Assembly (NCBI GenBank): GCA_963708135.1
Contig: OY970192.1
Coordinates: 2,144,001-2,208,000 of the forward strand
Length of the DNA stretch: 64,000 nucleotides
Direction of reading: 5' to 3'
DNA from: an uncultured Gemmatimonadales bacterium
Lineage (GTDB): Bacteria; Gemmatimonadota; Gemmatimonadetes; Longimicrobiales; RSA9
The translations under genes were made by a program, and so were the position numbers. Positions 1 to 64,000 of the stretch are shown piece after piece; positions within the stretch are counted from its first letter, which is position 1, and each line of letters opens with the position of its first letter. The notes under the pieces are model-generated. The model saw nothing but the letters and a program-made list of their open reading frames with translations. It did not search any database and was not told where the DNA came from.

Positions 1-303
1 AAGGCGCTCGTCGTGGTCACGCGCACCGGCGGGGTTCCGGATTCGATCCCGGAGTGCATGCGGCGATTCATGGTCCCCGAGGCCGATGCGGACGCCCTCG
101 CCGAGGCCATACGGGCGGTTCACGCCCTCCCTTCCCGGCGTCTGGCCGAGCTGGGGGAGGAAGGGAGAGCCTTCGTGGTCCAGAACTACGACATCCGCAA
201 GATCGACGAACGGCTCATTGAGCTGACGCTGGCAGCGGGGACGGCGCGCGTGGACGGTTCCCGGCGGCCGCCGGAATCCGCTGCAGCGGCACAGCCCGCC
301 TGA
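1..303 (+). CDS. Glycosyltransferase family 4 (GT-B), C-terminal part, truncated by window edge
   Basis: Frame open from base 1 (KALVVVTRTGGVPD...FMVPEADADALAEAI...LGEEGRAFVVQNYD), a typical GT4 C-terminus. Confidence 0.8.
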   Translation, partial: KALVVVTRTGGVPDSIPECMRRFMVPEADADALAEAIRAVHALPSRRLAELGEEGRAFVVQNYDIRKIDERLIELTLAAGTARVDGSRRPPESAAAAQPA

Positions 304-343
304 GCCCGCGCTCGGCAGCTTCCCTCCAGGCCCGGGTCGAGCG

Positions 344-1585
344 ATGCCCCCACCGCCGTCGCGTGCATCGGGTGCGCCGCTGGTGCTGGCGGTGCTCCTC
401 ATCCTCCTCGCCACGCTGTTCCCGCAGCGGGTCACGAATCAGCCGCCGTTCCTGTGCCTTTACTGCGGTGAGGGCGGGATTGCGGACGGGATCCTGAACG
501 TCGGGCTGTTCCTGCCGCTCGGGATGGCACTCGCGTGGCGCTACCGCGGCGCCATGCGGCTGATCGCCGCGGGCGCGGCCCTATCCGCGCTGGTCGAGCT
601 CGCGCAGACACACATTCCCGGCCGCGACCCGAGCCTCTCGGACATCCTCTCGAACACGCTCGGCACCGCCCTGGGGGTCGCGCTGGCCGGCAGGGGCCGC
701 GCCCTGGAGAGTCTGCTGGAACGACATCGGGCGGCGCTCTCGGTGGCGGCCTGCCTGTTCGCGCTCCTGGGCGTGAGCGCGAGCGGAGCGTTGCTCGGGC
801 CGGCATATCCCCGGGGCGCCTACTGGGTCCGCTGGGGAACGGCCGTCCACGTGGAAGCCCCGTTCGACGGACAGGTGGAGGAGGCGTCCGCGGGCCCGGT
901 GAAGCTCTGGCCGGGTCCCTCGAACCGCGGCGGCCGGGTTCGTGCCGCGCTTGCTGCGGGAAGCCCGCTTCGTGCCGAGGCGAGCGTCCGGAGGCTGCCC
1001 GACGGGATGGCCGCCGTGCTGGGCGTGAGCCGGGGGCAGACCGACGTAGCGGTGCTCGGTCTCGACGGCAAGGCAGCGGTGGCCCGCTTCTCGACGCGTG
1101 GGCTCGACTGGGGACTCCGCCAGCCGGAGGTGCTCTCCCGCCACACCATGGCGGGGATCCGGATCCCCGGCCGGCTCCGTATACAGGCCTGGCGGTCCGG
1201 CCGCGGCTACTGCCTGGATGTGAACGGCCGTCGCGACTGTACGCTCGGCTTCACGGTAGGCGTGGCATGGCGGATGCTGCTCCAGCCGGTGGCGCCCGGG
1301 GGCACGGTGGGGCACCTGCTCGACCTCCTCTGGATGGCGGCGCTCTTCCTGCCCGCGGGGCTCCTGCTCCCCGGCCGTCGGTCGCGGCTGCTGCTGTCGG
1401 CGCTGGCGCTCGCGACGATCTGGGCCCTGCCGCTCGCTAGCGGGATCCTTCCGAGCCCCCCCTCCCAGTACCTGGCGGCACTGGCCGGAGTGTGGTGTGC
1501 CGCGCCCCTGCATGCGGGGATTTCGGCGTGGCGCCGAGGGCGCCGGCGAGCTGGAGCACGCAGCGCTCGATCCGAGCGTAGCTAG
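344..1585 (+). CDS. VanZ-family multi-pass membrane protein
   Basis: VanZ-like motif ILNVGLFLPLG...VELAQTHIPGRDPSLSDILSNTLG; several TM segments. Confidence 0.75.
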   Translation: MPPPPSRASGAPLVLAVLLILLATLFPQRVTNQPPFLCLYCGEGGIADGILNVGLFLPLGMALAWRYRGAMRLIAAGAALSALVELAQTHIPGRDPSLSDILSNTLGTALGVALAGRGRALESLLERHRAALSVAACLFALLGVSASGALLGPAYPRGAYWVRWGTAVHVEAPFDGQVEEASAGPVKLWPGPSNRGGRVRAALAAGSPLRAEASVRRLPDGMAAVLGVSRGQTDVAVLGLDGKAAVARFSTRGLDWGLRQPEVLSRHTMAGIRIPGRLRIQAWRSGRGYCLDVNGRRDCTLGFTVGVAWRMLLQPVAPGGTVGHLLDLLWMAALFLPAGLLLPGRRSRLLLSALALATIWALPLASGILPSPPSQYLAALAGVWCAAPLHAGISAWRRGRRRAGARSARSERS

Positions 1586-2099
1586 CCTCGAACACGACGG
1601 GCGGTTGATCGTAGGGGTCCCGGATCGCCCGGGTCTCGATCGGCACCGGGTCGAGATCGCCCAGGATGAGCACGTCCTCGGGGTGGCGGCCGTACGCGGC
1701 GCAGATGTGGCGCTGCTGCTCCCTGTCCATGACGACCACGAGGTCCGCGCCGCGGACGAGCTCGGACGTGAGCACGCTCGAGCGGTGCTCCGACAGGTCC
1801 ACCTCCGACGGTGCCGCGGCGGCGAGGGCGGACGGTGGCGCCCTCCGGCCGGCGCCGAGGAAGCCGGCGGACGTGATCCGCATCGAGTCCGCGAGCTCGG
1901 CGGGCAGCGCGTTCCGGAACCGCGCGGCGGCGAAGGGGCTCCGGCAGATGTTTCCGAGGCAGACGAACAGGACCGATACCGGCGCATCTCGCGATGCGAG
2001 CAGCCGGAGCGCCGCCATGCGCCGCGAACGATGGCGGATCCGGTCCGGCGCGTGACGGAGCCAGCGCGCGACGCGGCGTAGCGTGGTCAAGGGTCTCAT
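1437..2099 (-). CDS. Low-molecular-weight protein-tyrosine phosphatase (Wzb/EpsP-like)
   Basis: P-loop FVCLGNICRSP, ADLVVVMD, and general-acid motif IRDPY. Confidence 0.9.
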   Translation of the reverse strand: MRPLTTLRRVARWLRHAPDRIRHRSRRMAALRLLASRDAPVSVLFVCLGNICRSPFAAARFRNALPAELADSMRITSAGFLGAGRRAPPSALAAAAPSEVDLSEHRSSVLTSELVRGADLVVVMDREQQRHICAAYGRHPEDVLILGDLDPVPIETRAIRDPYDQPPVVFEASYARIERCVLQLAGALGATPKSPHAGARHTTLRPVPPGTGRGGSEGSR

Positions 2100-2408
2100 T
2101 GCGTGCGGGCGCGAGGAACCCGCCGGCGCAACGGCCGACGGGAAGGACGCGGTCCCCGATAGTATGGGGGCGGAAGCCGTGTCGAAACAGTGGACGCCGG
2201 GGGCGAGCGGGCATCGCCCCGAACAGCTCGCCCGCTGGCGCCGGCTGGCCCGCTCCGCCGTCCGGGTTGGCGGAGGCGCGGAGGCGCGGAGGCGCGTGCC
2301 GGAGCCAGCGGCCGACGCGGCGCAACGTGTTCAGTGGTCTCATTGCGTGTGCGCACCGGGAACCCGGCCGGCTTCATGGCCGCCCCGAAGGACTCGAACC
2401 CTGATGGT
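2047..2408 (-). repeat. Diverged direct duplication (244-bp offset) of the LMW-PTP upstream region and first ~20 codons
   Basis: 2047-2163 aligns with 2291-2408; MRPLTTLRRVARWLRHAP versus MRPLNTLRRVGRWLRHAP. Confidence 0.8.
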
Positions 2409-2459
2409 GGCGGCGGTTGGCCCCGCCGGCAACGACCTGGCCGGTCGAAGGGAGGCAGG

Positions 2460-2477
2460 TGTTGCGTCCGTGCAACA
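2460..2477. promoter_or_regulatory. Palindrome TGTTGC-N6-GCAACA, candidate sigma54 activator binding site (UAS)
   Basis: TGTTGCGTCCGTGCAACA has perfectly inverted 6-bp arms; related copies at 8719 and 15348. Confidence 0.6.
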
Positions 2478-2564
2478 GGGGTCTTGCCGCCCGGTGAGCC
2501 GCGGCGCGGACGCGTCAGCGGCGATCGGCGGCGTGGAGCGAGAGAACGGGCGCAGGGGTGCGGC

Positions 2565-2580
2565 GGGCATGGTCCCTGCT
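2565..2580 (+). promoter_or_regulatory. Candidate sigma54 (-24/-12) promoter for the SLC13-cysD-cysNC operon
   Basis: GGGCATGGTCCCTGCT has GG-N10-GC spacing and lies ~90 bp downstream of the palindrome. Confidence 0.45.
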
Positions 2581-2684
2581 CCCGGCGACGCGCGATCCGG
2601 GACGATCGCGGCAGCCCCTAACGCGCATGGAGTCGGGCGCGCCCCTGGAGTCCCCTTGAAACCCCGTGCGGAGGTGATCCGAGC

Positions 2685-4463
2685 GTGGGCGCAGAAGCGT
2701 GGCTGACGCTGGCGGTGGTGGCGACCGCCGTCGTGGTGCTCGCGCGGGACATGGTTTCGGCGGCGGTGGTGGTCTTCGCGGCGGACGTGGCGCTGCTGCT
2801 CCTTCACGTGGTCACGCCAGCGCAGGCGTTTGCCGGTTTCGCCAACCCGGCTCCGATCACGGTGGCGGCGCTGTTCGTGCTGGCCCGCTCGGTCGAGAAG
2901 ACGGGAGCTCTGCAGCCGATCATCGACTCGATGCTGGGCGGGCGGCGTAACGGCCGGATTACGCTCTTGCGGCTGCTTGCGCCGGTGACGGCGGCATCCG
3001 CGTTTCTGAACAACACGCCGATCGTGGCGATGCTGGCGCCGCAGGTGGCGGACTGGGCGGAGAAGCGGGGGCGCTCGGCGTCGGCGTATCTGATTCCGCT
3101 GTCGTACGCCACGATCCTGGGCGGGCTGCTGACGGTGATCGGGACATCGACGAACCTGGTGGTATCGGGGCTGATGGAGCAGGCGGGGATGGCGCCGATC
3201 GGGATGTTCGAGGTGACGAAGGTCGGGCTGCCGATCGCCCTGGTCGGCCTGGCGGTGCTGGTGGGGTTGGCGCCGGTGCTGTTGCCCGAGCGGCGAGCGG
3301 CGAGGCAGCAATTCCGGGAGGACGTGCGGGAGTTCGTGATGCGGACGTTGGTCGAGGCGGACGGCCCGCTGGTGGGCAACACGGTGGAGGGCGGACACCT
3401 GCGGCATCTGCAGGGGGTCTTCCTGGTGGAGATCGAACGGGGGGGTGAGGTGATCGCGCCGGTGGCGCCGACGACGGTCCTGCACGGGGGGGATCGGCTC
3501 ACGTTCGTGGGGCGGGTGGACCTGGTGCGAGATCTCCAGAACACGCGGGGGCTCCGCTATGCGGAGGAGGAACACGCGCTGGCGACGGCCGGGAGGGAGC
3601 ACACATTCTTCGAGGCGGTGATCAGTGGGGCATCTCCGCTGGTGGGTCGGACGCTCAAGGAGACGGATTTCCGCAAGCGCTACCAGGCGGCCGTGCTGGC
3701 GATCCACCGTGCGGGGGCCCGGGTTCACGAGAAGCTCGGTCAGGTGAAGCTCAAGGAAGGCGACACACTGCTGCTGCTTTCGGACCGCGAGTTCGCCTCG
3801 CGGTGGCGCGACCGCAGCGACTTCCTGCTGGTCTCGCACCTGGGGGGAATGCGGCCGACCAGCTCGCGGCAGGCCGTCCTGGTGGGCCTCGTCGCTCTGG
3901 GCGTAATCGTCGTCGCGGGTGCCCACCTGCTGCCCATCCTGCACGCCGCGCTGCTGGCGGCACTGGTGCTCGTGATCGGTGGCGCGCTCACGCCGGCGGA
4001 GGCGCGCGACGCCGTCGAAGTCGACGTGCTGGTGGTAATTGCCGCCTCGTTCGGGGTCGGCGCGGGCATCCAGAGCTCCGGCCTGGCGGCTGTCCTCGCC
4101 TCGGGGATCGTCGGCGGGTTCGGCCCGTGGGGGCCCGTCGGTGTGCTGCTGGCGGTCACGCTAGCCACGATCGTGCTCACGGAGCTGATCACGAACAACG
4201 CGGCGGCGGCACTTCTGTTTCCGATCGCGATCACGACGGCCACAGAGCTCGGGCTCAACCCGAGGCCGTACGCGATCGCGGTCGCCATGGCCGCGTCGGC
4301 GAGCTTTCTCACGCCGATCGGGTATCAGACGAACACGATGGTCTACGGCCTCGGGGGCTACCGATTCGGGGACTTCACGCGGCTCGGCGCGCCGCTGACG
4401 TTGCTGGTGGTCGCTACCATTGTCGTCGTGATCCCGCTATTCTGGTCTCTCTCCTCGTCCTGA
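2685..4463 (+). CDS. SLC13/DASS-family permease with two TrkA-C domains (probable sulfate transporter)
   Basis: SAFLNNTPIV, TVIGTSTNL, ELITNNAAA and TPIGYQTN motifs; central RCK_C domains; directly upstream of cysD. Confidence 0.88.
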   Translation: MGAEAWLTLAVVATAVVVLARDMVSAAVVVFAADVALLLLHVVTPAQAFAGFANPAPITVAALFVLARSVEKTGALQPIIDSMLGGRRNGRITLLRLLAPVTAASAFLNNTPIVAMLAPQVADWAEKRGRSASAYLIPLSYATILGGLLTVIGTSTNLVVSGLMEQAGMAPIGMFEVTKVGLPIALVGLAVLVGLAPVLLPERRAARQQFREDVREFVMRTLVEADGPLVGNTVEGGHLRHLQGVFLVEIERGGEVIAPVAPTTVLHGGDRLTFVGRVDLVRDLQNTRGLRYAEEEHALATAGREHTFFEAVISGASPLVGRTLKETDFRKRYQAAVLAIHRAGARVHEKLGQVKLKEGDTLLLLSDREFASRWRDRSDFLLVSHLGGMRPTSSRQAVLVGLVALGVIVVAGAHLLPILHAALLAALVLVIGGALTPAEARDAVEVDVLVVIAASFGVGAGIQSSGLAAVLASGIVGGFGPWGPVGVLLAVTLATIVLTELITNNAAAALLFPIAITTATELGLNPRPYAIAVAMAASASFLTPIGYQTNTMVYGLGGYRFGDFTRLGAPLTLLVVATIVVVIPLFWSLSSS

Positions 4464-4496
4464 TGAGGCACCCGGTGAAGGGAAGATGATCTGAGC

Positions 4497-5402
4497 ATGG
4501 TCTCGTACCGCAAGACGCACCTTCAGCAGCTGGAGAGCGAGGCGATCTTCGTCATGCGCGAGGTCGCGGCGCAGTTCGAGCGGCCGGTGCTGCTGTTCTC
4601 CGGGGGCAAGGACTCGATCACGCTGGTGCATTTGGCGCGGAAGGCGTTCTGGCCGGGGCGGGTACCGTTCCCGCTGATGCACATCGACACGGGGCACAAC
4701 TTCCCGGAAGCGCTGGAGTTCCGGGACTGGCTGGCGGCTTCGGCGGGGCTCGAGCTGATCGTGTGCCGGGTGCAGGACTCGATCGACGCGGGCCGCGTGG
4801 TGGAGGAGACGGGTCCGCACGCGAGCCGCAACTCGCTCCAGACGGTGACGCTGCTGGACGCGCTCAGGGAACACAGGGTGGATGCCGCGATCGGCGGGGC
4901 GCGGCGGGACGAGGAGAAGGCGCGGGCGAAGGAGCGGTTCTTCTCGCACCGCGACGCGTTCGGGCAGTGGGACCCGAAGAACCAGCGTCCGGAGCTGTGG
5001 AACCTGTTCAACGGCCGGAAGAACCCGGGCGAGCACTTCCGGGTGTTCCCGCTCTCGAACTGGACGGAGATGGACATCTGGCAGTACGTGGCGAGCGAAG
5101 GGGTCGCGTTGCCGAGCCTCTACTTCGCGCACCGGCGCCGGGTCTTCCGGCGGGGCGATCTGATCATGGCGGAGTCGCCGCACGTGCCGATGCAGTCGGG
5201 GGAGCGGGTGGAGGAACGGATGGTCCGGTTCCGCACGGTGGGCGATGCGACGTGCACGGGCGCGATCGCCTCGGTCGCGGCGACGGTGGAGGAGATCATC
5301 CAGGAGACGGCGGGGCTTCGCATCACGGAGCGCGGCGGCCGGGTGGACGACAAGAGGAGCGAAGCCGCGATGGAAGACCGGAAGCGGCAGGGGTACTTCT
5401 GA
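4497..5402 (+). CDS. cysD: Sulfate adenylyltransferase subunit 2
   Basis: LFSGGKDS PP-loop, GGARRDEEKARAKER, WDPKNQRPELW, C-terminal RKRQGYF. Confidence 0.97.
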   Translation: MVSYRKTHLQQLESEAIFVMREVAAQFERPVLLFSGGKDSITLVHLARKAFWPGRVPFPLMHIDTGHNFPEALEFRDWLAASAGLELIVCRVQDSIDAGRVVEETGPHASRNSLQTVTLLDALREHRVDAAIGGARRDEEKARAKERFFSHRDAFGQWDPKNQRPELWNLFNGRKNPGEHFRVFPLSNWTEMDIWQYVASEGVALPSLYFAHRRRVFRRGDLIMAESPHVPMQSGERVEERMVRFRTVGDATCTGAIASVAATVEEIIQETAGLRITERGGRVDDKRSEAAMEDRKRQGYF

Positions 5403-7390
5403 TGGCCACGTCGCGGAAGCTGGCGGCGCTGCATGCGCGGGTGGAGGCGGAGACGGAGCTTCCTGCCGCGGTCCGGCTGATCGAGCCCTCTCGCGAGGTC
5501 GATCCGTACCGGGAGATGGACCTGCTGCGGCTGGCGACGGCGGGCAGCGTGGACGACGGGAAGAGCACGCTGATCGGGCGCCTGCTCTACGACACGAAGT
5601 CGATCTTCGAGGACCAGCTCGAGGCCATCGAGGACGCGAGCCGGCGCCGGGGCGAGGACGGGGTGAACCTGGCGCTGCTCACGGACGGGCTGCGGGCGGA
5701 GCGCGAGCAGAACATCACGATCGACGTCGCCTACCGGTACTTCGCGACGCCGAAGCGAAAGTTCATCATCGCGGACACGCCGGGGCACGTGCAGTACACG
5801 CGGAACATGGTGACGGGCGCCTCGACGGCGGAGCTGGCGATCGTGCTGGTGGACGCGCGCCGGGGCGTGCTGACGCAGTCGAAGCGGCACGGCTTCGTGG
5901 CGTCGCTCTTCGGGATCCCGCACATCGTCGTGGCCATCAACAAGATGGACCTGGTCGGCTACGACGAGGCGGTGTACCGACGTCTCGTGGCCGAGTACGC
6001 GGAGTTCGCCGAGAAGCTGGGGGTGGGCGACCTCGTATTCATTCCGATCTCAGCGCTGAAGGGTGACAACGTGGTGACCCACGGCGAGAACATGCCGTGG
6101 TACGAGGGCACGACGCTGCTGCACCACCTGGAGACGGTGAACGTGGGGGCGGACCGCAACCTGGTGGACTTCCGCTTCCCGGTGCAGTACGTGGTGCGGC
6201 CGCACCAGGACTTTCGCGGCTTTGCGGGCCGGATCGTATCGGGCACGATCTCGCCGGGGGAGGAGGTCGTGGCGCTGCCGAGCGGGCACGCCACTCGGAT
6301 CCGCTCGATCGAGACGCCCGAGGGCCCGCGCAGCGAGGCAGTGGCCGGCGACTCGGTCGTGCTGACGCTGGAGGACGAGCTGGACGTGAGCCGCGGCGAG
6401 ATGCTGGTCCGCCGCATGAACGTGCCCACGGTGGCGGAGCGCTTCGAGGCCACGATCTGCTGGATGACGGAGCAGCCACTCGACCCGACCGTGGCGTACG
6501 TGCTCATGCACACGACGCGGCGGGTCAAGGCGTTCGTGAGCGAGGTCGTGTACCGGATCGACATGGACACGCTGCACCGGGAGCAGGCGAGCACCTTCGG
6601 GCTGAACGACGTGGGGCGGGTCGAGATCACGACGGCCCAGCCGATCTTCTTCGACGCGTTCCGCGCGAACCACGGCACCGGCAGCTTCATCCTGATCGAT
6701 CCGTTCACGAACGTGACGGTGGCCGCCGGGATCGTCCGTGGCCCGATCCGGACGGCGGAGACGCTGCCGTCCGAGGCGACGGCGGAGCGCCCCACCTCAC
6801 CGGGCGCGGTGTGGGCGGCGCCGAACATCCCGCGTGAGGAGCGCGAGCTCGACCTGGGCCATCGCGCGGCGGTGCTGTGGTTCACGGGGCTTTCCGGCTC
6901 CGGGAAGTCGACCGTCGCACGGGCGCTCGAGCGGCGCCTCTTCCGGGACGGCATCCGGACGATGCTACTGGACGGCGACCAGCTGCGGCACGGGCTGTCC
7001 GGCGATCTGGGCTTCGGCGCGGCGGACCGGCGCGAGAACATCCGCCGGGCGGGCGAGGTGGCGGCGCTGTTCTTCGAGCAGGGCAGCATCGTGCTGTGCA
7101 GCTTCGTCTCGCCCTTCCGCGAGGACCGCGAGCGGGTGCGGGGACTGGTGCCGGAGGGGCGCTTCGTGGAGGTGTACGTCCGCTGCGATCTCGAGGTGTG
7201 CCGCCGGCGCGACCCGAAGGGGCTCTACGCCCGCTCGGCGAGCGGCGAGCTGCGCGGGCTGACGGGGGTGGACGCGCCCTACGAGGCGCCGGAGCGGGCG
7301 GAGGTGGTGGCGGACACGATGGTCCACTCGCCGGACGAGCTGGTGGAGCAGATCGTCGCCCGCCTGCGCGGCCACGGCATCATCGACTGA
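5402..7390 (+). CDS. cysNC: Bifunctional sulfate adenylyltransferase subunit 1 / adenylylsulfate kinase
   Basis: GSVDDGKST, DTPGH and NKMD GTPase motifs plus C-terminal APS kinase ([26 protein letters not shown]); ATG overlaps the cysD stop. Confidence 0.96.
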   Translation: MATSRKLAALHARVEAETELPAAVRLIEPSREVDPYREMDLLRLATAGSVDDGKSTLIGRLLYDTKSIFEDQLEAIEDASRRRGEDGVNLALLTDGLRAEREQNITIDVAYRYFATPKRKFIIADTPGHVQYTRNMVTGASTAELAIVLVDARRGVLTQSKRHGFVASLFGIPHIVVAINKMDLVGYDEAVYRRLVAEYAEFAEKLGVGDLVFIPISALKGDNVVTHGENMPWYEGTTLLHHLETVNVGADRNLVDFRFPVQYVVRPHQDFRGFAGRIVSGTISPGEEVVALPSGHATRIRSIETPEGPRSEAVAGDSVVLTLEDELDVSRGEMLVRRMNVPTVAERFEATICWMTEQPLDPTVAYVLMHTTRRVKAFVSEVVYRIDMDTLHREQASTFGLNDVGRVEITTAQPIFFDAFRANHGTGSFILIDPFTNVTVAAGIVRGPIRTAETLPSEATAERPTSPGAVWAAPNIPREERELDLGHRAAVLWFTGLSGSGKSTVARALERRLFRDGIRTMLLDGDQLRHGLSGDLGFGAADRRENIRRAGEVAALFFEQGSIVLCSFVSPFREDRERVRGLVPEGRFVEVYVRCDLEVCRRRDPKGLYARSASGELRGLTGVDAPYEAPERAEVVADTMVHSPDELVEQIVARLRGHGIID

Positions 7391-7411
7391 GGCACCCCCG
7401 GCCCGGCGATC

Positions 7412-8626
7412 TCACGCCACGGCCGACCTCACCAACGCCAGGATCCGCGCCGTCTCGGCTGCGGTCACACGCGAGTGGCTCGGCAGCGTGACGAGGGCGG
7501 CGGCGAGCCGCTCGGCGCCCGGCATGCGCGCGTGGGGATCGACGAGGTGTCTGTGTACCTCCGGCCAGCCGGCGAGCGGGGTGGGGTAGCCAGGCGCAAT
7601 CCCGAGCCGCATCGCGGCACTCACGTCCTCGAACGAGGCCATCCCCCGGGGGAGCAGGATCGGCAGGCGGAGGTATCCCGGGGCCGCCCCTTCCGCTGGG
7701 CGGACGACCCCCACGCCGGCAACGGCCCGTATCCCCTCGAGCAGCTCCGCCGCGTTGCGCCTTCGCGCCTCGGCCTCCTCCAGCGCGACCTGGCGCGCGC
7801 CGAGCGCCAGGGCCGCGGCCGAGCGGGACATCGCGGCCGGCGGGCCTGGGTCGTGGTAGCGGGTCTCCCCGAGGCGCAGAAACGGCAGCGCACGGGGAAG
7901 CCCGTAGAGCGAGGGGCGACCGAGAAGCGCCTGGAGCGCGGCCCGGAGCACGACCGGTGCGCTCCGGGCGCGGTCGGCCGCGGCACGTGTCCGGCGCGCG
8001 GAAAGGAGGTCCGCCACGGTCCCGTCGCCTGCCCCGGTCCTGAGCAGGAGGGCGCCCCCGGCCCCGCCCGTCCAGCCCTTGCCGCGCCCGAAGCTCAGCA
8101 CGCTCAGGCCCGCGAGGGCGCCGAGCGGGCGGCCGAGCCAGGTAGCGCCGTGCCCCTGTGCAGCATCCTCGGCCAGGACCGCGCCGTACGCATGGACGAG
8201 CGCGGCGAGTGCATCCCAGTCGAGCGGCATGCCGAAGAGCGGCGCTGCCACGACGATGCCTGCCCCGAGCCGCAGCGCGCGCTCGAGAGAGTCGAGGTCG
8301 GGGGCGAGCGTAGCGGGGTCCAGGTCGTAGAGAACGAACCGGAGACCCGCACCCACCGCCGCAGCGGCAACCTCGGGACAGGCGAACGCCGGCAGCGCGA
8401 CGAGGGCCTCGCCCGGCCGCGCCTCGCACGCGCTTTCCAGTGCCACCGTCAGGGCCTGCGTACCGCTGCCGAAGAGCCGGACCGCATCGGCCGAGTAATC
8501 GCCCCGGAGTAGTGCCGCGAGCCGCACGCGCGGATCGGGGGCGCCGGCGCGCCCGCTCCGGAGCAGCTCGGCGAAGGCGCCGGCCGGCAGCGGAGAGTAT
8601 GCCGGCGGCTGCGACCTCAGGGTCAT
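7412..8626 (-). CDS. DegT/DnrJ/EryC1/StrS-family PLP-dependent sugar aminotransferase-like protein
   Basis: SGTQAL, EDAAQGHG and LSFGRGK motifs. Confidence 0.8.
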   Translation of the reverse strand: MTLRSQPPAYSPLPAGAFAELLRSGRAGAPDPRVRLAALLRGDYSADAVRLFGSGTQALTVALESACEARPGEALVALPAFACPEVAAAAVGAGLRFVLYDLDPATLAPDLDSLERALRLGAGIVVAAPLFGMPLDWDALAALVHAYGAVLAEDAAQGHGATWLGRPLGALAGLSVLSFGRGKGWTGGAGGALLLRTGAGDGTVADLLSARRTRAAADRARSAPVVLRAALQALLGRPSLYGLPRALPFLRLGETRYHDPGPPAAMSRSAAALALGARQVALEEAEARRRNAAELLEGIRAVAGVGVVRPAEGAAPGYLRLPILLPRGMASFEDVSAAMRLGIAPGYPTPLAGWPEVHRHLVDPHARMPGAERLAAALVTLPSHSRVTAAETARILALVRSAVA

Positions 8627-8718
8627 GAGCGAACTTCTCCTCGCGCGGACGGTTCGGCCCTGATCGAGCGTGGAGTATGGACGCCCGGCACCGTTCGTGG
8701 CAACGACCCCTGGCGACC

Positions 8719-8736
8719 TGTTGCATGCGTGCTACA
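8719..8736. promoter_or_regulatory. TGTTGC-N6-GCTACA candidate UAS
   Basis: TGTTGCATGCGTGCTACA; arms differ at one base from the 2460 palindrome. Confidence 0.55.
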
Positions 8737-8845
8737 TTGGCCCGCGAGGGGCCCGGCGGGCCGGCGCGGCCCGCGCTCCGCCCGGGAAGCGCGCAGGCGC
8801 GGCCGCCCGGAGCGAGCCACGGCGCGCGGGACGAACGCACGCTCC

Positions 8846-8861
8846 CGGCACATGTTGTGCT
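8846..8861 (+). promoter_or_regulatory. Candidate sigma54 promoter for the TonB-dependent receptor operon
   Basis: CGGCACATGTTGTGCT matches the GGCAC-N7-GC consensus; ~110 bp after the UAS and ~85 bp before ATG 8947. Confidence 0.6.
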
Positions 8862-8946
8862 GCGCCCGCGTGGCGAGGCTGGGTCCTCCTGGGGGACACG
8901 TGCGACGATCGGACCACCAAAGCGGCACAACAGAACGAGACAATCC

Positions 8947-11900
8947 ATGGTTGGATTCTGGGTTCGCCCGGCCGCTCGCGGGCTGCAGGCCGCGACTTGC
9001 GTGCTGGTGCTTTGCGCCGGAAGCCTGGCCGGCCAGACGTTGACGACCGGGTCGATCCGGGGCGTGGTGCGGGGTGAGGCCGGCGCCGGGCTCGGCGGCG
9101 TATCCGTGATGGCGGTCGATGCGGCGACGGGCGTGTCGCACTCCGCGATGACGGCGCCAGGCGGGGTCTTCGTCTTCTCTCAGCTCACGCCCGGAGAGTA
9201 CGACGTCGTGGCGGAACGGCTGGGCTACCGGCCGAAGCGGGTACTGAACGTTCCGGTGCAGCCGCTGGCTTCGACGCCGGTGATCGTGGCGCTTGCGCCG
9301 GCTCCCCCGCCGGTGGGCGCGGCGGACGTCGAGCCATATGGTGGGGCGGCGCTCGCGACGGGCGGCACGCGGCAGTGGTTCGGGCGCGAGCAGGTGAACG
9401 GCTACCCGGACCTGCGCCGCGAGCTCGCGGACGTGGGTCGGCTCTCGAGCCTCTCCGACGGGGCGCTCTCGATGCAGGGGCTCCCGGGTTGGATGGCGGA
9501 CGTCGTGGTGGACGGGATCCCCGGCGCCGCGGTGCGGCAGCCGGGAGTCGCGGACGAGCGGATGCGTACGGCGGCGTTCCCGCTGAGCGGCATCGAGGCG
9601 GCGGAGCTGGTGACGAACCCGGCCGACGTGGAGTGGCCGGGCAGCGCGGCTGGGCTGCTGGCGGGATACACCCTGCGCGGGACGGACAAGCTTCGGGTGA
9701 GCGGGTTCGGCCGGTGGTCGGGCGGACCGCTCGGCAGCTCAGACCCGGGAGCACAGGCGGAGGGCACTCCGACCGACCTGCAGGGGGCCGTGGTGCTGGC
9801 CGGGCCGCTGGCGGGCGACAGCGCCCACATCCTCGTCGGCGTGGAAGGGCGACGGGTGGAACGCCCGCTGGGAGCGGCCTGGGCCGGGGCGGCAGCGAGC
9901 GCCCTGCAGGGGGCGGCGCGGGACGGCCTCGGCGTTACGCTGGACCCCTATCTCGAGCCGCGGAAGGTCAGCAGCGAGGTGATCTCCGCCTTCAGCCGGG
10001 TGGACTGGCAGGTCACCCCCGTCCACGCGGTGGAGCTTCGGGCATCGTTCGCAACGCTTCCGACCTCCGATCCCGGGTTCGACGTAACCCGCGCGGGCAT
10101 CGGACCGCTCACGACGCTGAAGGGGTCGGACGTGTCGGTGGGCGCGACGCTGCGGTCGGAGCTCTCGGCGGAGCTGACGTCGGAGCTGCGGATCGGGGTC
10201 GATCGCGGGACACGCGAGCGTGCGGCGGCTCCGATCGCCGGGATCGCGCAGGGCGCGGCGCTCCCCTTCGTCGCCCTGGCGTCGGACCGGCTGGCCTTCG
10301 GCACGGACCCGACGCTGCCGGGCAGCTTCACGGAGACGACGATCCACGCCAGCGAGACGCTCCAGAAGACCGCGGGTGCCCAGGAACTGAAGTTCGGGAT
10401 CGACCTCGCCGCGCCGAAGTACCAGGAGACGTACCGCTACGGCTCCGCGGGCGAGGTGTTCTTCGGCAGCGTAGCGGGCGTCGGCGCGAGGGATGGCGTC
10501 TTCATGGAACCCACGGGCGCGGCGCCGACGGCGAGCTTCTCCGTTCCGCGCGTCTCCCTGTTCCTGCAGGACCACTGGGCGGCGTTGCCGGGCCTGGATC
10601 TGGTGGGCGGCGTGCGCGTGGATCGAGACCGGCTGCCGTCGAGCGACATCACGCTCAACCCGGCCTGGGACAGCCTCACGGCGATCTCGAACGCGAGCCT
10701 CGCGTCCGGCCGGACTCACGTCTCGCCGCGCGCCAGCCTGACGTGGGACCTGGGCGAGCAGGGCCGGTGGATCCTCGAGGCCGCCGGGGGGCTCTACTAC
10801 GATCGGATCGATCCCGCCGTGCTGGCGCAGCTGCTGACGGACGACGGCCGCACGCAGATCCGGCGCGGCATCGGGGTCGTGGACAGCTGGCCGACGTTCA
10901 CCAGCGTTTCGGGCACGACGACGCTGGCGCCGAGCCTGAGCGTGGCGGGCCCGAAGCTCGATGCTCCGCGGACGGCGCGCGGGAGCGCGAGCCTGACCAT
11001 GGTGCTGGGCGGCGGGACGCGGCTGAGGATCGGCGGGATCGTGCGCCACACGGACTACCTGCCGCGCAGCATGGACCTGAACCTGGTGCCGGCCGCGATC
11101 GGGCAGGACCAGTTCGGGCGTGCGCTCTATGGCCAGCTCGTCCAGAAGGGCGGGGTCCTGGCGGCGCAGCCTGGGTCGAACCGGCGCTTCAGCAGCTTCG
11201 ACATCGTGTCGGGGATCTCATCCGATGGGAGCTCCGACTACCGCGCCGTGACCATCTCCCTCGAGCGGGAGGCCAGCACGCGGCTCTCGCTGCTGGCGGG
11301 CTACACCTACTCGCAGTCCACCGACAACTGGCTGGGCAGCGGAGTGTTCGGAGAGGCCACGGCGTTCCCGCCGCTGCTGGGCGGGACCGCGTCGGGGTGG
11401 GCGGACGGGACCTCCGACTTCGATGTGCCGCACCGCTTCGTGGCCGGCGCCCAGATCCGCGGACCGGCGGGGGTCCGGCTGGCGGCGCTCTACCGCTACG
11501 CGTCCGGCCGGCCGTTCACTCCCGGCTTCGGGCCGGGCATCGACGCCAATGGCGACGGCATTGCCGGCAACGATCCGGCGTTCGTGTCCCGCGACGTGAG
11601 CGGTGCGTCGGACCTGGTGGGCCAGTGGAGCTGCCTCGCCGGGCAGGCGAGCGCGTTCGCGGCGCGGAACAGCTGCCGGGGGCCCGCGATGCAGACGCTG
11701 GATGCGCGGCTGGCGGTGAAGGTCTTCTCGTTGGGTGCTTCCACCGCCGAGCTGCGCGTGGAGGGGCTCGACCTGATCCACGAGGGAACAGACGTTCCCG
11801 ACCCGGCGCTCTACCTGGTGAATCCGGCGGGGACGCTCACGAGTGACGCCAGCGGCCGCGCAACGGTTCCGCTGATGGCGAATCAGCACTTCGGCAACCC

Positions 11901-11958
11901 GCTCGGCTTCAGCGCGCCGGGCGCGACGATCCTCCTTGGCATTGCCCTGAACTGGTGA
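8947..11958 (+). CDS. Oar-like TonB-dependent outer-membrane receptor with N-terminal carboxypeptidase-regulatory-like domain
   Basis: Signal peptide, TGSIRGVV...LTPGEYDVVAERLGY, barrel motifs SDFDVPHRF, SGRPFTP, DANGDG, terminal aromatic W; start codon inferred. Confidence 0.8.
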   Translation: MVGFWVRPAARGLQAATCVLVLCAGSLAGQTLTTGSIRGVVRGEAGAGLGGVSVMAVDAATGVSHSAMTAPGGVFVFSQLTPGEYDVVAERLGYRPKRVLNVPVQPLASTPVIVALAPAPPPVGAADVEPYGGAALATGGTRQWFGREQVNGYPDLRRELADVGRLSSLSDGALSMQGLPGWMADVVVDGIPGAAVRQPGVADERMRTAAFPLSGIEAAELVTNPADVEWPGSAAGLLAGYTLRGTDKLRVSGFGRWSGGPLGSSDPGAQAEGTPTDLQGAVVLAGPLAGDSAHILVGVEGRRVERPLGAAWAGAAASALQGAARDGLGVTLDPYLEPRKVSSEVISAFSRVDWQVTPVHAVELRASFATLPTSDPGFDVTRAGIGPLTTLKGSDVSVGATLRSELSAELTSELRIGVDRGTRERAAAPIAGIAQGAALPFVALASDRLAFGTDPTLPGSFTETTIHASETLQKTAGAQELKFGIDLAAPKYQETYRYGSAGEVFFGSVAGVGARDGVFMEPTGAAPTASFSVPRVSLFLQDHWAALPGLDLVGGVRVDRDRLPSSDITLNPAWDSLTAISNASLASGRTHVSPRASLTWDLGEQGRWILEAAGGLYYDRIDPAVLAQLLTDDGRTQIRRGIGVVDSWPTFTSVSGTTTLAPSLSVAGPKLDAPRTARGSASLTMVLGGGTRLRIGGIVRHTDYLPRSMDLNLVPAAIGQDQFGRALYGQLVQKGGVLAAQPGSNRRFSSFDIVSGISSDGSSDYRAVTISLEREASTRLSLLAGYTYSQSTDNWLGSGVFGEATAFPPLLGGTASGWADGTSDFDVPHRFVAGAQIRGPAGVRLAALYRYASGRPFTPGFGPGIDANGDGIAGNDPAFVSRDVSGASDLVGQWSCLAGQASAFAARNSCRGPAMQTLDARLAVKVFSLGASTAELRVEGLDLIHEGTDVPDPALYLVNPAGTLTSDASGRATVPLMANQHFGNPLGFSAPGATILLGIALNW

Positions 11959-13535
11959 AGAAGATGCGCAGGCTCCTCGCAGTCAGTTTCTGCGCCGTGG
12001 CGGTCGTCACTGCGGCCGTCTCGCTGTCCGGATGCGACTCCAACGGGGCCGACCGGGTGCTCTCGGTCGATGCGACCGGGACCGTGGCCGCCGGCGCGTT
12101 CATCGACCGGAACGGCGATGGCGTCTTCCAGACCACGGACGCTCTGGCGCCGGGCGTGAAGATCTCCCTCGTCTGGCCCGGTGGCACCACTCCGGTGGCA
12201 AGCGGCGTGACCACGCCCGGCGGCACGCTGCTGCTGCGGGATGTGCCGGTGGGACGCTACGATGTAGTCGTGGACGACGCCTCGTTCGGCGACTCGCTCC
12301 GGGTGACGCGCATCGACACATCCGTCGTCACCGTCGCGGCCGGGGACACGGCCCGGGCCATCGTCGCGCTCGGATACCCGCCCGCGAGCATCGCGGCCGT
12401 ACGGCAGATGCCCGTCGGGCGGAAGGTGGAGGTGGAGGGGATCGCGCTCAATGGCTGGGCCGCCTTCGGCGACTCGAGCGTCTTCGTACAGGACTCCACG
12501 GGGGCGCTGCGCGCAGTCCGCGTCCGGCCGACGCAGCTGTTCCTGGGAGACAGCGTCCGCCTGGTCGGGACGGTGAGCGTGCTGAACGGGCAAACGGTGC
12601 TGGCGGGCGTGGACGCCCGGGTGCTCGCGACCGGGATCACCCCGCCCGAGCCGATCCCGCTCAGCACGGCCAACGCCGCCACGGCCAACGGTGGGACGCT
12701 CGATGCGGCGCTCGTCCGGATCACCGGCGCGAGCATCCTCTCGCTGCGGCTCGACACCGATGGCAACCTCGTCGCCACGGTGGATGATGGTTCCGGCGCG
12801 GTGGACCTGGTCATCGGCGCACACACGGCGATCCAACTCCAGCCGACGTTCACGCCCGGCGCCCTGCTGGATGCCACTGGTCTGCTAGCCCCCGTGGCCG
12901 GCCAATCCACCTGGGCGCTTCATCCGCGCACGGGCACCGATCTCAATGCGACTTTCCGGTCCGTGACCATCGCCGAGGCGCGCACGCTCCCGGTCGGACG
13001 AGCCGTGCAGGTTGAGGGGATCGCGCTCAACGGTTGGGCCACGTTCGCGGACTCCACGGTGCACATCGTGGATTCGACCGGCGCCCTGCGGATGCTTCAC
13101 GTGAAGCCCGTGACCCTGTTCGCGGGCGACAGCGTGCGCATGATCGGCACGATCGCCATGCGGGACGGCCAGGTGGTGCTGACCGGGGTCACACCGCTCG
13201 TTCTCGCCACGGGACGGACCGTGCCGACGCCACGGACGATCACTACGGCCGTGGCGGCGAACGCGTCGGCCGGTGTCCTCGACGCGGCGTTGGTGCACAT
13301 TACCGGGGCCGTCGTGCAGGACACGATGTACGATGCGGTGAGCGGCGACCTGGGGCTGTGGGTGGATGACGGAAGCGGGCAGGTGCTCGTGGTAATCGAC
13401 CGGGATCTGGGGCTGGCACTCGGGCCGTATGCTCCCGGCAAGACGCTGGACATCACTGGTCTGCTCATCCCGACGGCGGGCGGAGCGACCTGGTTCCTGA
13501 AGCCGCGCTCCGGGGCCGACCTGGTGGTGCATTAG
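11955..13535 (+). CDS. Lipoprotein with an Ig-like (SdrD-B-like) domain and a duplicated OB-fold-like module
   Basis: Lipobox LSGC; FIDRNGDG; two ~190-aa repeats (V-VEGIALNGWA-F-DS...DSTGALR...LDAALV-ITGA...VDDGSG). Confidence 0.7.
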   Translation: MKKMRRLLAVSFCAVAVVTAAVSLSGCDSNGADRVLSVDATGTVAAGAFIDRNGDGVFQTTDALAPGVKISLVWPGGTTPVASGVTTPGGTLLLRDVPVGRYDVVVDDASFGDSLRVTRIDTSVVTVAAGDTARAIVALGYPPASIAAVRQMPVGRKVEVEGIALNGWAAFGDSSVFVQDSTGALRAVRVRPTQLFLGDSVRLVGTVSVLNGQTVLAGVDARVLATGITPPEPIPLSTANAATANGGTLDAALVRITGASILSLRLDTDGNLVATVDDGSGAVDLVIGAHTAIQLQPTFTPGALLDATGLLAPVAGQSTWALHPRTGTDLNATFRSVTIAEARTLPVGRAVQVEGIALNGWATFADSTVHIVDSTGALRMLHVKPVTLFAGDSVRMIGTIAMRDGQVVLTGVTPLVLATGRTVPTPRTITTAVAANASAGVLDAALVHITGAVVQDTMYDAVSGDLGLWVDDGSGQVLVVIDRDLGLALGPYAPGKTLDITGLLIPTAGGATWFLKPRSGADLVVH

Positions 13536-13583
13536 CGGGGCACGCCCGGCGGGCGCCCCGAGCCGGGCGCACCACGAGAGTCG

Positions 13584-13617
13584 AGGGGCCCGTCCGGAGA
13601 GATCCGGGCGGGCCCCT
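13584..13617. terminator. GC-rich hairpin between convergent genes
   Basis: AGGGGCCCGTCCGGA-GAGA-TCCGGGCGGGCCCCT inverted repeat. Confidence 0.5.
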
Positions 13618-13640
13618 TCCCCTTCGCGGAGCGAGCGCGC

Positions 13641-15164
13641 TCAGGCCTTGGCCAGCGCGGTGCGACGCTGGAGGCCGTGGCGCTCCATGAAGCGGTAGAG
13701 GGTGGTGCGGTCGACGCCCGCGACGCGGGCGGCCTTGGAGATGTTGCCCTCCGCATGGGCGATCAGGGAGATCAGGTACTTGCGCTCGAAGTCCGCCAGG
13801 AGCTGCTCGCGGAGATCGTGGTAGGAGCGTCCCGAGTCGAGGGCCGCCGTGAAGCTCATCGACATCCCCGTTGCCGCCTCCGGCGCATCGGCTCCCTCGA
13901 TGAGCGGAAGCTCCGTCGGCTGGATCTCGCTTCCCGGCTCCAGCAGGACGACGGCGTGCTCGATGACGTTCTGCAGCTCGCGGACGTTGCCGGGCCAGGC
14001 GTGGCGCTGCAGCGTACGCAGCGCGGCGGCGCCGAACGCCGGCACCTCCTCGCCGCGCCGGTGGCGCGCCCAGAAGGTGCCCAGGAAATGCTCGGCCAGG
14101 ATCGGGATGTCCTCCAGGCGCTCGCGCAGCGGCGGGATGTGGAGCGGGACGACACGGAGCCGGTAGAAGAGGTCGCGCCGGAGCGAGTCATCCTCCATGG
14201 CCTCCTGCGGGTCCCGGTTCGTCGCGGCGATGAAGCGGATGTCCACCTGCGCGTTCACGACCGTGCTTCCCACGCGCCGCACGATGCCGTCCTGGATCAC
14301 CCGCAGCAGCTTGGCCTGCATCGGGAGCGGCATCTCGGTGAGCTCATCCAGGAAGAGCGTGCCGGAATCCGCAGCCTCGAGCAGCCCCTCCTTCTCCACG
14401 ACCGCGCCGGTGAAGGCGCCCTTCACGTGCCCAAACATCTCCGACTCGAGAAGCGCCTCGGGCAGCGCCGCACAGTTGAGCGCCACCAGCGTCCGACGGC
14501 TGCGGCGGCTGTTCTGGTGGATGAACTGCGCGATCACCTCCTTGCCACTGCCGCTCTCCCCGGTGATGAAGACCGAGGCGTCGGTTCTCGCCACGCGACG
14601 CGCCAGGTGCACCGCCTCGCGGAACGCGGGCGAGACACCGAGCAGACGGAGCGGCCCGGACCGGTCCGAGCCGCCGGTCTCGACCACCTGCGAGCGCCTG
14701 AGCTGCCCGACCGCGTGCGCCGCGCGGCCGACCAGCACGCGCAGGTGCTCGGCGGAGAAGGGCTTGGGGATGTAGTCCCAGGCACCAGCGCGAAGCGCCT
14801 CGAGGCTCGCCTCGACACTCGGATTGCTCGCGACCATCACGATGATCGTCTCGGGATGAGACAGAAGGCAGGCGCGCAACAACTCCATTCCCGGCACCTG
14901 CGGCATGTCCGCATCCAGCAGCACCAGGTCGTATCGCTGGCGGCGCACGATCTCCAGCGCCTCCTCGCCGCGCGAGCAGACCGTCACCGCGTGATCGTCC
15001 AGTTGCAGGATGCTCGCGCATCCCTGCGCGAGCGCCGGCTCATCCACCACGAGTGCGCGCAGCAGAGTGCGGCCGTCCGCCGGCACCGCCGCGTCCGCCA
15101 CCGCATAATCCCCCAACCGCCCCCGCATCCGCTTCCCGGAGACCACCGAGCCACCTACGGACAT
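13641..15164 (-). CDS. NtrC-family sigma54-dependent response regulator (REC-AAA+-Fis HTH)
   Basis: DLVLLD receiver, GESGSGKE, ESEMFGHVKGAFTGA, WPGNVRELQN, HTH AARVAGVDRTTLY; GAGGGAGG RBS before ATG 15164. Confidence 0.95.
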   Translation of the reverse strand: MSVGGSVVSGKRMRGRLGDYAVADAAVPADGRTLLRALVVDEPALAQGCASILQLDDHAVTVCSRGEEALEIVRRQRYDLVLLDADMPQVPGMELLRACLLSHPETIIVMVASNPSVEASLEALRAGAWDYIPKPFSAEHLRVLVGRAAHAVGQLRRSQVVETGGSDRSGPLRLLGVSPAFREAVHLARRVARTDASVFITGESGSGKEVIAQFIHQNSRRSRRTLVALNCAALPEALLESEMFGHVKGAFTGAVVEKEGLLEAADSGTLFLDELTEMPLPMQAKLLRVIQDGIVRRVGSTVVNAQVDIRFIAATNRDPQEAMEDDSLRRDLFYRLRVVPLHIPPLRERLEDIPILAEHFLGTFWARHRRGEEVPAFGAAALRTLQRHAWPGNVRELQNVIEHAVVLLEPGSEIQPTELPLIEGADAPEAATGMSMSFTAALDSGRSYHDLREQLLADFERKYLISLIAHAEGNISKAARVAGVDRTTLYRFMERHGLQRRTALAKA

Positions 15165-15347
15165 CCACCCCTCCCTCGATAAGCTGTTCCCACCGCGCGG
15201 GCGAATGGATCCACCGCCCGCACCGCCGCTGGCGACGCGCATGCATACGAAAAGCATCAACTCCGGCAAAGCCAGCGCCGTTGCTGATGCTTCCAGTGAT
15301 GCCCGGATTTTTTACCTCGCGGGACGCGTCGTACTAGATAAGACACG

Positions 15348-15365
15348 TGTTGCTGAATGTCAACA
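15348..15365. promoter_or_regulatory. TGTTG-N8-CAACA palindrome upstream of the NtrC-type gene (possible autoregulation site)
   Basis: TGTTGCTGAATGTCAACA within a locally AT-richer intergenic stretch. Confidence 0.5.
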
Positions 15366-15596
15366 ACAATGTGTTGCGCTCATCCAGAAGAGCGGCCGCC
15401 GCGGCGGATGACGCATAACCGAGGCCCGTTTGGGGCAACGAGTTATCCGAATTCCGTCGAGTCGGGGCCAGGTGCTGTGCGAGGTCCGCAAGTGGCGCGG
15501 TGGGACCGCGGTGGCGGGCCGACGCAGGTGGGATCGGCGTGCAACGGGTGATGCGGCGGGGCGTCGCGCGGGAGGCGAGGGGGTGCGGAGGTGAGG

Positions 15597-16841
15597 TCAG
15601 TAGCGTGGCTCGAGGCCGAGGACGAGGCGGCTGGTATCGCGGGCGATGAGGAGCTCCTCATCGGTGGGGATGACCCAGGCGGCGAGGCGGGAACCGTCAC
15701 GGCTGATGCGGGCCTCGGTGCCGCGGACGGCGGTGCGATTGGCGTCTTCATCGAGCTCGAGGCCGAGACAGCCGAGCCCGTCCAGGATGCTGGCGCGGAT
15801 GGAGGGGGCGTTCTCCCCGATACCGCCGGTGAAGACGAGGGCGTCGGCGCCGCCGAGAGCGGCGAGGTAGGCGCCGACGTACTTGCGGGCGCGGTAGCAG
15901 AACACCTCGATGGCGAGGCGGGCGCGGCGGTCGTCGTGCTCCTCGGCTTCGGCGAGCAGCTCTCGCATGTCGTTGGTGAGGCCGGAGATGCCGAGGAGTC
16001 CGGACTGCTTGTTGAGGAGGAGGTCCATGTCGCGGAGGCTCTGGCCCTCCTTGGCGGCAATGAAGTCGAGGATGGCAGGGTCGAGGTCACCCGATCGGGT
16101 CCCCATGACGAGTCCCTCGAGGGGGGTGAAGCCCATGGAGGTATCGATGGAGTCGCCGTCGCGGATGGCGCAGGCGGAGCAGCCGTTGCCGAGATGGAGG
16201 GTGATGAGGCGAGAGCCGGCGCGCCCCTGCCCGGTGATCTGGCGCCAGCGCCATGCGACGTAGCGGTGGGACGTGCCGTGGAATCCGTAGCGCCGGATCC
16301 GGTATCGTCGATAGTAGGAGTAGGGAATGGCGTAGAGGTAGGCGCGGTCCGGGAGGGTGTGGTGGAAGGCGGTGTCGAAGACCGCGGCCTGCGGCACCTC
16401 ACGGCCGAGGAGCTCCCGGATGGCGAGGATCCCCTTGAGGTTGTGGGGGTTGTGGAGCGGCGCGAGGTCAATGGTGTCCTGGATCTCCCGCAGCACCTCG
16501 GGGTGGACGAGCATGGAGCGGGTGAAGCGCTCACCGCCGTGGACCACGCGATGCCCCACGGCATCGATGTCATGGAGGCTCGAGAGGGCGGGCCCCGACT
16601 CGCTGGAGATGAGCCAGTGCAGGACGGCGTCGATGGCGGCGCGCAGGTCGCGGATGTTGGCGACGGAGCGCTCGACGGGCTCCTCGCCGGCCTCGAGGGC
16701 GAGCAGCGCCTCGCCGCCGATGCGCTCGACCGCGCCGCGGGCCAGGCGCTGATCCGTGCCGGCGGCCATACGCTCCGCGTCGGTTCGGATGACCTGGAAC
16801 TTGAGGGTGGAGGAGCCGGCATTCAGCACGAGGACGTTCAT
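15597..16841 (-). CDS. ackA: Acetate kinase
   Basis: [50 protein letters not shown]. Confidence 0.96.
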
Positions 16842-17060
16842 ACCGGGAATATCGGGGTGCTACCCGGGGGCGCAAGCGGCACACCAGTGTCGCCTTTACC
16901 TCACCTGCGCGGCGCGGGCTCGGAGCTCCAACTGCTTTGACACAGAGGGCTCCGAGGAAACCGGAGGAAACGGAGAACGGATCTTCGAGTCCTCCGTGTC
17001 AGGGCAGTTGGGACTCGCGGCCGCCGGGAAGCTGGCTCGAGCCGCCGGGCCAGCGCGCGG

Positions 17061-18236
17061 CTAGCGCGTGGCCCGCGAGGCCGTGCCGTAGCCGGTCAGC
17101 TCGATGTAGCCACGACCGGCGGGGCGAGCGTCGCGGGAATCGACGAGCGTGACGGCACCCTCCCAGTAGCGGAAGGCGAGGTCGAGCTCCTGGTCGCGGA
17201 GGAGCGGCTCGAGGCGCACGTCGACACCGGCGGAGGGGACGCGCACGCGCCAGCCGGAGGGGTAGCGCACGCCCGTCGCTGGGCTCGTCCATTTTCCCAG
17301 GACGGCGACGTCGAAGTCCGCGGCCGTGAGCGCCCGAGGGCGACCGTCGGGGGCGACCACCGTGCCGGCGCTGAAGGGTGAGATGGCGCCGCCGCGGTGG
17401 CGGATGCGGTAGAGCACGAGGTCGCGGCCGTCCGCGAGCTGGAGCGCGAACCAGTCCCACCCGACCTCGTCGGGGGCAAGGGCGCTGGTGCTCCACTCAC
17501 GGTCCATCCAGCTCGCGCCGCGGACGTGGATGCTGTCGCGGCCGATGCGGAGCACGCCGGCGGTGGGCAGGCGGGTCAGCGAGTAGTAATAGGACGCGTC
17601 CCCCGGCGCGGCGCCCTTGCGGCTGAGCCCGCGGTCGCCCTCGGGGACGGGCGGCTTTCCGCGGGCGAGCACGAGGTCGAGGGCGACGTCGCCCTGGGCC
17701 GCGGTGAGGCGCACGGGGAAGGTGGCGGCGCCGATCGAGCGCGCGGACCAGTTGTCGATCCAGACGCGGAACGGAGCCGCTCCGGCGCCGGCCAGACCGA
17801 GCGCGCCGCGCTCGAAGCGGGAGAAGGCGTGGAAGCGGCGGCCGGCGGCATCGGTGAGGGCGAGGTTGCCCATCCAGGCCTGGCGCGCGGCCCACTCGGA
17901 GGCGCGGTGCAGCGAGTCGGGCGTGAGGGCGGCGCGGAAGATGGTCAGCTGGTAGCCGAAGCTGCGCCCATCCGCCGCGTCCAGGTTCCCGGTGAAGTAC
18001 CACCACTCGCTGCGGAAGGCCGGGTGCGGGCCGTGGTCGGCCGGGAACACGAACGGCCGCGGCGCGAGGGCGCGGGCGTAGCCGGCGGTGTCGCCGCCGG
18101 CCAGGACGTCCGAGGTGGAGAGGGAGGCCTCGACGGCAGTCGGCGCCCTGCGGGAAAGGGCCCAGGCACCCGCGGCGAGCGCCGCGGCGCCCAGGATGGC
18201 AGCCGCGAGCAGGGCGCCGGTTCGCCGCGACGTCAC
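17061..18236 (-). CDS. AttH/CrtC-like secreted lipocalin-fold protein
   Basis: FPADHGPH...EWWYFTGNL, WMDREWS, GWDWF, YWEG, GYIELTGY. Confidence 0.85.
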   Translation of the reverse strand: MTSRRTGALLAAAILGAAALAAGAWALSRRAPTAVEASLSTSDVLAGGDTAGYARALAPRPFVFPADHGPHPAFRSEWWYFTGNLDAADGRSFGYQLTIFRAALTPDSLHRASEWAARQAWMGNLALTDAAGRRFHAFSRFERGALGLAGAGAAPFRVWIDNWSARSIGAATFPVRLTAAQGDVALDLVLARGKPPVPEGDRGLSRKGAAPGDASYYYSLTRLPTAGVLRIGRDSIHVRGASWMDREWSTSALAPDEVGWDWFALQLADGRDLVLYRIRHRGGAISPFSAGTVVAPDGRPRALTAADFDVAVLGKWTSPATGVRYPSGWRVRVPSAGVDVRLEPLLRDQELDLAFRYWEGAVTLVDSRDARPAGRGYIELTGYGTASRATR

Positions 18237-18239
18237 CGG

Positions 18240-20861
18240 CTACTCCTGCCTCAGCGCCGCGGCGGGCGGCGTGCGTGCCATGCGTAGCGCCGGATAGATC
18301 CCCGCGAGGAGGGCCGCCACGAGGGCGACGGCAACGGCCTGGAGAAGGAGCATGGGGGCAACGCGCATCTCGAGCGTCCAGCCGAAGGAGCGGCGGTTCA
18401 CGACGAAGATCATGACGGCGGCCATGAGCAGGCCGAAGGGGAGCGCGAGCAGGCCGGCGGCGAGCCCGATGAGGCCGGTCTCGGTGGAGACGAGGGCCCA
18501 GACCTGTGTCACGGTGAGCCCGGTCGCGCGCAGCACGCCGATCTCGCGGGCGCGCTCGAGCTGCAGGGCCATGAGCGCGCTGAGCACGCCCACGAACGCG
18601 ACGATGAGCGCGAGGAGCCGGAGCACGGAGGTGATGGCGAAGGTGCGGTCGAACACCCGCAGCGAGGCCGCGCGAAGTCCGCGGTTGGAGCGGATCAGCA
18701 CGGCCTGGCCGCCCGCCGCGCGGGCGCGCAGCCGGCGGACGAGTCCATCCACGTCAACGCCGGGAGCGGCGTAGAGCCCGAGGGAGGAGGTGCCGCGATC
18801 GTTCCAGAAGGCGTCGTAGGTCAGGCGGCTCATGAACACCACGCCCTGGTCCGAGGAGTAATCGTAGAAGACGCCGGCCACGGGAAAGTCATGAGGGCCG
18901 CGGTCGGTCCACAACCGGACCGAGCCGCCCGGAGCGAGGTGGCGGCGGTACGCGAACGGCTCGGTGACCAAGACGCCACCGTTCTGACGGAACGCCCGCC
19001 ACGCGGCCGCGGGATCGCCGCTCTTCATGCGGAACGCGCCACCTGCCGACGCCGGGAGCCGGAGGGCGACGACCCGCGTCGGGCCCGCCGGCGCGGGCAC
19101 GGTCACGCTCCGGTTCGAGCTCCAGCGGGCGACACCGGGCGCGGCGATGAGCGTGCGCATCAGGCCGGGGTCGATTGTGCCCTCGCTGCGCGTCGCGCCC
19201 AGGCCGGGCGCGGAGACGTAGATGTCGGCGCGGAGCGTGCCATCCAGCCAGCGGACGACGCTCCCGCGGAAGCTCTGGACCATGGTGCCCACCGCCACGC
19301 CGACCGACACCGCGATGGCCAGTGCGGCCACGGCGGGCGCCGTGCGGCTGAGGGTTGCGGCGACGCCGCCGGCCGCCATGCGGCCGATCATGCCAGCCGT
19401 ACGGCCGAGCACCGGGCGGGCGAGGCGGGCCAGCAGGAGGGTGGCGAGCGGCGTGAGCAAGGCGACGCCGAGGATCAGGACGAAGAGCCCGGCGAAGCTG
19501 CCGAGCACGCTGCGACCGGAGAGGGCGAGCAGCAGGAAGCCGAGGCCGAGCAGGCCCGTGCCGGCGAGTGCCGCCCGGGGTGCGGCGCGGCGCGCGCGAG
19601 CCTCGAGATGGGCGCGACTGAGCACGGCGCGGGGCGGCGCCGTCGTGGCCTCGTGGGCGGGCGGCAGCGCGGCCAGAATGGTGGCGCCGATGCCGAGCGC
19701 GAGGGCCTCGAGCACGGCGAGCGGCGTGAGCGTGACACCGCGGACGGAGACGACGAAGTAGAGATCGTTCAGGGTGCGGGTGATCAGGCGCACCAGGCCC
19801 TGGCCGAGGAGGACGCCGAGGGCGAGGCCGATGGCGGTGCCGACGAGGCCGATCACGAGGGCCTCCCCGAGCAGCAGAGCGAACACCTCCCGGCGCGTGA
19901 CGCCGAGCGCGCGCAAGGTCCCGATGAGCGGACGCCGCTGCACGACGGAGAAGGTCATGGTGTTGTAGATCAGGAACATCCCGAAGATCAGAGCGAGCAG
20001 GCTGAGCGCGGTGAGGTTGAGGTCGAAGGCCCTGGTCATCTGCAGCATGGCGCCGGCACGCGCGGCGGCGGGCTCCACCACCAGCCCGGCCGGCAGGGCG
20101 CGCCGGATGCGGGCGAGCGCGGCGGTGCCCGCGCGGCCGGGGGGCAGGACGAGGTCGATGCGAGTGAGGCGGCCGCTCGACCCGAGCAGCTCCTGAGCGC
20201 TGGAAACGTCGGTGAGCACCACGTCGGCGAGCGCACGCCGGCTCACCTCGTCCGCCGGCCGGAGCGTGCCGGCGAGGATCACGGGGTGGGACTCCCCTGC
20301 CACGCCGAGCGTCAGGGTGTCCCCGACGGCGACCCCCAGCTCCCGGGCCGTCTCCCGGGCCAGCAGGATCGCCCCCGGCACGACGAGGAGCGCCGTGAAG
20401 GGGACATCGCCGCCGCCCGGGGGCCCGAGATACGGACGGAACGGTCGCTCGGCGAACGGATCGACGCCGAGGAGGTGGAACACGCGGGCCCCGGGAGCGG
20501 CTTCGACGGTGCTGCTCCCGCCGCCGGAGGAGGCACGCCCGGCCGCGGGGGCGGTGCGACCGCGCGCGGCGAGGCCAACGTACGCCTCGACGACGGGAGC
20601 GGCATCCACCAGGCCGAGCCCCACACGCAGCTCGCGGTAGACGGAATCGGGGATCCCGCCGGGGCCCGCCACGATGTGGTGCGTCGCGCGGCCGGCCACC
20701 GCCTCGGTGGAAAGGGTGAAGGCGCGCCGCGCGCTACCAATGGCGAGGTCGATCGCCAGCACGACGGCCACGCCGAGCGCGATGCCGAGCACGGAGAGCC
20801 CCGCCTGCCACGGGTGCCGCAGCAGGTGGCGCAGGCTGGCACGGCGGAGCACGGGCGTCAC
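18240..20861 (-). CDS. FtsX/MacB-like ABC permease (duplicated)
   Basis: GIALGVAVV, two RRxxIGxLRAxG-type motifs, two periplasmic domains. Confidence 0.9.
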
Positions 20862-21616
20862 GCCGGCGGCCGCTCCGAGAGGGCGCCCGCCCGGATCTCG
20901 AGGACGCGGTCGGCGAGCGCGACCACCCGGGGGCTGTGGGTGACCACGAGCATGGTCTTCCCCGCCCCGCGTGTCATGCGGTCGAGCAGCCCCAGCACGC
21001 GGGCGCCGGTCTCCTCATCGAGATTGCCCGTGGGCTCGTCCGCCAGAACGAGGGCCGGGTCGTGCGCGAGCGCGCGGGCGATCGCCACGCGCTGCTGCTC
21101 GCCGCCGGAGAGCCGGTCCGGATAGGAGGCGGCCCTTTCCGGCAGCCCCACGGCCTCGAGAAGCTCGCGCGCCCGCCCACGGGCGCTCTCCCCTTCCCGG
21201 CCGTTCAGCTCGAGCGGCAGGAGGAGGTTCTCCTCCACGGTGAGGGTGGGCACCAGGTTGAAGAACTGGAACACGAAGCCAATGGCGCGGCGGCGGAAGA
21301 GGGTCCGCTCGCGCTCACGCAGTGTGGCGAGGTCCACCCCGTCGATCCGCACGCTGCCGGCGCTCGGGGTGTCGATGCCCCCGATCAGGTTGAGCAGCGT
21401 CGACTTCCCGGAGCCGCTGGGGCCGAGGAGCACGACGAGCTCGCCCCGACGAATGCAGGCGCTGGCCGAGCGCAGGACGACGTGCTCCGAATCGCCTTCG
21501 TGATAGCTCCTGGCCAGGCCCCGGAGCTCGACGAGGATGTCGTCCTCTCCGGCGCCCGTGCGCGCCCCGCTGTCAATCTCGCCTGCCTCGGGACGAGGCG
21601 GCACTCCGTCCGGCAT
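20858..21616 (-). CDS. ABC ATP-binding protein (LolD/MacB-like)
   Basis: [27 protein letters not shown]. Confidence 0.95.
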
Positions 21617-21676
21617 TCAGCCCCTCACTTGTCGATCGTATCCGAAGTAGCGATGGCCGTTCGCCGGCGCATGCAG

Positions 21677-21717
21677 AAAGCCCCCAGGGGCTGACACGCA
21701 GCTCCCTGGGGGCTTTC
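21677..21717. terminator. Intrinsic terminator hairpin downstream of the putative 6S RNA
   Basis: AAAGCCCCCAGGGGCTG...CAGCTCCCTGGGGGCTTT inverted repeat. Confidence 0.75.
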
Positions 21718-21742
21718 GTTCCGCTGGCGAGACCGGTCCGAT

Positions 21743-21965
21743 CCGTTCGGTCGTCACCGCGTGCGGTGACTCGGTTCCAATCCCTTGCCCCGATACGCGC
21801 GGTCTGCGATCGAGGGTGCCCCGAGCTCTTTTCGAGGGCGTCAGCTGCGGCCAGCGACCCCGCAGCCGGCTCGAGAGGGCCGGACCCTTTCTCGAGCTGA
21901 CCGGCCGACGGCGTCCCGTCGTGTCGGTCCGACGCTCAGGGTTGCGACCGCTTCCCCGAACGCAC
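21743..21965 (-). ncRNA. ssrS: Probable 6S RNA (long variant) or related structured ncRNA
   Basis: Long-range closing pairs CGTTCGG/CCGAACG, CGGT/ACCG, CCCT/AGGG and GGGACGCC/GGCACCC; 5' GTTCGGGGAAGCGGTCGCAACCCTGAGC resembles 6S 5' segments; own promoter and terminator; no credible ORF. Confidence 0.6.
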
Positions 21966-21971
21966 TTTTTG

Positions 21972-22000
21972 ATGCTAGCGGAGGGCGCCCGGGGCGGCAA
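21972..22000 (-). promoter_or_regulatory. Sigma70-type promoter of the ncRNA
   Basis: TTGCCG-N17-TAGCAT on the minus strand, ~6 nt before the RNA. Confidence 0.65.
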
Positions 22001-22125
22001 GGCCTTCGGGCGTCCTTCGGCGGCTGCCGCGCCGCTTGCCGCGACGGCGCGCGGGTCGGCATCTTGGCGCGCACCGGCCGGTCCATGGAGCTCGCGGCCG
22101 TGCGCGCAACAGACAGGAGTCCGCG

Positions 22126-22974
22126 ATGTCGATCGGTCACATCTCCGACACCGCCCGCTGGGTCGCCGTCTATCGTGCAATGGAGAGCGAGCGGCCGGAC
22201 GCGCTGTTTCGCGACCCGTACGCCCGCCGCCTGGCGGGCGAGGAGGGCGAGGCGATCGTACGGGCGATGCCGCAGGGAACATCGACGGCGTGGGCGATGA
22301 TCGTCCGCACGGTGGTCATGGACGAGCTGCTCCTGTCGCTGCTGGAGGGCGGGACGGATGTCGTGGTCAACCTCGCGGCGGGGCTGGACGCCCGGCCATA
22401 CCGGCTGCCCCTCCGCTCGGGGCTTCGCTGGGTGGACGTGGACCTGGCCGAGCTGCTTGCCTACAAGGGCGCGGCGCTCGCGGACGCGACGCCCGCGTGT
22501 CGGTACGAGACGATCGCGGCGGACCTCTCGGACGTGGAACAACGGCGCGCGGCGCTCGCGCAGGCGGCGGCCGGCGTCTCGAAAGGGGTCGTTCTGACGG
22601 AAGGGCTGCTCCTCTATCTGACGGAGGCGCAGGTCGGGGGGCTGGCGGGCGACCTGCGGGCGGAGTCCGCGCTCGAGCACTGGATCATCGACCTCGCCTC
22701 GCCCAGGCTCCTGCGGATGATGCACCGGATGGGGTGGGCCAGAGGCGTGGAAGAGAGCGGGGCGCGCATGCAGTTCGCCCCGGAAGCTGGGGTGGACTTC
22801 TTCCGCCCGTTCGGGTGGCGAGTCGGGGAGCGGCGGTCGGCGCTGCTCGAATCGAGGCGGCTCGACCGCCGGATGCGGCAGGATCGGTGGGTGCGGGCGT
22901 TCGAGATCCTGATGCCGTGGACACGCGAACAGGGGCGGGAGATGTCGCAGATCGTTCGGCTGGACCGGGCGTAG
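22126..22974 (+). CDS. SAM-dependent methyltransferase (LCM/TIGR00027-like)
   Basis: ISDTARWVAVYRAMES...DPYA, VNLAAGLDARPYRL, EGLLLYL; AGGAG RBS. Confidence 0.88.
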   Translation: MSIGHISDTARWVAVYRAMESERPDALFRDPYARRLAGEEGEAIVRAMPQGTSTAWAMIVRTVVMDELLLSLLEGGTDVVVNLAAGLDARPYRLPLRSGLRWVDVDLAELLAYKGAALADATPACRYETIAADLSDVEQRRAALAQAAAGVSKGVVLTEGLLLYLTEAQVGGLAGDLRAESALEHWIIDLASPRLLRMMHRMGWARGVEESGARMQFAPEAGVDFFRPFGWRVGERRSALLESRRLDRRMRQDRWVRAFEILMPWTREQGREMSQIVRLDRA

Positions 22975-23018
22975 GAACGGGGAGGGGCGATCCGAATGGA
23001 ACGGGGGAGAGACTCGCG

Positions 23019-23957
23019 ATGAAGCCGTCGGACAACCCGCTGACGAAGATCGGGATCCTGAACGAGACACTGTTCCGGATCAGCGGGACGGAGGTCACGG
23101 CGGTGACGCTGATCACGGTCGTCCTGATCGTGGTCGTGACCTACCTGATCTCGCGGCTACTGCAGCGGGCGATCGTGCGGGCGTTCCAGTTCCGTGGCGT
23201 GACGGACGTGGGGACCACGGGGATCGCGAAGCGGGTGGTCCACTACGTGGTCATGGTGATCGGGCTCGGCGTGGGGCTGCAGACGCTCGGGCTCAACCTG
23301 AACACGCTGTTCGCGGCGGGCGCGCTGTTCGCGGTGGCGATCGGCTTCGCCATGCAGAACATCGCGCAGAACTTCGTGTCGGGGATGATCCTGCTGGTGG
23401 AGCGCACGATCAAGCCGGGCGACGTGCTGGATGTGGAGGGGCGGGTGGTGCGGGTCGAGCGGATGGGGCTGCGCTCCACGATCGCGCGCAGCCGGGACGA
23501 GGAGGACCTGATCGTCCCGAACGCAACGCTGGTGCAATCGACGGTGACGAACTACACGCTGCGGGACTCTCAGTACCGGGTGCGTGCGAACGTCGGGGTC
23601 GCGTACGAGTCGGACATGCGGCTGGTACGCACGACGCTCGAGAAAGCGGCGCGGTCGGTGGCGTCGCGGAACGCGGTGAAGGACCCGCGCGTGCTGCTGA
23701 CGGAGTTCGGTAACTCGACGGTCAACTTCGACATCTCGATCTGGATCGACGACCCGTGGAACGCGCCGGGCGCGCAGTCGGCGCTGAACGAGGCGGTCTG
23801 GTTCGGGCTGCAGGACGCGGGCATCACGATCGCGTTCCCGCAGATGGACGTCCATTTCGACCGGCCGGTCTCGAGGTCGTTCGCGGCGCTGGGTCCGGGT
23901 GTGGCGGGCCGGCTACCTCCCGGGTCCGGCGAGGAGCCCACGCCCGCGGGAGGCTGA
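23019..23957 (+). CDS. Small-conductance mechanosensitive channel (MscS family)
   Basis: IGFAMQNIAQNFVSGMILLVERTIKPGD, IVPN, VGVAYESD, IAFPQMDVH. Confidence 0.92.
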   Translation: MKPSDNPLTKIGILNETLFRISGTEVTAVTLITVVLIVVVTYLISRLLQRAIVRAFQFRGVTDVGTTGIAKRVVHYVVMVIGLGVGLQTLGLNLNTLFAAGALFAVAIGFAMQNIAQNFVSGMILLVERTIKPGDVLDVEGRVVRVERMGLRSTIARSRDEEDLIVPNATLVQSTVTNYTLRDSQYRVRANVGVAYESDMRLVRTTLEKAARSVASRNAVKDPRVLLTEFGNSTVNFDISIWIDDPWNAPGAQSALNEAVWFGLQDAGITIAFPQMDVHFDRPVSRSFAALGPGVAGRLPPGSGEEPTPAGG

Positions 23958-24061
23958 GCGGGGCTGTCACCGGCGAGGCCCCCGCGGCGTTTCATCGACA
24001 GGCGGGCGCGAGCGTGGGCCTGCGCGCCGCCGGACCCGCTCCGCAAACGAGGAGGCATGCC

Positions 24062-24517
24062 GTGTCCCGGCTCTCCGTGCTTCCCATCGTCGCGATCCTC
24101 GCCGCCGTGCCCGGCTGCGACCTGAGCCTGACATCCGCGCTGCCGTGCGGAGCCGGGGACGGGCTCCGCCCGCCGCTGGTGGTGAGCTCGGGCGCGAGCT
24201 TCAAGCTGGGGCTGGGGGAGACGGCGGTGGTGCGGGAGACGTGCCTCACGGTCCGGTTCGACGCCGTCCCGGAGGACTCGCGTTGCCCGCTCGACGTGGA
24301 GTGTCCCTCGGCCGGCAACGCGCGCGTCGCGCTCACGCTGCTGCCGGCGGGCGGAGAGCCGAGCGGACTCGAGCTCAACACGCTGCTGGAGCCCCGAGCG
24401 GGCACGGCGGCGGGCCACGCCGTGGCCCTCCTGGATCTGACGCCGATGCCGGAGGCGGGCCGCCCGATTCCACCGGACGAGGTGCGGGCGAAACTACGCG
24501 TGGACGCGCCGCAATGA
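24062..24517 (+). CDS. Hypothetical lipoprotein with EDSRCP-x3-C motif
   Basis: GAGGAGG RBS, GTG start, lipobox VPGC, VPEDSRCPLDVEC. Confidence 0.65.
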   Translation: MSRLSVLPIVAILAAVPGCDLSLTSALPCGAGDGLRPPLVVSSGASFKLGLGETAVVRETCLTVRFDAVPEDSRCPLDVECPSAGNARVALTLLPAGGEPSGLELNTLLEPRAGTAAGHAVALLDLTPMPEAGRPIPPDEVRAKLRVDAPQ

Positions 24518-24522
24518 CCATC

Positions 24523-26757
24523 CTAACGCTCGCGCTCCTCGCCGAACATCGTCTTCATCTGCTGGAAGAAGCCGGCGCGAAGCGCCGCCGACTCGTCCGG
24601 CGGCAGCGCGATCTCGGCGGCGCGGACGTTCAGCAGCTCGGGCGGGATCTCCCCCAGGTAGCGTGAGGGCAGGACGACCTCGCGGCCCTTGCGCGCGCGG
24701 CAGAGCGAGAGGGCGAGGCGCTGCCGGGCGCGGGTGATACCGACATAGAGCAGGCGCCGCTCCTCCGAGAGGGGATCGGCGTCCACGCCGTCTGCGGCGG
24801 CATCGAGCGAGCGAGCGTGCGGCAGGATTCCCTCCTCCAGTCCCACGATGAAGACGTCGCTGAACTCGAGGCCCTTGGCGGAGTGGAGCGTCATGAGGGC
24901 GACGGTGGCGTCGCCATCTTCCGCCTCCTCCGCATCGTCGTCGAGGCCGGCGAGTGCCAGACGGCTGAGAGCGCCGGAGAGCGTGGGCGGGGTCCATGCC
25001 CCGGCCGACGCCGCCTCCGCCGCAGCGGCGAGCGCCTCGCCCCCGACCCCCTCGATCCCGACGCCGGCGGTGGTGGCCAGCTCGGCGGCCTCGGCCCAGG
25101 TCTTCCGCTCGTAGCGAGCGATGGAGCCGACGAGATCACGCAGGTTGTCGAGCCTGACGGGCGCGGAGCGGGCGTTGCGGGGGTCGGCGCGGATCGCGTC
25201 CTCGAGGCCGAGGCGGGAGAACAGCCCCTCGGCCCAGTGGGCGAGGGGCGGCAGGCCGCTCGTGAACGGGGTCCGCGCGGCCTGCGTCTCGGCGGCGTGG
25301 AGGCCGTGGCGGGCGTGGTCGAGGATCTGGAGGAACGCGGCAATGGCGCGCGCCTGGGCCGTGCCGACCAGCGCCTCGTCCGTGTGCCAAAGGGTGCGGG
25401 CGAACGCGGCGCGGTCCGTGGCCGCGCGCTCCGCCACCTTGAGGACGGTCGTGCGGCCGATGCCGCGCTGGGGGTAGTTGATGATGCGCCGCAGGGCGAT
25501 CTCGTCGCTGGGGTTCGCCGCCACGCGCAGGTAGGCGAGGGCGTCGGCGACCTCTTTTCGATCGAAGAAGGAGGTGCCGCCGAGGACGCGGTAGGGCACG
25601 TTCTTCTCCCGCAGCGCCTCCTCGAGGGGGCGGGCCTGGGTGTTGGTGCGGTAGAGGACCGCGATCTCGCCCCAGCGCAGCTTCCTGGTGAAGCGGCGGA
25701 GGGTGATCTCGGTGGCGATCGCCTCGGCCTCCGCCGCCTCGTCCTCGTGCTCGAAGTAGTCGATCAGCGCGCCGACCCCGTTGTCCGTGCGCAGGCGTTT
25801 GGCGTGCCGGTGCGGATTCCCCGCGATCACGGCGTTGGCAGCCTCGAGGATGCGGCGGGTGGAGCGGTAGTTCTGCTCGAGTGTGACCACTGCCGCGCCG
25901 GGGAAATGGCGCTCGAACTCGAGGATGTTGGAGACGTCGGCGCCGCGGAAGGCGTAGATGGACTGGTCGTCGTCGCCGACCACGCAGAGGTTGCGGCGGG
26001 AGCCGGCGAGGAGGCGGGCGAGCTCCAGCTGGACGCCGTTGGTGTCCTGGTACTCGTCGACGAGGAAGTAGTGCCAGCGCTTCCAGAGGGCGCGGCGGAT
26101 GTCCTCGTCCTCGGAGAGCAGCCGAAGGGGAAGGAGCAGCAGGTCGTCGAAGTCGACCGCACCGGATGCGCGCAGGACCTCGTCGTAGCGGGCGTAGGCG
26201 CCGGCGGCCAGGACGGCGTAGTCATCGGAGCGGTCGCCGCGGGCGGGGCCGGCCGCCACCTCGGCGGTGGCCGCGGCGGGGACGAGGCCGCGGGACTTCC
26301 AATCTGAGATCTGGCGCAGCACCCTCTTCAGATCGAAGGAGTCGTCGTCGATCGAGACCTCGGCGGTGGCGCTTCGCAATGCGGCGAGCTGGTCGGCGGT
26401 CGAGTAGATGGCGAAGCGGCGGGGGAGCCCGAGACGCTCGCCGTGCTCACGGAGGATGCGGGCACCGAGGGCGTGGAAGGTGCTGACGACGACGGAGCGC
26501 GCCTGGTCGGGGGCGAAGGCGCGCACCCGCTCGCGCATCTCCTCGGCAGCGCGGTTGGTGAAGGTCACGGCCACGATGCGCGACGGGGGCACGTCGTGCC
26601 CGCGGATCAGGTGCACGATCCGGTGCACCAACGTCCTGGTCTTTCCCGACCCGGCCCCGGCGAGCACCAGCAGGGGACCCTCGGTATGGAGGACCGCCCG
26701 GCGCTGCTCTGGATTGAGACCGCGGAGATGGGACTGCCGGCTCCGCGCTTCGCTCAT
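24523..26757 (-). CDS. UvrD/Rep/PcrA-family SF1A DNA helicase
   Basis: LAGAGSGKT, VDEYQDTN, VGDDDQSIYAFRGA, LEQNYRST, TLHSAKGLEF, EERRLLYVGITRA. Confidence 0.95.
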   Translation of the reverse strand: MSEARSRQSHLRGLNPEQRRAVLHTEGPLLVLAGAGSGKTRTLVHRIVHLIRGHDVPPSRIVAVTFTNRAAEEMRERVRAFAPDQARSVVVSTFHALGARILREHGERLGLPRRFAIYSTADQLAALRSATAEVSIDDDSFDLKRVLRQISDWKSRGLVPAAATAEVAAGPARGDRSDDYAVLAAGAYARYDEVLRASGAVDFDDLLLLPLRLLSEDEDIRRALWKRWHYFLVDEYQDTNGVQLELARLLAGSRRNLCVVGDDDQSIYAFRGADVSNILEFERHFPGAAVVTLEQNYRSTRRILEAANAVIAGNPHRHAKRLRTDNGVGALIDYFEHEDEAAEAEAIATEITLRRFTRKLRWGEIAVLYRTNTQARPLEEALREKNVPYRVLGGTSFFDRKEVADALAYLRVAANPSDEIALRRIINYPQRGIGRTTVLKVAERAATDRAAFARTLWHTDEALVGTAQARAIAAFLQILDHARHGLHAAETQAARTPFTSGLPPLAHWAEGLFSRLGLEDAIRADPRNARSAPVRLDNLRDLVGSIARYERKTWAEAAELATTAGVGIEGVGGEALAAAAEAASAGAWTPPTLSGALSRLALAGLDDDAEEAEDGDATVALMTLHSAKGLEFSDVFIVGLEEGILPHARSLDAAADGVDADPLSEERRLLYVGITRARQRLALSLCRARKGREVVLPSRYLGEIPPELLNVRAAEIALPPDESAALRAGFFQQMKTMFGEERER

Positions 26758-27929
26758 GCGGTGGCGGGCGGGCGGGGGCGGGCGTCGCGGAGCACGTCGA
26801 GAAGGGCGGCGACATCGCGCTCGTCGTTGTAGACGTGCGGCGAGATGCGGAGCGCGCTGCCGCGGCGGGAAACGAAGACGCGGCGCTCCTGGAGGCGGAC
26901 GTGGACGGCGTCCATGTCGAGCGAGCCGGGCGCGCGCAGGCCGAAGAGGTGGGTGGCGCGCCAGGCGGCGTCCTCGACCACGAAGCCGAGAGCACGCGCC
27001 TCATGGACGAGCTCAGCGGTCAGCCCGGCGCAGTACTCCTGGATGGACGCGGCGCCCCAATCGAGGTTCTGCGTCAGGGCGGCGTTCAGCATCGGCATGA
27101 GGATGAAGTTGCTGCGCTCGCCGACATCGTAGCGGAGCGCGCCGGGCTGATACTCCTCGCGCTCCGTGACGAGCCCGGCGAAATCCTCGCTGCCGAGGCG
27201 TGCGATCCAGTTCTCCTCGAGGGGCTCCCCGTCATCGAATCGCTCACCGAAGTAGGCCAGGCCGACAGAGTAGGGGCCGAGCAGCCACTTGTACGCGGCG
27301 GCGACGAGGGCGTCCGGGCGCACCTTCCGCACATCGATCGGCAGCGCCCCGACCGATTGGGTCCCGTCCACGACGAACAGCGCGCCCACCTCGCGGGCCC
27401 GGGTCCCGATTCGCTCCAGGTCGAAGAGCGTGCCGTCGGTCCAGTGCACGTGCGGCAGGGCGACGACCGCGGTGGCCGCATCGATGGCCTCGAGCACCCG
27501 CGCGTTCCACTCCGCCCCGCGAGCGCGCGCCCGCTCCGGCGGAGCTACGCTCCGGAGCTGGAGGCCCTTGCGGTGGGCCAGCTTCCGCCACGCCAGCGCA
27601 TTGCTCGGGAACTGCTCGTGGAGCAGGACGAGGTTCTGCCCGGCGCTCACGGGCGCGTTCCGTACGGCGACCGCTATGCCGTAGGAGGCCGCGGGGATGA
27701 TGGCGATACGCTTCGGGTCCGGGGAGCCGACGAGCGCGGCGAACAGGCGGCGGCCCTCGTCGCTTTCGCGGAAGAAGTCATCGGGCGTGATGCTGCTCGG
27801 CACCGCCTTGCGGCGGATCCCGCGCAGCCCCGCTTCCTGCGTGGCGGTCGAGAGGGGGCCGATATAGGCGGAGTTCAGATAGTGCAGGTCTTCGGGAAGC
27901 GAGAAGAGCGCCCGCTTGCAGCTCAGCAT
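26754..27929 (-). CDS. Class V PLP-dependent aminotransferase/lyase
   Basis: YLNSAYIGP, VDGTQSVGA, AAYKWLLGP, RISPHVYN. Confidence 0.88.
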   Translation of the reverse strand: MLSCKRALFSLPEDLHYLNSAYIGPLSTATQEAGLRGIRRKAVPSSITPDDFFRESDEGRRLFAALVGSPDPKRIAIIPAASYGIAVAVRNAPVSAGQNLVLLHEQFPSNALAWRKLAHRKGLQLRSVAPPERARARGAEWNARVLEAIDAATAVVALPHVHWTDGTLFDLERIGTRAREVGALFVVDGTQSVGALPIDVRKVRPDALVAAAYKWLLGPYSVGLAYFGERFDDGEPLEENWIARLGSEDFAGLVTEREEYQPGALRYDVGERSNFILMPMLNAALTQNLDWGAASIQEYCAGLTAELVHEARALGFVVEDAAWRATHLFGLRAPGSLDMDAVHVRLQERRVFVSRRGSALRISPHVYNDERDVAALLDVLRDARPRPPATA

Positions 27930-27981
27930 GATCGTGCGGTCCGGCCGGGGACGGGTGACGGGGCGGTGTAGGTGACGCGGG

Positions 27982-28010
27982 AATGTAGTCGCGAGAGGGT
28001 AAGGGATCAA
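27982..28010 (-). promoter_or_regulatory. Sigma70-type promoter for the aminotransferase-helicase pair
   Basis: TTGATC-N17-TACATT. Confidence 0.5.
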
Positions 28011-28318
28011 CTTCGGGGGGCACGGCGATCGGGATGCGGGGGTTCCTCGCTGTTCCGAGTGGGTGAGGATTGGAGCGGGGTGCGGGTGCGGGTGCGGGGC
28101 TCGCGCGCGGCCGTTTTGGACGGGGCACGAAACGCCGCAGACGCACACGCACGACGCACAACGCACACGCACACGGAGGTCTTGCGCCGCCGCCGGCTGG
28201 CGCAAGCCACGTGAGACAGGAGGAGCCGATTCGCGAGACGGGGTGGCGGGGCCGGGGCGTGGCCGGAGGGAATGGGACGTGCATGGGGCGGGGTGGGGCA
28301 GAAACGGGAGAGGGGAAC

Positions 28319-28675
28319 ATGGCGGAAGCGATGGAAGCGTCGGAGGGATGGCGGACGGAGCGGCGATGGCCGACATCGAAGCAGGAGGCCCGGCGCGAGA
28401 TCCAGGCGACGCGGAACCGGATCTCGCGGGACCTGGACGCGCTGGAGCGGCGGCTCAACTCGGCGACGGGCGGGCTGGGCACGCACTGGGTGCGGCGGCT
28501 GCGCAGCGAGGTGCGGGACGATCCGGTGGCCTCGCTTACGCTGGCGTTCGGCGCGGGAATCGCGGCCGGCGCGCTGGTGAGCGCGGCAAGGGACCGGCGC
28601 TCGTGGCCGGCGGAGGCCCTGCGGCAGCTGCGGCGGCACCTTCCGCGGGCGCTGAGGGAGGCGGTCGGGGGGTAG
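28319..28675 (+). CDS. Small DUF3618/ElaB-like membrane-anchored protein
   Basis: ARREIQATRNRISRDLDAL coiled coil, then VRDDPVASLTLAFGAG TM; GAGGGG RBS. Confidence 0.6.
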   Translation: MAEAMEASEGWRTERRWPTSKQEARREIQATRNRISRDLDALERRLNSATGGLGTHWVRRLRSEVRDDPVASLTLAFGAGIAAGALVSAARDRRSWPAEALRQLRRHLPRALREAVGG

Positions 28676-28719
28676 TTCGTGCCGGCGCCAGCCTGGCGGG
28701 GCCGATGGGCCGGGGGCCT

Positions 28720-29268
28720 TCACCTGTAGACCTGCACGTCTCCCTGGAGAAGCGTGGAGGGGCCGAAGCTGTAGGTTCCGAGCACGCCCGCGCTGACGCC
28801 GATCGTGCCATCCAGCCGATACCCGAGTGCATTGGCGGTGAGCGCCTTGCGGGCGACGTCCGCCAGACCGGGGAGGTCGGAGAAGTTGACGGTGAGATCC
28901 ATCGGGATGACGGTGTCGGCGCTGGCGCGGAGCGGCAGCCCGAGCGGCAGCTCGACGCCGGCAGCGCGGGTGCCCTCGAGGAAGAGGGTGCCGGCAACGG
29001 TGCTGAGGTCGAGCCCGAAGGGATTCGGATTCTGGACGCGCGCCCAGAGGCGGATGGCGGCGCCGCCGATCGGACGGCCGGCGGAGGGACCGATGAGCCG
29101 GAGCTCCGGCTGACGCCCTTGCGCCTGCGTGATGCGCGGCGGCTCGAGGGCGTTCCTGAGGGAGGCGCAGGCGCCGAGCAGCAGGGCGCCCGCCAGGGCC
29201 AGGACGGTGGCCCGGCCGGGGGGGAGTAGAGGGACACTCGGGCGTCCGGGGCGCACGCCACGGGCCAT
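28720..29268 (-). CDS. LEA type 2 (WHy domain) lipoprotein
   Basis: Lipobox LGAC; VQNPNPF; YRLDGT. Confidence 0.78.
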   Translation of the reverse strand: MARGVRPGRPSVPLLPPGRATVLALAGALLLGACASLRNALEPPRITQAQGRQPELRLIGPSAGRPIGGAAIRLWARVQNPNPFGLDLSTVAGTLFLEGTRAAGVELPLGLPLRASADTVIPMDLTVNFSDLPGLADVARKALTANALGYRLDGTIGVSAGVLGTYSFGPSTLLQGDVQVYR

Positions 29269-29354
29269 TGCAGTGGACGCGCAACCGGCCGCCGACCCGC
29301 CGCCCCGAGGGGCCACGGGCCGGCGGCGACCGGCGGTCCTCCCCGTTTTCCGAC

Positions 29355-29780
29355 TCAGTGCAGCTCGCCGCATGCCACGATCTTGCCCAGGTTGGTGGGC
29401 GAGTCGTGGATGTTGACGTAGTAGCTCTTGGTCGGGTCGAGTCCGACGGAGACACGCGCGGTGGCGGATGCGGTGCCATCGGAGCCCACGTTCAGGACGG
29501 GGTACGCGGTGGGCGCGCCGACGATCGGGCCCCCGGAGCCGCACGTCCCCTCGTGGATGTGCCACGGGTGGGCCTCGCCGGCGTTGGCTCCGCCAATGGT
29601 CACAGCCGCGGCCGTGCTGCCGGTGACGGTATTGACGTTGGCGCCGCCGGTGATCCCCGAATCGGACCCGGACTGGAGGGTTGCGGTGAGGCTGCGCGCC
29701 GGGACCTGCTGCATGGGCGGCGCGCCGCCGGCACAACCGGCCAGCGCGAGGAAGACGACGGGGAGCAATCGCATGCGCAT
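29355..29780 (-). CDS. CHRD/Cu-Zn-SOD-like lipoprotein
   Basis: Lipobox LAGC; HPWHIHEGTC; YYVNIH; VACGEL; AGGAGG RBS. Confidence 0.7.
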   Translation of the reverse strand: MRMRLLPVVFLALAGCAGGAPPMQQVPARSLTATLQSGSDSGITGGANVNTVTGSTAAAVTIGGANAGEAHPWHIHEGTCGSGGPIVGAPTAYPVLNVGSDGTASATARVSVGLDPTKSYYVNIHDSPTNLGKIVACGELH

Positions 29781-29856
29781 ACCTCCTCCTGTGTGTTAGG
29801 GCCACGGTGCCCCGCGGCACGGGGCGCGGGGGCGTGATGCAGGTTGGGGACCAGCG

Positions 29857-29903
29857 GCACGCGAAGGGCCGGGCGGCAATGCGCCGCCCGGCCCTTCGCG
29901 TGC
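29857..29903. terminator. Perfect 21-bp inverted repeat just after the S9 peptidase stop
   Basis: GCACGCGAAGGGCCGGGCGGC-AATGC-GCCGCCCGGCCCTTCGCGTGC; no U tract. Confidence 0.55.
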
Positions 29904-29905
29904 GG

Positions 29906-31987
29906 TCACTGGCCCGCAGCGCGCTGGGGGTGGCTGCCTCCGCCCCAGCGCTCGAACCAGCTCATGATGTAGAGCTGCGTGCGCATGAAGTTGGACGGCT
30001 TCGAGCCGGTGCCGTGGAACTCGCCGTTCATGCGGAGCATGACGGCCGGGACGCCGCGCTCCTTCAGCGCGGCGAAGAACTCCTCGGTCTGGGGAATCGG
30101 CGTACGCCGGTCCAGGACGCCGGTCATGAGCAGGGTGGGCGTCTTGACTTTGCCGACATACATGAGCGAGGAATGCTCGAGCCAGGGCTTGGGATCCTCC
30201 CAGAACGGCTTGTGGAAGAAGCTGCCGGTGAAGAGCGGGATGTCGGTCTGGCCGTTGAAGCTGAGCCAGTCGATGACGGGGCAGCGCACGGCGGCGGCGG
30301 CGAACCGGTCGGTATGGCCGATCGTCCAGCTGGAGAGCACGCCCCCACCGCTGCACCCGGTGACGTAGAGGCGGTGCGGATCGACGTAGCCGCGTCCCAC
30401 GACCGTGTCAACGCCAGCCATGAGGTCCTCGAAATCGACGCTCGGGTAGTCGAAGTCGATGCCGTTGGAGAAGGCGCTGCCGTAGCTGGTGCTGCCGCGC
30501 GGGTTGGTGTAGAGGACGAGGTAGCCGTCGGCCGCCCAGTTCTGGAAGGCGTAGTCGAAGCTCTCGTTGTAGCTGGCGAACGGGCCGCCGTGGATGCTCA
30601 GGATGAGCGGGTACTTGCGGGCGGGGTCGAAGGAGGGCGGCTTGACGAGCCAGCCCTCGACCCTGGTGCCGCCGGTGGAGGTGTACCAGACGCGCTCGAC
30701 CTGCCCGAGGTGGATCCCCTGCAGCACGTCATCGTTGACGGCCGTGAGGCGAGTGGGCTTGCCGGGGTGGCGCAGGTCGTAGCGCACGACATCGTAGGGA
30801 TGCGTGGGATCGCCGGCGAGGCCGACGGCGATCAGGTCGTGGCCGAGCGAAGCGAGCGAGAGCATGTGCTCGCCGGTCGTGAGCTGCCTGAGCGCGCCAT
30901 GGAGCGCGGCGTAGTGGACGTTGCGTGCGCCCTCATCAATGGCGTCGAAGTAGATGCCGGCGCCGTCGGGCGCCCAGGTAAGATCCTGTGGATCCCGGTC
31001 GAGGCTGGTGCTCAGGTCGCGCATCCCCGAGCCGTCGGTGCCGACGACCCAGAGGTCGCTTGTGGTGTGCGTGTGCGGCGCCGTCGCGTAGCCGGCGAAG
31101 GCGATCGTGCGGCCATCGGGCGAGACGGCCGGATCGGCCCAGAAGCCGGGCCGGTCGACGACGGTGCGGACATTGCCGGTGGCGAGATCAACGGCGTAGA
31201 TCGAGGCCTTCTGGTAGGCGAGATCTCCGTTCTCCCCGCGCAGCCCGTCGAAGACGATGGTTGTGCCGTCGGGGGTCCAGTCCAGGCCGGCGCCCTGGCC
31301 GAGGTCGTCGAAGCGGGCGCCCACGTTCCACTCGCCGTGCGTGAGCTGGCGCGGCGTGCCGCCATCTGCGGGGACCACGAAGAGGTGTGTGTATCCCGGG
31401 TCGGTGAAGCCGACGCGGTCCTGGTTATAGTGGAGGCGGTCAACCATCATCGGCGCGGGCGTCCACTTCGCGCCAGCGGGCGCCTTGGGCAGGTCGATGT
31501 GCCAGCTGTCGTGATCCGGGACGAACATGGTGAAGGCGATGCTCTTCCCATCGGGCGACCAGTGGGGGCTCATCGGCCGCTCCACCACGCGCGTGACCTG
31601 GGAGACGGCGTCGGTGCCGTCCATCCAGCGCACGAACAGCTGTGAGCCGGTGGGGTCTCCCTTCGCGAGGTAGAGGATGCGCGAGCCGTCGGGCGCCCAG
31701 CGGGCTCCGCTCCCCTCGGCCACGAACTGCTGGTGCGAGCCGTCGGCATTCATCAGCCACACGGCGGATTCCCTCTTGTCCTCCAGCTTGTCAACCCAGC
31801 TCCGGGTGAAGACCACTCGCCGGCCGTCGGGCGAGAGCTGCGGGTCGGAGACCCACTCCCAGTCGAGGTAGTGGTCCACGGTGAGGAGCGTGTCGGAGGG
31901 CGTCTCCTGCGCCGCGGCGGCCGGGGGCGCCGGCAGCCACGCGAGCGCGAGCGACGCCACAATGGGGACCATGCGGAGTCGGGACAT
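29906..31987 (-). CDS. Secreted S9 family peptidase (beta-propeller plus alpha/beta hydrolase)
   Basis: Signal peptide, PD40 repeats (WSPDG), HGGP, NPRGS, GCSGGG nucleophile, D and H triad residues. Confidence 0.93.
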   Translation of the reverse strand: MSRLRMVPIVASLALAWLPAPPAAAAQETPSDTLLTVDHYLDWEWVSDPQLSPDGRRVVFTRSWVDKLEDKRESAVWLMNADGSHQQFVAEGSGARWAPDGSRILYLAKGDPTGSQLFVRWMDGTDAVSQVTRVVERPMSPHWSPDGKSIAFTMFVPDHDSWHIDLPKAPAGAKWTPAPMMVDRLHYNQDRVGFTDPGYTHLFVVPADGGTPRQLTHGEWNVGARFDDLGQGAGLDWTPDGTTIVFDGLRGENGDLAYQKASIYAVDLATGNVRTVVDRPGFWADPAVSPDGRTIAFAGYATAPHTHTTSDLWVVGTDGSGMRDLSTSLDRDPQDLTWAPDGAGIYFDAIDEGARNVHYAALHGALRQLTTGEHMLSLASLGHDLIAVGLAGDPTHPYDVVRYDLRHPGKPTRLTAVNDDVLQGIHLGQVERVWYTSTGGTRVEGWLVKPPSFDPARKYPLILSIHGGPFASYNESFDYAFQNWAADGYLVLYTNPRGSTSYGSAFSNGIDFDYPSVDFEDLMAGVDTVVGRGYVDPHRLYVTGCSGGGVLSSWTIGHTDRFAAAAVRCPVIDWLSFNGQTDIPLFTGSFFHKPFWEDPKPWLEHSSLMYVGKVKTPTLLMTGVLDRRTPIPQTEEFFAALKERGVPAVMLRMNGEFHGTGSKPSNFMRTQLYIMSWFERWGGGSHPQRAAGQ

Positions 31988-32201
31988 GGGCTCTCCCTGT
32001 TTGCTGTGGACGAGGGCACGGCACGCGGGGGGACCGCGCGCTGGATATGCCTGTGGCTCGTGAGGAATCGCACTACGGTAAGGCGTTCGGGCGCGTCACG
32101 CCAGAGCGGCGGAGGCGGCGGGCACTGGACCTGAACTTGCGCTTGCGGAGGCAGTGGCGCGGGCGGGTCGCGCCGGGAAGGGACCGAACCGGAGAGAGGG
32201 T

Positions 32202-33464
32202 ATGAGGGAATCCCACGTGCCACGCACGGAGGCAGCGGGCCGGCCGGCCGATCCGCGCGCGGCGCAATGCCTCGCGCGCCGGCTGCGGGACGCGCGGGCG
32301 AGCCTGACGTACCGCTGGCTGGAGCGCATCGCGGAGCGCGTATCCGTTGAGCGGGACGAGGTGTTTCCGAGCGAGGCGCTGCTGAACCACGTGCCGCTGC
32401 TGATCGAGGCGATCGCGGGCGCGCTGGAGCAGGGCGGCGAGGGGGGCACGGCCGAGCAGGCGGTGCTGTCGAAGGCGGCGGAGCTCGGGGAGACGCGCTA
32501 CCGACAGGGGTTCAGCCCGTACCAGGTGCTGAAGGAGTTCGAGGTGCTGGGCGGGATCCTGCTCTCGTACCTGACGGAGATCGCGCCGGACGCGGTGCCG
32601 GATGCGACGCCGCGCGACACGTTCCTCGTCGCGCACCGGATGCACCGGGCGCTGTCCGCGATCCAGCAGGCGACGGCGGCGAAGCACCTCTCGCTCGGCG
32701 CCCTGCGCGTGCACGCGCGGGAGCAGCGGCTGCGGAGCCTGCACACGCACGTGGAGCGGCACGTGAAGGCGCGCCTGGACCGGAGTCTCGAGCTGGCGCG
32801 GGAGGCGGCCGCGGACGTCGCGGCGCCGGATCCCGCGGTGGCGAAGCGGTGGCGGGACCGCGCGCGCGAGCTGGCGGGGAGCCTGGAGGTCCTGCGGGCG
32901 CAGATCGATTCTGTGCTGGCGCTCTCGGCGGTGGGGGAGAGCGCACGGCAGCAGCAGAACGTGCCGCTGGCGGCGGCGGTGGCGGAGGCCGTGCGGCAGG
33001 TGCGGGAGGGTGCGGACGGGCGCGGCATCACGCTCGAGGTGCTCGATCCGGTGCCGGACGTGGAGGTGAACGCGGCGGCGGTCGAGCTCGGCCTTCTGAG
33101 CTACCTGAACGCGGCGATCCGCTACGCGTCCGCCCCGCGCGGCGAGGCGTGGGTCCGGGTCCACGCGGCTGTCGTGCCGACGCGAGAGGGCGGAGATCAC
33201 GAGCTGGTGGTCGAGGTCCACGACAGCGGTCGCGCGGTGCCGGAGGACGCGACCAGCGAGCTTCTGGACCGCTACCTGAAGCCGTTCGGCGAGCCGGAGG
33301 AGCGGGCCGCGTCCGGGCTCGGCCTGAGCTTCGTGCGCGACATCGTCGAGGCGCTCGGAGGGCGCGCGTGGGCCAGGCAGGGGGAGAGGCCGGCGGATGC
33401 GGTCTTCGCCTTTGCCCTTCCCTGCCGGCGCGCCGAAGATGCGCGGGCGCCGGCCGGCGGCTGA
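32202..33464 (+). CDS. Histidine-kinase-like protein (RsbRD_N-like N-terminus plus HATPase_c) with degenerate H- and N-boxes
   Basis: VEVHDSG (G1) and SGLGLSFVRDIVEALGG (G2); no canonical HELxxPL motif. Confidence 0.75.
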   Translation: MRESHVPRTEAAGRPADPRAAQCLARRLRDARASLTYRWLERIAERVSVERDEVFPSEALLNHVPLLIEAIAGALEQGGEGGTAEQAVLSKAAELGETRYRQGFSPYQVLKEFEVLGGILLSYLTEIAPDAVPDATPRDTFLVAHRMHRALSAIQQATAAKHLSLGALRVHAREQRLRSLHTHVERHVKARLDRSLELAREAAADVAAPDPAVAKRWRDRARELAGSLEVLRAQIDSVLALSAVGESARQQQNVPLAAAVAEAVRQVREGADGRGITLEVLDPVPDVEVNAAAVELGLLSYLNAAIRYASAPRGEAWVRVHAAVVPTREGGDHELVVEVHDSGRAVPEDATSELLDRYLKPFGEPEERAASGLGLSFVRDIVEALGGRAWARQGERPADAVFAFALPCRRAEDARAPAGG

Positions 33465-33555
33465 GCCGGCGAGGAAGCGGCCGCACTGGTGCGGGAGCTC
33501 GGGCCGCGTGTAGGTTTCCGCCTCGCCAGGAGGACCGCCCTGCGGCCCGCTTCCG

Positions 33556-34263
33556 ATGCCCCGAACCGCCACCGCGATGCCGCCGACGGAACCCACGCAG
33601 CCGCACGCCCCCGGGCCGCGGACGACCGTGGCGCCGACCCCGGCGCACGGCCGTGCCACCTCCTGGATCCGCTTTCTCCTCATCGCCGGCGCGGCGCTCG
33701 CGTTCGCGCACCTGCTCGACCGGGCCGCCTACACGCTGCTCTACGACCCGCACGTATACGACCACGACTGGGGCCGGATGCTGCGGAGCCTGGGCTTCCT
33801 GCCGGTGTGGCTGATCGGCGCCCTGGCGCTGGCGCTGGCCGGCCCGGCCGAGCCGGGCCCGGCGCGGGATGCCGCGCGATGGCGGGGCCTGCTGCTCGTC
33901 CTCGGCCCGACGCTGGCGGGGATCGCAGGGGAGCTGCTGAAGCTGGTGATCCGGCGGGAGCGGCCGTGGGCGGCGCACGGCGCCTACGTCTTCCGGCCCT
34001 GGTCGGTCCGGCCTCTGTCGAGTGCCGGCCTCTCCATGCCGAGCAGCCACGCGACCGTGGCCTTCGGCGCGGCCTTCGTGCTGGCGCGCCTGTACCCGCG
34101 GACGGCGTTCGTCTGGTTCGCGCTCGCGGCGGGATGCTCGCTCACGCGGGTGGCGGCGCGGGCGCACTTCCTCAGTGATGTCACGCTGGGGGCGATCGTG
34201 GCGTGGGCGGTGGTGGCGGCGGTGTGGCGGGTGGCGAACGGCAGGGGGCAGGTTCAGGTGTAG
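33556..34263 (+). CDS. PAP2-family membrane phosphatase
   Basis: KLVIRRERP, PSSH, TRVAARAHFLSD. Confidence 0.88.
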   Translation: MPRTATAMPPTEPTQPHAPGPRTTVAPTPAHGRATSWIRFLLIAGAALAFAHLLDRAAYTLLYDPHVYDHDWGRMLRSLGFLPVWLIGALALALAGPAEPGPARDAARWRGLLLVLGPTLAGIAGELLKLVIRRERPWAAHGAYVFRPWSVRPLSSAGLSMPSSHATVAFGAAFVLARLYPRTAFVWFALAAGCSLTRVAARAHFLSDVTLGAIVAWAVVAAVWRVANGRGQVQV

Positions 34264-34533
34264 GGGCACGTTCAGGTGGACGGGCAGGTTCACGTGTGGG
34301 GGTCGGGGGCAGAAGCGGAAGGCAGGGGCAGGGGCAGGGGCAGGTGGAGGGGGAGGTTCGAGGGGGGTGACGCGAAGTGTCCCGAGGCATGTCGCGGAGT
34401 GAGGGGTCACGGGCGGGGGCGGTGTCGGGGTTGTTGGCGGTAACGTAGAGCAGTTCCAGACGTTACGGCGATCCGGGCGTTCCGGTCCCGATGCTGCATG
34501 GGGAGGGCGGCGAACCGTTGCGGGAGGGCAGGC

Positions 34534-35247
34534 ATGGTCCCGTTCAGCCGGGATGCGTTCTTCCTGGTGTTCAGCCGCTACAACGCCGCGGTCTGGCCGG
34601 CGCAGCTGGTGCTGCTCGTGGCGGCGGTGGCGGCGGTCTGGATCGCGGCGCTGCAGCCCGGGCCGCGGGGGAGCCGCGCGGTCTGGCGCGTGCTGGGTGT
34701 GCTCTGGCTGTGGGCGGGGGTGGTCTACCACCTCACGTTCTTCACGTCGGTGAACCCGGCGGCCTGGCTCTTCGGGGCGCTGTTCGTGATCCAGGGACTG
34801 CTCTTTCTGCGACGGGGGATCGCGTCAGGGCGGCCGGCCGGCTTCCGCGTCCCGGGAGGGCTGTACGGCTGGGGTGGCGCCGTGCTGGCGGCATACGCGC
34901 TCGCCCTCTATCCGCTCCTGATCCGGCTGGCCGGGCACACCTACCCCGCGGCCCCCACCTTCGGGGTTCCCTGCCCGGTCGTGATCTACACCTTCGCGCT
35001 CCTGCTCTGGGCTGAGCCGCCCGTGCCGCTGCACCTTCTGGCGATCCCGCTCCTCTGGGCGCTCATCGGAGCATCGGCCGCGGTCTCCCTGACCGTCTGG
35101 CCGGACGCGGGACTCACGATCGGCGGTCTCGCCGCGAGCGCGCTGGTGCTCCGGCGGAACCACCTCCTCCGCAGCTCCGAGGCAGCCTCGCCGACGCCGA
35201 CCCTCCCGGCCTCCCCGTCCGCCCCCGCACACCGGGGCCGGACGTGA
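34534..35247 (+). CDS. DUF6064-like membrane protein
   Basis: FFLVFSRYNAAVWPAQ, NPAAWLFG, FGVPCP; multiple TM segments. Confidence 0.65.
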   Translation: MVPFSRDAFFLVFSRYNAAVWPAQLVLLVAAVAAVWIAALQPGPRGSRAVWRVLGVLWLWAGVVYHLTFFTSVNPAAWLFGALFVIQGLLFLRRGIASGRPAGFRVPGGLYGWGGAVLAAYALALYPLLIRLAGHTYPAAPTFGVPCPVVIYTFALLLWAEPPVPLHLLAIPLLWALIGASAAVSLTVWPDAGLTIGGLAASALVLRRNHLLRSSEAASPTPTLPASPSAPAHRGRT

Positions 35248-36086
35248 GCGTGCGCCGGCTGCTCTCGGTCGGCGTGCCGCTCCTCGCGGCCGGCGGCGCG
35301 GTGGGACTCCTGGCCGCGCGCGCCCGGCACGAAGCGGCGGCCAGCCGCCTGTGGCACGCCCTGGAGCAGCCGCCGGGCCCGGGCAGCTTCGACTCGGCGA
35401 TGGTGGAGGGGCTGCCCGAGCCGGCATGCCGCTACTTCCTGCACGCGCTCGGACCGGGGACGCCGCTCGCGCGCTCCGTCACGCTGCGGATGCACGGCGG
35501 GCTTCGGCTCCGCCCCGACGCGCCGCCGCTGGCAATGAGCGCGGACCAGATCCTGGCGCCGCCGCACGGCTTCGTCTGGCGCGCCCGGGTGGCCCGGGGG
35601 CCGCTCCGGATGAACGGGTTCGACCGCCATGGTTGGGGAGCAGGCGAGCTGCGCTGGTGGGCCTGGGGCCTCATCCCGGCGGTGCACGGCGCAGGCGAGG
35701 ACGTGTCCCGCTCGGCGGCGGGGCGCCTCGGGCTCGAGTCCGTCCTCCTGCCGCCAGCGCTGCTTCCCCACCGAGGGGTGGAATGGCGCGCGGTGGATGC
35801 CGTGCGTGCCGTCGCCAGGATCGTGATCGACGGCGGCGAGGCGGTGGAGGTGACGATCGAGGTGGCGGCGGACGGGCGACTGCTGCGCGCGAGCGGCCCG
35901 CGCTGGCGCGAGGATGCGGGCGACGGCGCACCGGGCTACGTGCCGTTCGCGGCCGAGTTCACGAGTGAGGAGAGGAGCTTCGGGGGCGTGACCATCCCGA
36001 CGCGGCTGCGCGCGGGGTGGCGGCTCGGCGAGCCGGGGGTGGAGCCGTTCTTCGAGGCGACGATCGACGACGCAACCTTCCGTTGA
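35244..36086 (+). CDS. DUF6544-like protein
   Basis: GLPEPACRYF, GFVWRA, PPALLP...VEW; GTG start overlaps upstream stop. Confidence 0.65.
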   Translation: MSVRRLLSVGVPLLAAGGAVGLLAARARHEAAASRLWHALEQPPGPGSFDSAMVEGLPEPACRYFLHALGPGTPLARSVTLRMHGGLRLRPDAPPLAMSADQILAPPHGFVWRARVARGPLRMNGFDRHGWGAGELRWWAWGLIPAVHGAGEDVSRSAAGRLGLESVLLPPALLPHRGVEWRAVDAVRAVARIVIDGGEAVEVTIEVAADGRLLRASGPRWREDAGDGAPGYVPFAAEFTSEERSFGGVTIPTRLRAGWRLGEPGVEPFFEATIDDATFR

Positions 36087-36140
36087 GCCGCGCCGCCGCG
36101 GCGCCTCTCCCCGTGCGCGCCACATCTCGGAATCACGACG

Positions 36141-38918
36141 TCAGCCGTCGGCCCGGAGGGCGGCCGCCGGATCGATGCGCGTTGCGCGCCGGGCGGGCAG
36201 CCACGAGGCCAGGAGCCCCACGGCCAGGATGACGGCCCCAATGGCCGCCCAGGTGTCCGGATCCGTGGGCGCGACACCGAAGAGAAAGGCCCGCAGCATC
36301 CCCCCGCCCGCCAACCCGGCGGCGATCCCGAGCGCCAGACCCAGCACGACCAGGCCGATCCCCTCGCCGAGCAAGGGCGCAAGCACACGCGTGGGGGTGG
36401 CGCCGAGCGCCATGCGCACGCCGATCTCGCGCCTCCGTCCGGCGACCGCGTGGGCCAGCACGCCGTAGAGGCCGAGCGCGGCAAGCAGCACGGCGACGGC
36501 CGCGAAGAAGGCGAGGAGCGCGGTGACGGAGCGCTCGGGCGCCGTCGCCTCCCGCACGACGCTCGCGAGGGTACGCGCATCGTAGACGGCGATGCGCGGA
36601 TCGAGCCCATGGACGGCGGCGCGGACGGCCGCGACGGTTGCGGCGGCCGGCGCGGCGGTGCGCACGAACAGGCGCAGCTGCGCATGGGGATCGACAGCCT
36701 CGAGCGGGTAGTACGCCGCCGGCGGAGCGGGCCGGGCGAGGCCGGCCTGCTTCACGTCGCCGACAACGCCGACCACGGGAGCCTCCGGCACGGCGCCGGT
36801 GTCGAGCCGATGCCCCACCGCGGTGCCGGGCGGGAAGAAGCGTCGGGCCGCGGCCTCGCCGACCACCACGGCCGGCGTGCCGCGGTCCGACGCCGCGAGC
36901 AGCCGCCCCGCGCGCAGCGACACGCCCATCACCCGAAAGTAGCCGGGTGTGACGAAGTGGAGCACGACGGGCGGCGCGGCGTGGCGGGGGACGCGCCGAC
37001 CATCCACGGTGACGGACCGGGAGAAGAGGCACTTCACGGGCTCGAGCGGCGCACAGGCGTCGAGCGCGGCACCACCCGCGCCGGGAAGCGCGGCGACCCG
37101 TACGGCGAGCTCGCGCGCCAGCAGCCCGGCGGCGGCAGGATCGGGGGCGGCTCGGGAAAGGTCGAGGCCGAAGGCGACGACGCCGTCGGCCCGCACGCCC
37201 ACGTCCTCCCGCAGCAACGCGGAGAACGACCGCGCCACGAGCCCCGCACCGGCCAGCAGCGCCGTGGCGAGGGCGACCTCGCCCACGATCAGCGCCCGCC
37301 GCACAGTCCGGCGGCCGGGGCCCGACGCGCCGGCGGCCGCGCCTCCTCCCTCGCGGAGGCGGGAGGCAGGATCGCCGCGCGTGCCGGCCAGCGTGGAGAC
37401 GCCGCCCAGGAGCAACGTGACCAGGAGCGTCACGCCGACCGTGAACGCGAGCACGCCGACATCCGGCGCGAGCGCCGCGTGGTGCACGACGTCCGTCCCG
37501 CGCAGAAGCACCATGCTCCAGGCCGGCGGCGGCCAGAGAGCCGCGAGCGCGCGCGTGGCCCAGGCGGCGAAGACCACGCCGAGCGCCGCCCCGGTGCCAG
37601 TGAGGACGAGCGTCTCGATCAGCGCCTGCCGGAAGAGCCGTGCACGCCCGGCACCGAGCGCCAGTCGGATCCCCGTCTCGGCCCGGCGCGAGACCGCCCG
37701 CGCGAGCAACAGCCCCGCCTGGTTCACACAGACGAGCAGCAGCAGCACCGCGACGGCGGCCGCGAGGAGCGAGAGCAGTGAGGCGAGCAGCGGCTGCACG
37801 CGGGCGGTGAGGAACGGCGCCACGCCGCCATTCCAGCGGGGCGGCGCGGGCGCCTCCGACGCCTTCTCGCCCGTCCCACCCGTCCCGGATGCGCCGGGCG
37901 CCGAAGCGCCGGTCGAGCGCGCGACGGCATCGACCTGCGCGGCCGCCTCCTCCCTCGTGGCGCCCGCGGCCAGCCGCACCACCACGTTGGGCCCCCCGAT
38001 CGCCAGCGGCTGGTCCAGCATCGGCGCGTACTGCGGGAAGAGGCGTCCGGCCTCGAACGGCAGCCAGACGTCCGCGTTGCCCTGCACGCCGTCGAATCCC
38101 TCGGCCGCCACCCCGACCACCGTGAACGGCACCCCGTCGAGGCGCACCGTCCGGCCGACCACGTCCGGCCGCGCGCCGTAGCGCGTGGCCCACAGCCGGT
38201 GCGAGAGAACGAGCACGGCGGAAGAGGCGTCCGCCGACGTGTCCGCGGGCCCGAGCACGCGCCCCGCCGCCGCGCCCACGCCGAGCACGCGGAAATAGCC
38301 CGGCGTCACGAGCTCGGGCCGGACGCCGTCGGCGGCGGCGTCGCCTTCCAGGACGCTCTCCTCGAAGAAGTCGAAGAACGCGCCGCCGTCCGAGAACGCC
38401 GGCAGCGCAAGCACCCGCCGCACCTCGGGATAGGACCACGGCACCGTGTCGGGCATTCCCGGCGCCATCGGCACGACCTGGTAGGGGACCACGAGGCGCG
38501 CGGCATCCGGATAGCGCGAGGAGAGCAGAATGGCGTGGACCAGCGTGAACACGGCGGCACTCGCCCCGATGCCGAGCGCCAGCGTCAGCACCGCGACCAG
38601 CGCGAAGCCGGGGCTCCGGCGGAGCGTCCGCACCGCGTGCCGCGCGTCCCGCGCCGCGTCCTCCAGCCAGCGGGTCCCGCGCGCGTCCCGCACCGCCTCC
38701 TTGTGCCGCTCGACCCCGCCGAACGCCACGAGCGCGCGGCGCCGGGCCTCCGCCGGCGAGAGTCCCTCCGTGCGAGCGAGCTCGGCCGCCTCCATCGCGA
38801 CGTGGAACCGCATCTCCTCGTCCATGCCGCGCTCCAGCGCCGCGCGCCGGAACAGCGCCTCCAGGCGACGGCGGAGGCGCCGCCGAGATCGCCCGATCCA
38901 ACCTCGCGCGGCGCTCAC
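36141..38918 (-). CDS. Duplicated orphan ABC permease (ADOP family)
   Basis: DEEMRFH...ARRRALVAFGG prefix domain, TLALGIGA, RRREIGVRMALGA, IDPAAALRAD; GTG overlaps PadR stop. Confidence 0.88.
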   Translation of the reverse strand: MSAARGWIGRSRRRLRRRLEALFRRAALERGMDEEMRFHVAMEAAELARTEGLSPAEARRRALVAFGGVERHKEAVRDARGTRWLEDAARDARHAVRTLRRSPGFALVAVLTLALGIGASAAVFTLVHAILLSSRYPDAARLVVPYQVVPMAPGMPDTVPWSYPEVRRVLALPAFSDGGAFFDFFEESVLEGDAAADGVRPELVTPGYFRVLGVGAAAGRVLGPADTSADASSAVLVLSHRLWATRYGARPDVVGRTVRLDGVPFTVVGVAAEGFDGVQGNADVWLPFEAGRLFPQYAPMLDQPLAIGGPNVVVRLAAGATREEAAAQVDAVARSTGASAPGASGTGGTGEKASEAPAPPRWNGGVAPFLTARVQPLLASLLSLLAAAVAVLLLLVCVNQAGLLLARAVSRRAETGIRLALGAGRARLFRQALIETLVLTGTGAALGVVFAAWATRALAALWPPPAWSMVLLRGTDVVHHAALAPDVGVLAFTVGVTLLVTLLLGGVSTLAGTRGDPASRLREGGGAAAGASGPGRRTVRRALIVGEVALATALLAGAGLVARSFSALLREDVGVRADGVVAFGLDLSRAAPDPAAAGLLARELAVRVAALPGAGGAALDACAPLEPVKCLFSRSVTVDGRRVPRHAAPPVVLHFVTPGYFRVMGVSLRAGRLLAASDRGTPAVVVGEAAARRFFPPGTAVGHRLDTGAVPEAPVVGVVGDVKQAGLARPAPPAAYYPLEAVDPHAQLRLFVRTAAPAAATVAAVRAAVHGLDPRIAVYDARTLASVVREATAPERSVTALLAFFAAVAVLLAALGLYGVLAHAVAGRRREIGVRMALGATPTRVLAPLLGEGIGLVVLGLALGIAAGLAGGGMLRAFLFGVAPTDPDTWAAIGAVILAVGLLASWLPARRATRIDPAAALRADG

Positions 38919-39247
38919 GCCGTGGCGCCGAGGACCTGCTCCACCGCCGCCGAGAAGAGCCGCCACCCCGCGCGCTGCTCCTGGAACTGCCGCCGGCCCT
39001 CGGCGGTGAGGGTGTAGAACTTGGCGCGCCGGCCCTCCGGCGAGACGCCCCACTCGGACGTGATCCAGCCCCGGTCCTCCAGCCGGTACAGCGCGGGATA
39101 GAGCGAGCCCTGGTTGACCTGCAGCACCTCGTCCGAGAGCTGCCGGATGCGCCGCGAGAGCCCCCAGCCGTGGAGCGGCCCGAGCACGAGCGTCTTCAGG
39201 ATCAGCAGGTCGAGTGTGCCCTGCAGCAGGTCGGCGCGGTCCGCCAT
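38915..39247 (-). CDS. PadR-family transcriptional regulator (acidobacterial type)
   Basis: LLQGTLDLLILK, QGSLYPALYRLE, RRAKFYTLT. Confidence 0.93.
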   Translation of the reverse strand: MADRADLLQGTLDLLILKTLVLGPLHGWGLSRRIRQLSDEVLQVNQGSLYPALYRLEDRGWITSEWGVSPEGRRAKFYTLTAEGRRQFQEQRAGWRLFSAAVEQVLGATA

Positions 39248-39347
39248 CGCGGCCTCCGGTCGTGGGGTGGCAGGCGCCGCACGGGCGGCGCACGGGGGAA
39301 GGATGGGGCGGGTTGTTGTCGGATGTCAAGGTATGGGGCTTAACGGC

Positions 39348-39451
39348 GAGAGTGGGCGAGTGGGGGACCGGGCGACGATTGGGGGGGACGCCACGGCCTG
39401 GAGTGGGAGAGTGGGAGAGTGGGGGACCGGGCGACGATTGTGGGGGACGCC
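39348..39451. repeat. Two 45-bp direct repeats (59-bp period, 2 mismatches)
   Basis: GAGAGTGGG(C/A)GAGTGGGGGACCGGGCGACGATTG(G/T)GGGGGACGCC at 39348 and 39407. Confidence 0.85.
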
Positions 39452-39716
39452 GGTCACCGGGCCAGGCCTGCTTCGCGGCGGTGCGGACCGCGGGGGTGAT
39501 CCTTCGTCGCGGCGTGATCCTTCGTCGCGGGGCACGGGGCGCGGCGCACGGGCACGGGGCAGGGGCAGGGCTTGCGCGTCCGCAGGCACCGGGCGCATCC
39601 GGGGGCGGCGCGTCGGGGCATCCGCGCGGATCGGGGCGGGCGTATATTGGCGGGACAACCCACCATGTTGATGGAGAACCGGAATGACCGCGAGAACGGA
39701 AGACGGACGGCGGGGC

Positions 39717-41207
39717 ATGGCGACTCTCGAGCTCATGGCGCTGATCGGAGTCGTGCTGCTCGCGGGGGCGCCGGGGGTGCACGCGCAGGCGAGGAAGACG
39801 GCACCGTCGACGCCGGCGGGGTTGGCGGGGGCGGTGGCGCGGGACTACCCCGCGTCGCCTTCGTACCCGGGGAATCCGGCGGTGGACCGGATCTTCGCGG
39901 CATGGGACAGCACGACGACGCCGGGGTGCGCGCTGGGGGTGGCGCGGGACGGGCGGTTCATCTACGAGCGCGGCTACGGGATGGCGAACCTGGACTACGA
40001 GATTCCGAACTCGCCACGCATGGTCTACTACATCGGCTCGGACTCGAAGCAGTTCACGGCGGCGAGCATCGCGCTGCTGTCGCTGCAGGGACGGGTGGGG
40101 CTCGGGGACGACATCCGCAAGTACGTGCCGGAGATGCCGGACTACGGGAAGCCGGTGACGGTCTCGGAGCTGGTGCACCACACGAGCGGCGTGCGGGACA
40201 TGTACGGGCTGATGGAACTGGCGGGGCTCCGGCTGGAGGACGTCTTCCCCGACTCGGCGGCGCTGGCGCTGGTGGCGCGGCAGAAGGAGCTGAACTTCGA
40301 GCCGAACACGGACTGGCTGTACAGCAACTCGGGATACTGGCTGCTGGCGCAGATCGTGGAGCGGGTGACGGGAGCATCGCTGCGGGTGTACGCGGACAGC
40401 GCGATCTTCCGCCCGCTCGGCATGGCGCACAGCCACTTCCACGACCGGCCGGGGCACATCATGCCGTGGCGGGCGATGAGCTACGAGGGGGACGGGCAGG
40501 GCGGCTACCGGATCAGCTACCTGCAGAACTTCGACAAGATCGGCGCGGGCGGGCTGTACTCGACGGTCGAGGACCTGCAGAAGTGGGACGAGAACTACTA
40601 CACGCACCGGGTGGGCGGGGACGCGCTGCAGCAGGTGATCCATCGCCGGGCGGTGCTGGACGATGGGGACACGCTGACGTACGCGTTCGGGAACGAGATC
40701 TCGACCTACCGCGGGCTGCCGATCGAGGAGCACGGCGGCGCGATGATGGGCTACAAGGCGCACATCCTCCGCTTCCCCGAGCAGCACTTCAGCGTGCTCG
40801 AGACGTGCAACCTGGGCTCGATCGATCCGGGCGCGCTGGCGCGGAAGGTGGCGGACGTCTACCTGGCCGGGGTGCTGGGCCCCGCGGAGCCGCCGCGGCG
40901 GCGGCCGGGGGCCAAGGAGTCGCCGAAGGCGACGTGGCAGCCCGACGCGGCCGCGCTGTCCGCCTTCGCGGGGGCGTATCACAGCGATGAGCTGGACGTG
41001 ACCTATCACATCGTCGCGCAGGATGGGGGGCTCCGGGTCGGCTGGCGCGCCACGCCGGCGCGCGCGCTCGAGCCGACCACGGAGGATACGTTCCGCGCGG
41101 GCCCGCTGGTTCTGCACTTCGAGCGGGACGCATCGGGGCGCCCGGCGGCGTTCACGGTGGAGGCGGGCCGGGTGAGGAATCTTCGGTTCCAGCGAATCGG
41201 CGGCTAG
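39717..41207 (+). CDS. Secreted serine hydrolase (AmpC/PBP-like, S12 family)
   Basis: SDSK (SxxK), HHTSG, YSNSGY, HGG; signal peptide; alternative start at 39684. Confidence 0.88.
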   Translation: MATLELMALIGVVLLAGAPGVHAQARKTAPSTPAGLAGAVARDYPASPSYPGNPAVDRIFAAWDSTTTPGCALGVARDGRFIYERGYGMANLDYEIPNSPRMVYYIGSDSKQFTAASIALLSLQGRVGLGDDIRKYVPEMPDYGKPVTVSELVHHTSGVRDMYGLMELAGLRLEDVFPDSAALALVARQKELNFEPNTDWLYSNSGYWLLAQIVERVTGASLRVYADSAIFRPLGMAHSHFHDRPGHIMPWRAMSYEGDGQGGYRISYLQNFDKIGAGGLYSTVEDLQKWDENYYTHRVGGDALQQVIHRRAVLDDGDTLTYAFGNEISTYRGLPIEEHGGAMMGYKAHILRFPEQHFSVLETCNLGSIDPGALARKVADVYLAGVLGPAEPPRRRPGAKESPKATWQPDAAALSAFAGAYHSDELDVTYHIVAQDGGLRVGWRATPARALEPTTEDTFRAGPLVLHFERDASGRPAAFTVEAGRVRNLRFQRIGG

Positions 41208-41329
41208 CGAGCGCGTCACGCGGGCTCGTAGGCGTTCATGAGGAGCGGCGAAACGGGGGGCCGACTGCAACCGTAGGGGTTCGGGCCCTGTCCAAGCAGG
41301 TGACGACCCCCATTTCCGGAACGCTTGTC

Positions 41330-43768
41330 ATGACGATTCCCTTTCTGTCGGACCTCCGCCAGGCGGCCCGGGGGCTGCGGCGGGCGCCGACCGTCACGGC
41401 CTCGGCCGTGCTCTGTCTGGCGCTTGGCATCGGGGCGACGGCGGCGATCTCGAGCGCCGTCCGGCGCGCGCTGCTGGAGCCGCTGCCGTTCACGCGGCCG
41501 GAGCGGCTGGTGGCGGTGCCGCGGGTCACGCCGCAGACCGGGCCGATGGGGACCTGGCCGCAGTCGGCGCCCAACTACGTCAACCTGGCGCGCGGGACCC
41601 GGCAGCTGAGCGGGCTGGCGGCGATGACGGTGGGCTCGGCGCTGCTCGAGCTTCCGGGGGGCGGTGCGGAAGGGCTGCAGGTGGCAGTCACCGGGAACCT
41701 CTTCCCGCTACTGGGGGTGCGCGCGTTCCGGGGGCGGCTGCTCCGCCCGGAGGACGGCGAGCTCGACCAGCCGCCGGTGGCGGTGCTCGACTACGCGTTC
41801 TGGCGCGACCGGCTCGGCGGCGATCCGGCCCTCGTGGGGCGGACGCTGCCGATCGACGGCGAGCCGACGACGATCGTCGGCATCACGCCGGCAGGGTTTC
41901 GCATCCCATACGGCTCCCAGATGATGCACGGCGAGATCTGGATGCCGCTCCGCTTCACGCCGGCCCAGCTCGGGCAGCGGCGCAGCAACTACCTCTTCCT
42001 GCTCGGACGGCTGGCTCCGGGCGCCACGGTCGCGTCGGCGCAGGCGGAGATCAGGGGTCTCTTCCGGGGGCTCGTGGCGGAGCACCCCCAGCTGCGCGGG
42101 GAGGACATGCGGGTGGCAGGGCTGCAGGCGGACAGCGTGCGGGGCATACGGCCCGCGCTGCTCCTGCTCTTCGGCGCGGTCGTCATGGTGCTCCTGATCG
42201 CGGCCGGTAACGTGGCGGCGCTGCTGCTCGCGCGGGGCGTGGGGCGGCGGCGGGAGATGGCCGTGAGGTCGGCGTTGGGCGTGACGCGCTGGGGAGCCAT
42301 GCGGCCGGTGCTGGCGGAAGGGATGATCATCGGGATCCTCGGAACGGCGCTCGGCCTGGCGCTCGCCGCGGCCGGCGTGCGCACGATCGGGGCGCTCGCG
42401 GCGGCGCGGATCCCGCAGCTCGCGGGGCTCGGCATCGACGGCGAGGTGGCGGCGTTCGCCATTGCGCTGGCGTTCGTGGTGACCCTCTTCTGCGCCGCGC
42501 TGCCGGCGTGGCGGGGGGCGAGCGTGCATCCGCAGGAGGCGCTCGGCGAGGCGCGCGGCGGGGCGATGGGCCGGGGACAGCATCGGGCGCTGCGCGGGCT
42601 GGTGGCGGCGGAGATCGCGCTCTCCATGGCACTCCTGATCGGGGCCGGGCTCGTGCTCAGGGGGTTCGCCCTGCTCTCGCGCAGCGATCCAGGCTTCGAC
42701 CCCGCGCGGGTGCTGACGCTGCGCGTGGCGGTCCCCGCGGCGGAGTTCCCTGACGGGGGCGGGGTGAAGCGGTTCCTGGAGCCGGCGCTCGCCTCGGTGC
42801 GCGCGCTTCCGGGAGTCGAGGCGGCGGGTGCCATCGACCTGATGCCCTACGACAGCTGGGGCAGCAACAGCAACATCCTGTACGAGGGGCGGCCGACGGC
42901 GGACCCGACCACCTATCCGCTCGTCGAGGAGCGCACGGTGGAGCCGGGATTCTTCCGGGTGACGGGGCAGCGGCTCCTGGACGGTCGGCTGCTGCGAGCC
43001 TCGGACGACGACCGGAGCGATGCGGCGCCCGTGGTGGTGGTCAACCACGCCCTGGCCGAGCGGGACTTCGGCGGCGCGAGCCCGGTAGGCAAGCGGTTCC
43101 ACCTCGGCGACACGACGTTCGCGACGATCGTCGGCGAGGTGAGCGACATCAGGAACGTCGGGCCGTTCGCGCCGCCCGCGCCGGAGATGTACTGGACGTA
43201 TCGCCAGAGCGGCCTGCGGACGACGAGCTTCCCGATCATGGTGCGCGTGCGTGGCCAGAACCCCGCCGCGGTGCTCGCCGCGGTCCGGTCCACGATCGAG
43301 GGGATCGCCCCCTCGGCGGCCATCACGGACGTGCGGCCGATGGAGGCCGTGATCACCGGAAGCCTGGGCCGCCCGCGGTTCTACCTGAGCCTGCTCGGCA
43401 GCTTCGCCGCGGTGGCGTTGCTCCTGGCGGTGGCCGGGCTCTACGGCGTGCTCAGCTACACGGTGGCACAGCGGACCCGGGAGATCGGGATCCGCGCCGC
43501 GCTGGGCAGCACGCGGGGCGGGCTGGTCCGGCTCGTCGCCTTCGACGGCGTCCGGCTCGTCGCGGTGGGCCTCGCGCTCGGCGCGGGCGGCGGCGCGGTC
43601 CTCACGCGCTTCATGGAGTCGATGCTCTACGGCGTCAGTCGGCTGGACGCGCCGACCTGGCTCGGGGCGGCGCTGGCGCTCACCGTGGCGGCGCTGGGAG
43701 CCTCGCTCATCCCAGCGCGCCGGGCGGCCGCGCTGGATCCGATGGAGGCGCTGCGGGCGGAAGGGTGA
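41330..43768 (+). CDS. Duplicated orphan ABC permease (ADOP family)
   Basis: DLRQAARGLRRAP, LALGIGA, QRTREIGIRAALG, LDPMEALRAE. Confidence 0.88.
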   Translation: MTIPFLSDLRQAARGLRRAPTVTASAVLCLALGIGATAAISSAVRRALLEPLPFTRPERLVAVPRVTPQTGPMGTWPQSAPNYVNLARGTRQLSGLAAMTVGSALLELPGGGAEGLQVAVTGNLFPLLGVRAFRGRLLRPEDGELDQPPVAVLDYAFWRDRLGGDPALVGRTLPIDGEPTTIVGITPAGFRIPYGSQMMHGEIWMPLRFTPAQLGQRRSNYLFLLGRLAPGATVASAQAEIRGLFRGLVAEHPQLRGEDMRVAGLQADSVRGIRPALLLLFGAVVMVLLIAAGNVAALLLARGVGRRREMAVRSALGVTRWGAMRPVLAEGMIIGILGTALGLALAAAGVRTIGALAAARIPQLAGLGIDGEVAAFAIALAFVVTLFCAALPAWRGASVHPQEALGEARGGAMGRGQHRALRGLVAAEIALSMALLIGAGLVLRGFALLSRSDPGFDPARVLTLRVAVPAAEFPDGGGVKRFLEPALASVRALPGVEAAGAIDLMPYDSWGSNSNILYEGRPTADPTTYPLVEERTVEPGFFRVTGQRLLDGRLLRASDDDRSDAAPVVVVNHALAERDFGGASPVGKRFHLGDTTFATIVGEVSDIRNVGPFAPPAPEMYWTYRQSGLRTTSFPIMVRVRGQNPAAVLAAVRSTIEGIAPSAAITDVRPMEAVITGSLGRPRFYLSLLGSFAAVALLLAVAGLYGVLSYTVAQRTREIGIRAALGSTRGGLVRLVAFDGVRLVAVGLALGAGGGAVLTRFMESMLYGVSRLDAPTWLGAALALTVAALGASLIPARRAAALDPMEALRAEG

Positions 43769-43841
43769 TCGGGGGCGGAGCTCGCGACAAGGCCCCGCAA
43801 GGCGGACAACACCCCCTGCGGGGCCATGATCTTGGTGCCCA

Positions 43842-43916
43842 TGGGCGCTGAGGGATTCGAACCCCCGACCCCCTCCTTGTAAGGGAGGTGCTCTGGACCA
43901 GCTGAGCTAAGCGCCC
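43842..43916 (-). tRNA. tRNA-Val (anticodon TAC); CCA not encoded
   Basis: GGGCGCT-TA-GCTC-AGCTGGTCCA-GAGC-A-CCTCC-CTTACAA-GGAGG-GGGTC-GGGGG-TTCGAAT-CCCTC-AGCGCCC-A; upstream TGGACC-N17-TACCAT. Confidence 0.96.
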
Positions 43917-44143
43917 GATTGAGAGGATGGTAGCGGTGGAACGTGGCGGGGTCCAGTCCCGGCGCGGGCGGGGCGCGGGCAATTCACCACGAAACCGAGG
44001 CACCAGATGACATCCAGTCCCCGCGCGGGCGGGGCGCGGATTTGATACAGGCGGCTGCGTTACCCGAGGGGGAGGGGGAGGGTGAGGGGGAGGGGGTGGG
44101 TACGGATTGGGGTGAGGATGGGGGAGGGGGAGGGTGAGGGGTG

Positions 44144-44350
44144 CTACAGGATGATGGCGAGGGGCATGAAGACGACGTAGCCGAGGACGAGGAGGAGGGG
44201 GGCGGCGGTGATGGAGCCCTGGGAGAGGAGCAGGTAGCCGAGAGCGGCGGACGCGATCCCGGCGATCAGCAGGATCCAGTTGATCCCGGAGAACTGGAGC
44301 GAGGGGCGCGGGCCCTGGGCCGCGGCGCGCGAGCGATGTCGATTGGCCAT
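44144..44350 (-). CDS. Small two-TM protein (DUF3098-like)
   Basis: FSGINWILLIAG...GYLLL...ITAAPLLLVLGYVV...AII. Confidence 0.6.
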   Translation of the reverse strand: MANRHRSRAAAQGPRPSLQFSGINWILLIAGIASAALGYLLLSQGSITAAPLLLVLGYVVFMPLAIIL

Positions 44351-44436
44351 GGCTTGAAGATGGTCCCGAAGCGCTGCCGGGTCAAGGGGTTGCGAGGTGC
44401 GCGGCGGGGCGCGGCAGGGCGCCCCGCCGGCTCCGC

Positions 44437-45105
44437 TCATACGTACGCCGGAAGGCGGATCTGCAGGTGGTTCTCGACCTCGGTCACGCCCGCCGCGGAC
44501 CAGGCGGCGCTCTCGGCCTCATGCTTCTCGGCCCACGACCGGACGGTGCCGGTCAGGATCACTTTCCCACCGAGCGTCTCGACGTGCACGGCGTCGGCAT
44601 CGATCTCGGCGCTGCGCTTGAAGGCGGCCTCGATCCTGGTCTCGATGGCCAGCGGCGTCACCCTCGGCTTCACGGTGATGGCGTTCACCACGCCGCGGAT
44701 GCCGAGCAGGTTGTGCACCGCGTTCTCCGCCGCCTTCTTCTGGTACTGCCACTGGAGCTCGCCCTCGAGGGTGATCCAGCCCTTCGTGACGCTCACCTTG
44801 ATGTCACGGTCCGGGACGGCGCTCGACCAGCGCAGCGCCGCGACGGCGGCTTCCGCGAGCTTCTCGTCGGGCTGCTCGTCCTGCACGGCGAGCGCGACCT
44901 CCAACTCGTTCACCACCGCCCTCACGCCGGCGATGCGCAGCGCGGCACGCTCCGCAGCGCGCTTCTCCGCGTACGTCTTCACGTGGCCACCCAGCATGAT
45001 TATGCCGTCGGCCGCGGCGGTGACCGCGATGCTGGACGAGTCCACCTCGGCGTCGAACGCCAGCTCGTCCACCACATCCGTCTGAAGGATCTCCGTGGGT
45101 TTCAT
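44437..45105 (-). CDS. Triple BON-domain protein (OsmY-like)
   Basis: Three BON repeats ending [35 protein letters not shown]. Confidence 0.9.
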
Positions 45106-45279
45106 TTCCGCCTCCTGGCGCACGGTGTCTACGGCGTGCACCTCGCGCGGGAGCGGCCGCGAGGATCGGCGGTCCGGATGGGCGTCCCGGGGCGACGCGC
45201 ACGCCACGGCGGGCCGGGACGGCCCTCACTCGCCCCTCGTCGGCCGACCGACGGGCCCCCGGCGCTCGTGGCGTGGATG

Positions 45280-45295
45280 AGCAAGGCAACTGCCG
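45280..45295 (-). promoter_or_regulatory. Candidate sigma54 promoter for the BON gene
   Basis: CGGCAGTTGCCTTGCT (GG-N10-GC, -12 TTGCT). Confidence 0.4.
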
Positions 45296-45481
45296 CGCCG
45301 GTGGAGGAGCCGGGCCGGCGAGTTCACAACCCGCTGCCAGTCCAGGACTTGAGCGCCTTCGCGTCCGCCTCGGCCCGGCGCGCCGCGGCCAGAACGTCCC
45401 AGGGCGGGACGAGGGTGCGCACCTCCGCCCGCTCGCCGGCGAGTCGCATGTCGTAAGGTCGCTTCGCCAGCAGCGCGGGGT

Positions 45482-45571
45482 CGAGTTTTCGATCGCCTGG
45501 CGAGACGAAGACGACACGACAGACGCAAGGAGGCCGGCGCACGCGAGATTTCGATCGCCTGGCGAGACGAA
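45482..45571. repeat. Two 28-bp quasi-palindromic direct repeats with a 34-bp spacer
   Basis: CGAG(T/A)TTTCGATCGCCTGGCGAGACGAA at 45482 and 45544. Confidence 0.85.
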
Positions 45572-45813
45572 ACTCGTACGCGACCGTCGGCTCGGGGGCT
45601 ATGACGAGACTCAAGTCGCCGCTCCCGGGGAGGGGGCGGCATCCGGCCACGCAGGTGCATCTCCACGGGCCCGGGCACGGCTCGACGCCGAACGAATCCA
45701 AATGCGAATCCAGGGGCGACGGCCCGGAATCCGGATGCGGCGGTTCCCGTCACTGGCTCACGCGACCGGGCAAGATCCAACCGCCCCGGGACAGGAGCGA
45801 GCGCGCCCGAGGG

Positions 45814-46914
45814 CTACATCCCGCCTCCCGGAGCCGCGCCGCCTCCCTCGCCCGGCCTGGTTGGTGGACCCGGACCTGGAGAAGTTCGATCGGGTGGCGC
45901 CTCGCCGGCTTCCGCATTCCCGCCCTCCTCCCAGAAGGCGGGGGCGTCGGGCGGCTCGGTGGCGCGCAGGCGGTCGAGGCGCTCGCGGTCGCGGTGTCGC
46001 CTGATGAGCACCAGGACGAGCAGGAACGGGGTGAGGAGGAGCCAGAAGACGAGGCTGTTGGAGAGGACGACGGCCCAGCCGTAACGGCGTGCGACGAAGG
46101 CGCGCCACTCCTTCTCGAAGAGCGCGGAGGTGAGTCCGTAGGTGGCGCGCAGGGCGGGCTCGAAGCCGGTGTCGCGCCAGCTCAGCAGGAACAGGCCGAG
46201 GCCGCGGACGCCGGCCTGGGAGGCGAGGAACTGGACCGCGGTGGCGGAGAGCAGGTAGGCGACGCGCGCGTCGGTCTCGCCGGCGGGCCACTCGAGCGCG
46301 AGGGAGTCGAGCGGCGGGGCGCGGTGGAGCGCGAAGGCGATGCGCAGCAGCCAGGCGGCGTTCCAGTCGAGGCCATCGGAAGCCCAGACCGCGTAGCCCT
46401 CGTCGAACCAGCGCGGGATGCGGCGGGGGCCGAGGAAGCGATGCAGCGCGACATGGGCGAGCTCGTGGCGCAGGATGGCGCCGAGCTGGTCCGCCTGGGC
46501 GCGGCGGGAGGCGTAGGCGGGGAGCACGATGACGCCGCGGGCGGGCTCCGCGATGCCCGCGCCCCAGCCGGGCGCCGCGCCTTCGGTGAGCGAGTCGAAG
46601 CGGGCGGGGTCGGGGGCCATGTAGATGTGCACCGGATCGGCCGGTGTGAAGAGGCCGGGCGGCAGGCCGGGCAGGGGCTGGAAGGCGGCGGCGAGCCGGG
46701 CGAGATGGGCGGCGAGCGCCTGTCGGCCGGGCCAGTAGTGGAAGCGCATGCCGTCGGCGTCGATGGTGCCGGGGGGTGCGGCGCGCGCCGTACCGGCGGG
46801 GGGGGCGGCGGGCGGCGTGGCGGACGCCTGGACGGCGGGCCCGCCTGCGGCCGGTGCCCGCACCGGAGCGGCCGCGAGCACGGCCGCCAGCGCGAGAGCG
46901 GCCGCGGCGGTCAG
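45814..46914 (-). CDS. Exported peptidase MA-like (gluzincin) metalloprotease with C-terminal TM anchor
   Basis: RHELAH...PRWFDEGYA; hydrophobic N-terminus; start uncertain (CTG 46914 or GTG 46881). Confidence 0.75.
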   Translation of the reverse strand: MTAAAALALAAVLAAAPVRAPAAGGPAVQASATPPAAPPAGTARAAPPGTIDADGMRFHYWPGRQALAAHLARLAAAFQPLPGLPPGLFTPADPVHIYMAPDPARFDSLTEGAAPGWGAGIAEPARGVIVLPAYASRRAQADQLGAILRHELAHVALHRFLGPRRIPRWFDEGYAVWASDGLDWNAAWLLRIAFALHRAPPLDSLALEWPAGETDARVAYLLSATAVQFLASQAGVRGLGLFLLSWRDTGFEPALRATYGLTSALFEKEWRAFVARRYGWAVVLSNSLVFWLLLTPFLLVLVLIRRHRDRERLDRLRATEPPDAPAFWEEGGNAEAGEAPPDRTSPGPGPPTRPGEGGGAAPGGGM

Positions 46915-47783
46915 CTCCCCTCCCTGCCCGGCTCCTCGAGGTCGGTGGCCTGCAGCGCGAGCCGTTCCTCGGAGCTGAGGATGCGGTCGATGCGGAGCAG
47001 GATGGCAATGCGCTCGTCGTGGCGGAACAGGCCCTCGAGGTAGCGTGCGGCGAGGCCGCGGAAGTAGGCGGGCGGCTCCTGGAGCTGATCGGCCGGGAGG
47101 CGTACGATCTGGGTGACGGAGTCGGCAACGAGGCCGACCCTCTCGCCGTCGAGCTCGACGACCACGATGCGGGCGCCGGCGCCGGGCTCGCGCTCGGGAA
47201 GACCGAGCCGGCCGCGCAGCGAGATGATGGGGACGGCCTGGTCGCGCACGGAGAGCACGCCATCGACGAAGTCGGGCGCGCCGGGCACGCGGCTGGGCGG
47301 CTCCCAGGCGAGCACCTCATGCACGCCCGAGACGCGCATGGCGAGCAGGTCCTCGCCGAGCCGGAGCACGACGATCGGGATGGGCGGGGCAACGACGGGG
47401 TCCTGGGGCATCTCCTCGTCTTCCCAGCCGGGCGGCAGCCCGGCCTCGAACAGCGTTTCGGGATCGAGCGGCGTCACCAGCACGTCGCCGAAATCTTCGT
47501 GGATGCCGGCGATGGCATCCACGGCGAGCGCGAAGCGGATCCGCCCGCGCCGCAGCACGAGGGCGTGTGGGCGCGCCGCCGCGGGCAGACCGAGCATGGG
47601 CCCGGGATCGAGCGCCGGGATCCAGCGGCCGCGGTAGCGGAGCAACCCGGCCGCGTGGGATGCGAGCGCCGGCAGCGCCTCCAGGCGGGCGTTCTCGAGG
47701 GCCTCCTCCACCGCGGCGGCGGGAAGGGCGAAGGCCTCGTCCCCCACGCGGAATGCGACCTCGACGGCCGCCGGCCCCGTCAC
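46911..47783 (-). CDS. cheW: Tandem CheW-domain protein
   Basis: FRVGDEAFAL...GLLRYRG..P and LRLGEDLLA...VPGAPDFVDGVLSVRDQAVPIISLR...GLVADSV; GTG overlaps cheB stop. Confidence 0.85.
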   Translation of the reverse strand: MTGPAAVEVAFRVGDEAFALPAAAVEEALENARLEALPALASHAAGLLRYRGRWIPALDPGPMLGLPAAARPHALVLRRGRIRFALAVDAIAGIHEDFGDVLVTPLDPETLFEAGLPPGWEDEEMPQDPVVAPPIPIVVLRLGEDLLAMRVSGVHEVLAWEPPSRVPGAPDFVDGVLSVRDQAVPIISLRGRLGLPEREPGAGARIVVVELDGERVGLVADSVTQIVRLPADQLQEPPAYFRGLAARYLEGLFRHDERIAILLRIDRILSSEERLALQATDLEEPGREGS

Positions 47784-48895
47784 CGCCCGGCCTTCCGGCG
47801 GCCGACCCGCGCGTCGCCGCCCGCCTGCATGGCGGCAACCCGGCGCGCGAGCGCGGGCCCGACCTCCGACAGCGGCAGCACCTCCCGGGCATAGGGCGCC
47901 GCCGCGCGCGGCATCCCGTAGATGACGGAGCTCGCGCGGTCCTGCGCGATGGTCCAGCCGCCGACCGCGGCGATGGCGCGCAGCCCATCGGCGCCGTCGC
48001 GGCCCATGCCGGTGAGCACGACGCCGATGCTGGCGGGCCCGAAGTGCGCGGCCACGGCGCGGAAGAGCACGTCGGCGGCGGGGCGCAGCCCCCAGACGGG
48101 CGGCGAGTCGAGGAGCTCGAGCGCCACGCCACCGCGCGTGCGCCGGAGGGCGAGGTGACGGCCTCCGGGCGCGATGTGGACGGTGCCGCGCGTCACGACC
48201 TCGCCATCGACCGCCTCGCGGACGGAGACGGCGCTCACACGGTCGAGGCGGTCGGCCAGATAATGCGTGAAGCGGGGCGGCATGTGTTGCACGACCAGGA
48301 TGCCGGCCGGGCAGTCGGCGGGGAGCGCGCGCACCACGTCGTCGACGGCGCGCGGGCCGCCGGTCGAGGCCGCGATGGCGACCACGCACTCTGCCGCGCC
48401 GGCGTCCCTCGGCGCGCCGGCGAGCCGCGGCATCCCCGTCGCCGGCAGGCGGACCGTCAGGTTGGCGAGGTCGGCCTGGGCGGCGGCGCGGAGCGCGGCC
48501 AGGAGTCGGCCGCGCAGCGCATCCAGCCCATCGCCGGCATCCTCGCCGGCGGGCTTCAGCACCACCTCGACGGCGCCGAGGTCGAAGGCGCGCAGCGCGG
48601 GCTCCGCGCCGCGGGCGCCGTGGGCGGAGAGGATCACGACCGGTCGCGGCGCCTCGCTCATGATGTAGCCGAGCGTATCGAGCCCGCCGAGGTCCGGCAT
48701 CTCCAGGTCGAGCGTCACGATGTCGGGGGCGCGCTCGTGGACGAGCCGGATGGCCTCGTAGCCCGTGGCCGCCTCGGCCACCACGGTGAACTCGCCCGAC
48801 GCCTCGAGGAGCGCGACGATGGTGGCGCGCACGACGGCGCTGTCCTCGACGACGAGCACGCCCGGGCGCGCCGGACCGCGCTCAGAGGAGGACAT
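47780..48895 (-). CDS. cheB: Chemotaxis methylesterase CheB (REC plus esterase)
   Basis: DIVTLDLEMP; ASTGGP, QHMP, LTGMGRDGA catalytic motifs. Confidence 0.96.
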   Translation of the reverse strand: MSSSERGPARPGVLVVEDSAVVRATIVALLEASGEFTVVAEAATGYEAIRLVHERAPDIVTLDLEMPDLGGLDTLGYIMSEAPRPVVILSAHGARGAEPALRAFDLGAVEVVLKPAGEDAGDGLDALRGRLLAALRAAAQADLANLTVRLPATGMPRLAGAPRDAGAAECVVAIAASTGGPRAVDDVVRALPADCPAGILVVQHMPPRFTHYLADRLDRVSAVSVREAVDGEVVTRGTVHIAPGGRHLALRRTRGGVALELLDSPPVWGLRPAADVLFRAVAAHFGPASIGVVLTGMGRDGADGLRAIAAVGGWTIAQDRASSVIYGMPRAAAPYAREVLPLSEVGPALARRVAAMQAGGDARVGRRKAGR

Positions 48896-49370
48896 CGGGG
48901 CGCAGGATCGAGGTGACCACGACGCGGCCGTCCTCGACGTGGAAGAACACGGAGCGGCCGTGGCCGCCGCCGACCTCCTCGCCGGCCAGGGGGACGCCCG
49001 CGGTGCCGAGCGCGTCCCGGGCGGCCTCCACGTTGCGCGCGCCGAGCGTCTGCTCGCCTTCCGCGGTGAGGGACTCGAACATGGCCGCGCCGCCGATGAT
49101 GCGCGCGGTCAACCGGGCGCGCACGGCGCCCAGCTCGTCGAGCGCCGCGAGGGCGAGGGGGATGGCGCTGGCGACGAAACGGCCGGGCGGCACCTGGCGG
49201 CGGGCGGCGCTCGGATCGGGGAGCATGGCGTGGGTGAGGGCGCCGACGCGGGCGAGGGGGTCGTGCAGCGCCACGGCCACGCACGAGCCGAGGCCGAGGG
49301 CGAGGAGCACGCCGCCTTCACGGGCGACCTTCACCTCCCCGATCCGGACCACGAGCCGCTCCTCAGTCAT
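48882..49370 (-). CDS. cheD: Chemoreceptor glutamine deamidase CheD
   Basis: GLGSCVAV, HAMLP, GGAAMF, LGARN, EVGGGHGR. Confidence 0.93.
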   Translation of the reverse strand: MTEERLVVRIGEVKVAREGGVLLALGLGSCVAVALHDPLARVGALTHAMLPDPSAARRQVPPGRFVASAIPLALAALDELGAVRARLTARIIGGAAMFESLTAEGEQTLGARNVEAARDALGTAGVPLAGEEVGGGHGRSVFFHVEDGRVVVTSILRPDVLL

Positions 49371-50299
49371 GCGCGCCGGAAGATGCGCTCGCGGTTGGCC
49401 ACGGGCTCGAAGCTCCGTGCGCCCGCCCCGAACAGCGTTTCCACCTTGCCCATCACCAGAAAGCCGCCGGGCGCGAGCGCCTCGTGGAAGCGGAGGAACA
49501 GCGACTCCTGTACCGGCCGCTCGAAGTAGATGATCACGTTGCGGCAGAGGATCAGGTGCTGCGCCCGGGGGAAGGGGCCGACCATCAGGTCGAGGGACTC
49601 GAAGCGGACGCGGTGGCGCAGCTCGGCCGCGACCCGGCTGGCGCGGGGCCCCTCGAACCAGCGGCGGCGCAGGCGCTCGGGGATCTCGCCGAAGGCGAAG
49701 TCGCCGTACTCGGCCCGTTCCGCGATGCGCAGGCTCTCGCGGTCGATGTCGCTGGCGCGGATGACGAAGCGGTCCAGCCGGTCCGTGAGCCCGTGCTCCT
49801 CGGCATAGTCGGCGAGCAGGATCGCCACGGAGAACGGCTCCTCGCCGCCGGCCGCGCCGGCGCTCCAGATCCGCACCTCGCGGTCGCGCAGCGCGAAGAG
49901 CGCGGGCACGACCTCCGCGCGCAGTGTCTCCCACACCTCGGGGTTGCGGTAGAACTTGCTGACGTTGATGGTGATCGTGTCGAGCAGCCGCTGGTACTCC
50001 TCGGCGTCGCGGCCCACCAGGTCGGCGTAGTCGGCGTAGCGGTGGACGCCCCGGGCGCGCATGCGCACGGCGATGCGGCGGCGCAGGCACTTCTCCTTGT
50101 AGCCGGCGGAGCGCAGGCCTCCCTTTGCCTCGATGAGCTCCTTGAGCGCCTGGAGCTCGTCCGCGTCCTCCGCGGCGAGATCCCCGTACGCGAGCGGCAG
50201 TGGCAGCGGGGCCGGGTAACGGAGCGGCCCCGCCGCCGGCGCGAGGGGGCCGGACGGCGCGGCGCCCCCGTCGCCGGGCACGGCGCCGTCAACCGGCAT
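49367..50299 (-). CDS. cheR: Chemotaxis methyltransferase CheR
   Basis: YKEKCLRRRI, TINVSKFYRN, IWSAGAAGGEEPFS, LILCRNVIIYF. Confidence 0.94.
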   Translation of the reverse strand: MPVDGAVPGDGGAAPSGPLAPAAGPLRYPAPLPLPLAYGDLAAEDADELQALKELIEAKGGLRSAGYKEKCLRRRIAVRMRARGVHRYADYADLVGRDAEEYQRLLDTITINVSKFYRNPEVWETLRAEVVPALFALRDREVRIWSAGAAGGEEPFSVAILLADYAEEHGLTDRLDRFVIRASDIDRESLRIAERAEYGDFAFGEIPERLRRRWFEGPRASRVAAELRHRVRFESLDLMVGPFPRAQHLILCRNVIIYFERPVQESLFLRFHEALAPGGFLVMGKVETLFGAGARSFEPVANRERIFRRA

Positions 50300-51911
50300 G
50301 GGCCACGATATCGAGGTTGTTGCGCACGACCTGGTTCTCCGGGTTCAGCTCGAGCGCGCGGCGCCAGCATTCGACGGCGCGTTCACGCTCCAGGCGCTTG
50401 TAGTGAAGGTTGCCCAGGCGCGCGTAGACGTCGTCGCCGAGCTCCGGCGCCAGCTCCGTGGCGCGCGCGTAGTGGGCCAGCGCCTCCTCCTGCAGCCCGC
50501 GCCGGTAGGCCACGTCGCCGAGGCCCTTCTGCGCCTGCGCGAGCGCCGGGCTCTCATCCGCGGCGAGGCGGTAGTAGCGCTCGGCATCGTCGAGCTCGTC
50601 GCGCCGCTCCGCGATGGCGCCCGCCACGAGCAGCAGCAGCGCGGAGGATGGGTGCGAGCCCACGCCGTCGGCAGCGTGGGTCGCGGCCTCCTCGAGGCGC
50701 CCCGCCAGGGCGGCGGCGAGGGCCGCGTGATAGAAGTACACCGGCGCGGGGCTGGCGGTCGAGGGCAGCCGCGCGCGGTAGCACGCGAGCTCATCGAGCG
50801 CCGCCGCGGGATCGCCCAGGTCGAGGCACACGAGCCCGCGCGAGAGCGGCACCAGCGGCGTGTCCGGGCGCAGCCGCTCGGCCTCCTCGAGCGCGAGCAG
50901 CGCGTCCTCCGGCCGGCCCAGCCGCCTGAGCGCCCAGGCCATGTCCACGAACGCGGCGTAGCGCGGCCCGCGCGCCTCCACCAGCTGCTTGAGCCCGACG
51001 ATGCCGGCCCGGTACTCTCCCCGCCGCAGGCGGACGAGGGCGAGGTGGAAGCGGGCGGCGACGTCGCCTGGAGACAGCTCCAGCACGCGCTCGAGCTCGC
51101 GCACGGCATCCTCGAGCAGGCCGGCCTTCGAGAAGGCGACTCCGAGGTTGCGCCGTTCGGCCGCCTCGCTCTCGCGCAGCCGCGGCGACTCGGCGTCCGC
51201 GCGCCGGCCCACGCGGTGGGCGAATCCCGCCTGGATCAGGCCGAAGAGCGCCTTGCCGACGTCGAACTCGCCGAGGCCGGTTGCGTCGATGATCTCCTGG
51301 ACGGTGCGGGTGCCGTCGAGCAGCGTCGCGAGCTGCCGCTGCTCCTCGTTCAGGTCCACCCCGGCCGCGAGCAGCCGGTCGCGCTCCACCTCGAAGAGCA
51401 GGTCGAGGGTGGGGATCTTCTTCTCGATGAGGCTCCACTCGTCGATCCGGCGCGCGGCCTCGAGCAGCAGGCTCTCGGGGTTGATCGAGACCAGTACGTC
51501 CGCGCCCTCTGGTCGCTCGTCCACCTCGAAGAAGAAGCTGCCGCGCGACCAGGTGAAGAGGTGGTAGACGGCCTCCTCGATCTGGATCCGGACGTAGTTG
51601 GTGACGTCCTCCATGCTCACCATCTCGGCCTCGGCGAGCAGCTCGCCGAGGCGGCGGTCCGGCTCGCGAGCCTGCCGGTCGAGCACCGCGCGAAGCTCCG
51701 CCTGCGTCAGCTTGCCGTCGTGGACCAGCAGGTCCCCCAGACGATCGCGGCGGTTGACGATGTGCGCGTAGGTGATCCGGCCGCGCTCGAAGTAGACCTG
51801 CCCGAAGCGCGACCGGTCCGTCACCGACAGGCAGCCGGTCTTCTGGCCCATCGCCAGCAGCTGGCACACATCGGCCAGGCTGGCCTCCTTCAGGCTCCCC
51901 TTGATCGCCAC
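50289..51911 (-). CDS. DUF4388 (PATAN-like) plus TPR protein
   Basis: IKGSLKEASLADVCQLL...KTGCL...LLLEAARRIDEW, followed by TPR repeats. Confidence 0.85.
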   Translation of the reverse strand: MAIKGSLKEASLADVCQLLAMGQKTGCLSVTDRSRFGQVYFERGRITYAHIVNRRDRLGDLLVHDGKLTQAELRAVLDRQAREPDRRLGELLAEAEMVSMEDVTNYVRIQIEEAVYHLFTWSRGSFFFEVDERPEGADVLVSINPESLLLEAARRIDEWSLIEKKIPTLDLLFEVERDRLLAAGVDLNEEQRQLATLLDGTRTVQEIIDATGLGEFDVGKALFGLIQAGFAHRVGRRADAESPRLRESEAAERRNLGVAFSKAGLLEDAVRELERVLELSPGDVAARFHLALVRLRRGEYRAGIVGLKQLVEARGPRYAAFVDMAWALRRLGRPEDALLALEEAERLRPDTPLVPLSRGLVCLDLGDPAAALDELACYRARLPSTASPAPVYFYHAALAAALAGRLEEAATHAADGVGSHPSSALLLLVAGAIAERRDELDDAERYYRLAADESPALAQAQKGLGDVAYRRGLQEEALAHYARATELAPELGDDVYARLGNLHYKRLERERAVECWRRALELNPENQVVRNNLDIVAHAG

Positions 51912-51914
51912 GGC

Positions 51915-53798
51915 TCAGTCCAGCTCCTGCACGATGAGATCCTCCAGCGGCCAGTCCCGAACCAGCTTCTCCCGGCTGAGGAACCAGGCATCGACGATGC
52001 CGCCGGACGGCGCGCGGCCGTCCTTGCCCACGCCGGCGCTCCGAGCGGCCACGCCTGCCGCAGGCGACGGCGCCGCCTCCGCCTCCACGGCCCCGGCCGC
52101 GGCGCCGGCCTCCTCCGGGTCCGCCGGCGCCGCCGCAGCGGGAGCCGCTTCAGGCGCGGACGCGGCGACCTCGACGGCGAGACCGCTGTCGAGCCGCGTG
52201 CGCAGGCGCTCGGCGATGCCGGCGAGCGCCTTCGGCGGACGCTCGGCGCCGAAGACGAGCTGGGCGCCGGCGCGCTGGAGCGACTCGAAGAGGTGGAACA
52301 GCTCCTCCTGGGCGCGCTCGGTATCGGCGAGCGCATCCACGCCGTCGAGGATGAGCGCGCCGGCGCGGCGGTAGCGGGCGCGCCACGCCTCGATGCGGTT
52401 GTGCTCGAGCGCCTGGATGAGCTCGCTCGCGAAAGCGGCGCCGGGCAGGTAGGCCACGGCGCAGTCCGGCCGCGCGCGCTGCAGCTCGGCGCCGAGCGCG
52501 CCGAGCAGCTCGGCGCGGCCCTCGCGCGGCCCGTGCACGAAGAACGGGTTGTAGCGGCGCCCCGGCTCCTCGACGGCCGCGCGGGCGGCGCGCAGGGCGA
52601 AGGAGTCGCCGAGGCGGAGGGCGTCGAAGGAGCGGTCGGGCGGCGGCGCGGGGAGCGGTCGGGCGCGTTCGCGCACGCGCGAGAGCAGCTCCTCGGCGTC
52701 GGGGCGGCGGTCCGGGTCGCGGAAGAGGTCCATGCGCGCTAGCTCGGGCGCGGCCGGCTCGAGCGATGCGATCTCGCCAGCAACCTCGCGGAGCCGCTCG
52801 ACATCGGCCTCGTAGGCGCGCACGATGCGCTCGACCTCCTCGTCGGGCGGCACCTGCGCGAGCGCCTTCTCGAGCCGGTTGGTGCGGTAGCCCTCGCCCT
52901 CCCAGCGCAGGATTGCGTTGCCGATCTGGCGCTCGGCGCTTCCCGCCGCGCCGACCACCTCGCCGACGGTGCCGGCGATGTCGGCGAGGAACTGGTCGAA
53001 CTCGCCCTCTACCGGCTCCGCGGCGACGACTCCGGCGGCGGCGGTCGCACCGCCCGGGCCGGCCGCGGCGCCGAAGAGGCGGCCGACCTCGTCGGGCGCG
53101 ACCTCCCGGTCCTCGAGCTCTTGCACGGCCAGCAGCCGGTTGAGGCCGCCCTGCAGCTCGCGGACGTTGCCGAAGGCGACGCGGGCCAGCGCCTCGGCCA
53201 CGCCGCCCGCGAGACGCTGCCCGCGTTCCTCGACCTTGCGCCGGAGGATGGCCACGCGGGTCTCGTAGTCGGGGGCCATGATGTCGACGATGAGGCCGCC
53301 GGAGAAGCGCGAGAGCAGGCGCTCATCCAGGCCGTCGATCTCGGGCGGCGGGCGGTCGCTGACGAGGACGACCTGCCCGCCGCGCGCGGAGAGGGCGTCC
53401 CAGGCGCGGATCAGCTCCTCCTGCGCGCGGTGCCGCCCGGCCAGGAACTGGACGTCGTCGAGGAGCAGGATGTCGACGGCCTCGACCCGGGTTCGGTAGG
53501 CATCGCGGTCGCCTGCCTCGACGGAGGCGATGAGCCCGTCCATGAAGTGCTCGAGCGTGTCGTAGACCAGCGCCAGCTCGGGGTGGATGCGGGTGGCGTG
53601 GTGGCCGATGGCGTTGAGCAGGTGGGTCTTGCCGAGCCCGGACGCGCTGTAGATGAAGAGCGGGTTGTAGGACGTGCCCGGCGCCTCCGCCACGCGGCGG
53701 GCGGCGGCGCAGGTCAGGCGGTTGCCCGCGCCGATGACGAAGGAGTCGAAGGTGAAGCGGGGATCCAGCTCGAGGGGACTCATGCGGGCGCGGCTCAC
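51915..53798 (-). CDS. DnaA/Hda-like protein with two tandem AAA+ domains and no DNA-binding domain
   Basis: FTFDSFVIG..N, YNPLFIYSASGLGKTH, LLDDVQFL, RLLSRF, NVRELQG; second copy YNPFFVHG...QEELFHLF...RLRTRL. Confidence 0.85.
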   Translation of the reverse strand: MSRARMSPLELDPRFTFDSFVIGAGNRLTCAAARRVAEAPGTSYNPLFIYSASGLGKTHLLNAIGHHATRIHPELALVYDTLEHFMDGLIASVEAGDRDAYRTRVEAVDILLLDDVQFLAGRHRAQEELIRAWDALSARGGQVVLVSDRPPPEIDGLDERLLSRFSGGLIVDIMAPDYETRVAILRRKVEERGQRLAGGVAEALARVAFGNVRELQGGLNRLLAVQELEDREVAPDEVGRLFGAAAGPGGATAAAGVVAAEPVEGEFDQFLADIAGTVGEVVGAAGSAERQIGNAILRWEGEGYRTNRLEKALAQVPPDEEVERIVRAYEADVERLREVAGEIASLEPAAPELARMDLFRDPDRRPDAEELLSRVRERARPLPAPPPDRSFDALRLGDSFALRAARAAVEEPGRRYNPFFVHGPREGRAELLGALGAELQRARPDCAVAYLPGAAFASELIQALEHNRIEAWRARYRRAGALILDGVDALADTERAQEELFHLFESLQRAGAQLVFGAERPPKALAGIAERLRTRLDSGLAVEVAASAPEAAPAAAAPADPEEAGAAAGAVEAEAAPSPAAGVAARSAGVGKDGRAPSGGIVDAWFLSREKLVRDWPLEDLIVQELD

Positions 53799-54415
53799 TT
53801 CCCGGGTGCGGCGGGCACGGCGCCCGCACGGAACTTCCTCGAGAGGCTGCGCAGCACGAGATCGCTCACGGCGCGCAGCGTGTCGAAGACGCCCTCGCCC
53901 GTCACGGCGATGGCCGGGAAAGCGGGGACGCCACGGAAGTTGAGCGCGTCCTCGAGCTCGTCCCAGCCCTGGGTGCCGGGCAGGTCGCGCTTGTTGTACT
54001 GGAGCACGAGGGGGGTGTCGAGTACGTCGAGGTCCTGGTCGATCAGGTTCTCGTGCAGGTTGCGCAGGCTCTCCAGGTTCTGCTCCGTCTGCTCGGGCTG
54101 CGAGTCCGCCACGAAGACGACGCCATCCGCGCCGCGCAGCACGAGCTTGCGGGTGGCGTCGTAATAGACCTGGCCGGGCACGGTGTAGAGCTGGAGCCGG
54201 GTGCGGAAGCCGGAGATGGCGCCCAGGTCGAGCGGCAGGAAATCGAAGAACAGCGTGCGGTCCGTCTCGGTGGCGAGCGAGACCATGGAGCCCTTCCGCT
54301 CGTCCGGCACGTGGGCGTGGATGTACTGCAGGTTCGTCGTCTTGCCGGACCGGCCCGGTCCGTAGTAGACGATCTTGCAGGTGATCTCCCGGGTCGAGTA
54401 GTTGACGAGCGACAT
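53795..54415 (-). CDS. mglA: MglA-family small Ras-like GTPase
   Basis: KIVYYGPGRSGKTTN, DRTLFFDFLPL, TVPGQVYY, NKRD. Confidence 0.93.
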   Translation of the reverse strand: MSLVNYSTREITCKIVYYGPGRSGKTTNLQYIHAHVPDERKGSMVSLATETDRTLFFDFLPLDLGAISGFRTRLQLYTVPGQVYYDATRKLVLRGADGVVFVADSQPEQTEQNLESLRNLHENLIDQDLDVLDTPLVLQYNKRDLPGTQGWDELEDALNFRGVPAFPAIAVTGEGVFDTLRAVSDLVLRSLSRKFRAGAVPAAPGK

Positions 54416-54909
54416 CAGGCCTCTCTCACGGCATCGGTCGGCAGCGCGACCCGCACGCCGGCCTCCAGGTCGTGTTCGAAGCTGGCGGCGTCACGGGAGC
54501 CGCCGGCGCCGCGCAGCGCCTCGAGGCCGCGCACCTCCTGGCCCAGCCGCTCGAAGAAGAGCTGGACCAGCCCGAGCGAGGAATCGTCGTCGAAGATCGC
54601 GATCAGGATGAGCTCGGCTCCGGGCGCCCGGAGCGGCGCCAGGAAGAGCTGCCGGTCGCGGCCGGCGTGGTGCAGATGCGTCCACCGGCCCGCCGGCGTC
54701 ATGCCGGCCAGCATTCCGGCGGCGGCGTGCGCCGCGGCCGCGAGCGAGGCGACGTTCACCACCTCGTAGCTGCGGGTGAAGCCGTGCTGCGCCAGCACCT
54801 GCCCCGCGCCGCTGACCAGCAGGCAGGTGCGGACGCGGGCCTCGCGCACGAATCGGCCGACCGGGTCCCCGAGCGCGGCGACGATTCGGTCCAGGTCCTC
54901 CCGCTTCAC
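54415..54909 (-). CDS. mglB: MglB-like roadblock/LC7 protein
   Basis: LLVSGAGQVLAQHG...ASLAAA...IFDDDSSLGLVQL; directly upstream of mglA. Confidence 0.75.
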   Translation of the reverse strand: MKREDLDRIVAALGDPVGRFVREARVRTCLLVSGAGQVLAQHGFTRSYEVVNVASLAAAAHAAAGMLAGMTPAGRWTHLHHAGRDRQLFLAPLRAPGAELILIAIFDDDSSLGLVQLFFERLGQEVRGLEALRGAGGSRDAASFEHDLEAGVRVALPTDAVREA

Positions 54910-55253
54910 GAGAGCCCCTCCGCCGCCCTGTGGACCTCGAGCCGGACCAGCCCGAGCTGCGCGCCATGGTCGGCCACCGCCACGACCATGAGCTCCCCGG
55001 CGCCGGCCATGACCACGTGCCCCTCCGCCGCCTCGAGCTGCAGCGTGTCCAGCCGGCCGAATCCCGCGGCGTCCGCGGCCCGCGAGGTCCGGCGGAACAC
55101 CGAGGCCGCCAGCGCCGCCACCGGACCGCCGTCCACCCGGGCGGCGAGCTCGGCCACGACGGGAACGCCGGCCTGCGCGTCCACGATGAGGGCACCGCGC
55201 ACGCCGGGCACGCGGCTCAGCCGCTCCAGGGCGCCACCGAACGGGGCGTTCAT
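54906..55253 (-). CDS. Stand-alone roadblock/LC7 protein
   Basis: VPGVRGALIVDAQAG..AALAA...LGLVRLEV; GGAGG RBS. Confidence 0.8.
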   Translation of the reverse strand: MNAPFGGALERLSRVPGVRGALIVDAQAGVPVVAELAARVDGGPVAALAASVFRRTSRAADAAGFGRLDTLQLEAAEGHVVMAGAGELMVVAVADHGAQLGLVRLEVHRAAEGLS

Positions 55254-56173
55254 ACGACCTCCTCCAGGTAGCTCCGGGCGAGCCGCTCGGCGCGGGCGGC
55301 CGCGCGCAGCACCCACCCCGTCGGCGCGCTGCGGCTCACGGCGATCAGGACGGCGAGCCCGCGCCCGAGCGGCGCGAGGTGCAGCATGGCCTCCTCCGCC
55401 TCCAGCAGGATCCCCTTCCACTCGCCCAGGCCGAGCAGCGAGGCGGTACGGCCGGCCTCGTCGATCGCGCCGCCCAGGATCGCGCCGGTGGCCTCCATCC
55501 CGGCACCGCCCCTCACGGTGCCCGCGAGCACGAGGCCCTGGTCATCGAGCACGAGCGCGCCGATGAACGGCGCCTCATCGAGCAGCGCCTCGAAGATGCG
55601 GTTCGGGTCCCGCGGCGCGACGTCCGCCCCGGCGCGGCCGGCGCTTCGCGCGGCGTGGGGCGCGGGCGCGTGGGGCGCGGGCGCGTGGGGCGCGGGCGCG
55701 GCGGGCGACGGCGAAGCGGGCGCCGCGGGCGCTCCGGGAGGCGCGCTGGCGGCGGCCGCACCGTCGCGGCGGGCGAGCAGCTCGAGCGCCTCGCGGACGG
55801 CCGGATCGGCGGGGCGCAGGGAAGCGGCCGACTCGAGGTGTCGCCTCGCCCCGGCGTACTCGCCGCGCTCGAGATCGTAGAAACCCATGCCGCGGTGGGC
55901 GTCGAAGTCCTGCGGCTGGAGCCGCAGCACGATCGACCACTCGTCGGATGCGCGCTCCCGGTCGCCGGCCTCGAGGTAGAGGAGCGCGAGCAACCCGTGC
56001 GCCTCCAGGTGCGAGGGGTTCCTCTCGAGGCCGCGCAGACAGACGCGCAGCGCCGCGTCATGCCGGCCCTGGCGCCGGTAGGCGCGCGCGAGCGGCAGGA
56101 AGGCCGGCGAGCCGGGGTCGCGCGCCACCTGCTCGCTCCAGTGCTGCAGGTCCGCGGGTCCGGGTGTGCTCAT
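55250..56173 (-). CDS. TPR plus roadblock/LC7 fusion protein
   Basis: N-terminal TPRs ([16 protein letters not shown]), APAPH linker repeats, C-terminal [14 protein letters not shown]. Confidence 0.8.
55653..55697. repeat. Three 15-bp tandem repeats encoding the APAPH linker
   Basis: GCGTGGGGCGCGGGC x3. Confidence 0.8.
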
Positions 56174-57297
56174 GCGTCCGTGTCCTGTGTCAGGAGCTGG
56201 GTCAGGGTGTCCACCGCCGCGAGCGCCTCCTCCACGATGCGCCGGCCCGGCGCATTGGTCGAGAGCCGAAGGAAGGTGGTCCAGGCATCGACGGCGCGGG
56301 CAAACTCGCCGGTCCGCACGGCCGCGAAGCCGAGGCGATAGTGGGCCGTCGGCGAGAGCGGATCCAGTCCGACGGCGCGCGCGAATGCCTCCGTGGCCGC
56401 GCGCATGCGGCCCTGCGCGAGCAGGGTGCGCCCCGAGAGCAGGGAGAACTCGGCGCGCTCGGCGTAGGTGGCCTCGAGCTCGCCCACCCGGCGCGATGCC
56501 TCCTCGAGCTGCCCGCCCGAGAGCAGCGCCTCCACCTCGGAGACGGCCGCGTAGAGCTTGCGCTCGGGCATCCGGCTGCGGCGCTCGTGGACCTCGACCA
56601 CGCCGGTGCTGACGAGGCCGAAGATAATGCGGGCCACCTCGAAGCTGCTCTTGCCGACGGCGGCGGCGAGCTGGCGCAGGTCGCGCTCACCGTCGATCTC
56701 CGCCAGCACCTCCCACTCGTCGGGGTGCAGCTCGAGGGTCGCGCTCTCGCGCTCATCCACGGGCGCGAGCACCGGCACGGCTTCCTCGTTCGGCACCTTC
56801 GACTCGAGCCGCGTCCACTCGTCGATCCGGCGCGCGCCCTCCATGAGCAGCGAGTCCACGCGGACCCGGACGCCCACGCGCTGGTGCCCGATCTCGGGCC
56901 GGTCCTCGAAGCGGAAGTAGCCCTGCTCCCAGCTCATCACATCGAAGATGGTCTCCTCGATCTGGAAGCGGATCTGCTGGTGGATGTCGTCCACCGAGAC
57001 ACTGCCCATCTCCACCAGCACGTCCGCCAACCGGCGCGACGGGTCCTGGCGCTGCAGCTCGAGCGCGCGCTCCAGCTCGCGGTCCGTCAGCTTGCCGGCC
57101 CGCAGCAGCAGCTGCCCGAGCTGCCGACTCGAGCGGCGCCGCACGGCGAACAGCACGGCGCCGTTGTGGAAGTGGACGATGGACTCGTCGTTCAGCCGGT
57201 CCGAGCGCACGGTCAGCACGCCCGTCTTCCGCGCCAGGTCCAGCAGCTGCAGCACATCCTGGATACTCAGCTCCTCCAGCGGTCCCTCGATCGCCAT
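56170..57297 (-). CDS. DUF4388 (PATAN-like) plus TPR protein
   Basis: [17 protein letters not shown]...KTGVL...[13 protein letters not shown]-terminal TPRs. Confidence 0.85.
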
Positions 57298-57306
57298 GGC
57301 GCGCCC

Positions 57307-60057
57307 TTACCCCGTGGCGGCGCCGGTCGCGCCGAGCCCGGCGCGCGCCGGGCGGTGGGCCGGGTCGAAGCGCAGCACGCGCCGGAACGCACGCGCCGCG
57401 TCCTCCGCACGGCCGGCCTCCATCAGAAGCTGGCCCAGCCGCGTGAGCGCATCCAGCTGGCAGGGATCCACGGCGAGCAGGTCGGCCAGCACCGCCACGG
57501 CCGCGCGCGGGCCGCCGCGCAGGCGATCGAGCTCAGCCAGCTCGAGCGCCGCGTCGCCGTAGCTGGGCAACAGCTCGAGCGCGGCGCGCAGCTCGGCCTC
57601 CGACTCGGCGAGCCGGCCGTTCAGGCGCAGGATCCGGCCCAGCCGCGTGCGCGCGGCCACCGCCCCCGGGTCGAGCGCGACGGCGCCGCGGAGCGCCCGC
57701 TCGGCGCCCGCGCCGTCGCCCGCGGCGAGCCGCGCCGCGCCCAGGTCCGAGAGCCGCATCGCGTCCTCGGGCGCCACGGCGCTCGCCTGCTCGAGCAGGT
57801 CCACCGCTCGGGCGTGGTCCCCGGCCGCCGAGAGGATCCGGCCGAGCGTGCCGAGCGCGTCGGCCGAGTCCGGCGCCGCCCGGTGCAGGCGCTCGGCGTG
57901 GAGCCACGCCTCGTCCAGCCGGCCGAGGGTGAAGAGCGACTGTGCGGCGCCGCGAAGCGCATCGTGCTCCGCACCCTCCGGCGCCGGAACGCCTCCCTCC
58001 GGGAGCGCCTCCAGATAGGCCAGCGCCGCGCGAAACCGATCCACTGCCTCGCCGGCGAGCTGCCGGCGCAGAAAGATCTCGCCCTGGAGCAGCAGCAGCT
58101 CGAGCCGGTCCGCGCCCGCGCCCACCGCCCGCTGCGCCTCCGCGGACGCGCGCTCGAGCTCGCCCCGCTCGAGCGCGTCGCGCGCGGCCGCGAGCGCCTC
58201 GCCGGCCCCCTCGCCCGCGCCGCCCGCGGCGCGTCCGGCGCCGGCGCCGAGCTCGCCGAAGATGCCGTCCAGCGCCGCGGCGTCGAACTCGAAGCTCTCG
58301 ACCGCACCGCCCACCTCCACCCGCTCGGGCATGTCGAGCTCGGGCGCGAGGACGGAGGCCTCCTCGAACTGCAGGTCGATGAGCAGCCGGAAGCGGGGCG
58401 CCGGATAGTACGGGTCGAGCTCGAGCGCGAGCCGGGTCTCCCGCAGCGCGCCGTGGTAGTCGCCGAGCGCGGAAAGCGCGAAGGCGAGCTGGTAGCGCGC
58501 CTCCGCCAGCTCCGGATCCGCCTCCACCGCCCGCACGAGCGCCGCCCTGGCCTCGGCCGGGTGACGCGCCTCCAGCAGCACGGTCCCGAGGCCCGTCCAG
58601 GCCGTGGCGGACTCCGGGTCCAGATCCAGGGCACGGCGGTAGGCGGTCACCGCCCCGCGCGGATCGCCACCGCGCGCGAGGACGAGCCCGAGATTGCGCC
58701 AGATGTCGGCGGGCGCGCGCTCGCCCTCGAGCGCGCGCCGCAGCGCCCTCTCCGCCGCGCCGGCGTCGCCGCCGTGGTGCAACAGCACGCCAAGGTTGTT
58801 CCACGCGAGCGCGTAGTCCGGATCGAGCTCGAGCGCGCGGCGGTAGGCGGCGTCCGCCGCGTCCAGGTCACCCACGTGGTGCGCGGCCACGCCGCGCTCG
58901 TTCCACAGCTTGGGGCTGCCGGGCTCCTCCTCGCTCAGCCGGGTGTAGCGCTCGAGCGCCTCCTGCCCCTTGCCGCGCAGCAGCGCCATCTCCGCCTGCG
59001 CCTGTCCGACCAGGAGCGCGTCCTCGCCGCCGTCGAGAGCGAGCGTGAACTCCCGCGCCGCCTCGTCGAAGAGCGCCTTCTGGCGGAAGGCCAGGGCGAG
59101 GTTGTAGTGCGCGAGGGTGCCCTCGGCCAGCTCCGGCCGCCAGGTGCGGTCCCCCACCAGCTCCTCGTAGCGGGCCCGGCTGTAGCGGTCGAGCGAGAGG
59201 TTCCTCTCCGCCCGGGCGTAGCTCGGATTGAGCTCCTCGGCGGTGGCGGACGAGGCGGCGGCGCGGGCATCCTCGCCTACGTCGCCGTAGACGAACGCCA
59301 GCAGGTGATGGGCCTCCGCCAGCTCCGGCTCGAGCGCCACGGCGCGCTCCAGCGCCTCGCGCGCCTCCGCGGCGAGCCCCTGGTTGTAGAGCAGCTCGCC
59401 CAGGCGCAACTGGACGCGGGCGTCCTCCGGCGCCGCGCGCGCGGCCGCACCGAGCAGGGTGAGCGCGGCATCCAGCTCGCCGCGCATCGCCTCCGCGCGG
59501 GCGAGCGCGAGGCGGACCTCGACATCGTCCGGCTCGAGGCGGAGCAGGGCGCGCCATTCCCGGATCGCGGCGCCCGGATCGCCGGCGTAGAGGTAGGCGC
59601 GGGCGAGACGGGCGCGGCTGGCCCGGTCGTCGGGCGCGTCCTCCAGGCGCTGGCGCAGCTCGCCCACCAACTGCTCGAAGTACCCGGTGTGGAAGTAGGC
59701 GATCTGGAGGTTGCGCTCCGCGACCTGCATGCGCGGCTCCAGCTCGAGCGCGCGCTCGAACTCGGCGATCGCCTCCTCGAAGAGCCCCTTGTGGTAGTAG
59801 ACGACGCCGAGGTTGTTGTGCGCGCCCGCATCGTTCGCGTTGATGCGGCGGGCGAGCGCGCGCAGGATCTCCAGGTCGCGCTCGGAGCGGGGCGAGGGGC
59901 GCGCGGGCGGCGCCGCGGCGGAGAGAGCGGCAGGGAGCTCGGCGGCCGGCGCGTCGGCGCCGGCGGGCGCGGCCGAGGCCCGCGCGGGCGGGGGCGCCGG
60001 CGGCGGATCATCGAGCTCCCACGGCATGAGCTCGGACGGCGCCAGGGAGCGCTCCAT
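57307..60057 (-). CDS. Large cytoplasmic multi-TPR protein
   Basis: Many repeats such as AHNNLGVVYY...ALELEP and AWNNLGVLL; no signal peptide. Confidence 0.88.
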   Translation of the reverse strand: MERSLAPSELMPWELDDPPPAPPPARASAAPAGADAPAAELPAALSAAAPPARPSPRSERDLEILRALARRINANDAGAHNNLGVVYYHKGLFEEAIAEFERALELEPRMQVAERNLQIAYFHTGYFEQLVGELRQRLEDAPDDRASRARLARAYLYAGDPGAAIREWRALLRLEPDDVEVRLALARAEAMRGELDAALTLLGAAARAAPEDARVQLRLGELLYNQGLAAEAREALERAVALEPELAEAHHLLAFVYGDVGEDARAAASSATAEELNPSYARAERNLSLDRYSRARYEELVGDRTWRPELAEGTLAHYNLALAFRQKALFDEAAREFTLALDGGEDALLVGQAQAEMALLRGKGQEALERYTRLSEEEPGSPKLWNERGVAAHHVGDLDAADAAYRRALELDPDYALAWNNLGVLLHHGGDAGAAERALRRALEGERAPADIWRNLGLVLARGGDPRGAVTAYRRALDLDPESATAWTGLGTVLLEARHPAEARAALVRAVEADPELAEARYQLAFALSALGDYHGALRETRLALELDPYYPAPRFRLLIDLQFEEASVLAPELDMPERVEVGGAVESFEFDAAALDGIFGELGAGAGRAAGGAGEGAGEALAAARDALERGELERASAEAQRAVGAGADRLELLLLQGEIFLRRQLAGEAVDRFRAALAYLEALPEGGVPAPEGAEHDALRGAAQSLFTLGRLDEAWLHAERLHRAAPDSADALGTLGRILSAAGDHARAVDLLEQASAVAPEDAMRLSDLGAARLAAGDGAGAERALRGAVALDPGAVAARTRLGRILRLNGRLAESEAELRAALELLPSYGDAALELAELDRLRGGPRAAVAVLADLLAVDPCQLDALTRLGQLLMEAGRAEDAARAFRRVLRFDPAHRPARAGLGATGAATG

Positions 60058-60059
60058 CG

Positions 60060-60683
60060 CTAGGCGAGGCGGAGCGCCTGGAGGAGCACGTCGAGCGAGA
60101 CGCGATCGGGCACGAGCAGGAAGTGCGCGCTCAGAGGCTCGCCCTCATCGGCCATGGAGAGCCGCGTGTCGATGCAGAGCACGTAGTCCTCGTTCTCGCC
60201 GAAGTTCAGGTACGCGCTGGTCAGCACGGCACCTGCCTGGTCGATGGCCATGGCCGGAACGGACATGAGGAGCAGCATGCCGAGGAACTCGGAGAGGGCG
60301 TTCAGGTAGGCGCCGACGAGGATGTTGCCGACCTCCTTGAGCACCGACTCCTCCATCTCAGCGAACGCCTCGGGGAACGGGATCGGCCCGCGCGCGAGCA
60401 GGATCTCCGCGAGCCGCTTCGCCGTCGCGGCCGGGAACACCTGCACGGTCCGGCCGGTCGCATCTCCGAGGACGCGCATGAGCACGGCGGCCACGGGCTG
60501 CGCGGGGTCCCCGAGCAGCTCCGCGATCTGCTCCAGCGGCACGATCCGGAGCTCCGGGGCGCGTACGCCGATGCGCCGGCTCGTCATCGTGGAGAGCGCC
60601 GTGGCGGCGTGACCCGCGCCAATGTTGGCCACCTCGCGCAAGCCGTCGAGCTGCAGATGGTCCAGCTCCCGGACGTCCTTCAT
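60060..60683 (-). CDS. cheC: CheY-P phosphatase CheC
   Basis: Two ExxN active sites: LREVANIGAGHAATALS and LKEVGNIL. Confidence 0.93.
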   Translation of the reverse strand: MKDVRELDHLQLDGLREVANIGAGHAATALSTMTSRRIGVRAPELRIVPLEQIAELLGDPAQPVAAVLMRVLGDATGRTVQVFPAATAKRLAEILLARGPIPFPEAFAEMEESVLKEVGNILVGAYLNALSEFLGMLLLMSVPAMAIDQAGAVLTSAYLNFGENEDYVLCIDTRLSMADEGEPLSAHFLLVPDRVSLDVLLQALRLA

Positions 60684-60697
60684 CGGACCTTCCCCGC

Positions 60698-62584
60698 TCA
60701 GATCACGTTCATGGGATCCAGCACCAGCGCCGGCCGGCCGTCGGCCAGCAGCGTGACGCCGGAGAAGAAGGGGAGCGTTCCCACGGCGGGATCGAACCCC
60801 TTCACGACCACCTGCTCGCGCGCGACCAGCTCGTCCACGGCCAGCGCGGTGCGGCGCTCTCCGACCTCGGCGATGAGCGCCGCCTTCTCCCCGCCCCGGC
60901 CCGCCGGCGCCTCGAGCAGCTCGCTCAGACGGAGCAGCGGCACGACCTCGCCGCGCAACCGGAGGACCTCGCGGCCACGCACCCGGGCGAGCGAGCCGTC
61001 CAGCAGGTCCACCGCCTCCGAGACGTGCGTCATCGGCACCGCGTAGTCCTCACCCGCCACGCGCACGCGGAGCGCCGACGCCACGGCCAGCGTGATCGGC
61101 AGCCGCAGCGTGAAGGTGGAGCCCCCGCCAGGCGTGGTGCGGAGGTCAACGCTGCCGCCCAGCGCGCGCACCCGCTCTACCACGGCGTTCATGCCGACGC
61201 CGCGCCCGGAGACCTGCGTCACCTGGCGGGCCGTCGAGAGGCCCGGCAGCGCGAGCAGCCGGAGCAGCGCCTCCCCCGTGGCGGGCTCCGCCTCCTCCGG
61301 CCCGGCAAGCCCGAGCTCGCGCGCCCGCTCCACGACCCGGGCGGCGTCCACGCCGCGGCCGTCGTCGCGGACCCGGATCACCACCGTGGACTGCTCCCGG
61401 ACGGCGCTCAGCACGAGCAGGCCAGCGGCCGGCTTGCCGGCCGCCTCCCGCTCGGCCGCGCTCTCCAGCCCGTGATCGACGGCGTTCCGGAGCAGGTGCA
61501 CGAGCGGATCGGCGATCTCGTCCAGCACGGATCGGTCGAGCTCAATGTCGCGGCCCTCCAGGCGGAACTCGACCTGCTTCTCGAGCGCCCGGGCGGCATC
61601 CCGCACCATGCGCGGGAAGCGCTCGAGCACCTCGTCCACCGGGACCATGCGCATGGCGAGCGTGGTGCCCTGCAGCCCCTCGAGCAGGGCGCCGACCCGG
61701 TCGGCCAGGTCCGCCACCGGCCCCGGCTCCCCGTCCGTCAGCTCGCGCAGCCGCAGCGTCAGCACGGACAGCTCACCGATCCCGTCCGCCAGCGCGTCCA
61801 GGTGCCGCTGGTCCACGCGCAGGTGCCGCGAACGCGCCGCCTCCGCACGCCGCGCCGCCGCCCGCCGCGCCGCCGGTCCCTCGAAGGCGACGGACTCGAC
61901 GTCTCCCGCCAGCCGCACCGCGGACTCCACGGCCTGCGGATCCGGCGTCCCGGCCAGGAACAGGCGCAGCTCGCCGCCGAATCCCGCCGTCACGTCCTCG
62001 GGATCGCTGCCCAGCAACTCGGCCACACGGGCCACGTTCTGGCGCGCGATGAGCGCCCGCGCGGCAGGCAGCGGGGCGGCGGGGTCGATGCGCACCCGGA
62101 CCACCAGCGCCGTGCCCTCCGGGGGCGGAGCGGGGGGAGCGAGCGCCGCCGCCGCGGCGGCCGCCTCCGCGGCGAAGCGGGCGCCGCCGCGCCCGTGGGC
62201 CTCGGCACCGGCGTTGCCGGAGGCGATATCCCGCGGCGCAGCGGCCACCTGCGCCGCGTCCTCCGAATCCTCCGCCTCGCTGGCCTCGTCCACCGCATCG
62301 CGCAGCTCATCGGAGCGCCGGAGCAGCTCGTCGATCAGCGCGGCGTCCACGCGCGCGCCGCCGCGGATCCCCTCGAGCCGGTCCTCCAGCGCGTGTGCCA
62401 GCGCCGCAACCCGGGGGTAGCCCATGGTCGCGGCCATCCCCTTGATCGTGTGCGCGGCGCGGAACGCCTCCTCGACGCCCGCGACGCCGCCGGAGGACTC
62501 GACCAGCAGCAGCCCGTCCGAGAGCACGCGCAGGTGCTCGCGCGCCTCCGAGCGGTAGAGCTCGAGGTAGCGGCTCAGGTCCAC
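60698..62584 (-). CDS. cheA: Chemotaxis histidine kinase CheA
   Basis: Hpt FRAAHTIKGMA, P2 domain, HLLRNAVDHG, DDGRG, SGRGVGM, C-terminal CheW-like domain. Confidence 0.96.
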   Translation of the reverse strand: MDLSRYLELYRSEAREHLRVLSDGLLLVESSGGVAGVEEAFRAAHTIKGMAATMGYPRVAALAHALEDRLEGIRGGARVDAALIDELLRRSDELRDAVDEASEAEDSEDAAQVAAAPRDIASGNAGAEAHGRGGARFAAEAAAAAAALAPPAPPPEGTALVVRVRIDPAAPLPAARALIARQNVARVAELLGSDPEDVTAGFGGELRLFLAGTPDPQAVESAVRLAGDVESVAFEGPAARRAAARRAEAARSRHLRVDQRHLDALADGIGELSVLTLRLRELTDGEPGPVADLADRVGALLEGLQGTTLAMRMVPVDEVLERFPRMVRDAARALEKQVEFRLEGRDIELDRSVLDEIADPLVHLLRNAVDHGLESAAEREAAGKPAAGLLVLSAVREQSTVVIRVRDDGRGVDAARVVERARELGLAGPEEAEPATGEALLRLLALPGLSTARQVTQVSGRGVGMNAVVERVRALGGSVDLRTTPGGGSTFTLRLPITLAVASALRVRVAGEDYAVPMTHVSEAVDLLDGSLARVRGREVLRLRGEVVPLLRLSELLEAPAGRGGEKAALIAEVGERRTALAVDELVAREQVVVKGFDPAVGTLPFFSGVTLLADGRPALVLDPMNVI

Positions 62585-62642
62585 GCCGGCCCCCTCCGCC
62601 CCCGCGGCAGGCGCGCCGGGCAGGCGCCGGATCGGGCTCCGC

Positions 62643-63005
62643 TCACCCGAGCACCCGCTGCACGGCCTCGAGCACGCGCGATGGCTGGAACGGCTTGACC
62701 ACGAAGTCGCGGGCGCCCGCCTGGATCGCCTCCACCACGAGCGCCTGCTGGCCCATGGCGCTGCACATGAGGATCCTGGCCTCGGGGAAGTCCTTCACGA
62801 TCGCGCGTACCGCCTCGATCCCCCCCATGTCCGGCATGACGATGTCCATGGTGACGAGGTCCGGCAGCAGCTCGCGGTAGCGCTCCACCGCCTGCGCCCC
62901 CGTCTCGGCCTCGCCCACCACCTGCAGCCCGGCCTGCTTCAGGATCTGGCCCAGCATGGTGCGCATGAAGATCGCATCGTCGCAGATCAGTACCGTGCGT
63001 GCCAT
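62643..63005 (-). CDS. cheY: Single-domain response regulator CheY (Bacillus/DifD-type)
   Basis: ICDDAIFMR, DLVTMDIVMP, MCSAMGQQ, KPF. Confidence 0.93.
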   Translation of the reverse strand: MARTVLICDDAIFMRTMLGQILKQAGLQVVGEAETGAQAVERYRELLPDLVTMDIVMPDMGGIEAVRAIVKDFPEARILMCSAMGQQALVVEAIQAGARDFVVKPFQPSRVLEAVQRVLG

Positions 63006-63145
63006 TGCTCCCCCGGTCGTGAAGCGATTCCATACCGTCGAGCGGCCCCTTCGTCCGCGGCTCCGGCGGACCGGCGGCCCGGCGCCCGCCACTCGGCGGC
63101 CGGGCGCGCGCCGGTCTCGGCGAGCTCCCCTTGCGGCCCGACCGA

Positions 63146-63625
63146 TCAGCCCAGCAGCCGCGCCAGCAGCCGGTCCGGATCCACGGCCAGGAACGGCTGC
63201 TCCGCGAACGTGCCGATCCCGAGCACGTGCTCCTGCTCGATGTCCAGCGCGCGCAGCGTCTCGGCCCCGATCGGCAGGTCCGCCTCCGCGCTCGCCACGG
63301 CCAGCACCGCATCGACCGCCAGCCCCACCCACCGCTCCTCCCATTCGAGCAGCAGGAGCCGATGGTCCGCCATCCCACCGGACGGCCGGAGCGCCAGCGC
63401 GGCGCCGAAGTCGAGCACCGTGATGACCCGGCCGCGCAGCCCGACCAGCCCGCACACCGCCGGGCCGCAGCCCGGCAGGCGCGTGAACGGCCGCGGGGTC
63501 ACGATCTCGCGGACCCGCCAGAGCGGAATCGCGAAACGGTACCCGTCACAGGCGAACACCACCCATCGCGGCGCGGCCGCGAGGGCAGCGTCAGGCATCG
63601 CCGCGGCACTCGGAGTTGAAGCCAT
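63146..63625 (-). CDS. cheW: CheW coupling protein
   Basis: FAIPLWRVREIV...TRLPG...GLVGLRGRVITVLD...GLAVDAV. Confidence 0.88.
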   Translation of the reverse strand: MASTPSAAAMPDAALAAAPRWVVFACDGYRFAIPLWRVREIVTPRPFTRLPGCGPAVCGLVGLRGRVITVLDFGAALALRPSGGMADHRLLLLEWEERWVGLAVDAVLAVASAEADLPIGAETLRALDIEQEHVLGIGTFAEQPFLAVDPDRLLARLLG

Positions 63626-63670
63626 TGACTGTCCACGAACGCGGACGGGGAACCCGGGCTGGATCCGAGG

Positions 63671-63700
63671 AAGATAGTGCCCGGACGGGGGTTCGGTCAA
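63671..63700 (-). promoter_or_regulatory. Sigma70-type promoter for the che/mgl operon
   Basis: TTGACC-N18-TATCTT about 45 nt upstream of cheW. Confidence 0.5.
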
Positions 63701-63909
63701 TCGCGAGGCAGGACGGACGGGCTGCGGGCTGCGGGCTGCGGCCACGGGCCGCGGCACGCAGTACGGGTGCGCCGGTGGGCGTCATCGCAAGGGAGCGGAA
63801 CACAACCTGCGGTCGGCGCGCGCGGCTCCGGGACGGCGCGGCGGGATCGCGCCCGGGGAACGCCCTCCGGCAATCCCCGCACACCCCCTCGAAACGACGG
63901 CGCGAACGC

Positions 63910-64000
63910 ATGAAGCGCAGGATCTGCCTGAGCGCGCTCGTGGCGGGACTCGCTCTCGTCCGGGCGGGCCCGCTGCGGGGGCAATCGGCCGACACGACGC
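63910..64000 (+). CDS. Start of an exported protein, truncated by window edge
   Basis: MKRRICLSALVAGLALVRAGPLRGQ resembles a Sec signal peptide. Confidence 0.5.
   Translation, partial: MKRRICLSALVAGLALVRAGPLRGQSADTT

Follow-up and report, generated by a model that had tools for sequence, protein, structure and literature searches.

On balance, the protein encoded between the mglA gene and a PATAN-TPR gene in this bacterial chromosome is probably an AAA+ ATPase that derives from DnaA but has given up initiation and become a fixed part of an operon of the soil phylum Gemmatimonadota, one that merges a chemotaxis-type pathway with MglA/MglB, PATAN and TPR proteins. It most likely serves as an assembly switch driven by ATP, working in a pilus or polarity module, and not as a replication factor. 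The case draws on the anatomy of the protein, on the conservation of its motifs and of the operon around it, on a minimal gene pair that is retained in another genome, and on an in silico prediction that its tail docks into the product of the adjacent gene. Positions refer to the window, which is the whole stretch of 64,000 nucleotides that was analysed (Table 1).

Table 1. Features of the DnaA-like gene and of the operon that contains it
Feature	Position	Strand	Evidence or detail
DnaA-like tandem ATPase, ORF	51915..53798	minus	627 aa from GTG; 622 aa from ATG at 53783
Domain 1, aa 11-242, complete DnaA domain III (AAA+ core and lid)	53073..53768	minus	Pfam Bac_DnaA at aa 11-172, E 1.9e-54 (scanned alone)
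P-loop of domain 1, SASGLGKT, aa 51-58	53625..53648	minus	K57 is Lys in 180/181 aligned relatives
Disordered variable connector, aa 245-266	53001..53066	minus	pLDDT < 50; gapped in the orthologue alignment
LNK domain, aa 267-379, antiparallel three-helix bundle	52662..53000	minus	AlphaFold2 alone: pLDDT 90.1, pTM 0.73
Domain 2, aa 393-545, DnaA domain III core	52164..52622	minus	Pfam Bac_DnaA at about aa 398-542 (profile positions 16-161 of 162), E 1.9e-33 (alone)
Low-complexity Ala/Pro/Glu linker, aa 546-598	52005..52163	minus	pLDDT < 50; heavily gapped
C-terminal tail, aa 599-627, predicted TPR-docking peptide	51918..52004	minus	D-x-W-F-L-x-R-E-K-h-h-W-x-W-P ... D-x-L-V-E-E-L-E
PATAN(DUF4388)-TPR protein, 540 aa	50289..51911	minus	Pfam DUF4388 E 3.7e-37, plus TPRs
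mglA, 206 aa, Ras-like polarity GTPase, directly upstream	53795..54415	minus	E 1.5e-77 to M. xanthus MglA 5ymx
Three Roadblock/LC7 (MglB-like) genes: 54415-54909, 54906-55421, TPR-Roadblock 55250-56173	54415..56173	minus	Pfam Robl_LC7 E 2.3e-9, 1e-9, 2.4e-5
Second PATAN-TPR, 56170-57297, and 916-aa TPR protein, 57307-60057	56170..60057	minus	Pfam; conserved order
Upstream Che genes: CheC/CheX 60060-60683; CheA 60698-62584; CheY-type receiver within 62643-63455; CheW 63146-63757	60060..63757	minus	
Downstream Che genes: CheR 49367-50299; CheD 48882-49391; CheB 47780-48895; double CheW within 46911-48389	46911..50299	minus	Order conserved

Domain architecture

All of the motifs singled out in an earlier sequence-only reading of this DNA (LDPRFTFDSFVIG, SASGLGKT, LLDD, RLLSRF, NVRELQG, HGPREGRAE, LILDGV and RLRTRL) are present in the translation of the ORF, as is the DAWFLSREKLVRDWP tail. 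That reading described a protein that starts directly at DnaA domain III, carries two copies of this domain with a helical spacer between them, and ends in an Ala-rich linker and a short tail. Translation, Pfam and AlphaFold2 bear out the two copies and the spacer, and in the AlphaFold2 model the C-terminal linker (aa 558-601) has pLDDT < 50. A Pfam scan gave the outcome that had been anticipated, namely two Bac_DnaA matches and no match to DnaA_N or Bac_DnaA_C. The model of the whole protein has a mean pLDDT of 86.5 and a pTM of only 0.52, so that the position of domain 1 relative to domain 2 is not fixed by it.

Domain 1 keeps every ATPase motif, as had been claimed: Walker A GLGKT (K57), Walker B D114 D115, SDRPP, the box VII arginines R160/R164 and sensor II R213. 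Conservation among 186 relatives is strong (D114 in 181 of 181, R164 in 168 of 182, R213 in 174 of 184), and to judge from these motifs the domain looks catalytically competent. It aligns with the DnaA of the same genome over 224 aa without a gap at 47% identity, and Foldseek superimposes it on domain III of Bacillus subtilis DnaA (8bv3) with an rmsd of 1.8 A over 233 columns at 45% identity. By analogy with DnaA domain III, domain 1 would bind and hydrolyse ATP and would assemble head-to-tail via the box VII arginines.

The spacer, here called the LNK domain, contains the conserved motifs ILRWEGEGYRT and LRDPDR and is followed by a Pro-rich stretch that runs to aa 392. It matches no Pfam family and gave no Foldseek match at E <= 0.001; since there is no meaningful structural match, it is called a generic three-helix bundle only. 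The best structural match, given by VIA-align, is to the spectrin-like repeat of EzrA, at a Z of 7.4 that lies below the level that is meaningful for helical bundles. The LNK domain is present in 271 of 401 genomes of Gemmatimonadota, mostly in single copy. One protein (P0222) has the architecture LNKx6-DnaA.

A second domain with intact motifs, with broken motifs, or absent

Domain 2 is a domain III core that lacks both lid and sensor II, the AlphaFold2 model ending after the strand at 540-543 without lid helices. Its sequence identity is 36% with domain 1 and 37% with the DnaA of the same genome. For the copy in the window the sequence-only reading was correct in describing broken Walker motifs and a retained box VII arginine: the P-loop reads HGPR-EGRAE, with the Lys absent and one residue deleted, the Walker B position reads D485-G486, and R531/R535 are kept. 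As a trait of the family, degeneracy does not hold, because Walker A is intact in 117 of the 186 relatives and short forms lack the domain altogether. Domain 2 is thus dead here, apparently active by its motifs in some relatives, and lost in several lineages; in one short form (at locus L048) the sensor II motif has been lost as well. In a quick tree of domain 1, domain 2 and DnaA sequences the short forms nest at no fewer than three places among the domain 1 sequences of long forms and the domain 2 branches are longer; this tree has SH-aLRT support only and one very long branch, and was not used to derive the origin of domain 2.

Both box VII arginines of domain 2 are kept in 166 of 186 relatives and in 36 of the 38 copies in which both Walker motifs are broken. 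Because they persist even in the latter, they fit a role as arginine donor or interface, the former of which had been proposed for this domain. As a lid-less half-module, domain 2 might provide an in-cis interface or an arginine that tunes or caps the assembly of domain 1. Since the short forms lack it, such a mechanism cannot be essential to the DnaA-like family. A reading of the protein as a type II tandem AAA+ ATPase (p97-like) was set aside on the ground that both domains belong to the DnaA family; type II proteins of the p97/NSF/Rix7 kind match in Foldseek at an rmsd of 13-16 A and 14-16% identity only.

The operon and its coupling to mglA

The DnaA-like gene lies within an operon framed as CheW-CheY-CheA-CheC ... 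MglA ... CheR-CheD-CheB-CheW. From the large TPR gene onward the order is TPR, PATAN, TPR-Roadblock, Roadblock, Roadblock, MglA, DnaA-like, PATAN-TPR, CheR, CheD, CheB, CheW, and a 621-aa ORF at the upstream end of the operon has no family match. Twenty loci from other genomes, sampled from six families of Gemmatimonadota, were compared, and 17 of them largely keep this order, one or another gene escaping detection in a few. The Che/MglA/Roadblock/PATAN/TPR operon is conserved across most of the phylum. Among the sequencing runs listed as sharing words with this stretch there was no RNA run, only a single soil-metagenome DNA run with a low share.

The GTG start had been said to overlap the mglA stop. 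The overlap exists (GTGA), but the real start is probably the ATG 15 nt downstream, since orthologues begin at the matching residue (MSPLELD...) and the gene is annotated in the database with a length of 622 aa. This likelier start lies 11 nt past the mglA stop, and with either codon the two genes are tightly coupled. The coupling is common but not obligatory: mglA adjoins the DnaA-like gene in 17 of the 20 loci. Such proximity is what would be expected if the ATPase were an effector or regulator of MglA, binding MglA-GTP or the MglB/Roadblock complex, with this binding as the reason for translational coupling and with PATAN-TPR as a secondary matter. The position of mglA directly upstream, its frequent adjacency elsewhere and the fact that the upstream protein is a genuine MglA all speak for this idea, but no mglA adjoins the gene in three loci (L047, L049 and L050), the last of which retains the gene at a site where MglA, Roadblock and Che genes are all missing, and in L048 the gene pair is split by a spacer of ~700 bp. 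A role centred on MglA is therefore considered distinctly unlikely.

The PATAN-TPR protein as predicted partner

The constant neighbour is the PATAN-TPR gene, which adjoins the DnaA-like gene in all 20 loci and here starts 3 nt past its stop. In one of the genomes counted here (G288) the DnaA-like gene and PATAN-TPR are the only genes between RluD and a Peptidase_MA_2 gene, a site that in the genome studied holds the whole operon.

The two proteins may meet through the C-terminal tail of the ATPase, which follows a linker whose length differs among orthologues. Residues of the tail are widely conserved among the 186 relatives (E610 in 153, K611 in 161, W616 in 174 and P617 in 163), and complex prediction places the tail in the TPR groove of PATAN-TPR. 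With aa 590-627 and PATAN-TPR, three runs gave ipSAE values of 0.85, 0.85 and 0.84, compared with 0.01 for the best of three controls; at least 85% of contacts agree between runs, and the pLDDT of the partner is at least 73. Of the complexes used to calibrate the pass mark, 116 of 157 solved ones and 2 of 215 mismatched pairs attained it, figures that apply only roughly here because the prediction used own alignments. In the predicted interface, tail residues 599-627 occupy the concave TPR groove and contact PATAN-TPR residues 261-495. The modelling covered PATAN-TPR, one of the operon's four TPR proteins. The predicted contact residues of PATAN-TPR are not enriched in conservation, with a mean identity of 0.619 versus 0.604 for the rest of the TPR region (permutation p 0.34).

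A predicted protein anchor of this kind also bears on a different proposal, that the ATPase positions the pathway by anchoring to the nucleoid or to single-stranded DNA, ATP-bound filaments of domain III on DNA serving as a spatial cue. ParA-like proteins encoded in some che operons, ParC and PpfA, place chemosensory arrays, and the present protein would be their DnaA-type counterpart. In favour are the place of this ATPase gene inside a che operon, the absence of an MCP gene from the locus (the sole MCPsignal match of the genome is 1.1 Mb away), and the binding of single-stranded DNA by ATP filaments of DnaA domain III, one such structure (PDB 3r8f) being among the structural matches of the protein. 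Opposed to this are the lack of domain IV or any other DNA-binding domain, the presence of Gly in some orthologues at the position of the E. coli single-strand-binding arginine (which we take to be R245), and the docking prediction, which would supply a protein anchor in place of a DNA anchor. Anchoring to DNA thus appears very improbable.

Pili or flagella as possible output

The genome, which is 97.65% complete and in one contig, contains no match to FHIPEP/FlhA and encodes five T2SSE-type ATPases (type IV pilus ATPases). Family f4 carries the LNK domain in 161 of 166 genomes and FlhA in only 33 of 166. In family f2 a match to the PilB model at E <= 1e-217 is found in 18 of the 21 genomes that carry the LNK domain versus 1 of the 49 that lack it, a contrast that does not amount to a statistical test because the genomes are related. 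Nearly every genome of the phylum has PilB-like genes (387 of 401 at E <= 1e-50), and family f7 has PilB in 28 of 30 genomes and the LNK domain in none of 30. Co-occurrence with pili is only permissive, because PilB is so widespread and is found also in families without the DnaA-like protein.

A link to pili is suggested by the partner protein. According to a preprint, a PATAN domain of Synechocystis binds the N-terminal domains of PilB1 and PilC (bioRxiv 10.1101/2021.06.11.447907). A polar, non-flagellar output is proposed because PATAN domains elsewhere bind the type IV pilus motor in this way.

Relation to replication, DnaA and Hda

The view of the sequence-only reading that the protein is not a replication initiator is upheld by the lack of domains I and IV and by the canonical dnaA that it expected elsewhere, which is a complete gene 2 Mb away. 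In a six-frame search of the genome, Bac_DnaA_C was found once, at C1:4147591-4147788 inside the 471-aa canonical DnaA. The C-terminal half of the DnaA-like protein contains no Bac_DnaA_C even at E <= 1, in keeping with the reported lack of a C-terminal helix-turn-helix. At the other end DnaA_N (domain I) has no Pfam match, and the protein starts 5-10 residues ahead of domain III. The protein nonetheless passes the NCBIfam model for DnaA (TIGR00362) with 381 bits against a cut-off of 343.9, in two stretches of which the best covers profile positions 103-329 of 437; that the cut-off is cleared is an artefact which arises because the domain is doubled. There is also a warning for annotation, in that such proteins clear the DnaA cut-off and are automatically named "chromosomal replication initiator protein DnaA".

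The suggestion of an Hda-like modulator fared less well. In such a role domain 1 or domain 2 would dock on domain III of DnaA, and an arginine finger would stimulate or block the hydrolysis of DnaA-ATP or the growth of filaments, tying replication initiation to the state of polarity or motility. The identity between domain 1 and DnaA extends across domain III including box VII and makes mixed oligomers sterically plausible, each of the two domains has conserved box VII arginines, and NCBI labels relatives as 'DnaA/Hda family protein'. Scores with the Hda models, however, fall far under their cut-offs (TIGR03420, 120.4 versus 194.8 bits; NF005982, 50.2 versus 268; NF006571 for HdaA, 20.6 versus 297), and in 17 orthologues the N-terminus ahead of domain III consists of 4-9 variable residues and does not contain a conserved motif of the Gln-Leu type, which we take to define the N-terminal beta-clamp-binding motif of Hda. 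Genomic context argues in the same direction: 17 of the 20 loci sampled have the gene fixed in the Che/MglA/PATAN operon, on decay of the operon it stays with PATAN-TPR and not with any replication gene, and the search for the DnaA-like protein came up empty in 130 of the phylum's 401 genomes, all of which must regulate DnaA. A function like that of Hda is consequently highly doubtful.

A model for the switch

In the favoured interpretation, that of an assembly switch in the polarity operon, the flexible linker would end in a conserved aromatic and acidic peptide that docks in the PATAN-TPR groove, and ATP-dependent assembly would cluster or release PATAN-TPR. The ATPase would thereby gate a polar, non-flagellar output under the control of Che and MglA. 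In a fuller version, put forward tentatively and judged unlikely, the initiator ATPase has been exapted as a cytoplasmic switch: ATP-bound domain 1 would form open spirals in the manner of DnaA, domain 2 would act as cap or arginine finger, and the leash peptide of each subunit would hold one PATAN-TPR adaptor, so that through the binding and hydrolysis of ATP the adaptors of the pilus motor would be clustered and released at a cell pole in response to CheA/CheY and MglA. In this version domain 1, which is still 47% identical to DnaA, may also co-assemble with it, and replication control would then sense the state of motility.

A full-text search of the literature outside subscription journals found no paper joining a DnaA-like protein or DnaA paralogue with MglA, PATAN, Roadblock or Gemmatimonadota. 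To our knowledge, DnaA domain III is regarded as being devoted to replication, and the only offshoots of it that are well known are Hda and the helicase loaders. In the present case most of a phylum has retained this module in a chemotaxis/polarity operon, with a predicted protein partner replacing DNA. If the mechanism is true, it would represent a new class of nucleotide switch in the control of bacterial polarity and pili, would allow the evolution of pseudo-ATPase domains to be followed in a natural series of second domains, some active, some dead and some deleted, and would provide a concrete peptide-TPR interface.

Comparison with known systems

Domain 1 has the same fold and motifs as DnaA domain III of B. 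subtilis (8bv3/8btg) and Aquifex aeolicus (2hcb/3r8f), with 44-45% identity and an rmsd of 1.7-1.8 A, and domain 2 shares the core. Unlike DnaA, the protein is without domains I, II and IV, its core is duplicated with a second copy that has neither lid nor sensor II, it has gained a three-helix-bundle insert and a putative docking tail, and the gene resides in a motility/polarity operon. Hda and HdaA are likewise DnaA-derived AAA+ proteins with a conserved arginine finger and no domain IV, but the present protein is a tandem of 627 aa compared with about 230 aa for Hda, and its gene context is unrelated.

The operon's MglA, Roadblocks, large TPR proteins and full Che set recall the Frz system of Myxococcus xanthus with MglA/MglB/MglC and the TPR effector SgmX. 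In Myxococcus these genes are dispersed and the module is not known to include a DnaA-like ATPase; among the operon genes scanned against Pfam, none is RomR/RomX-like. Group 1 MglA in Gemmatimonadetes and the encoding of MglA/MglB homologues near PATAN proteins are both noted in an earlier study (PMC4316618). The DUF4388/PATAN domain of the partner protein is shared with cyanobacterial PatA-type regulators (PixE, PixG), and PATAN is described as the output domain that binds PilB1 and PilC in the Synechocystis preprint cited above (10.1101/2021.06.11.447907). The PATAN domain of the partner differs from those of PixE and PixG in being fused to TPRs, not to a receiver, and in its predicted receipt of the ATPase tail.

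The acidic C-terminal EEVD peptide of Hsp70/Hsp90 docks in the grooves of TPR co-chaperones. The tail of the DnaA-like protein is similar in that a disordered linker leads to a conserved acidic C-terminus (..VEELE) with a predicted position in the groove of a TPR superhelix. It differs from the short EEVD in its length of about 29 residues and in its many Trp and Phe residues.

Anatomy of the DnaA-like protein

The DnaA-like open reading frame encodes 627 amino acids (aa) counted from a GTG start, and its translation contains all the motifs cited in the sequence-only reading. As that reading expected, the Pfam family Bac_DnaA is matched twice, at aa 11-172 and approximately aa 398-542 (E-values of 1.9e-54 and 1.9e-33, respectively, when each is scanned alone), and neither DnaA_N nor Bac_DnaA_C is matched in the Pfam scan. 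The score of the NCBIfam DnaA equivalog, 381 bits with a cut-off of 343.9, is summed over two stretches, the best of which spans profile positions 103-329 of 437. A canonical dnaA was sought elsewhere in the genome (one contig, C1, of 5.45 Mb, 97.65% complete) and confirmed at about C1:4.147 Mb, where a separate DnaA of 471 aa carries domain IV. It is close to certain that the DnaA-like protein is a non-initiator and an operon member. Several of its close relatives carry annotation as replication initiator. An Hda-like link to replication, which had been proposed from the sequence, is very improbable: the protein falls below the cut-offs of the NCBIfam Hda models, the N-terminal motif is absent and the gene context is wrong.

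Three weak Bac_DnaA matches in the same genome (C1:1079234-1079542, 1320062-1320370 and 1824839-1825147), each of 29.8 bits and each within an open frame of 264 aa, seem to be an IS21-type IstB helper ATPase present in three copies.

The GTG does overlap the mglA stop (GTGA), but as a start it probably gives way to an ATG 15 nt downstream, which agrees with the N-termini of orthologues and with a 622-aa database gene call. The GTG of the following gene, which encodes the PATAN-TPR protein (DUF4388/PATAN plus TPR), comes 3 nt after the stop.

The AlphaFold2 model, built on a 62-sequence alignment, has a mean pLDDT of 86.5 and a pTM of 0.52, which leaves its placement of the two domains relative to each other tentative. 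Domain 1 compares with B. subtilis DnaA domain III at an rmsd of 1.8 A over 233 columns (45% identity) and is 47% identical, gap-free over 224 residues, to the genome's own DnaA; domain 2 shares 36% identity with domain 1 and 37% with that DnaA. What had been taken for a helical spacer is helical and, more exactly, a conserved three-helix bundle (LNK), which folded by itself reaches a pLDDT of 90.1. LNK has no Pfam family and no Foldseek match, and its structural neighbours are generic only (best Z 7.4, an EzrA spectrin-like repeat).

Features of the DnaA-like protein and gene order of its operon
Feature	Coordinates	Strand	Description
Domain 1	aa 11-242		full DnaA domain III including lid
Connector	aa 245-266		disordered
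LNK domain	aa 267-379		conserved three-helix bundle
Domain 2	aa 393-545		alpha/beta core alone, without lid or sensor II; last strand 540-543
Linker	aa 546-598		Ala-rich, disordered
Tail	aa 599-627		conserved
Gene 1	63697-64000, beyond window end (L066:698-2563)	minus	621-aa ORF directly upstream of CheW
Gene 2		minus	CheW
Gene 3		minus	CheY-type receiver
Gene 4		minus	CheA
Gene 5		minus	CheC/X
Gene 6		minus	TPR protein, 916 aa
Gene 7		minus	PATAN-TPR (first of two)
Gene 8		minus	TPR-Roadblock
Gene 9		minus	Roadblock
Gene 10		minus	Roadblock
Gene 11		minus	MglA
Gene 12	51915-53798	minus	DnaA-like gene
Gene 13	50289-51911	minus	PATAN-TPR (second, predicted docking partner)
Gene 14		minus	CheR
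Gene 15		minus	CheD
Gene 16		minus	CheB
Gene 17		minus	double CheW

The operon and its minimal form

The 621-aa frame at the operon head, the place expected for a receptor, has no Pfam family at E<=0.001. The operon is flanked by RluD, LspA, IleRS and DivIVA upstream and by a Peptidase_MA_2 gene downstream. When 12 window proteins were compared by tblastn with 20 loci, one from each of 20 genomes spanning six families, the downstream PATAN-TPR gene adjoined the DnaA-like gene in all 20. The linkage to mglA stood in 17 loci and failed in three; most of the 17 retain the complete gene order, and in a few an individual gene went undetected. At the same chromosomal site in genome G288 (family f2), bounded by DivIVA, IleRS and RluD and, at the far end, by Peptidase_MA_2, the DnaA-like and PATAN-TPR genes stand alone; operon decay leaves this pair. 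A role as an MglA-centred effector is unlikely, given the loci that lack adjacent mglA and the minimal pair.

One locus of the window's own family (L047, G380:C4:357500-376800) retains the operon order with no mglA between the Roadblock gene and the DnaA-like gene, a gap of about 50 bp. In the window genome (L066:8514-9899) as in G288 (L050:14983-15834), only a few genes separate DivIVA from the downstream operon site, a placement that is conserved housekeeping synteny.

Distribution, and variability and apparent loss of domain 2

More than 120 close relatives, 53-67% identical, occur in Longimicrobiales and other Gemmatimonadota, and all relatives from named taxa are Gemmatimonadota. Searched exhaustively with HMMER, aa 238-627 gave 131 cluster representatives at E<1e-30; among the best 150 matches, block HMMs identified 66 full-length tandem forms. 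In a six-frame search LNK alone was found, mostly in single copy, in 271 of 401 Gemmatimonadota genomes, with family counts of 161/166 (f4), 72/93 (f5), 4/4 (f3), 5/5 (f8), 2/2 (f6), 5/7 (f1) and 21/70 (f2), tallies that take in four unpublished LNK-positive genomes (G182, G057, G097 and G157) and without them become 267/397 overall and 3/3 in f3. The same search found LNK in none of 53 genomes of families f7 and f9-f12.

Motifs were tallied over 186 aligned tandem members, some positions over 181. Those of domain 1 are near-invariant (K57 180/181, D114 181/181, D115 180/181), whereas domain 2 varies as a mosaic. Of the 186 members, 117 have an intact Walker A and 78 have it together with an intact Walker B acidic pair; in 38, the window copy included, both motifs are broken. 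The degeneracy ascribed to the second domain therefore describes this copy and is not a family trait. The box VII arginine pair is retained in 166 of 186 members and, among the 38 dead copies, in 36; it is therefore more strongly constrained than the domain's own nucleotide site.

Orthologues without the second domain do occur; the sequence-only reading had named orthologues lacking both that domain and the mglA linkage as a finding against it. Thirteen representatives have no domain 2 match, seven of them consisting of domain 1, LNK and tail, and both f3 loci examined have this short form. In a quick tree (SH-aLRT support only) short forms branch from within the long-form domain 1 sequences at three or more points, which suggests that domain 2 was repeatedly lost. 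The invariable part of the family therefore comprises domain 1, LNK and tail.

One short form (L048, G106:C18, approximately 9628-10830, minus strand), about 700 bp from mglA, has an intact Walker A and lacks SDRPP and NVRELQG (sensor II); it may represent a further decay step or an altered function. Other non-initiator DnaA-III architectures occur among metagenomic proteins (P0250, P0166, P0240, P0222, P0258, P0266), for example TIR plus DnaA-III (430 aa), MshEN, a pilus-ATPase N-terminal, c-di-GMP-type domain, plus two DnaA-III (1876 aa), two DnaA-III plus domain IV (673 aa), six and three LNK-like repeats plus DnaA-III (1248 and 1356 aa), and DnaA-III plus DUF835. The MshEN fusion offers a second and independent hint that ties the DnaA-III module to pilus machinery.

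Predicted docking of the tail

Three runs predicting a complex between PATAN-TPR (540 aa, 20-row alignment) and tail residues 590-627 scored ipSAE 0.85, 0.85 and 0.84, as against 0.01 for the highest of three controls, with contact agreement between runs of at least 85% and partner pLDDT of at least 73. Of 157 solved complexes 116 reach the pass mark, as do 2 of 215 mismatched pairs, counts that apply only approximately here, the authors' own alignments having been used. In the model residues 599-627 follow the TPR groove (261-495), and the closest contacts join tail residues 603-612 to L398, A401, L402, L428, V429, A432, R436, Q459 and K462, an arrangement analogous to EEVD docking. The prediction supports binding of the tail in this groove. 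Against it counts the contact set as a whole, whose conservation (0.619) does not exceed that of the remaining TPR region (0.604, p 0.34). Individually, Q459, K462, A484, L491, G492 and D494 of PATAN-TPR are each at least 95% conserved, and the tail core is strongly conserved in 186 relatives (E610 153, K611 161, W616 174, P617 163).

What the module may control

No FlhA was found in the window genome, which is 97.65% complete, and its single MCP, the only MCPsignal match (C1:3332484), lies 1.1 Mb away. FlhA, present in 101 of 401 Gemmatimonadota genomes, does not track LNK: f4 has LNK in 161 and FlhA in 33 of 166 genomes, f10 has FlhA in 13 and LNK in none of 13. The genome encodes five T2SSE-type ATPases, one of them PilB-like. 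Matches to the PilB model are near-universal (387/401 at E<=1e-50) and therefore only permissive for a pilus link. In f2 a PilB match at E<=1e-217 occurs in 18 of 21 LNK-positive vs 1 of 49 LNK-negative genomes, a co-occurrence that is a lead and not a statistical test, because the genomes are related and the threshold was set after the bimodal distribution was seen. In Synechocystis, PATAN is the output domain and binds the N-terminal domains of PilB1 and PilC (10.1101/2021.06.11.447907), and the proximity of MglA/MglB genes to PATAN genes, like group 1 MglA in Gemmatimonadetes, is among the points noted previously (PMC4316618). The most economical reading is that the operon is a non-flagellar polarity module, probably of a type IV pilus.

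Proposed mechanism and relation to known systems

The DnaA-like protein would act as an ATP-driven assembly switch leashed to PATAN-TPR, a reading held with moderate confidence; that it oligomerises, and what domain 2 contributes, is inferred from DnaA biology and arginine conservation. That it is instead a DNA-anchored positioning ATPase, analogous to ParC and PpfA, is highly doubtful, since a DNA-binding domain is absent and the predicted anchor is a protein.

Full-text searches, which covered the literature outside subscription journals, found no paper linking a DnaA-like protein with any of MglA, PATAN, Roadblock and Gemmatimonadota. The switch candidate is rated a DnaA/Hda-family AAA+ protein whose architecture and role are new: new here are a variable and dispensable domain 2 with retained arginines, LNK as a three-helix bundle, the minimal DnaA-like and PATAN-TPR pair at a syntenic site, and the predicted tail-in-groove interface.
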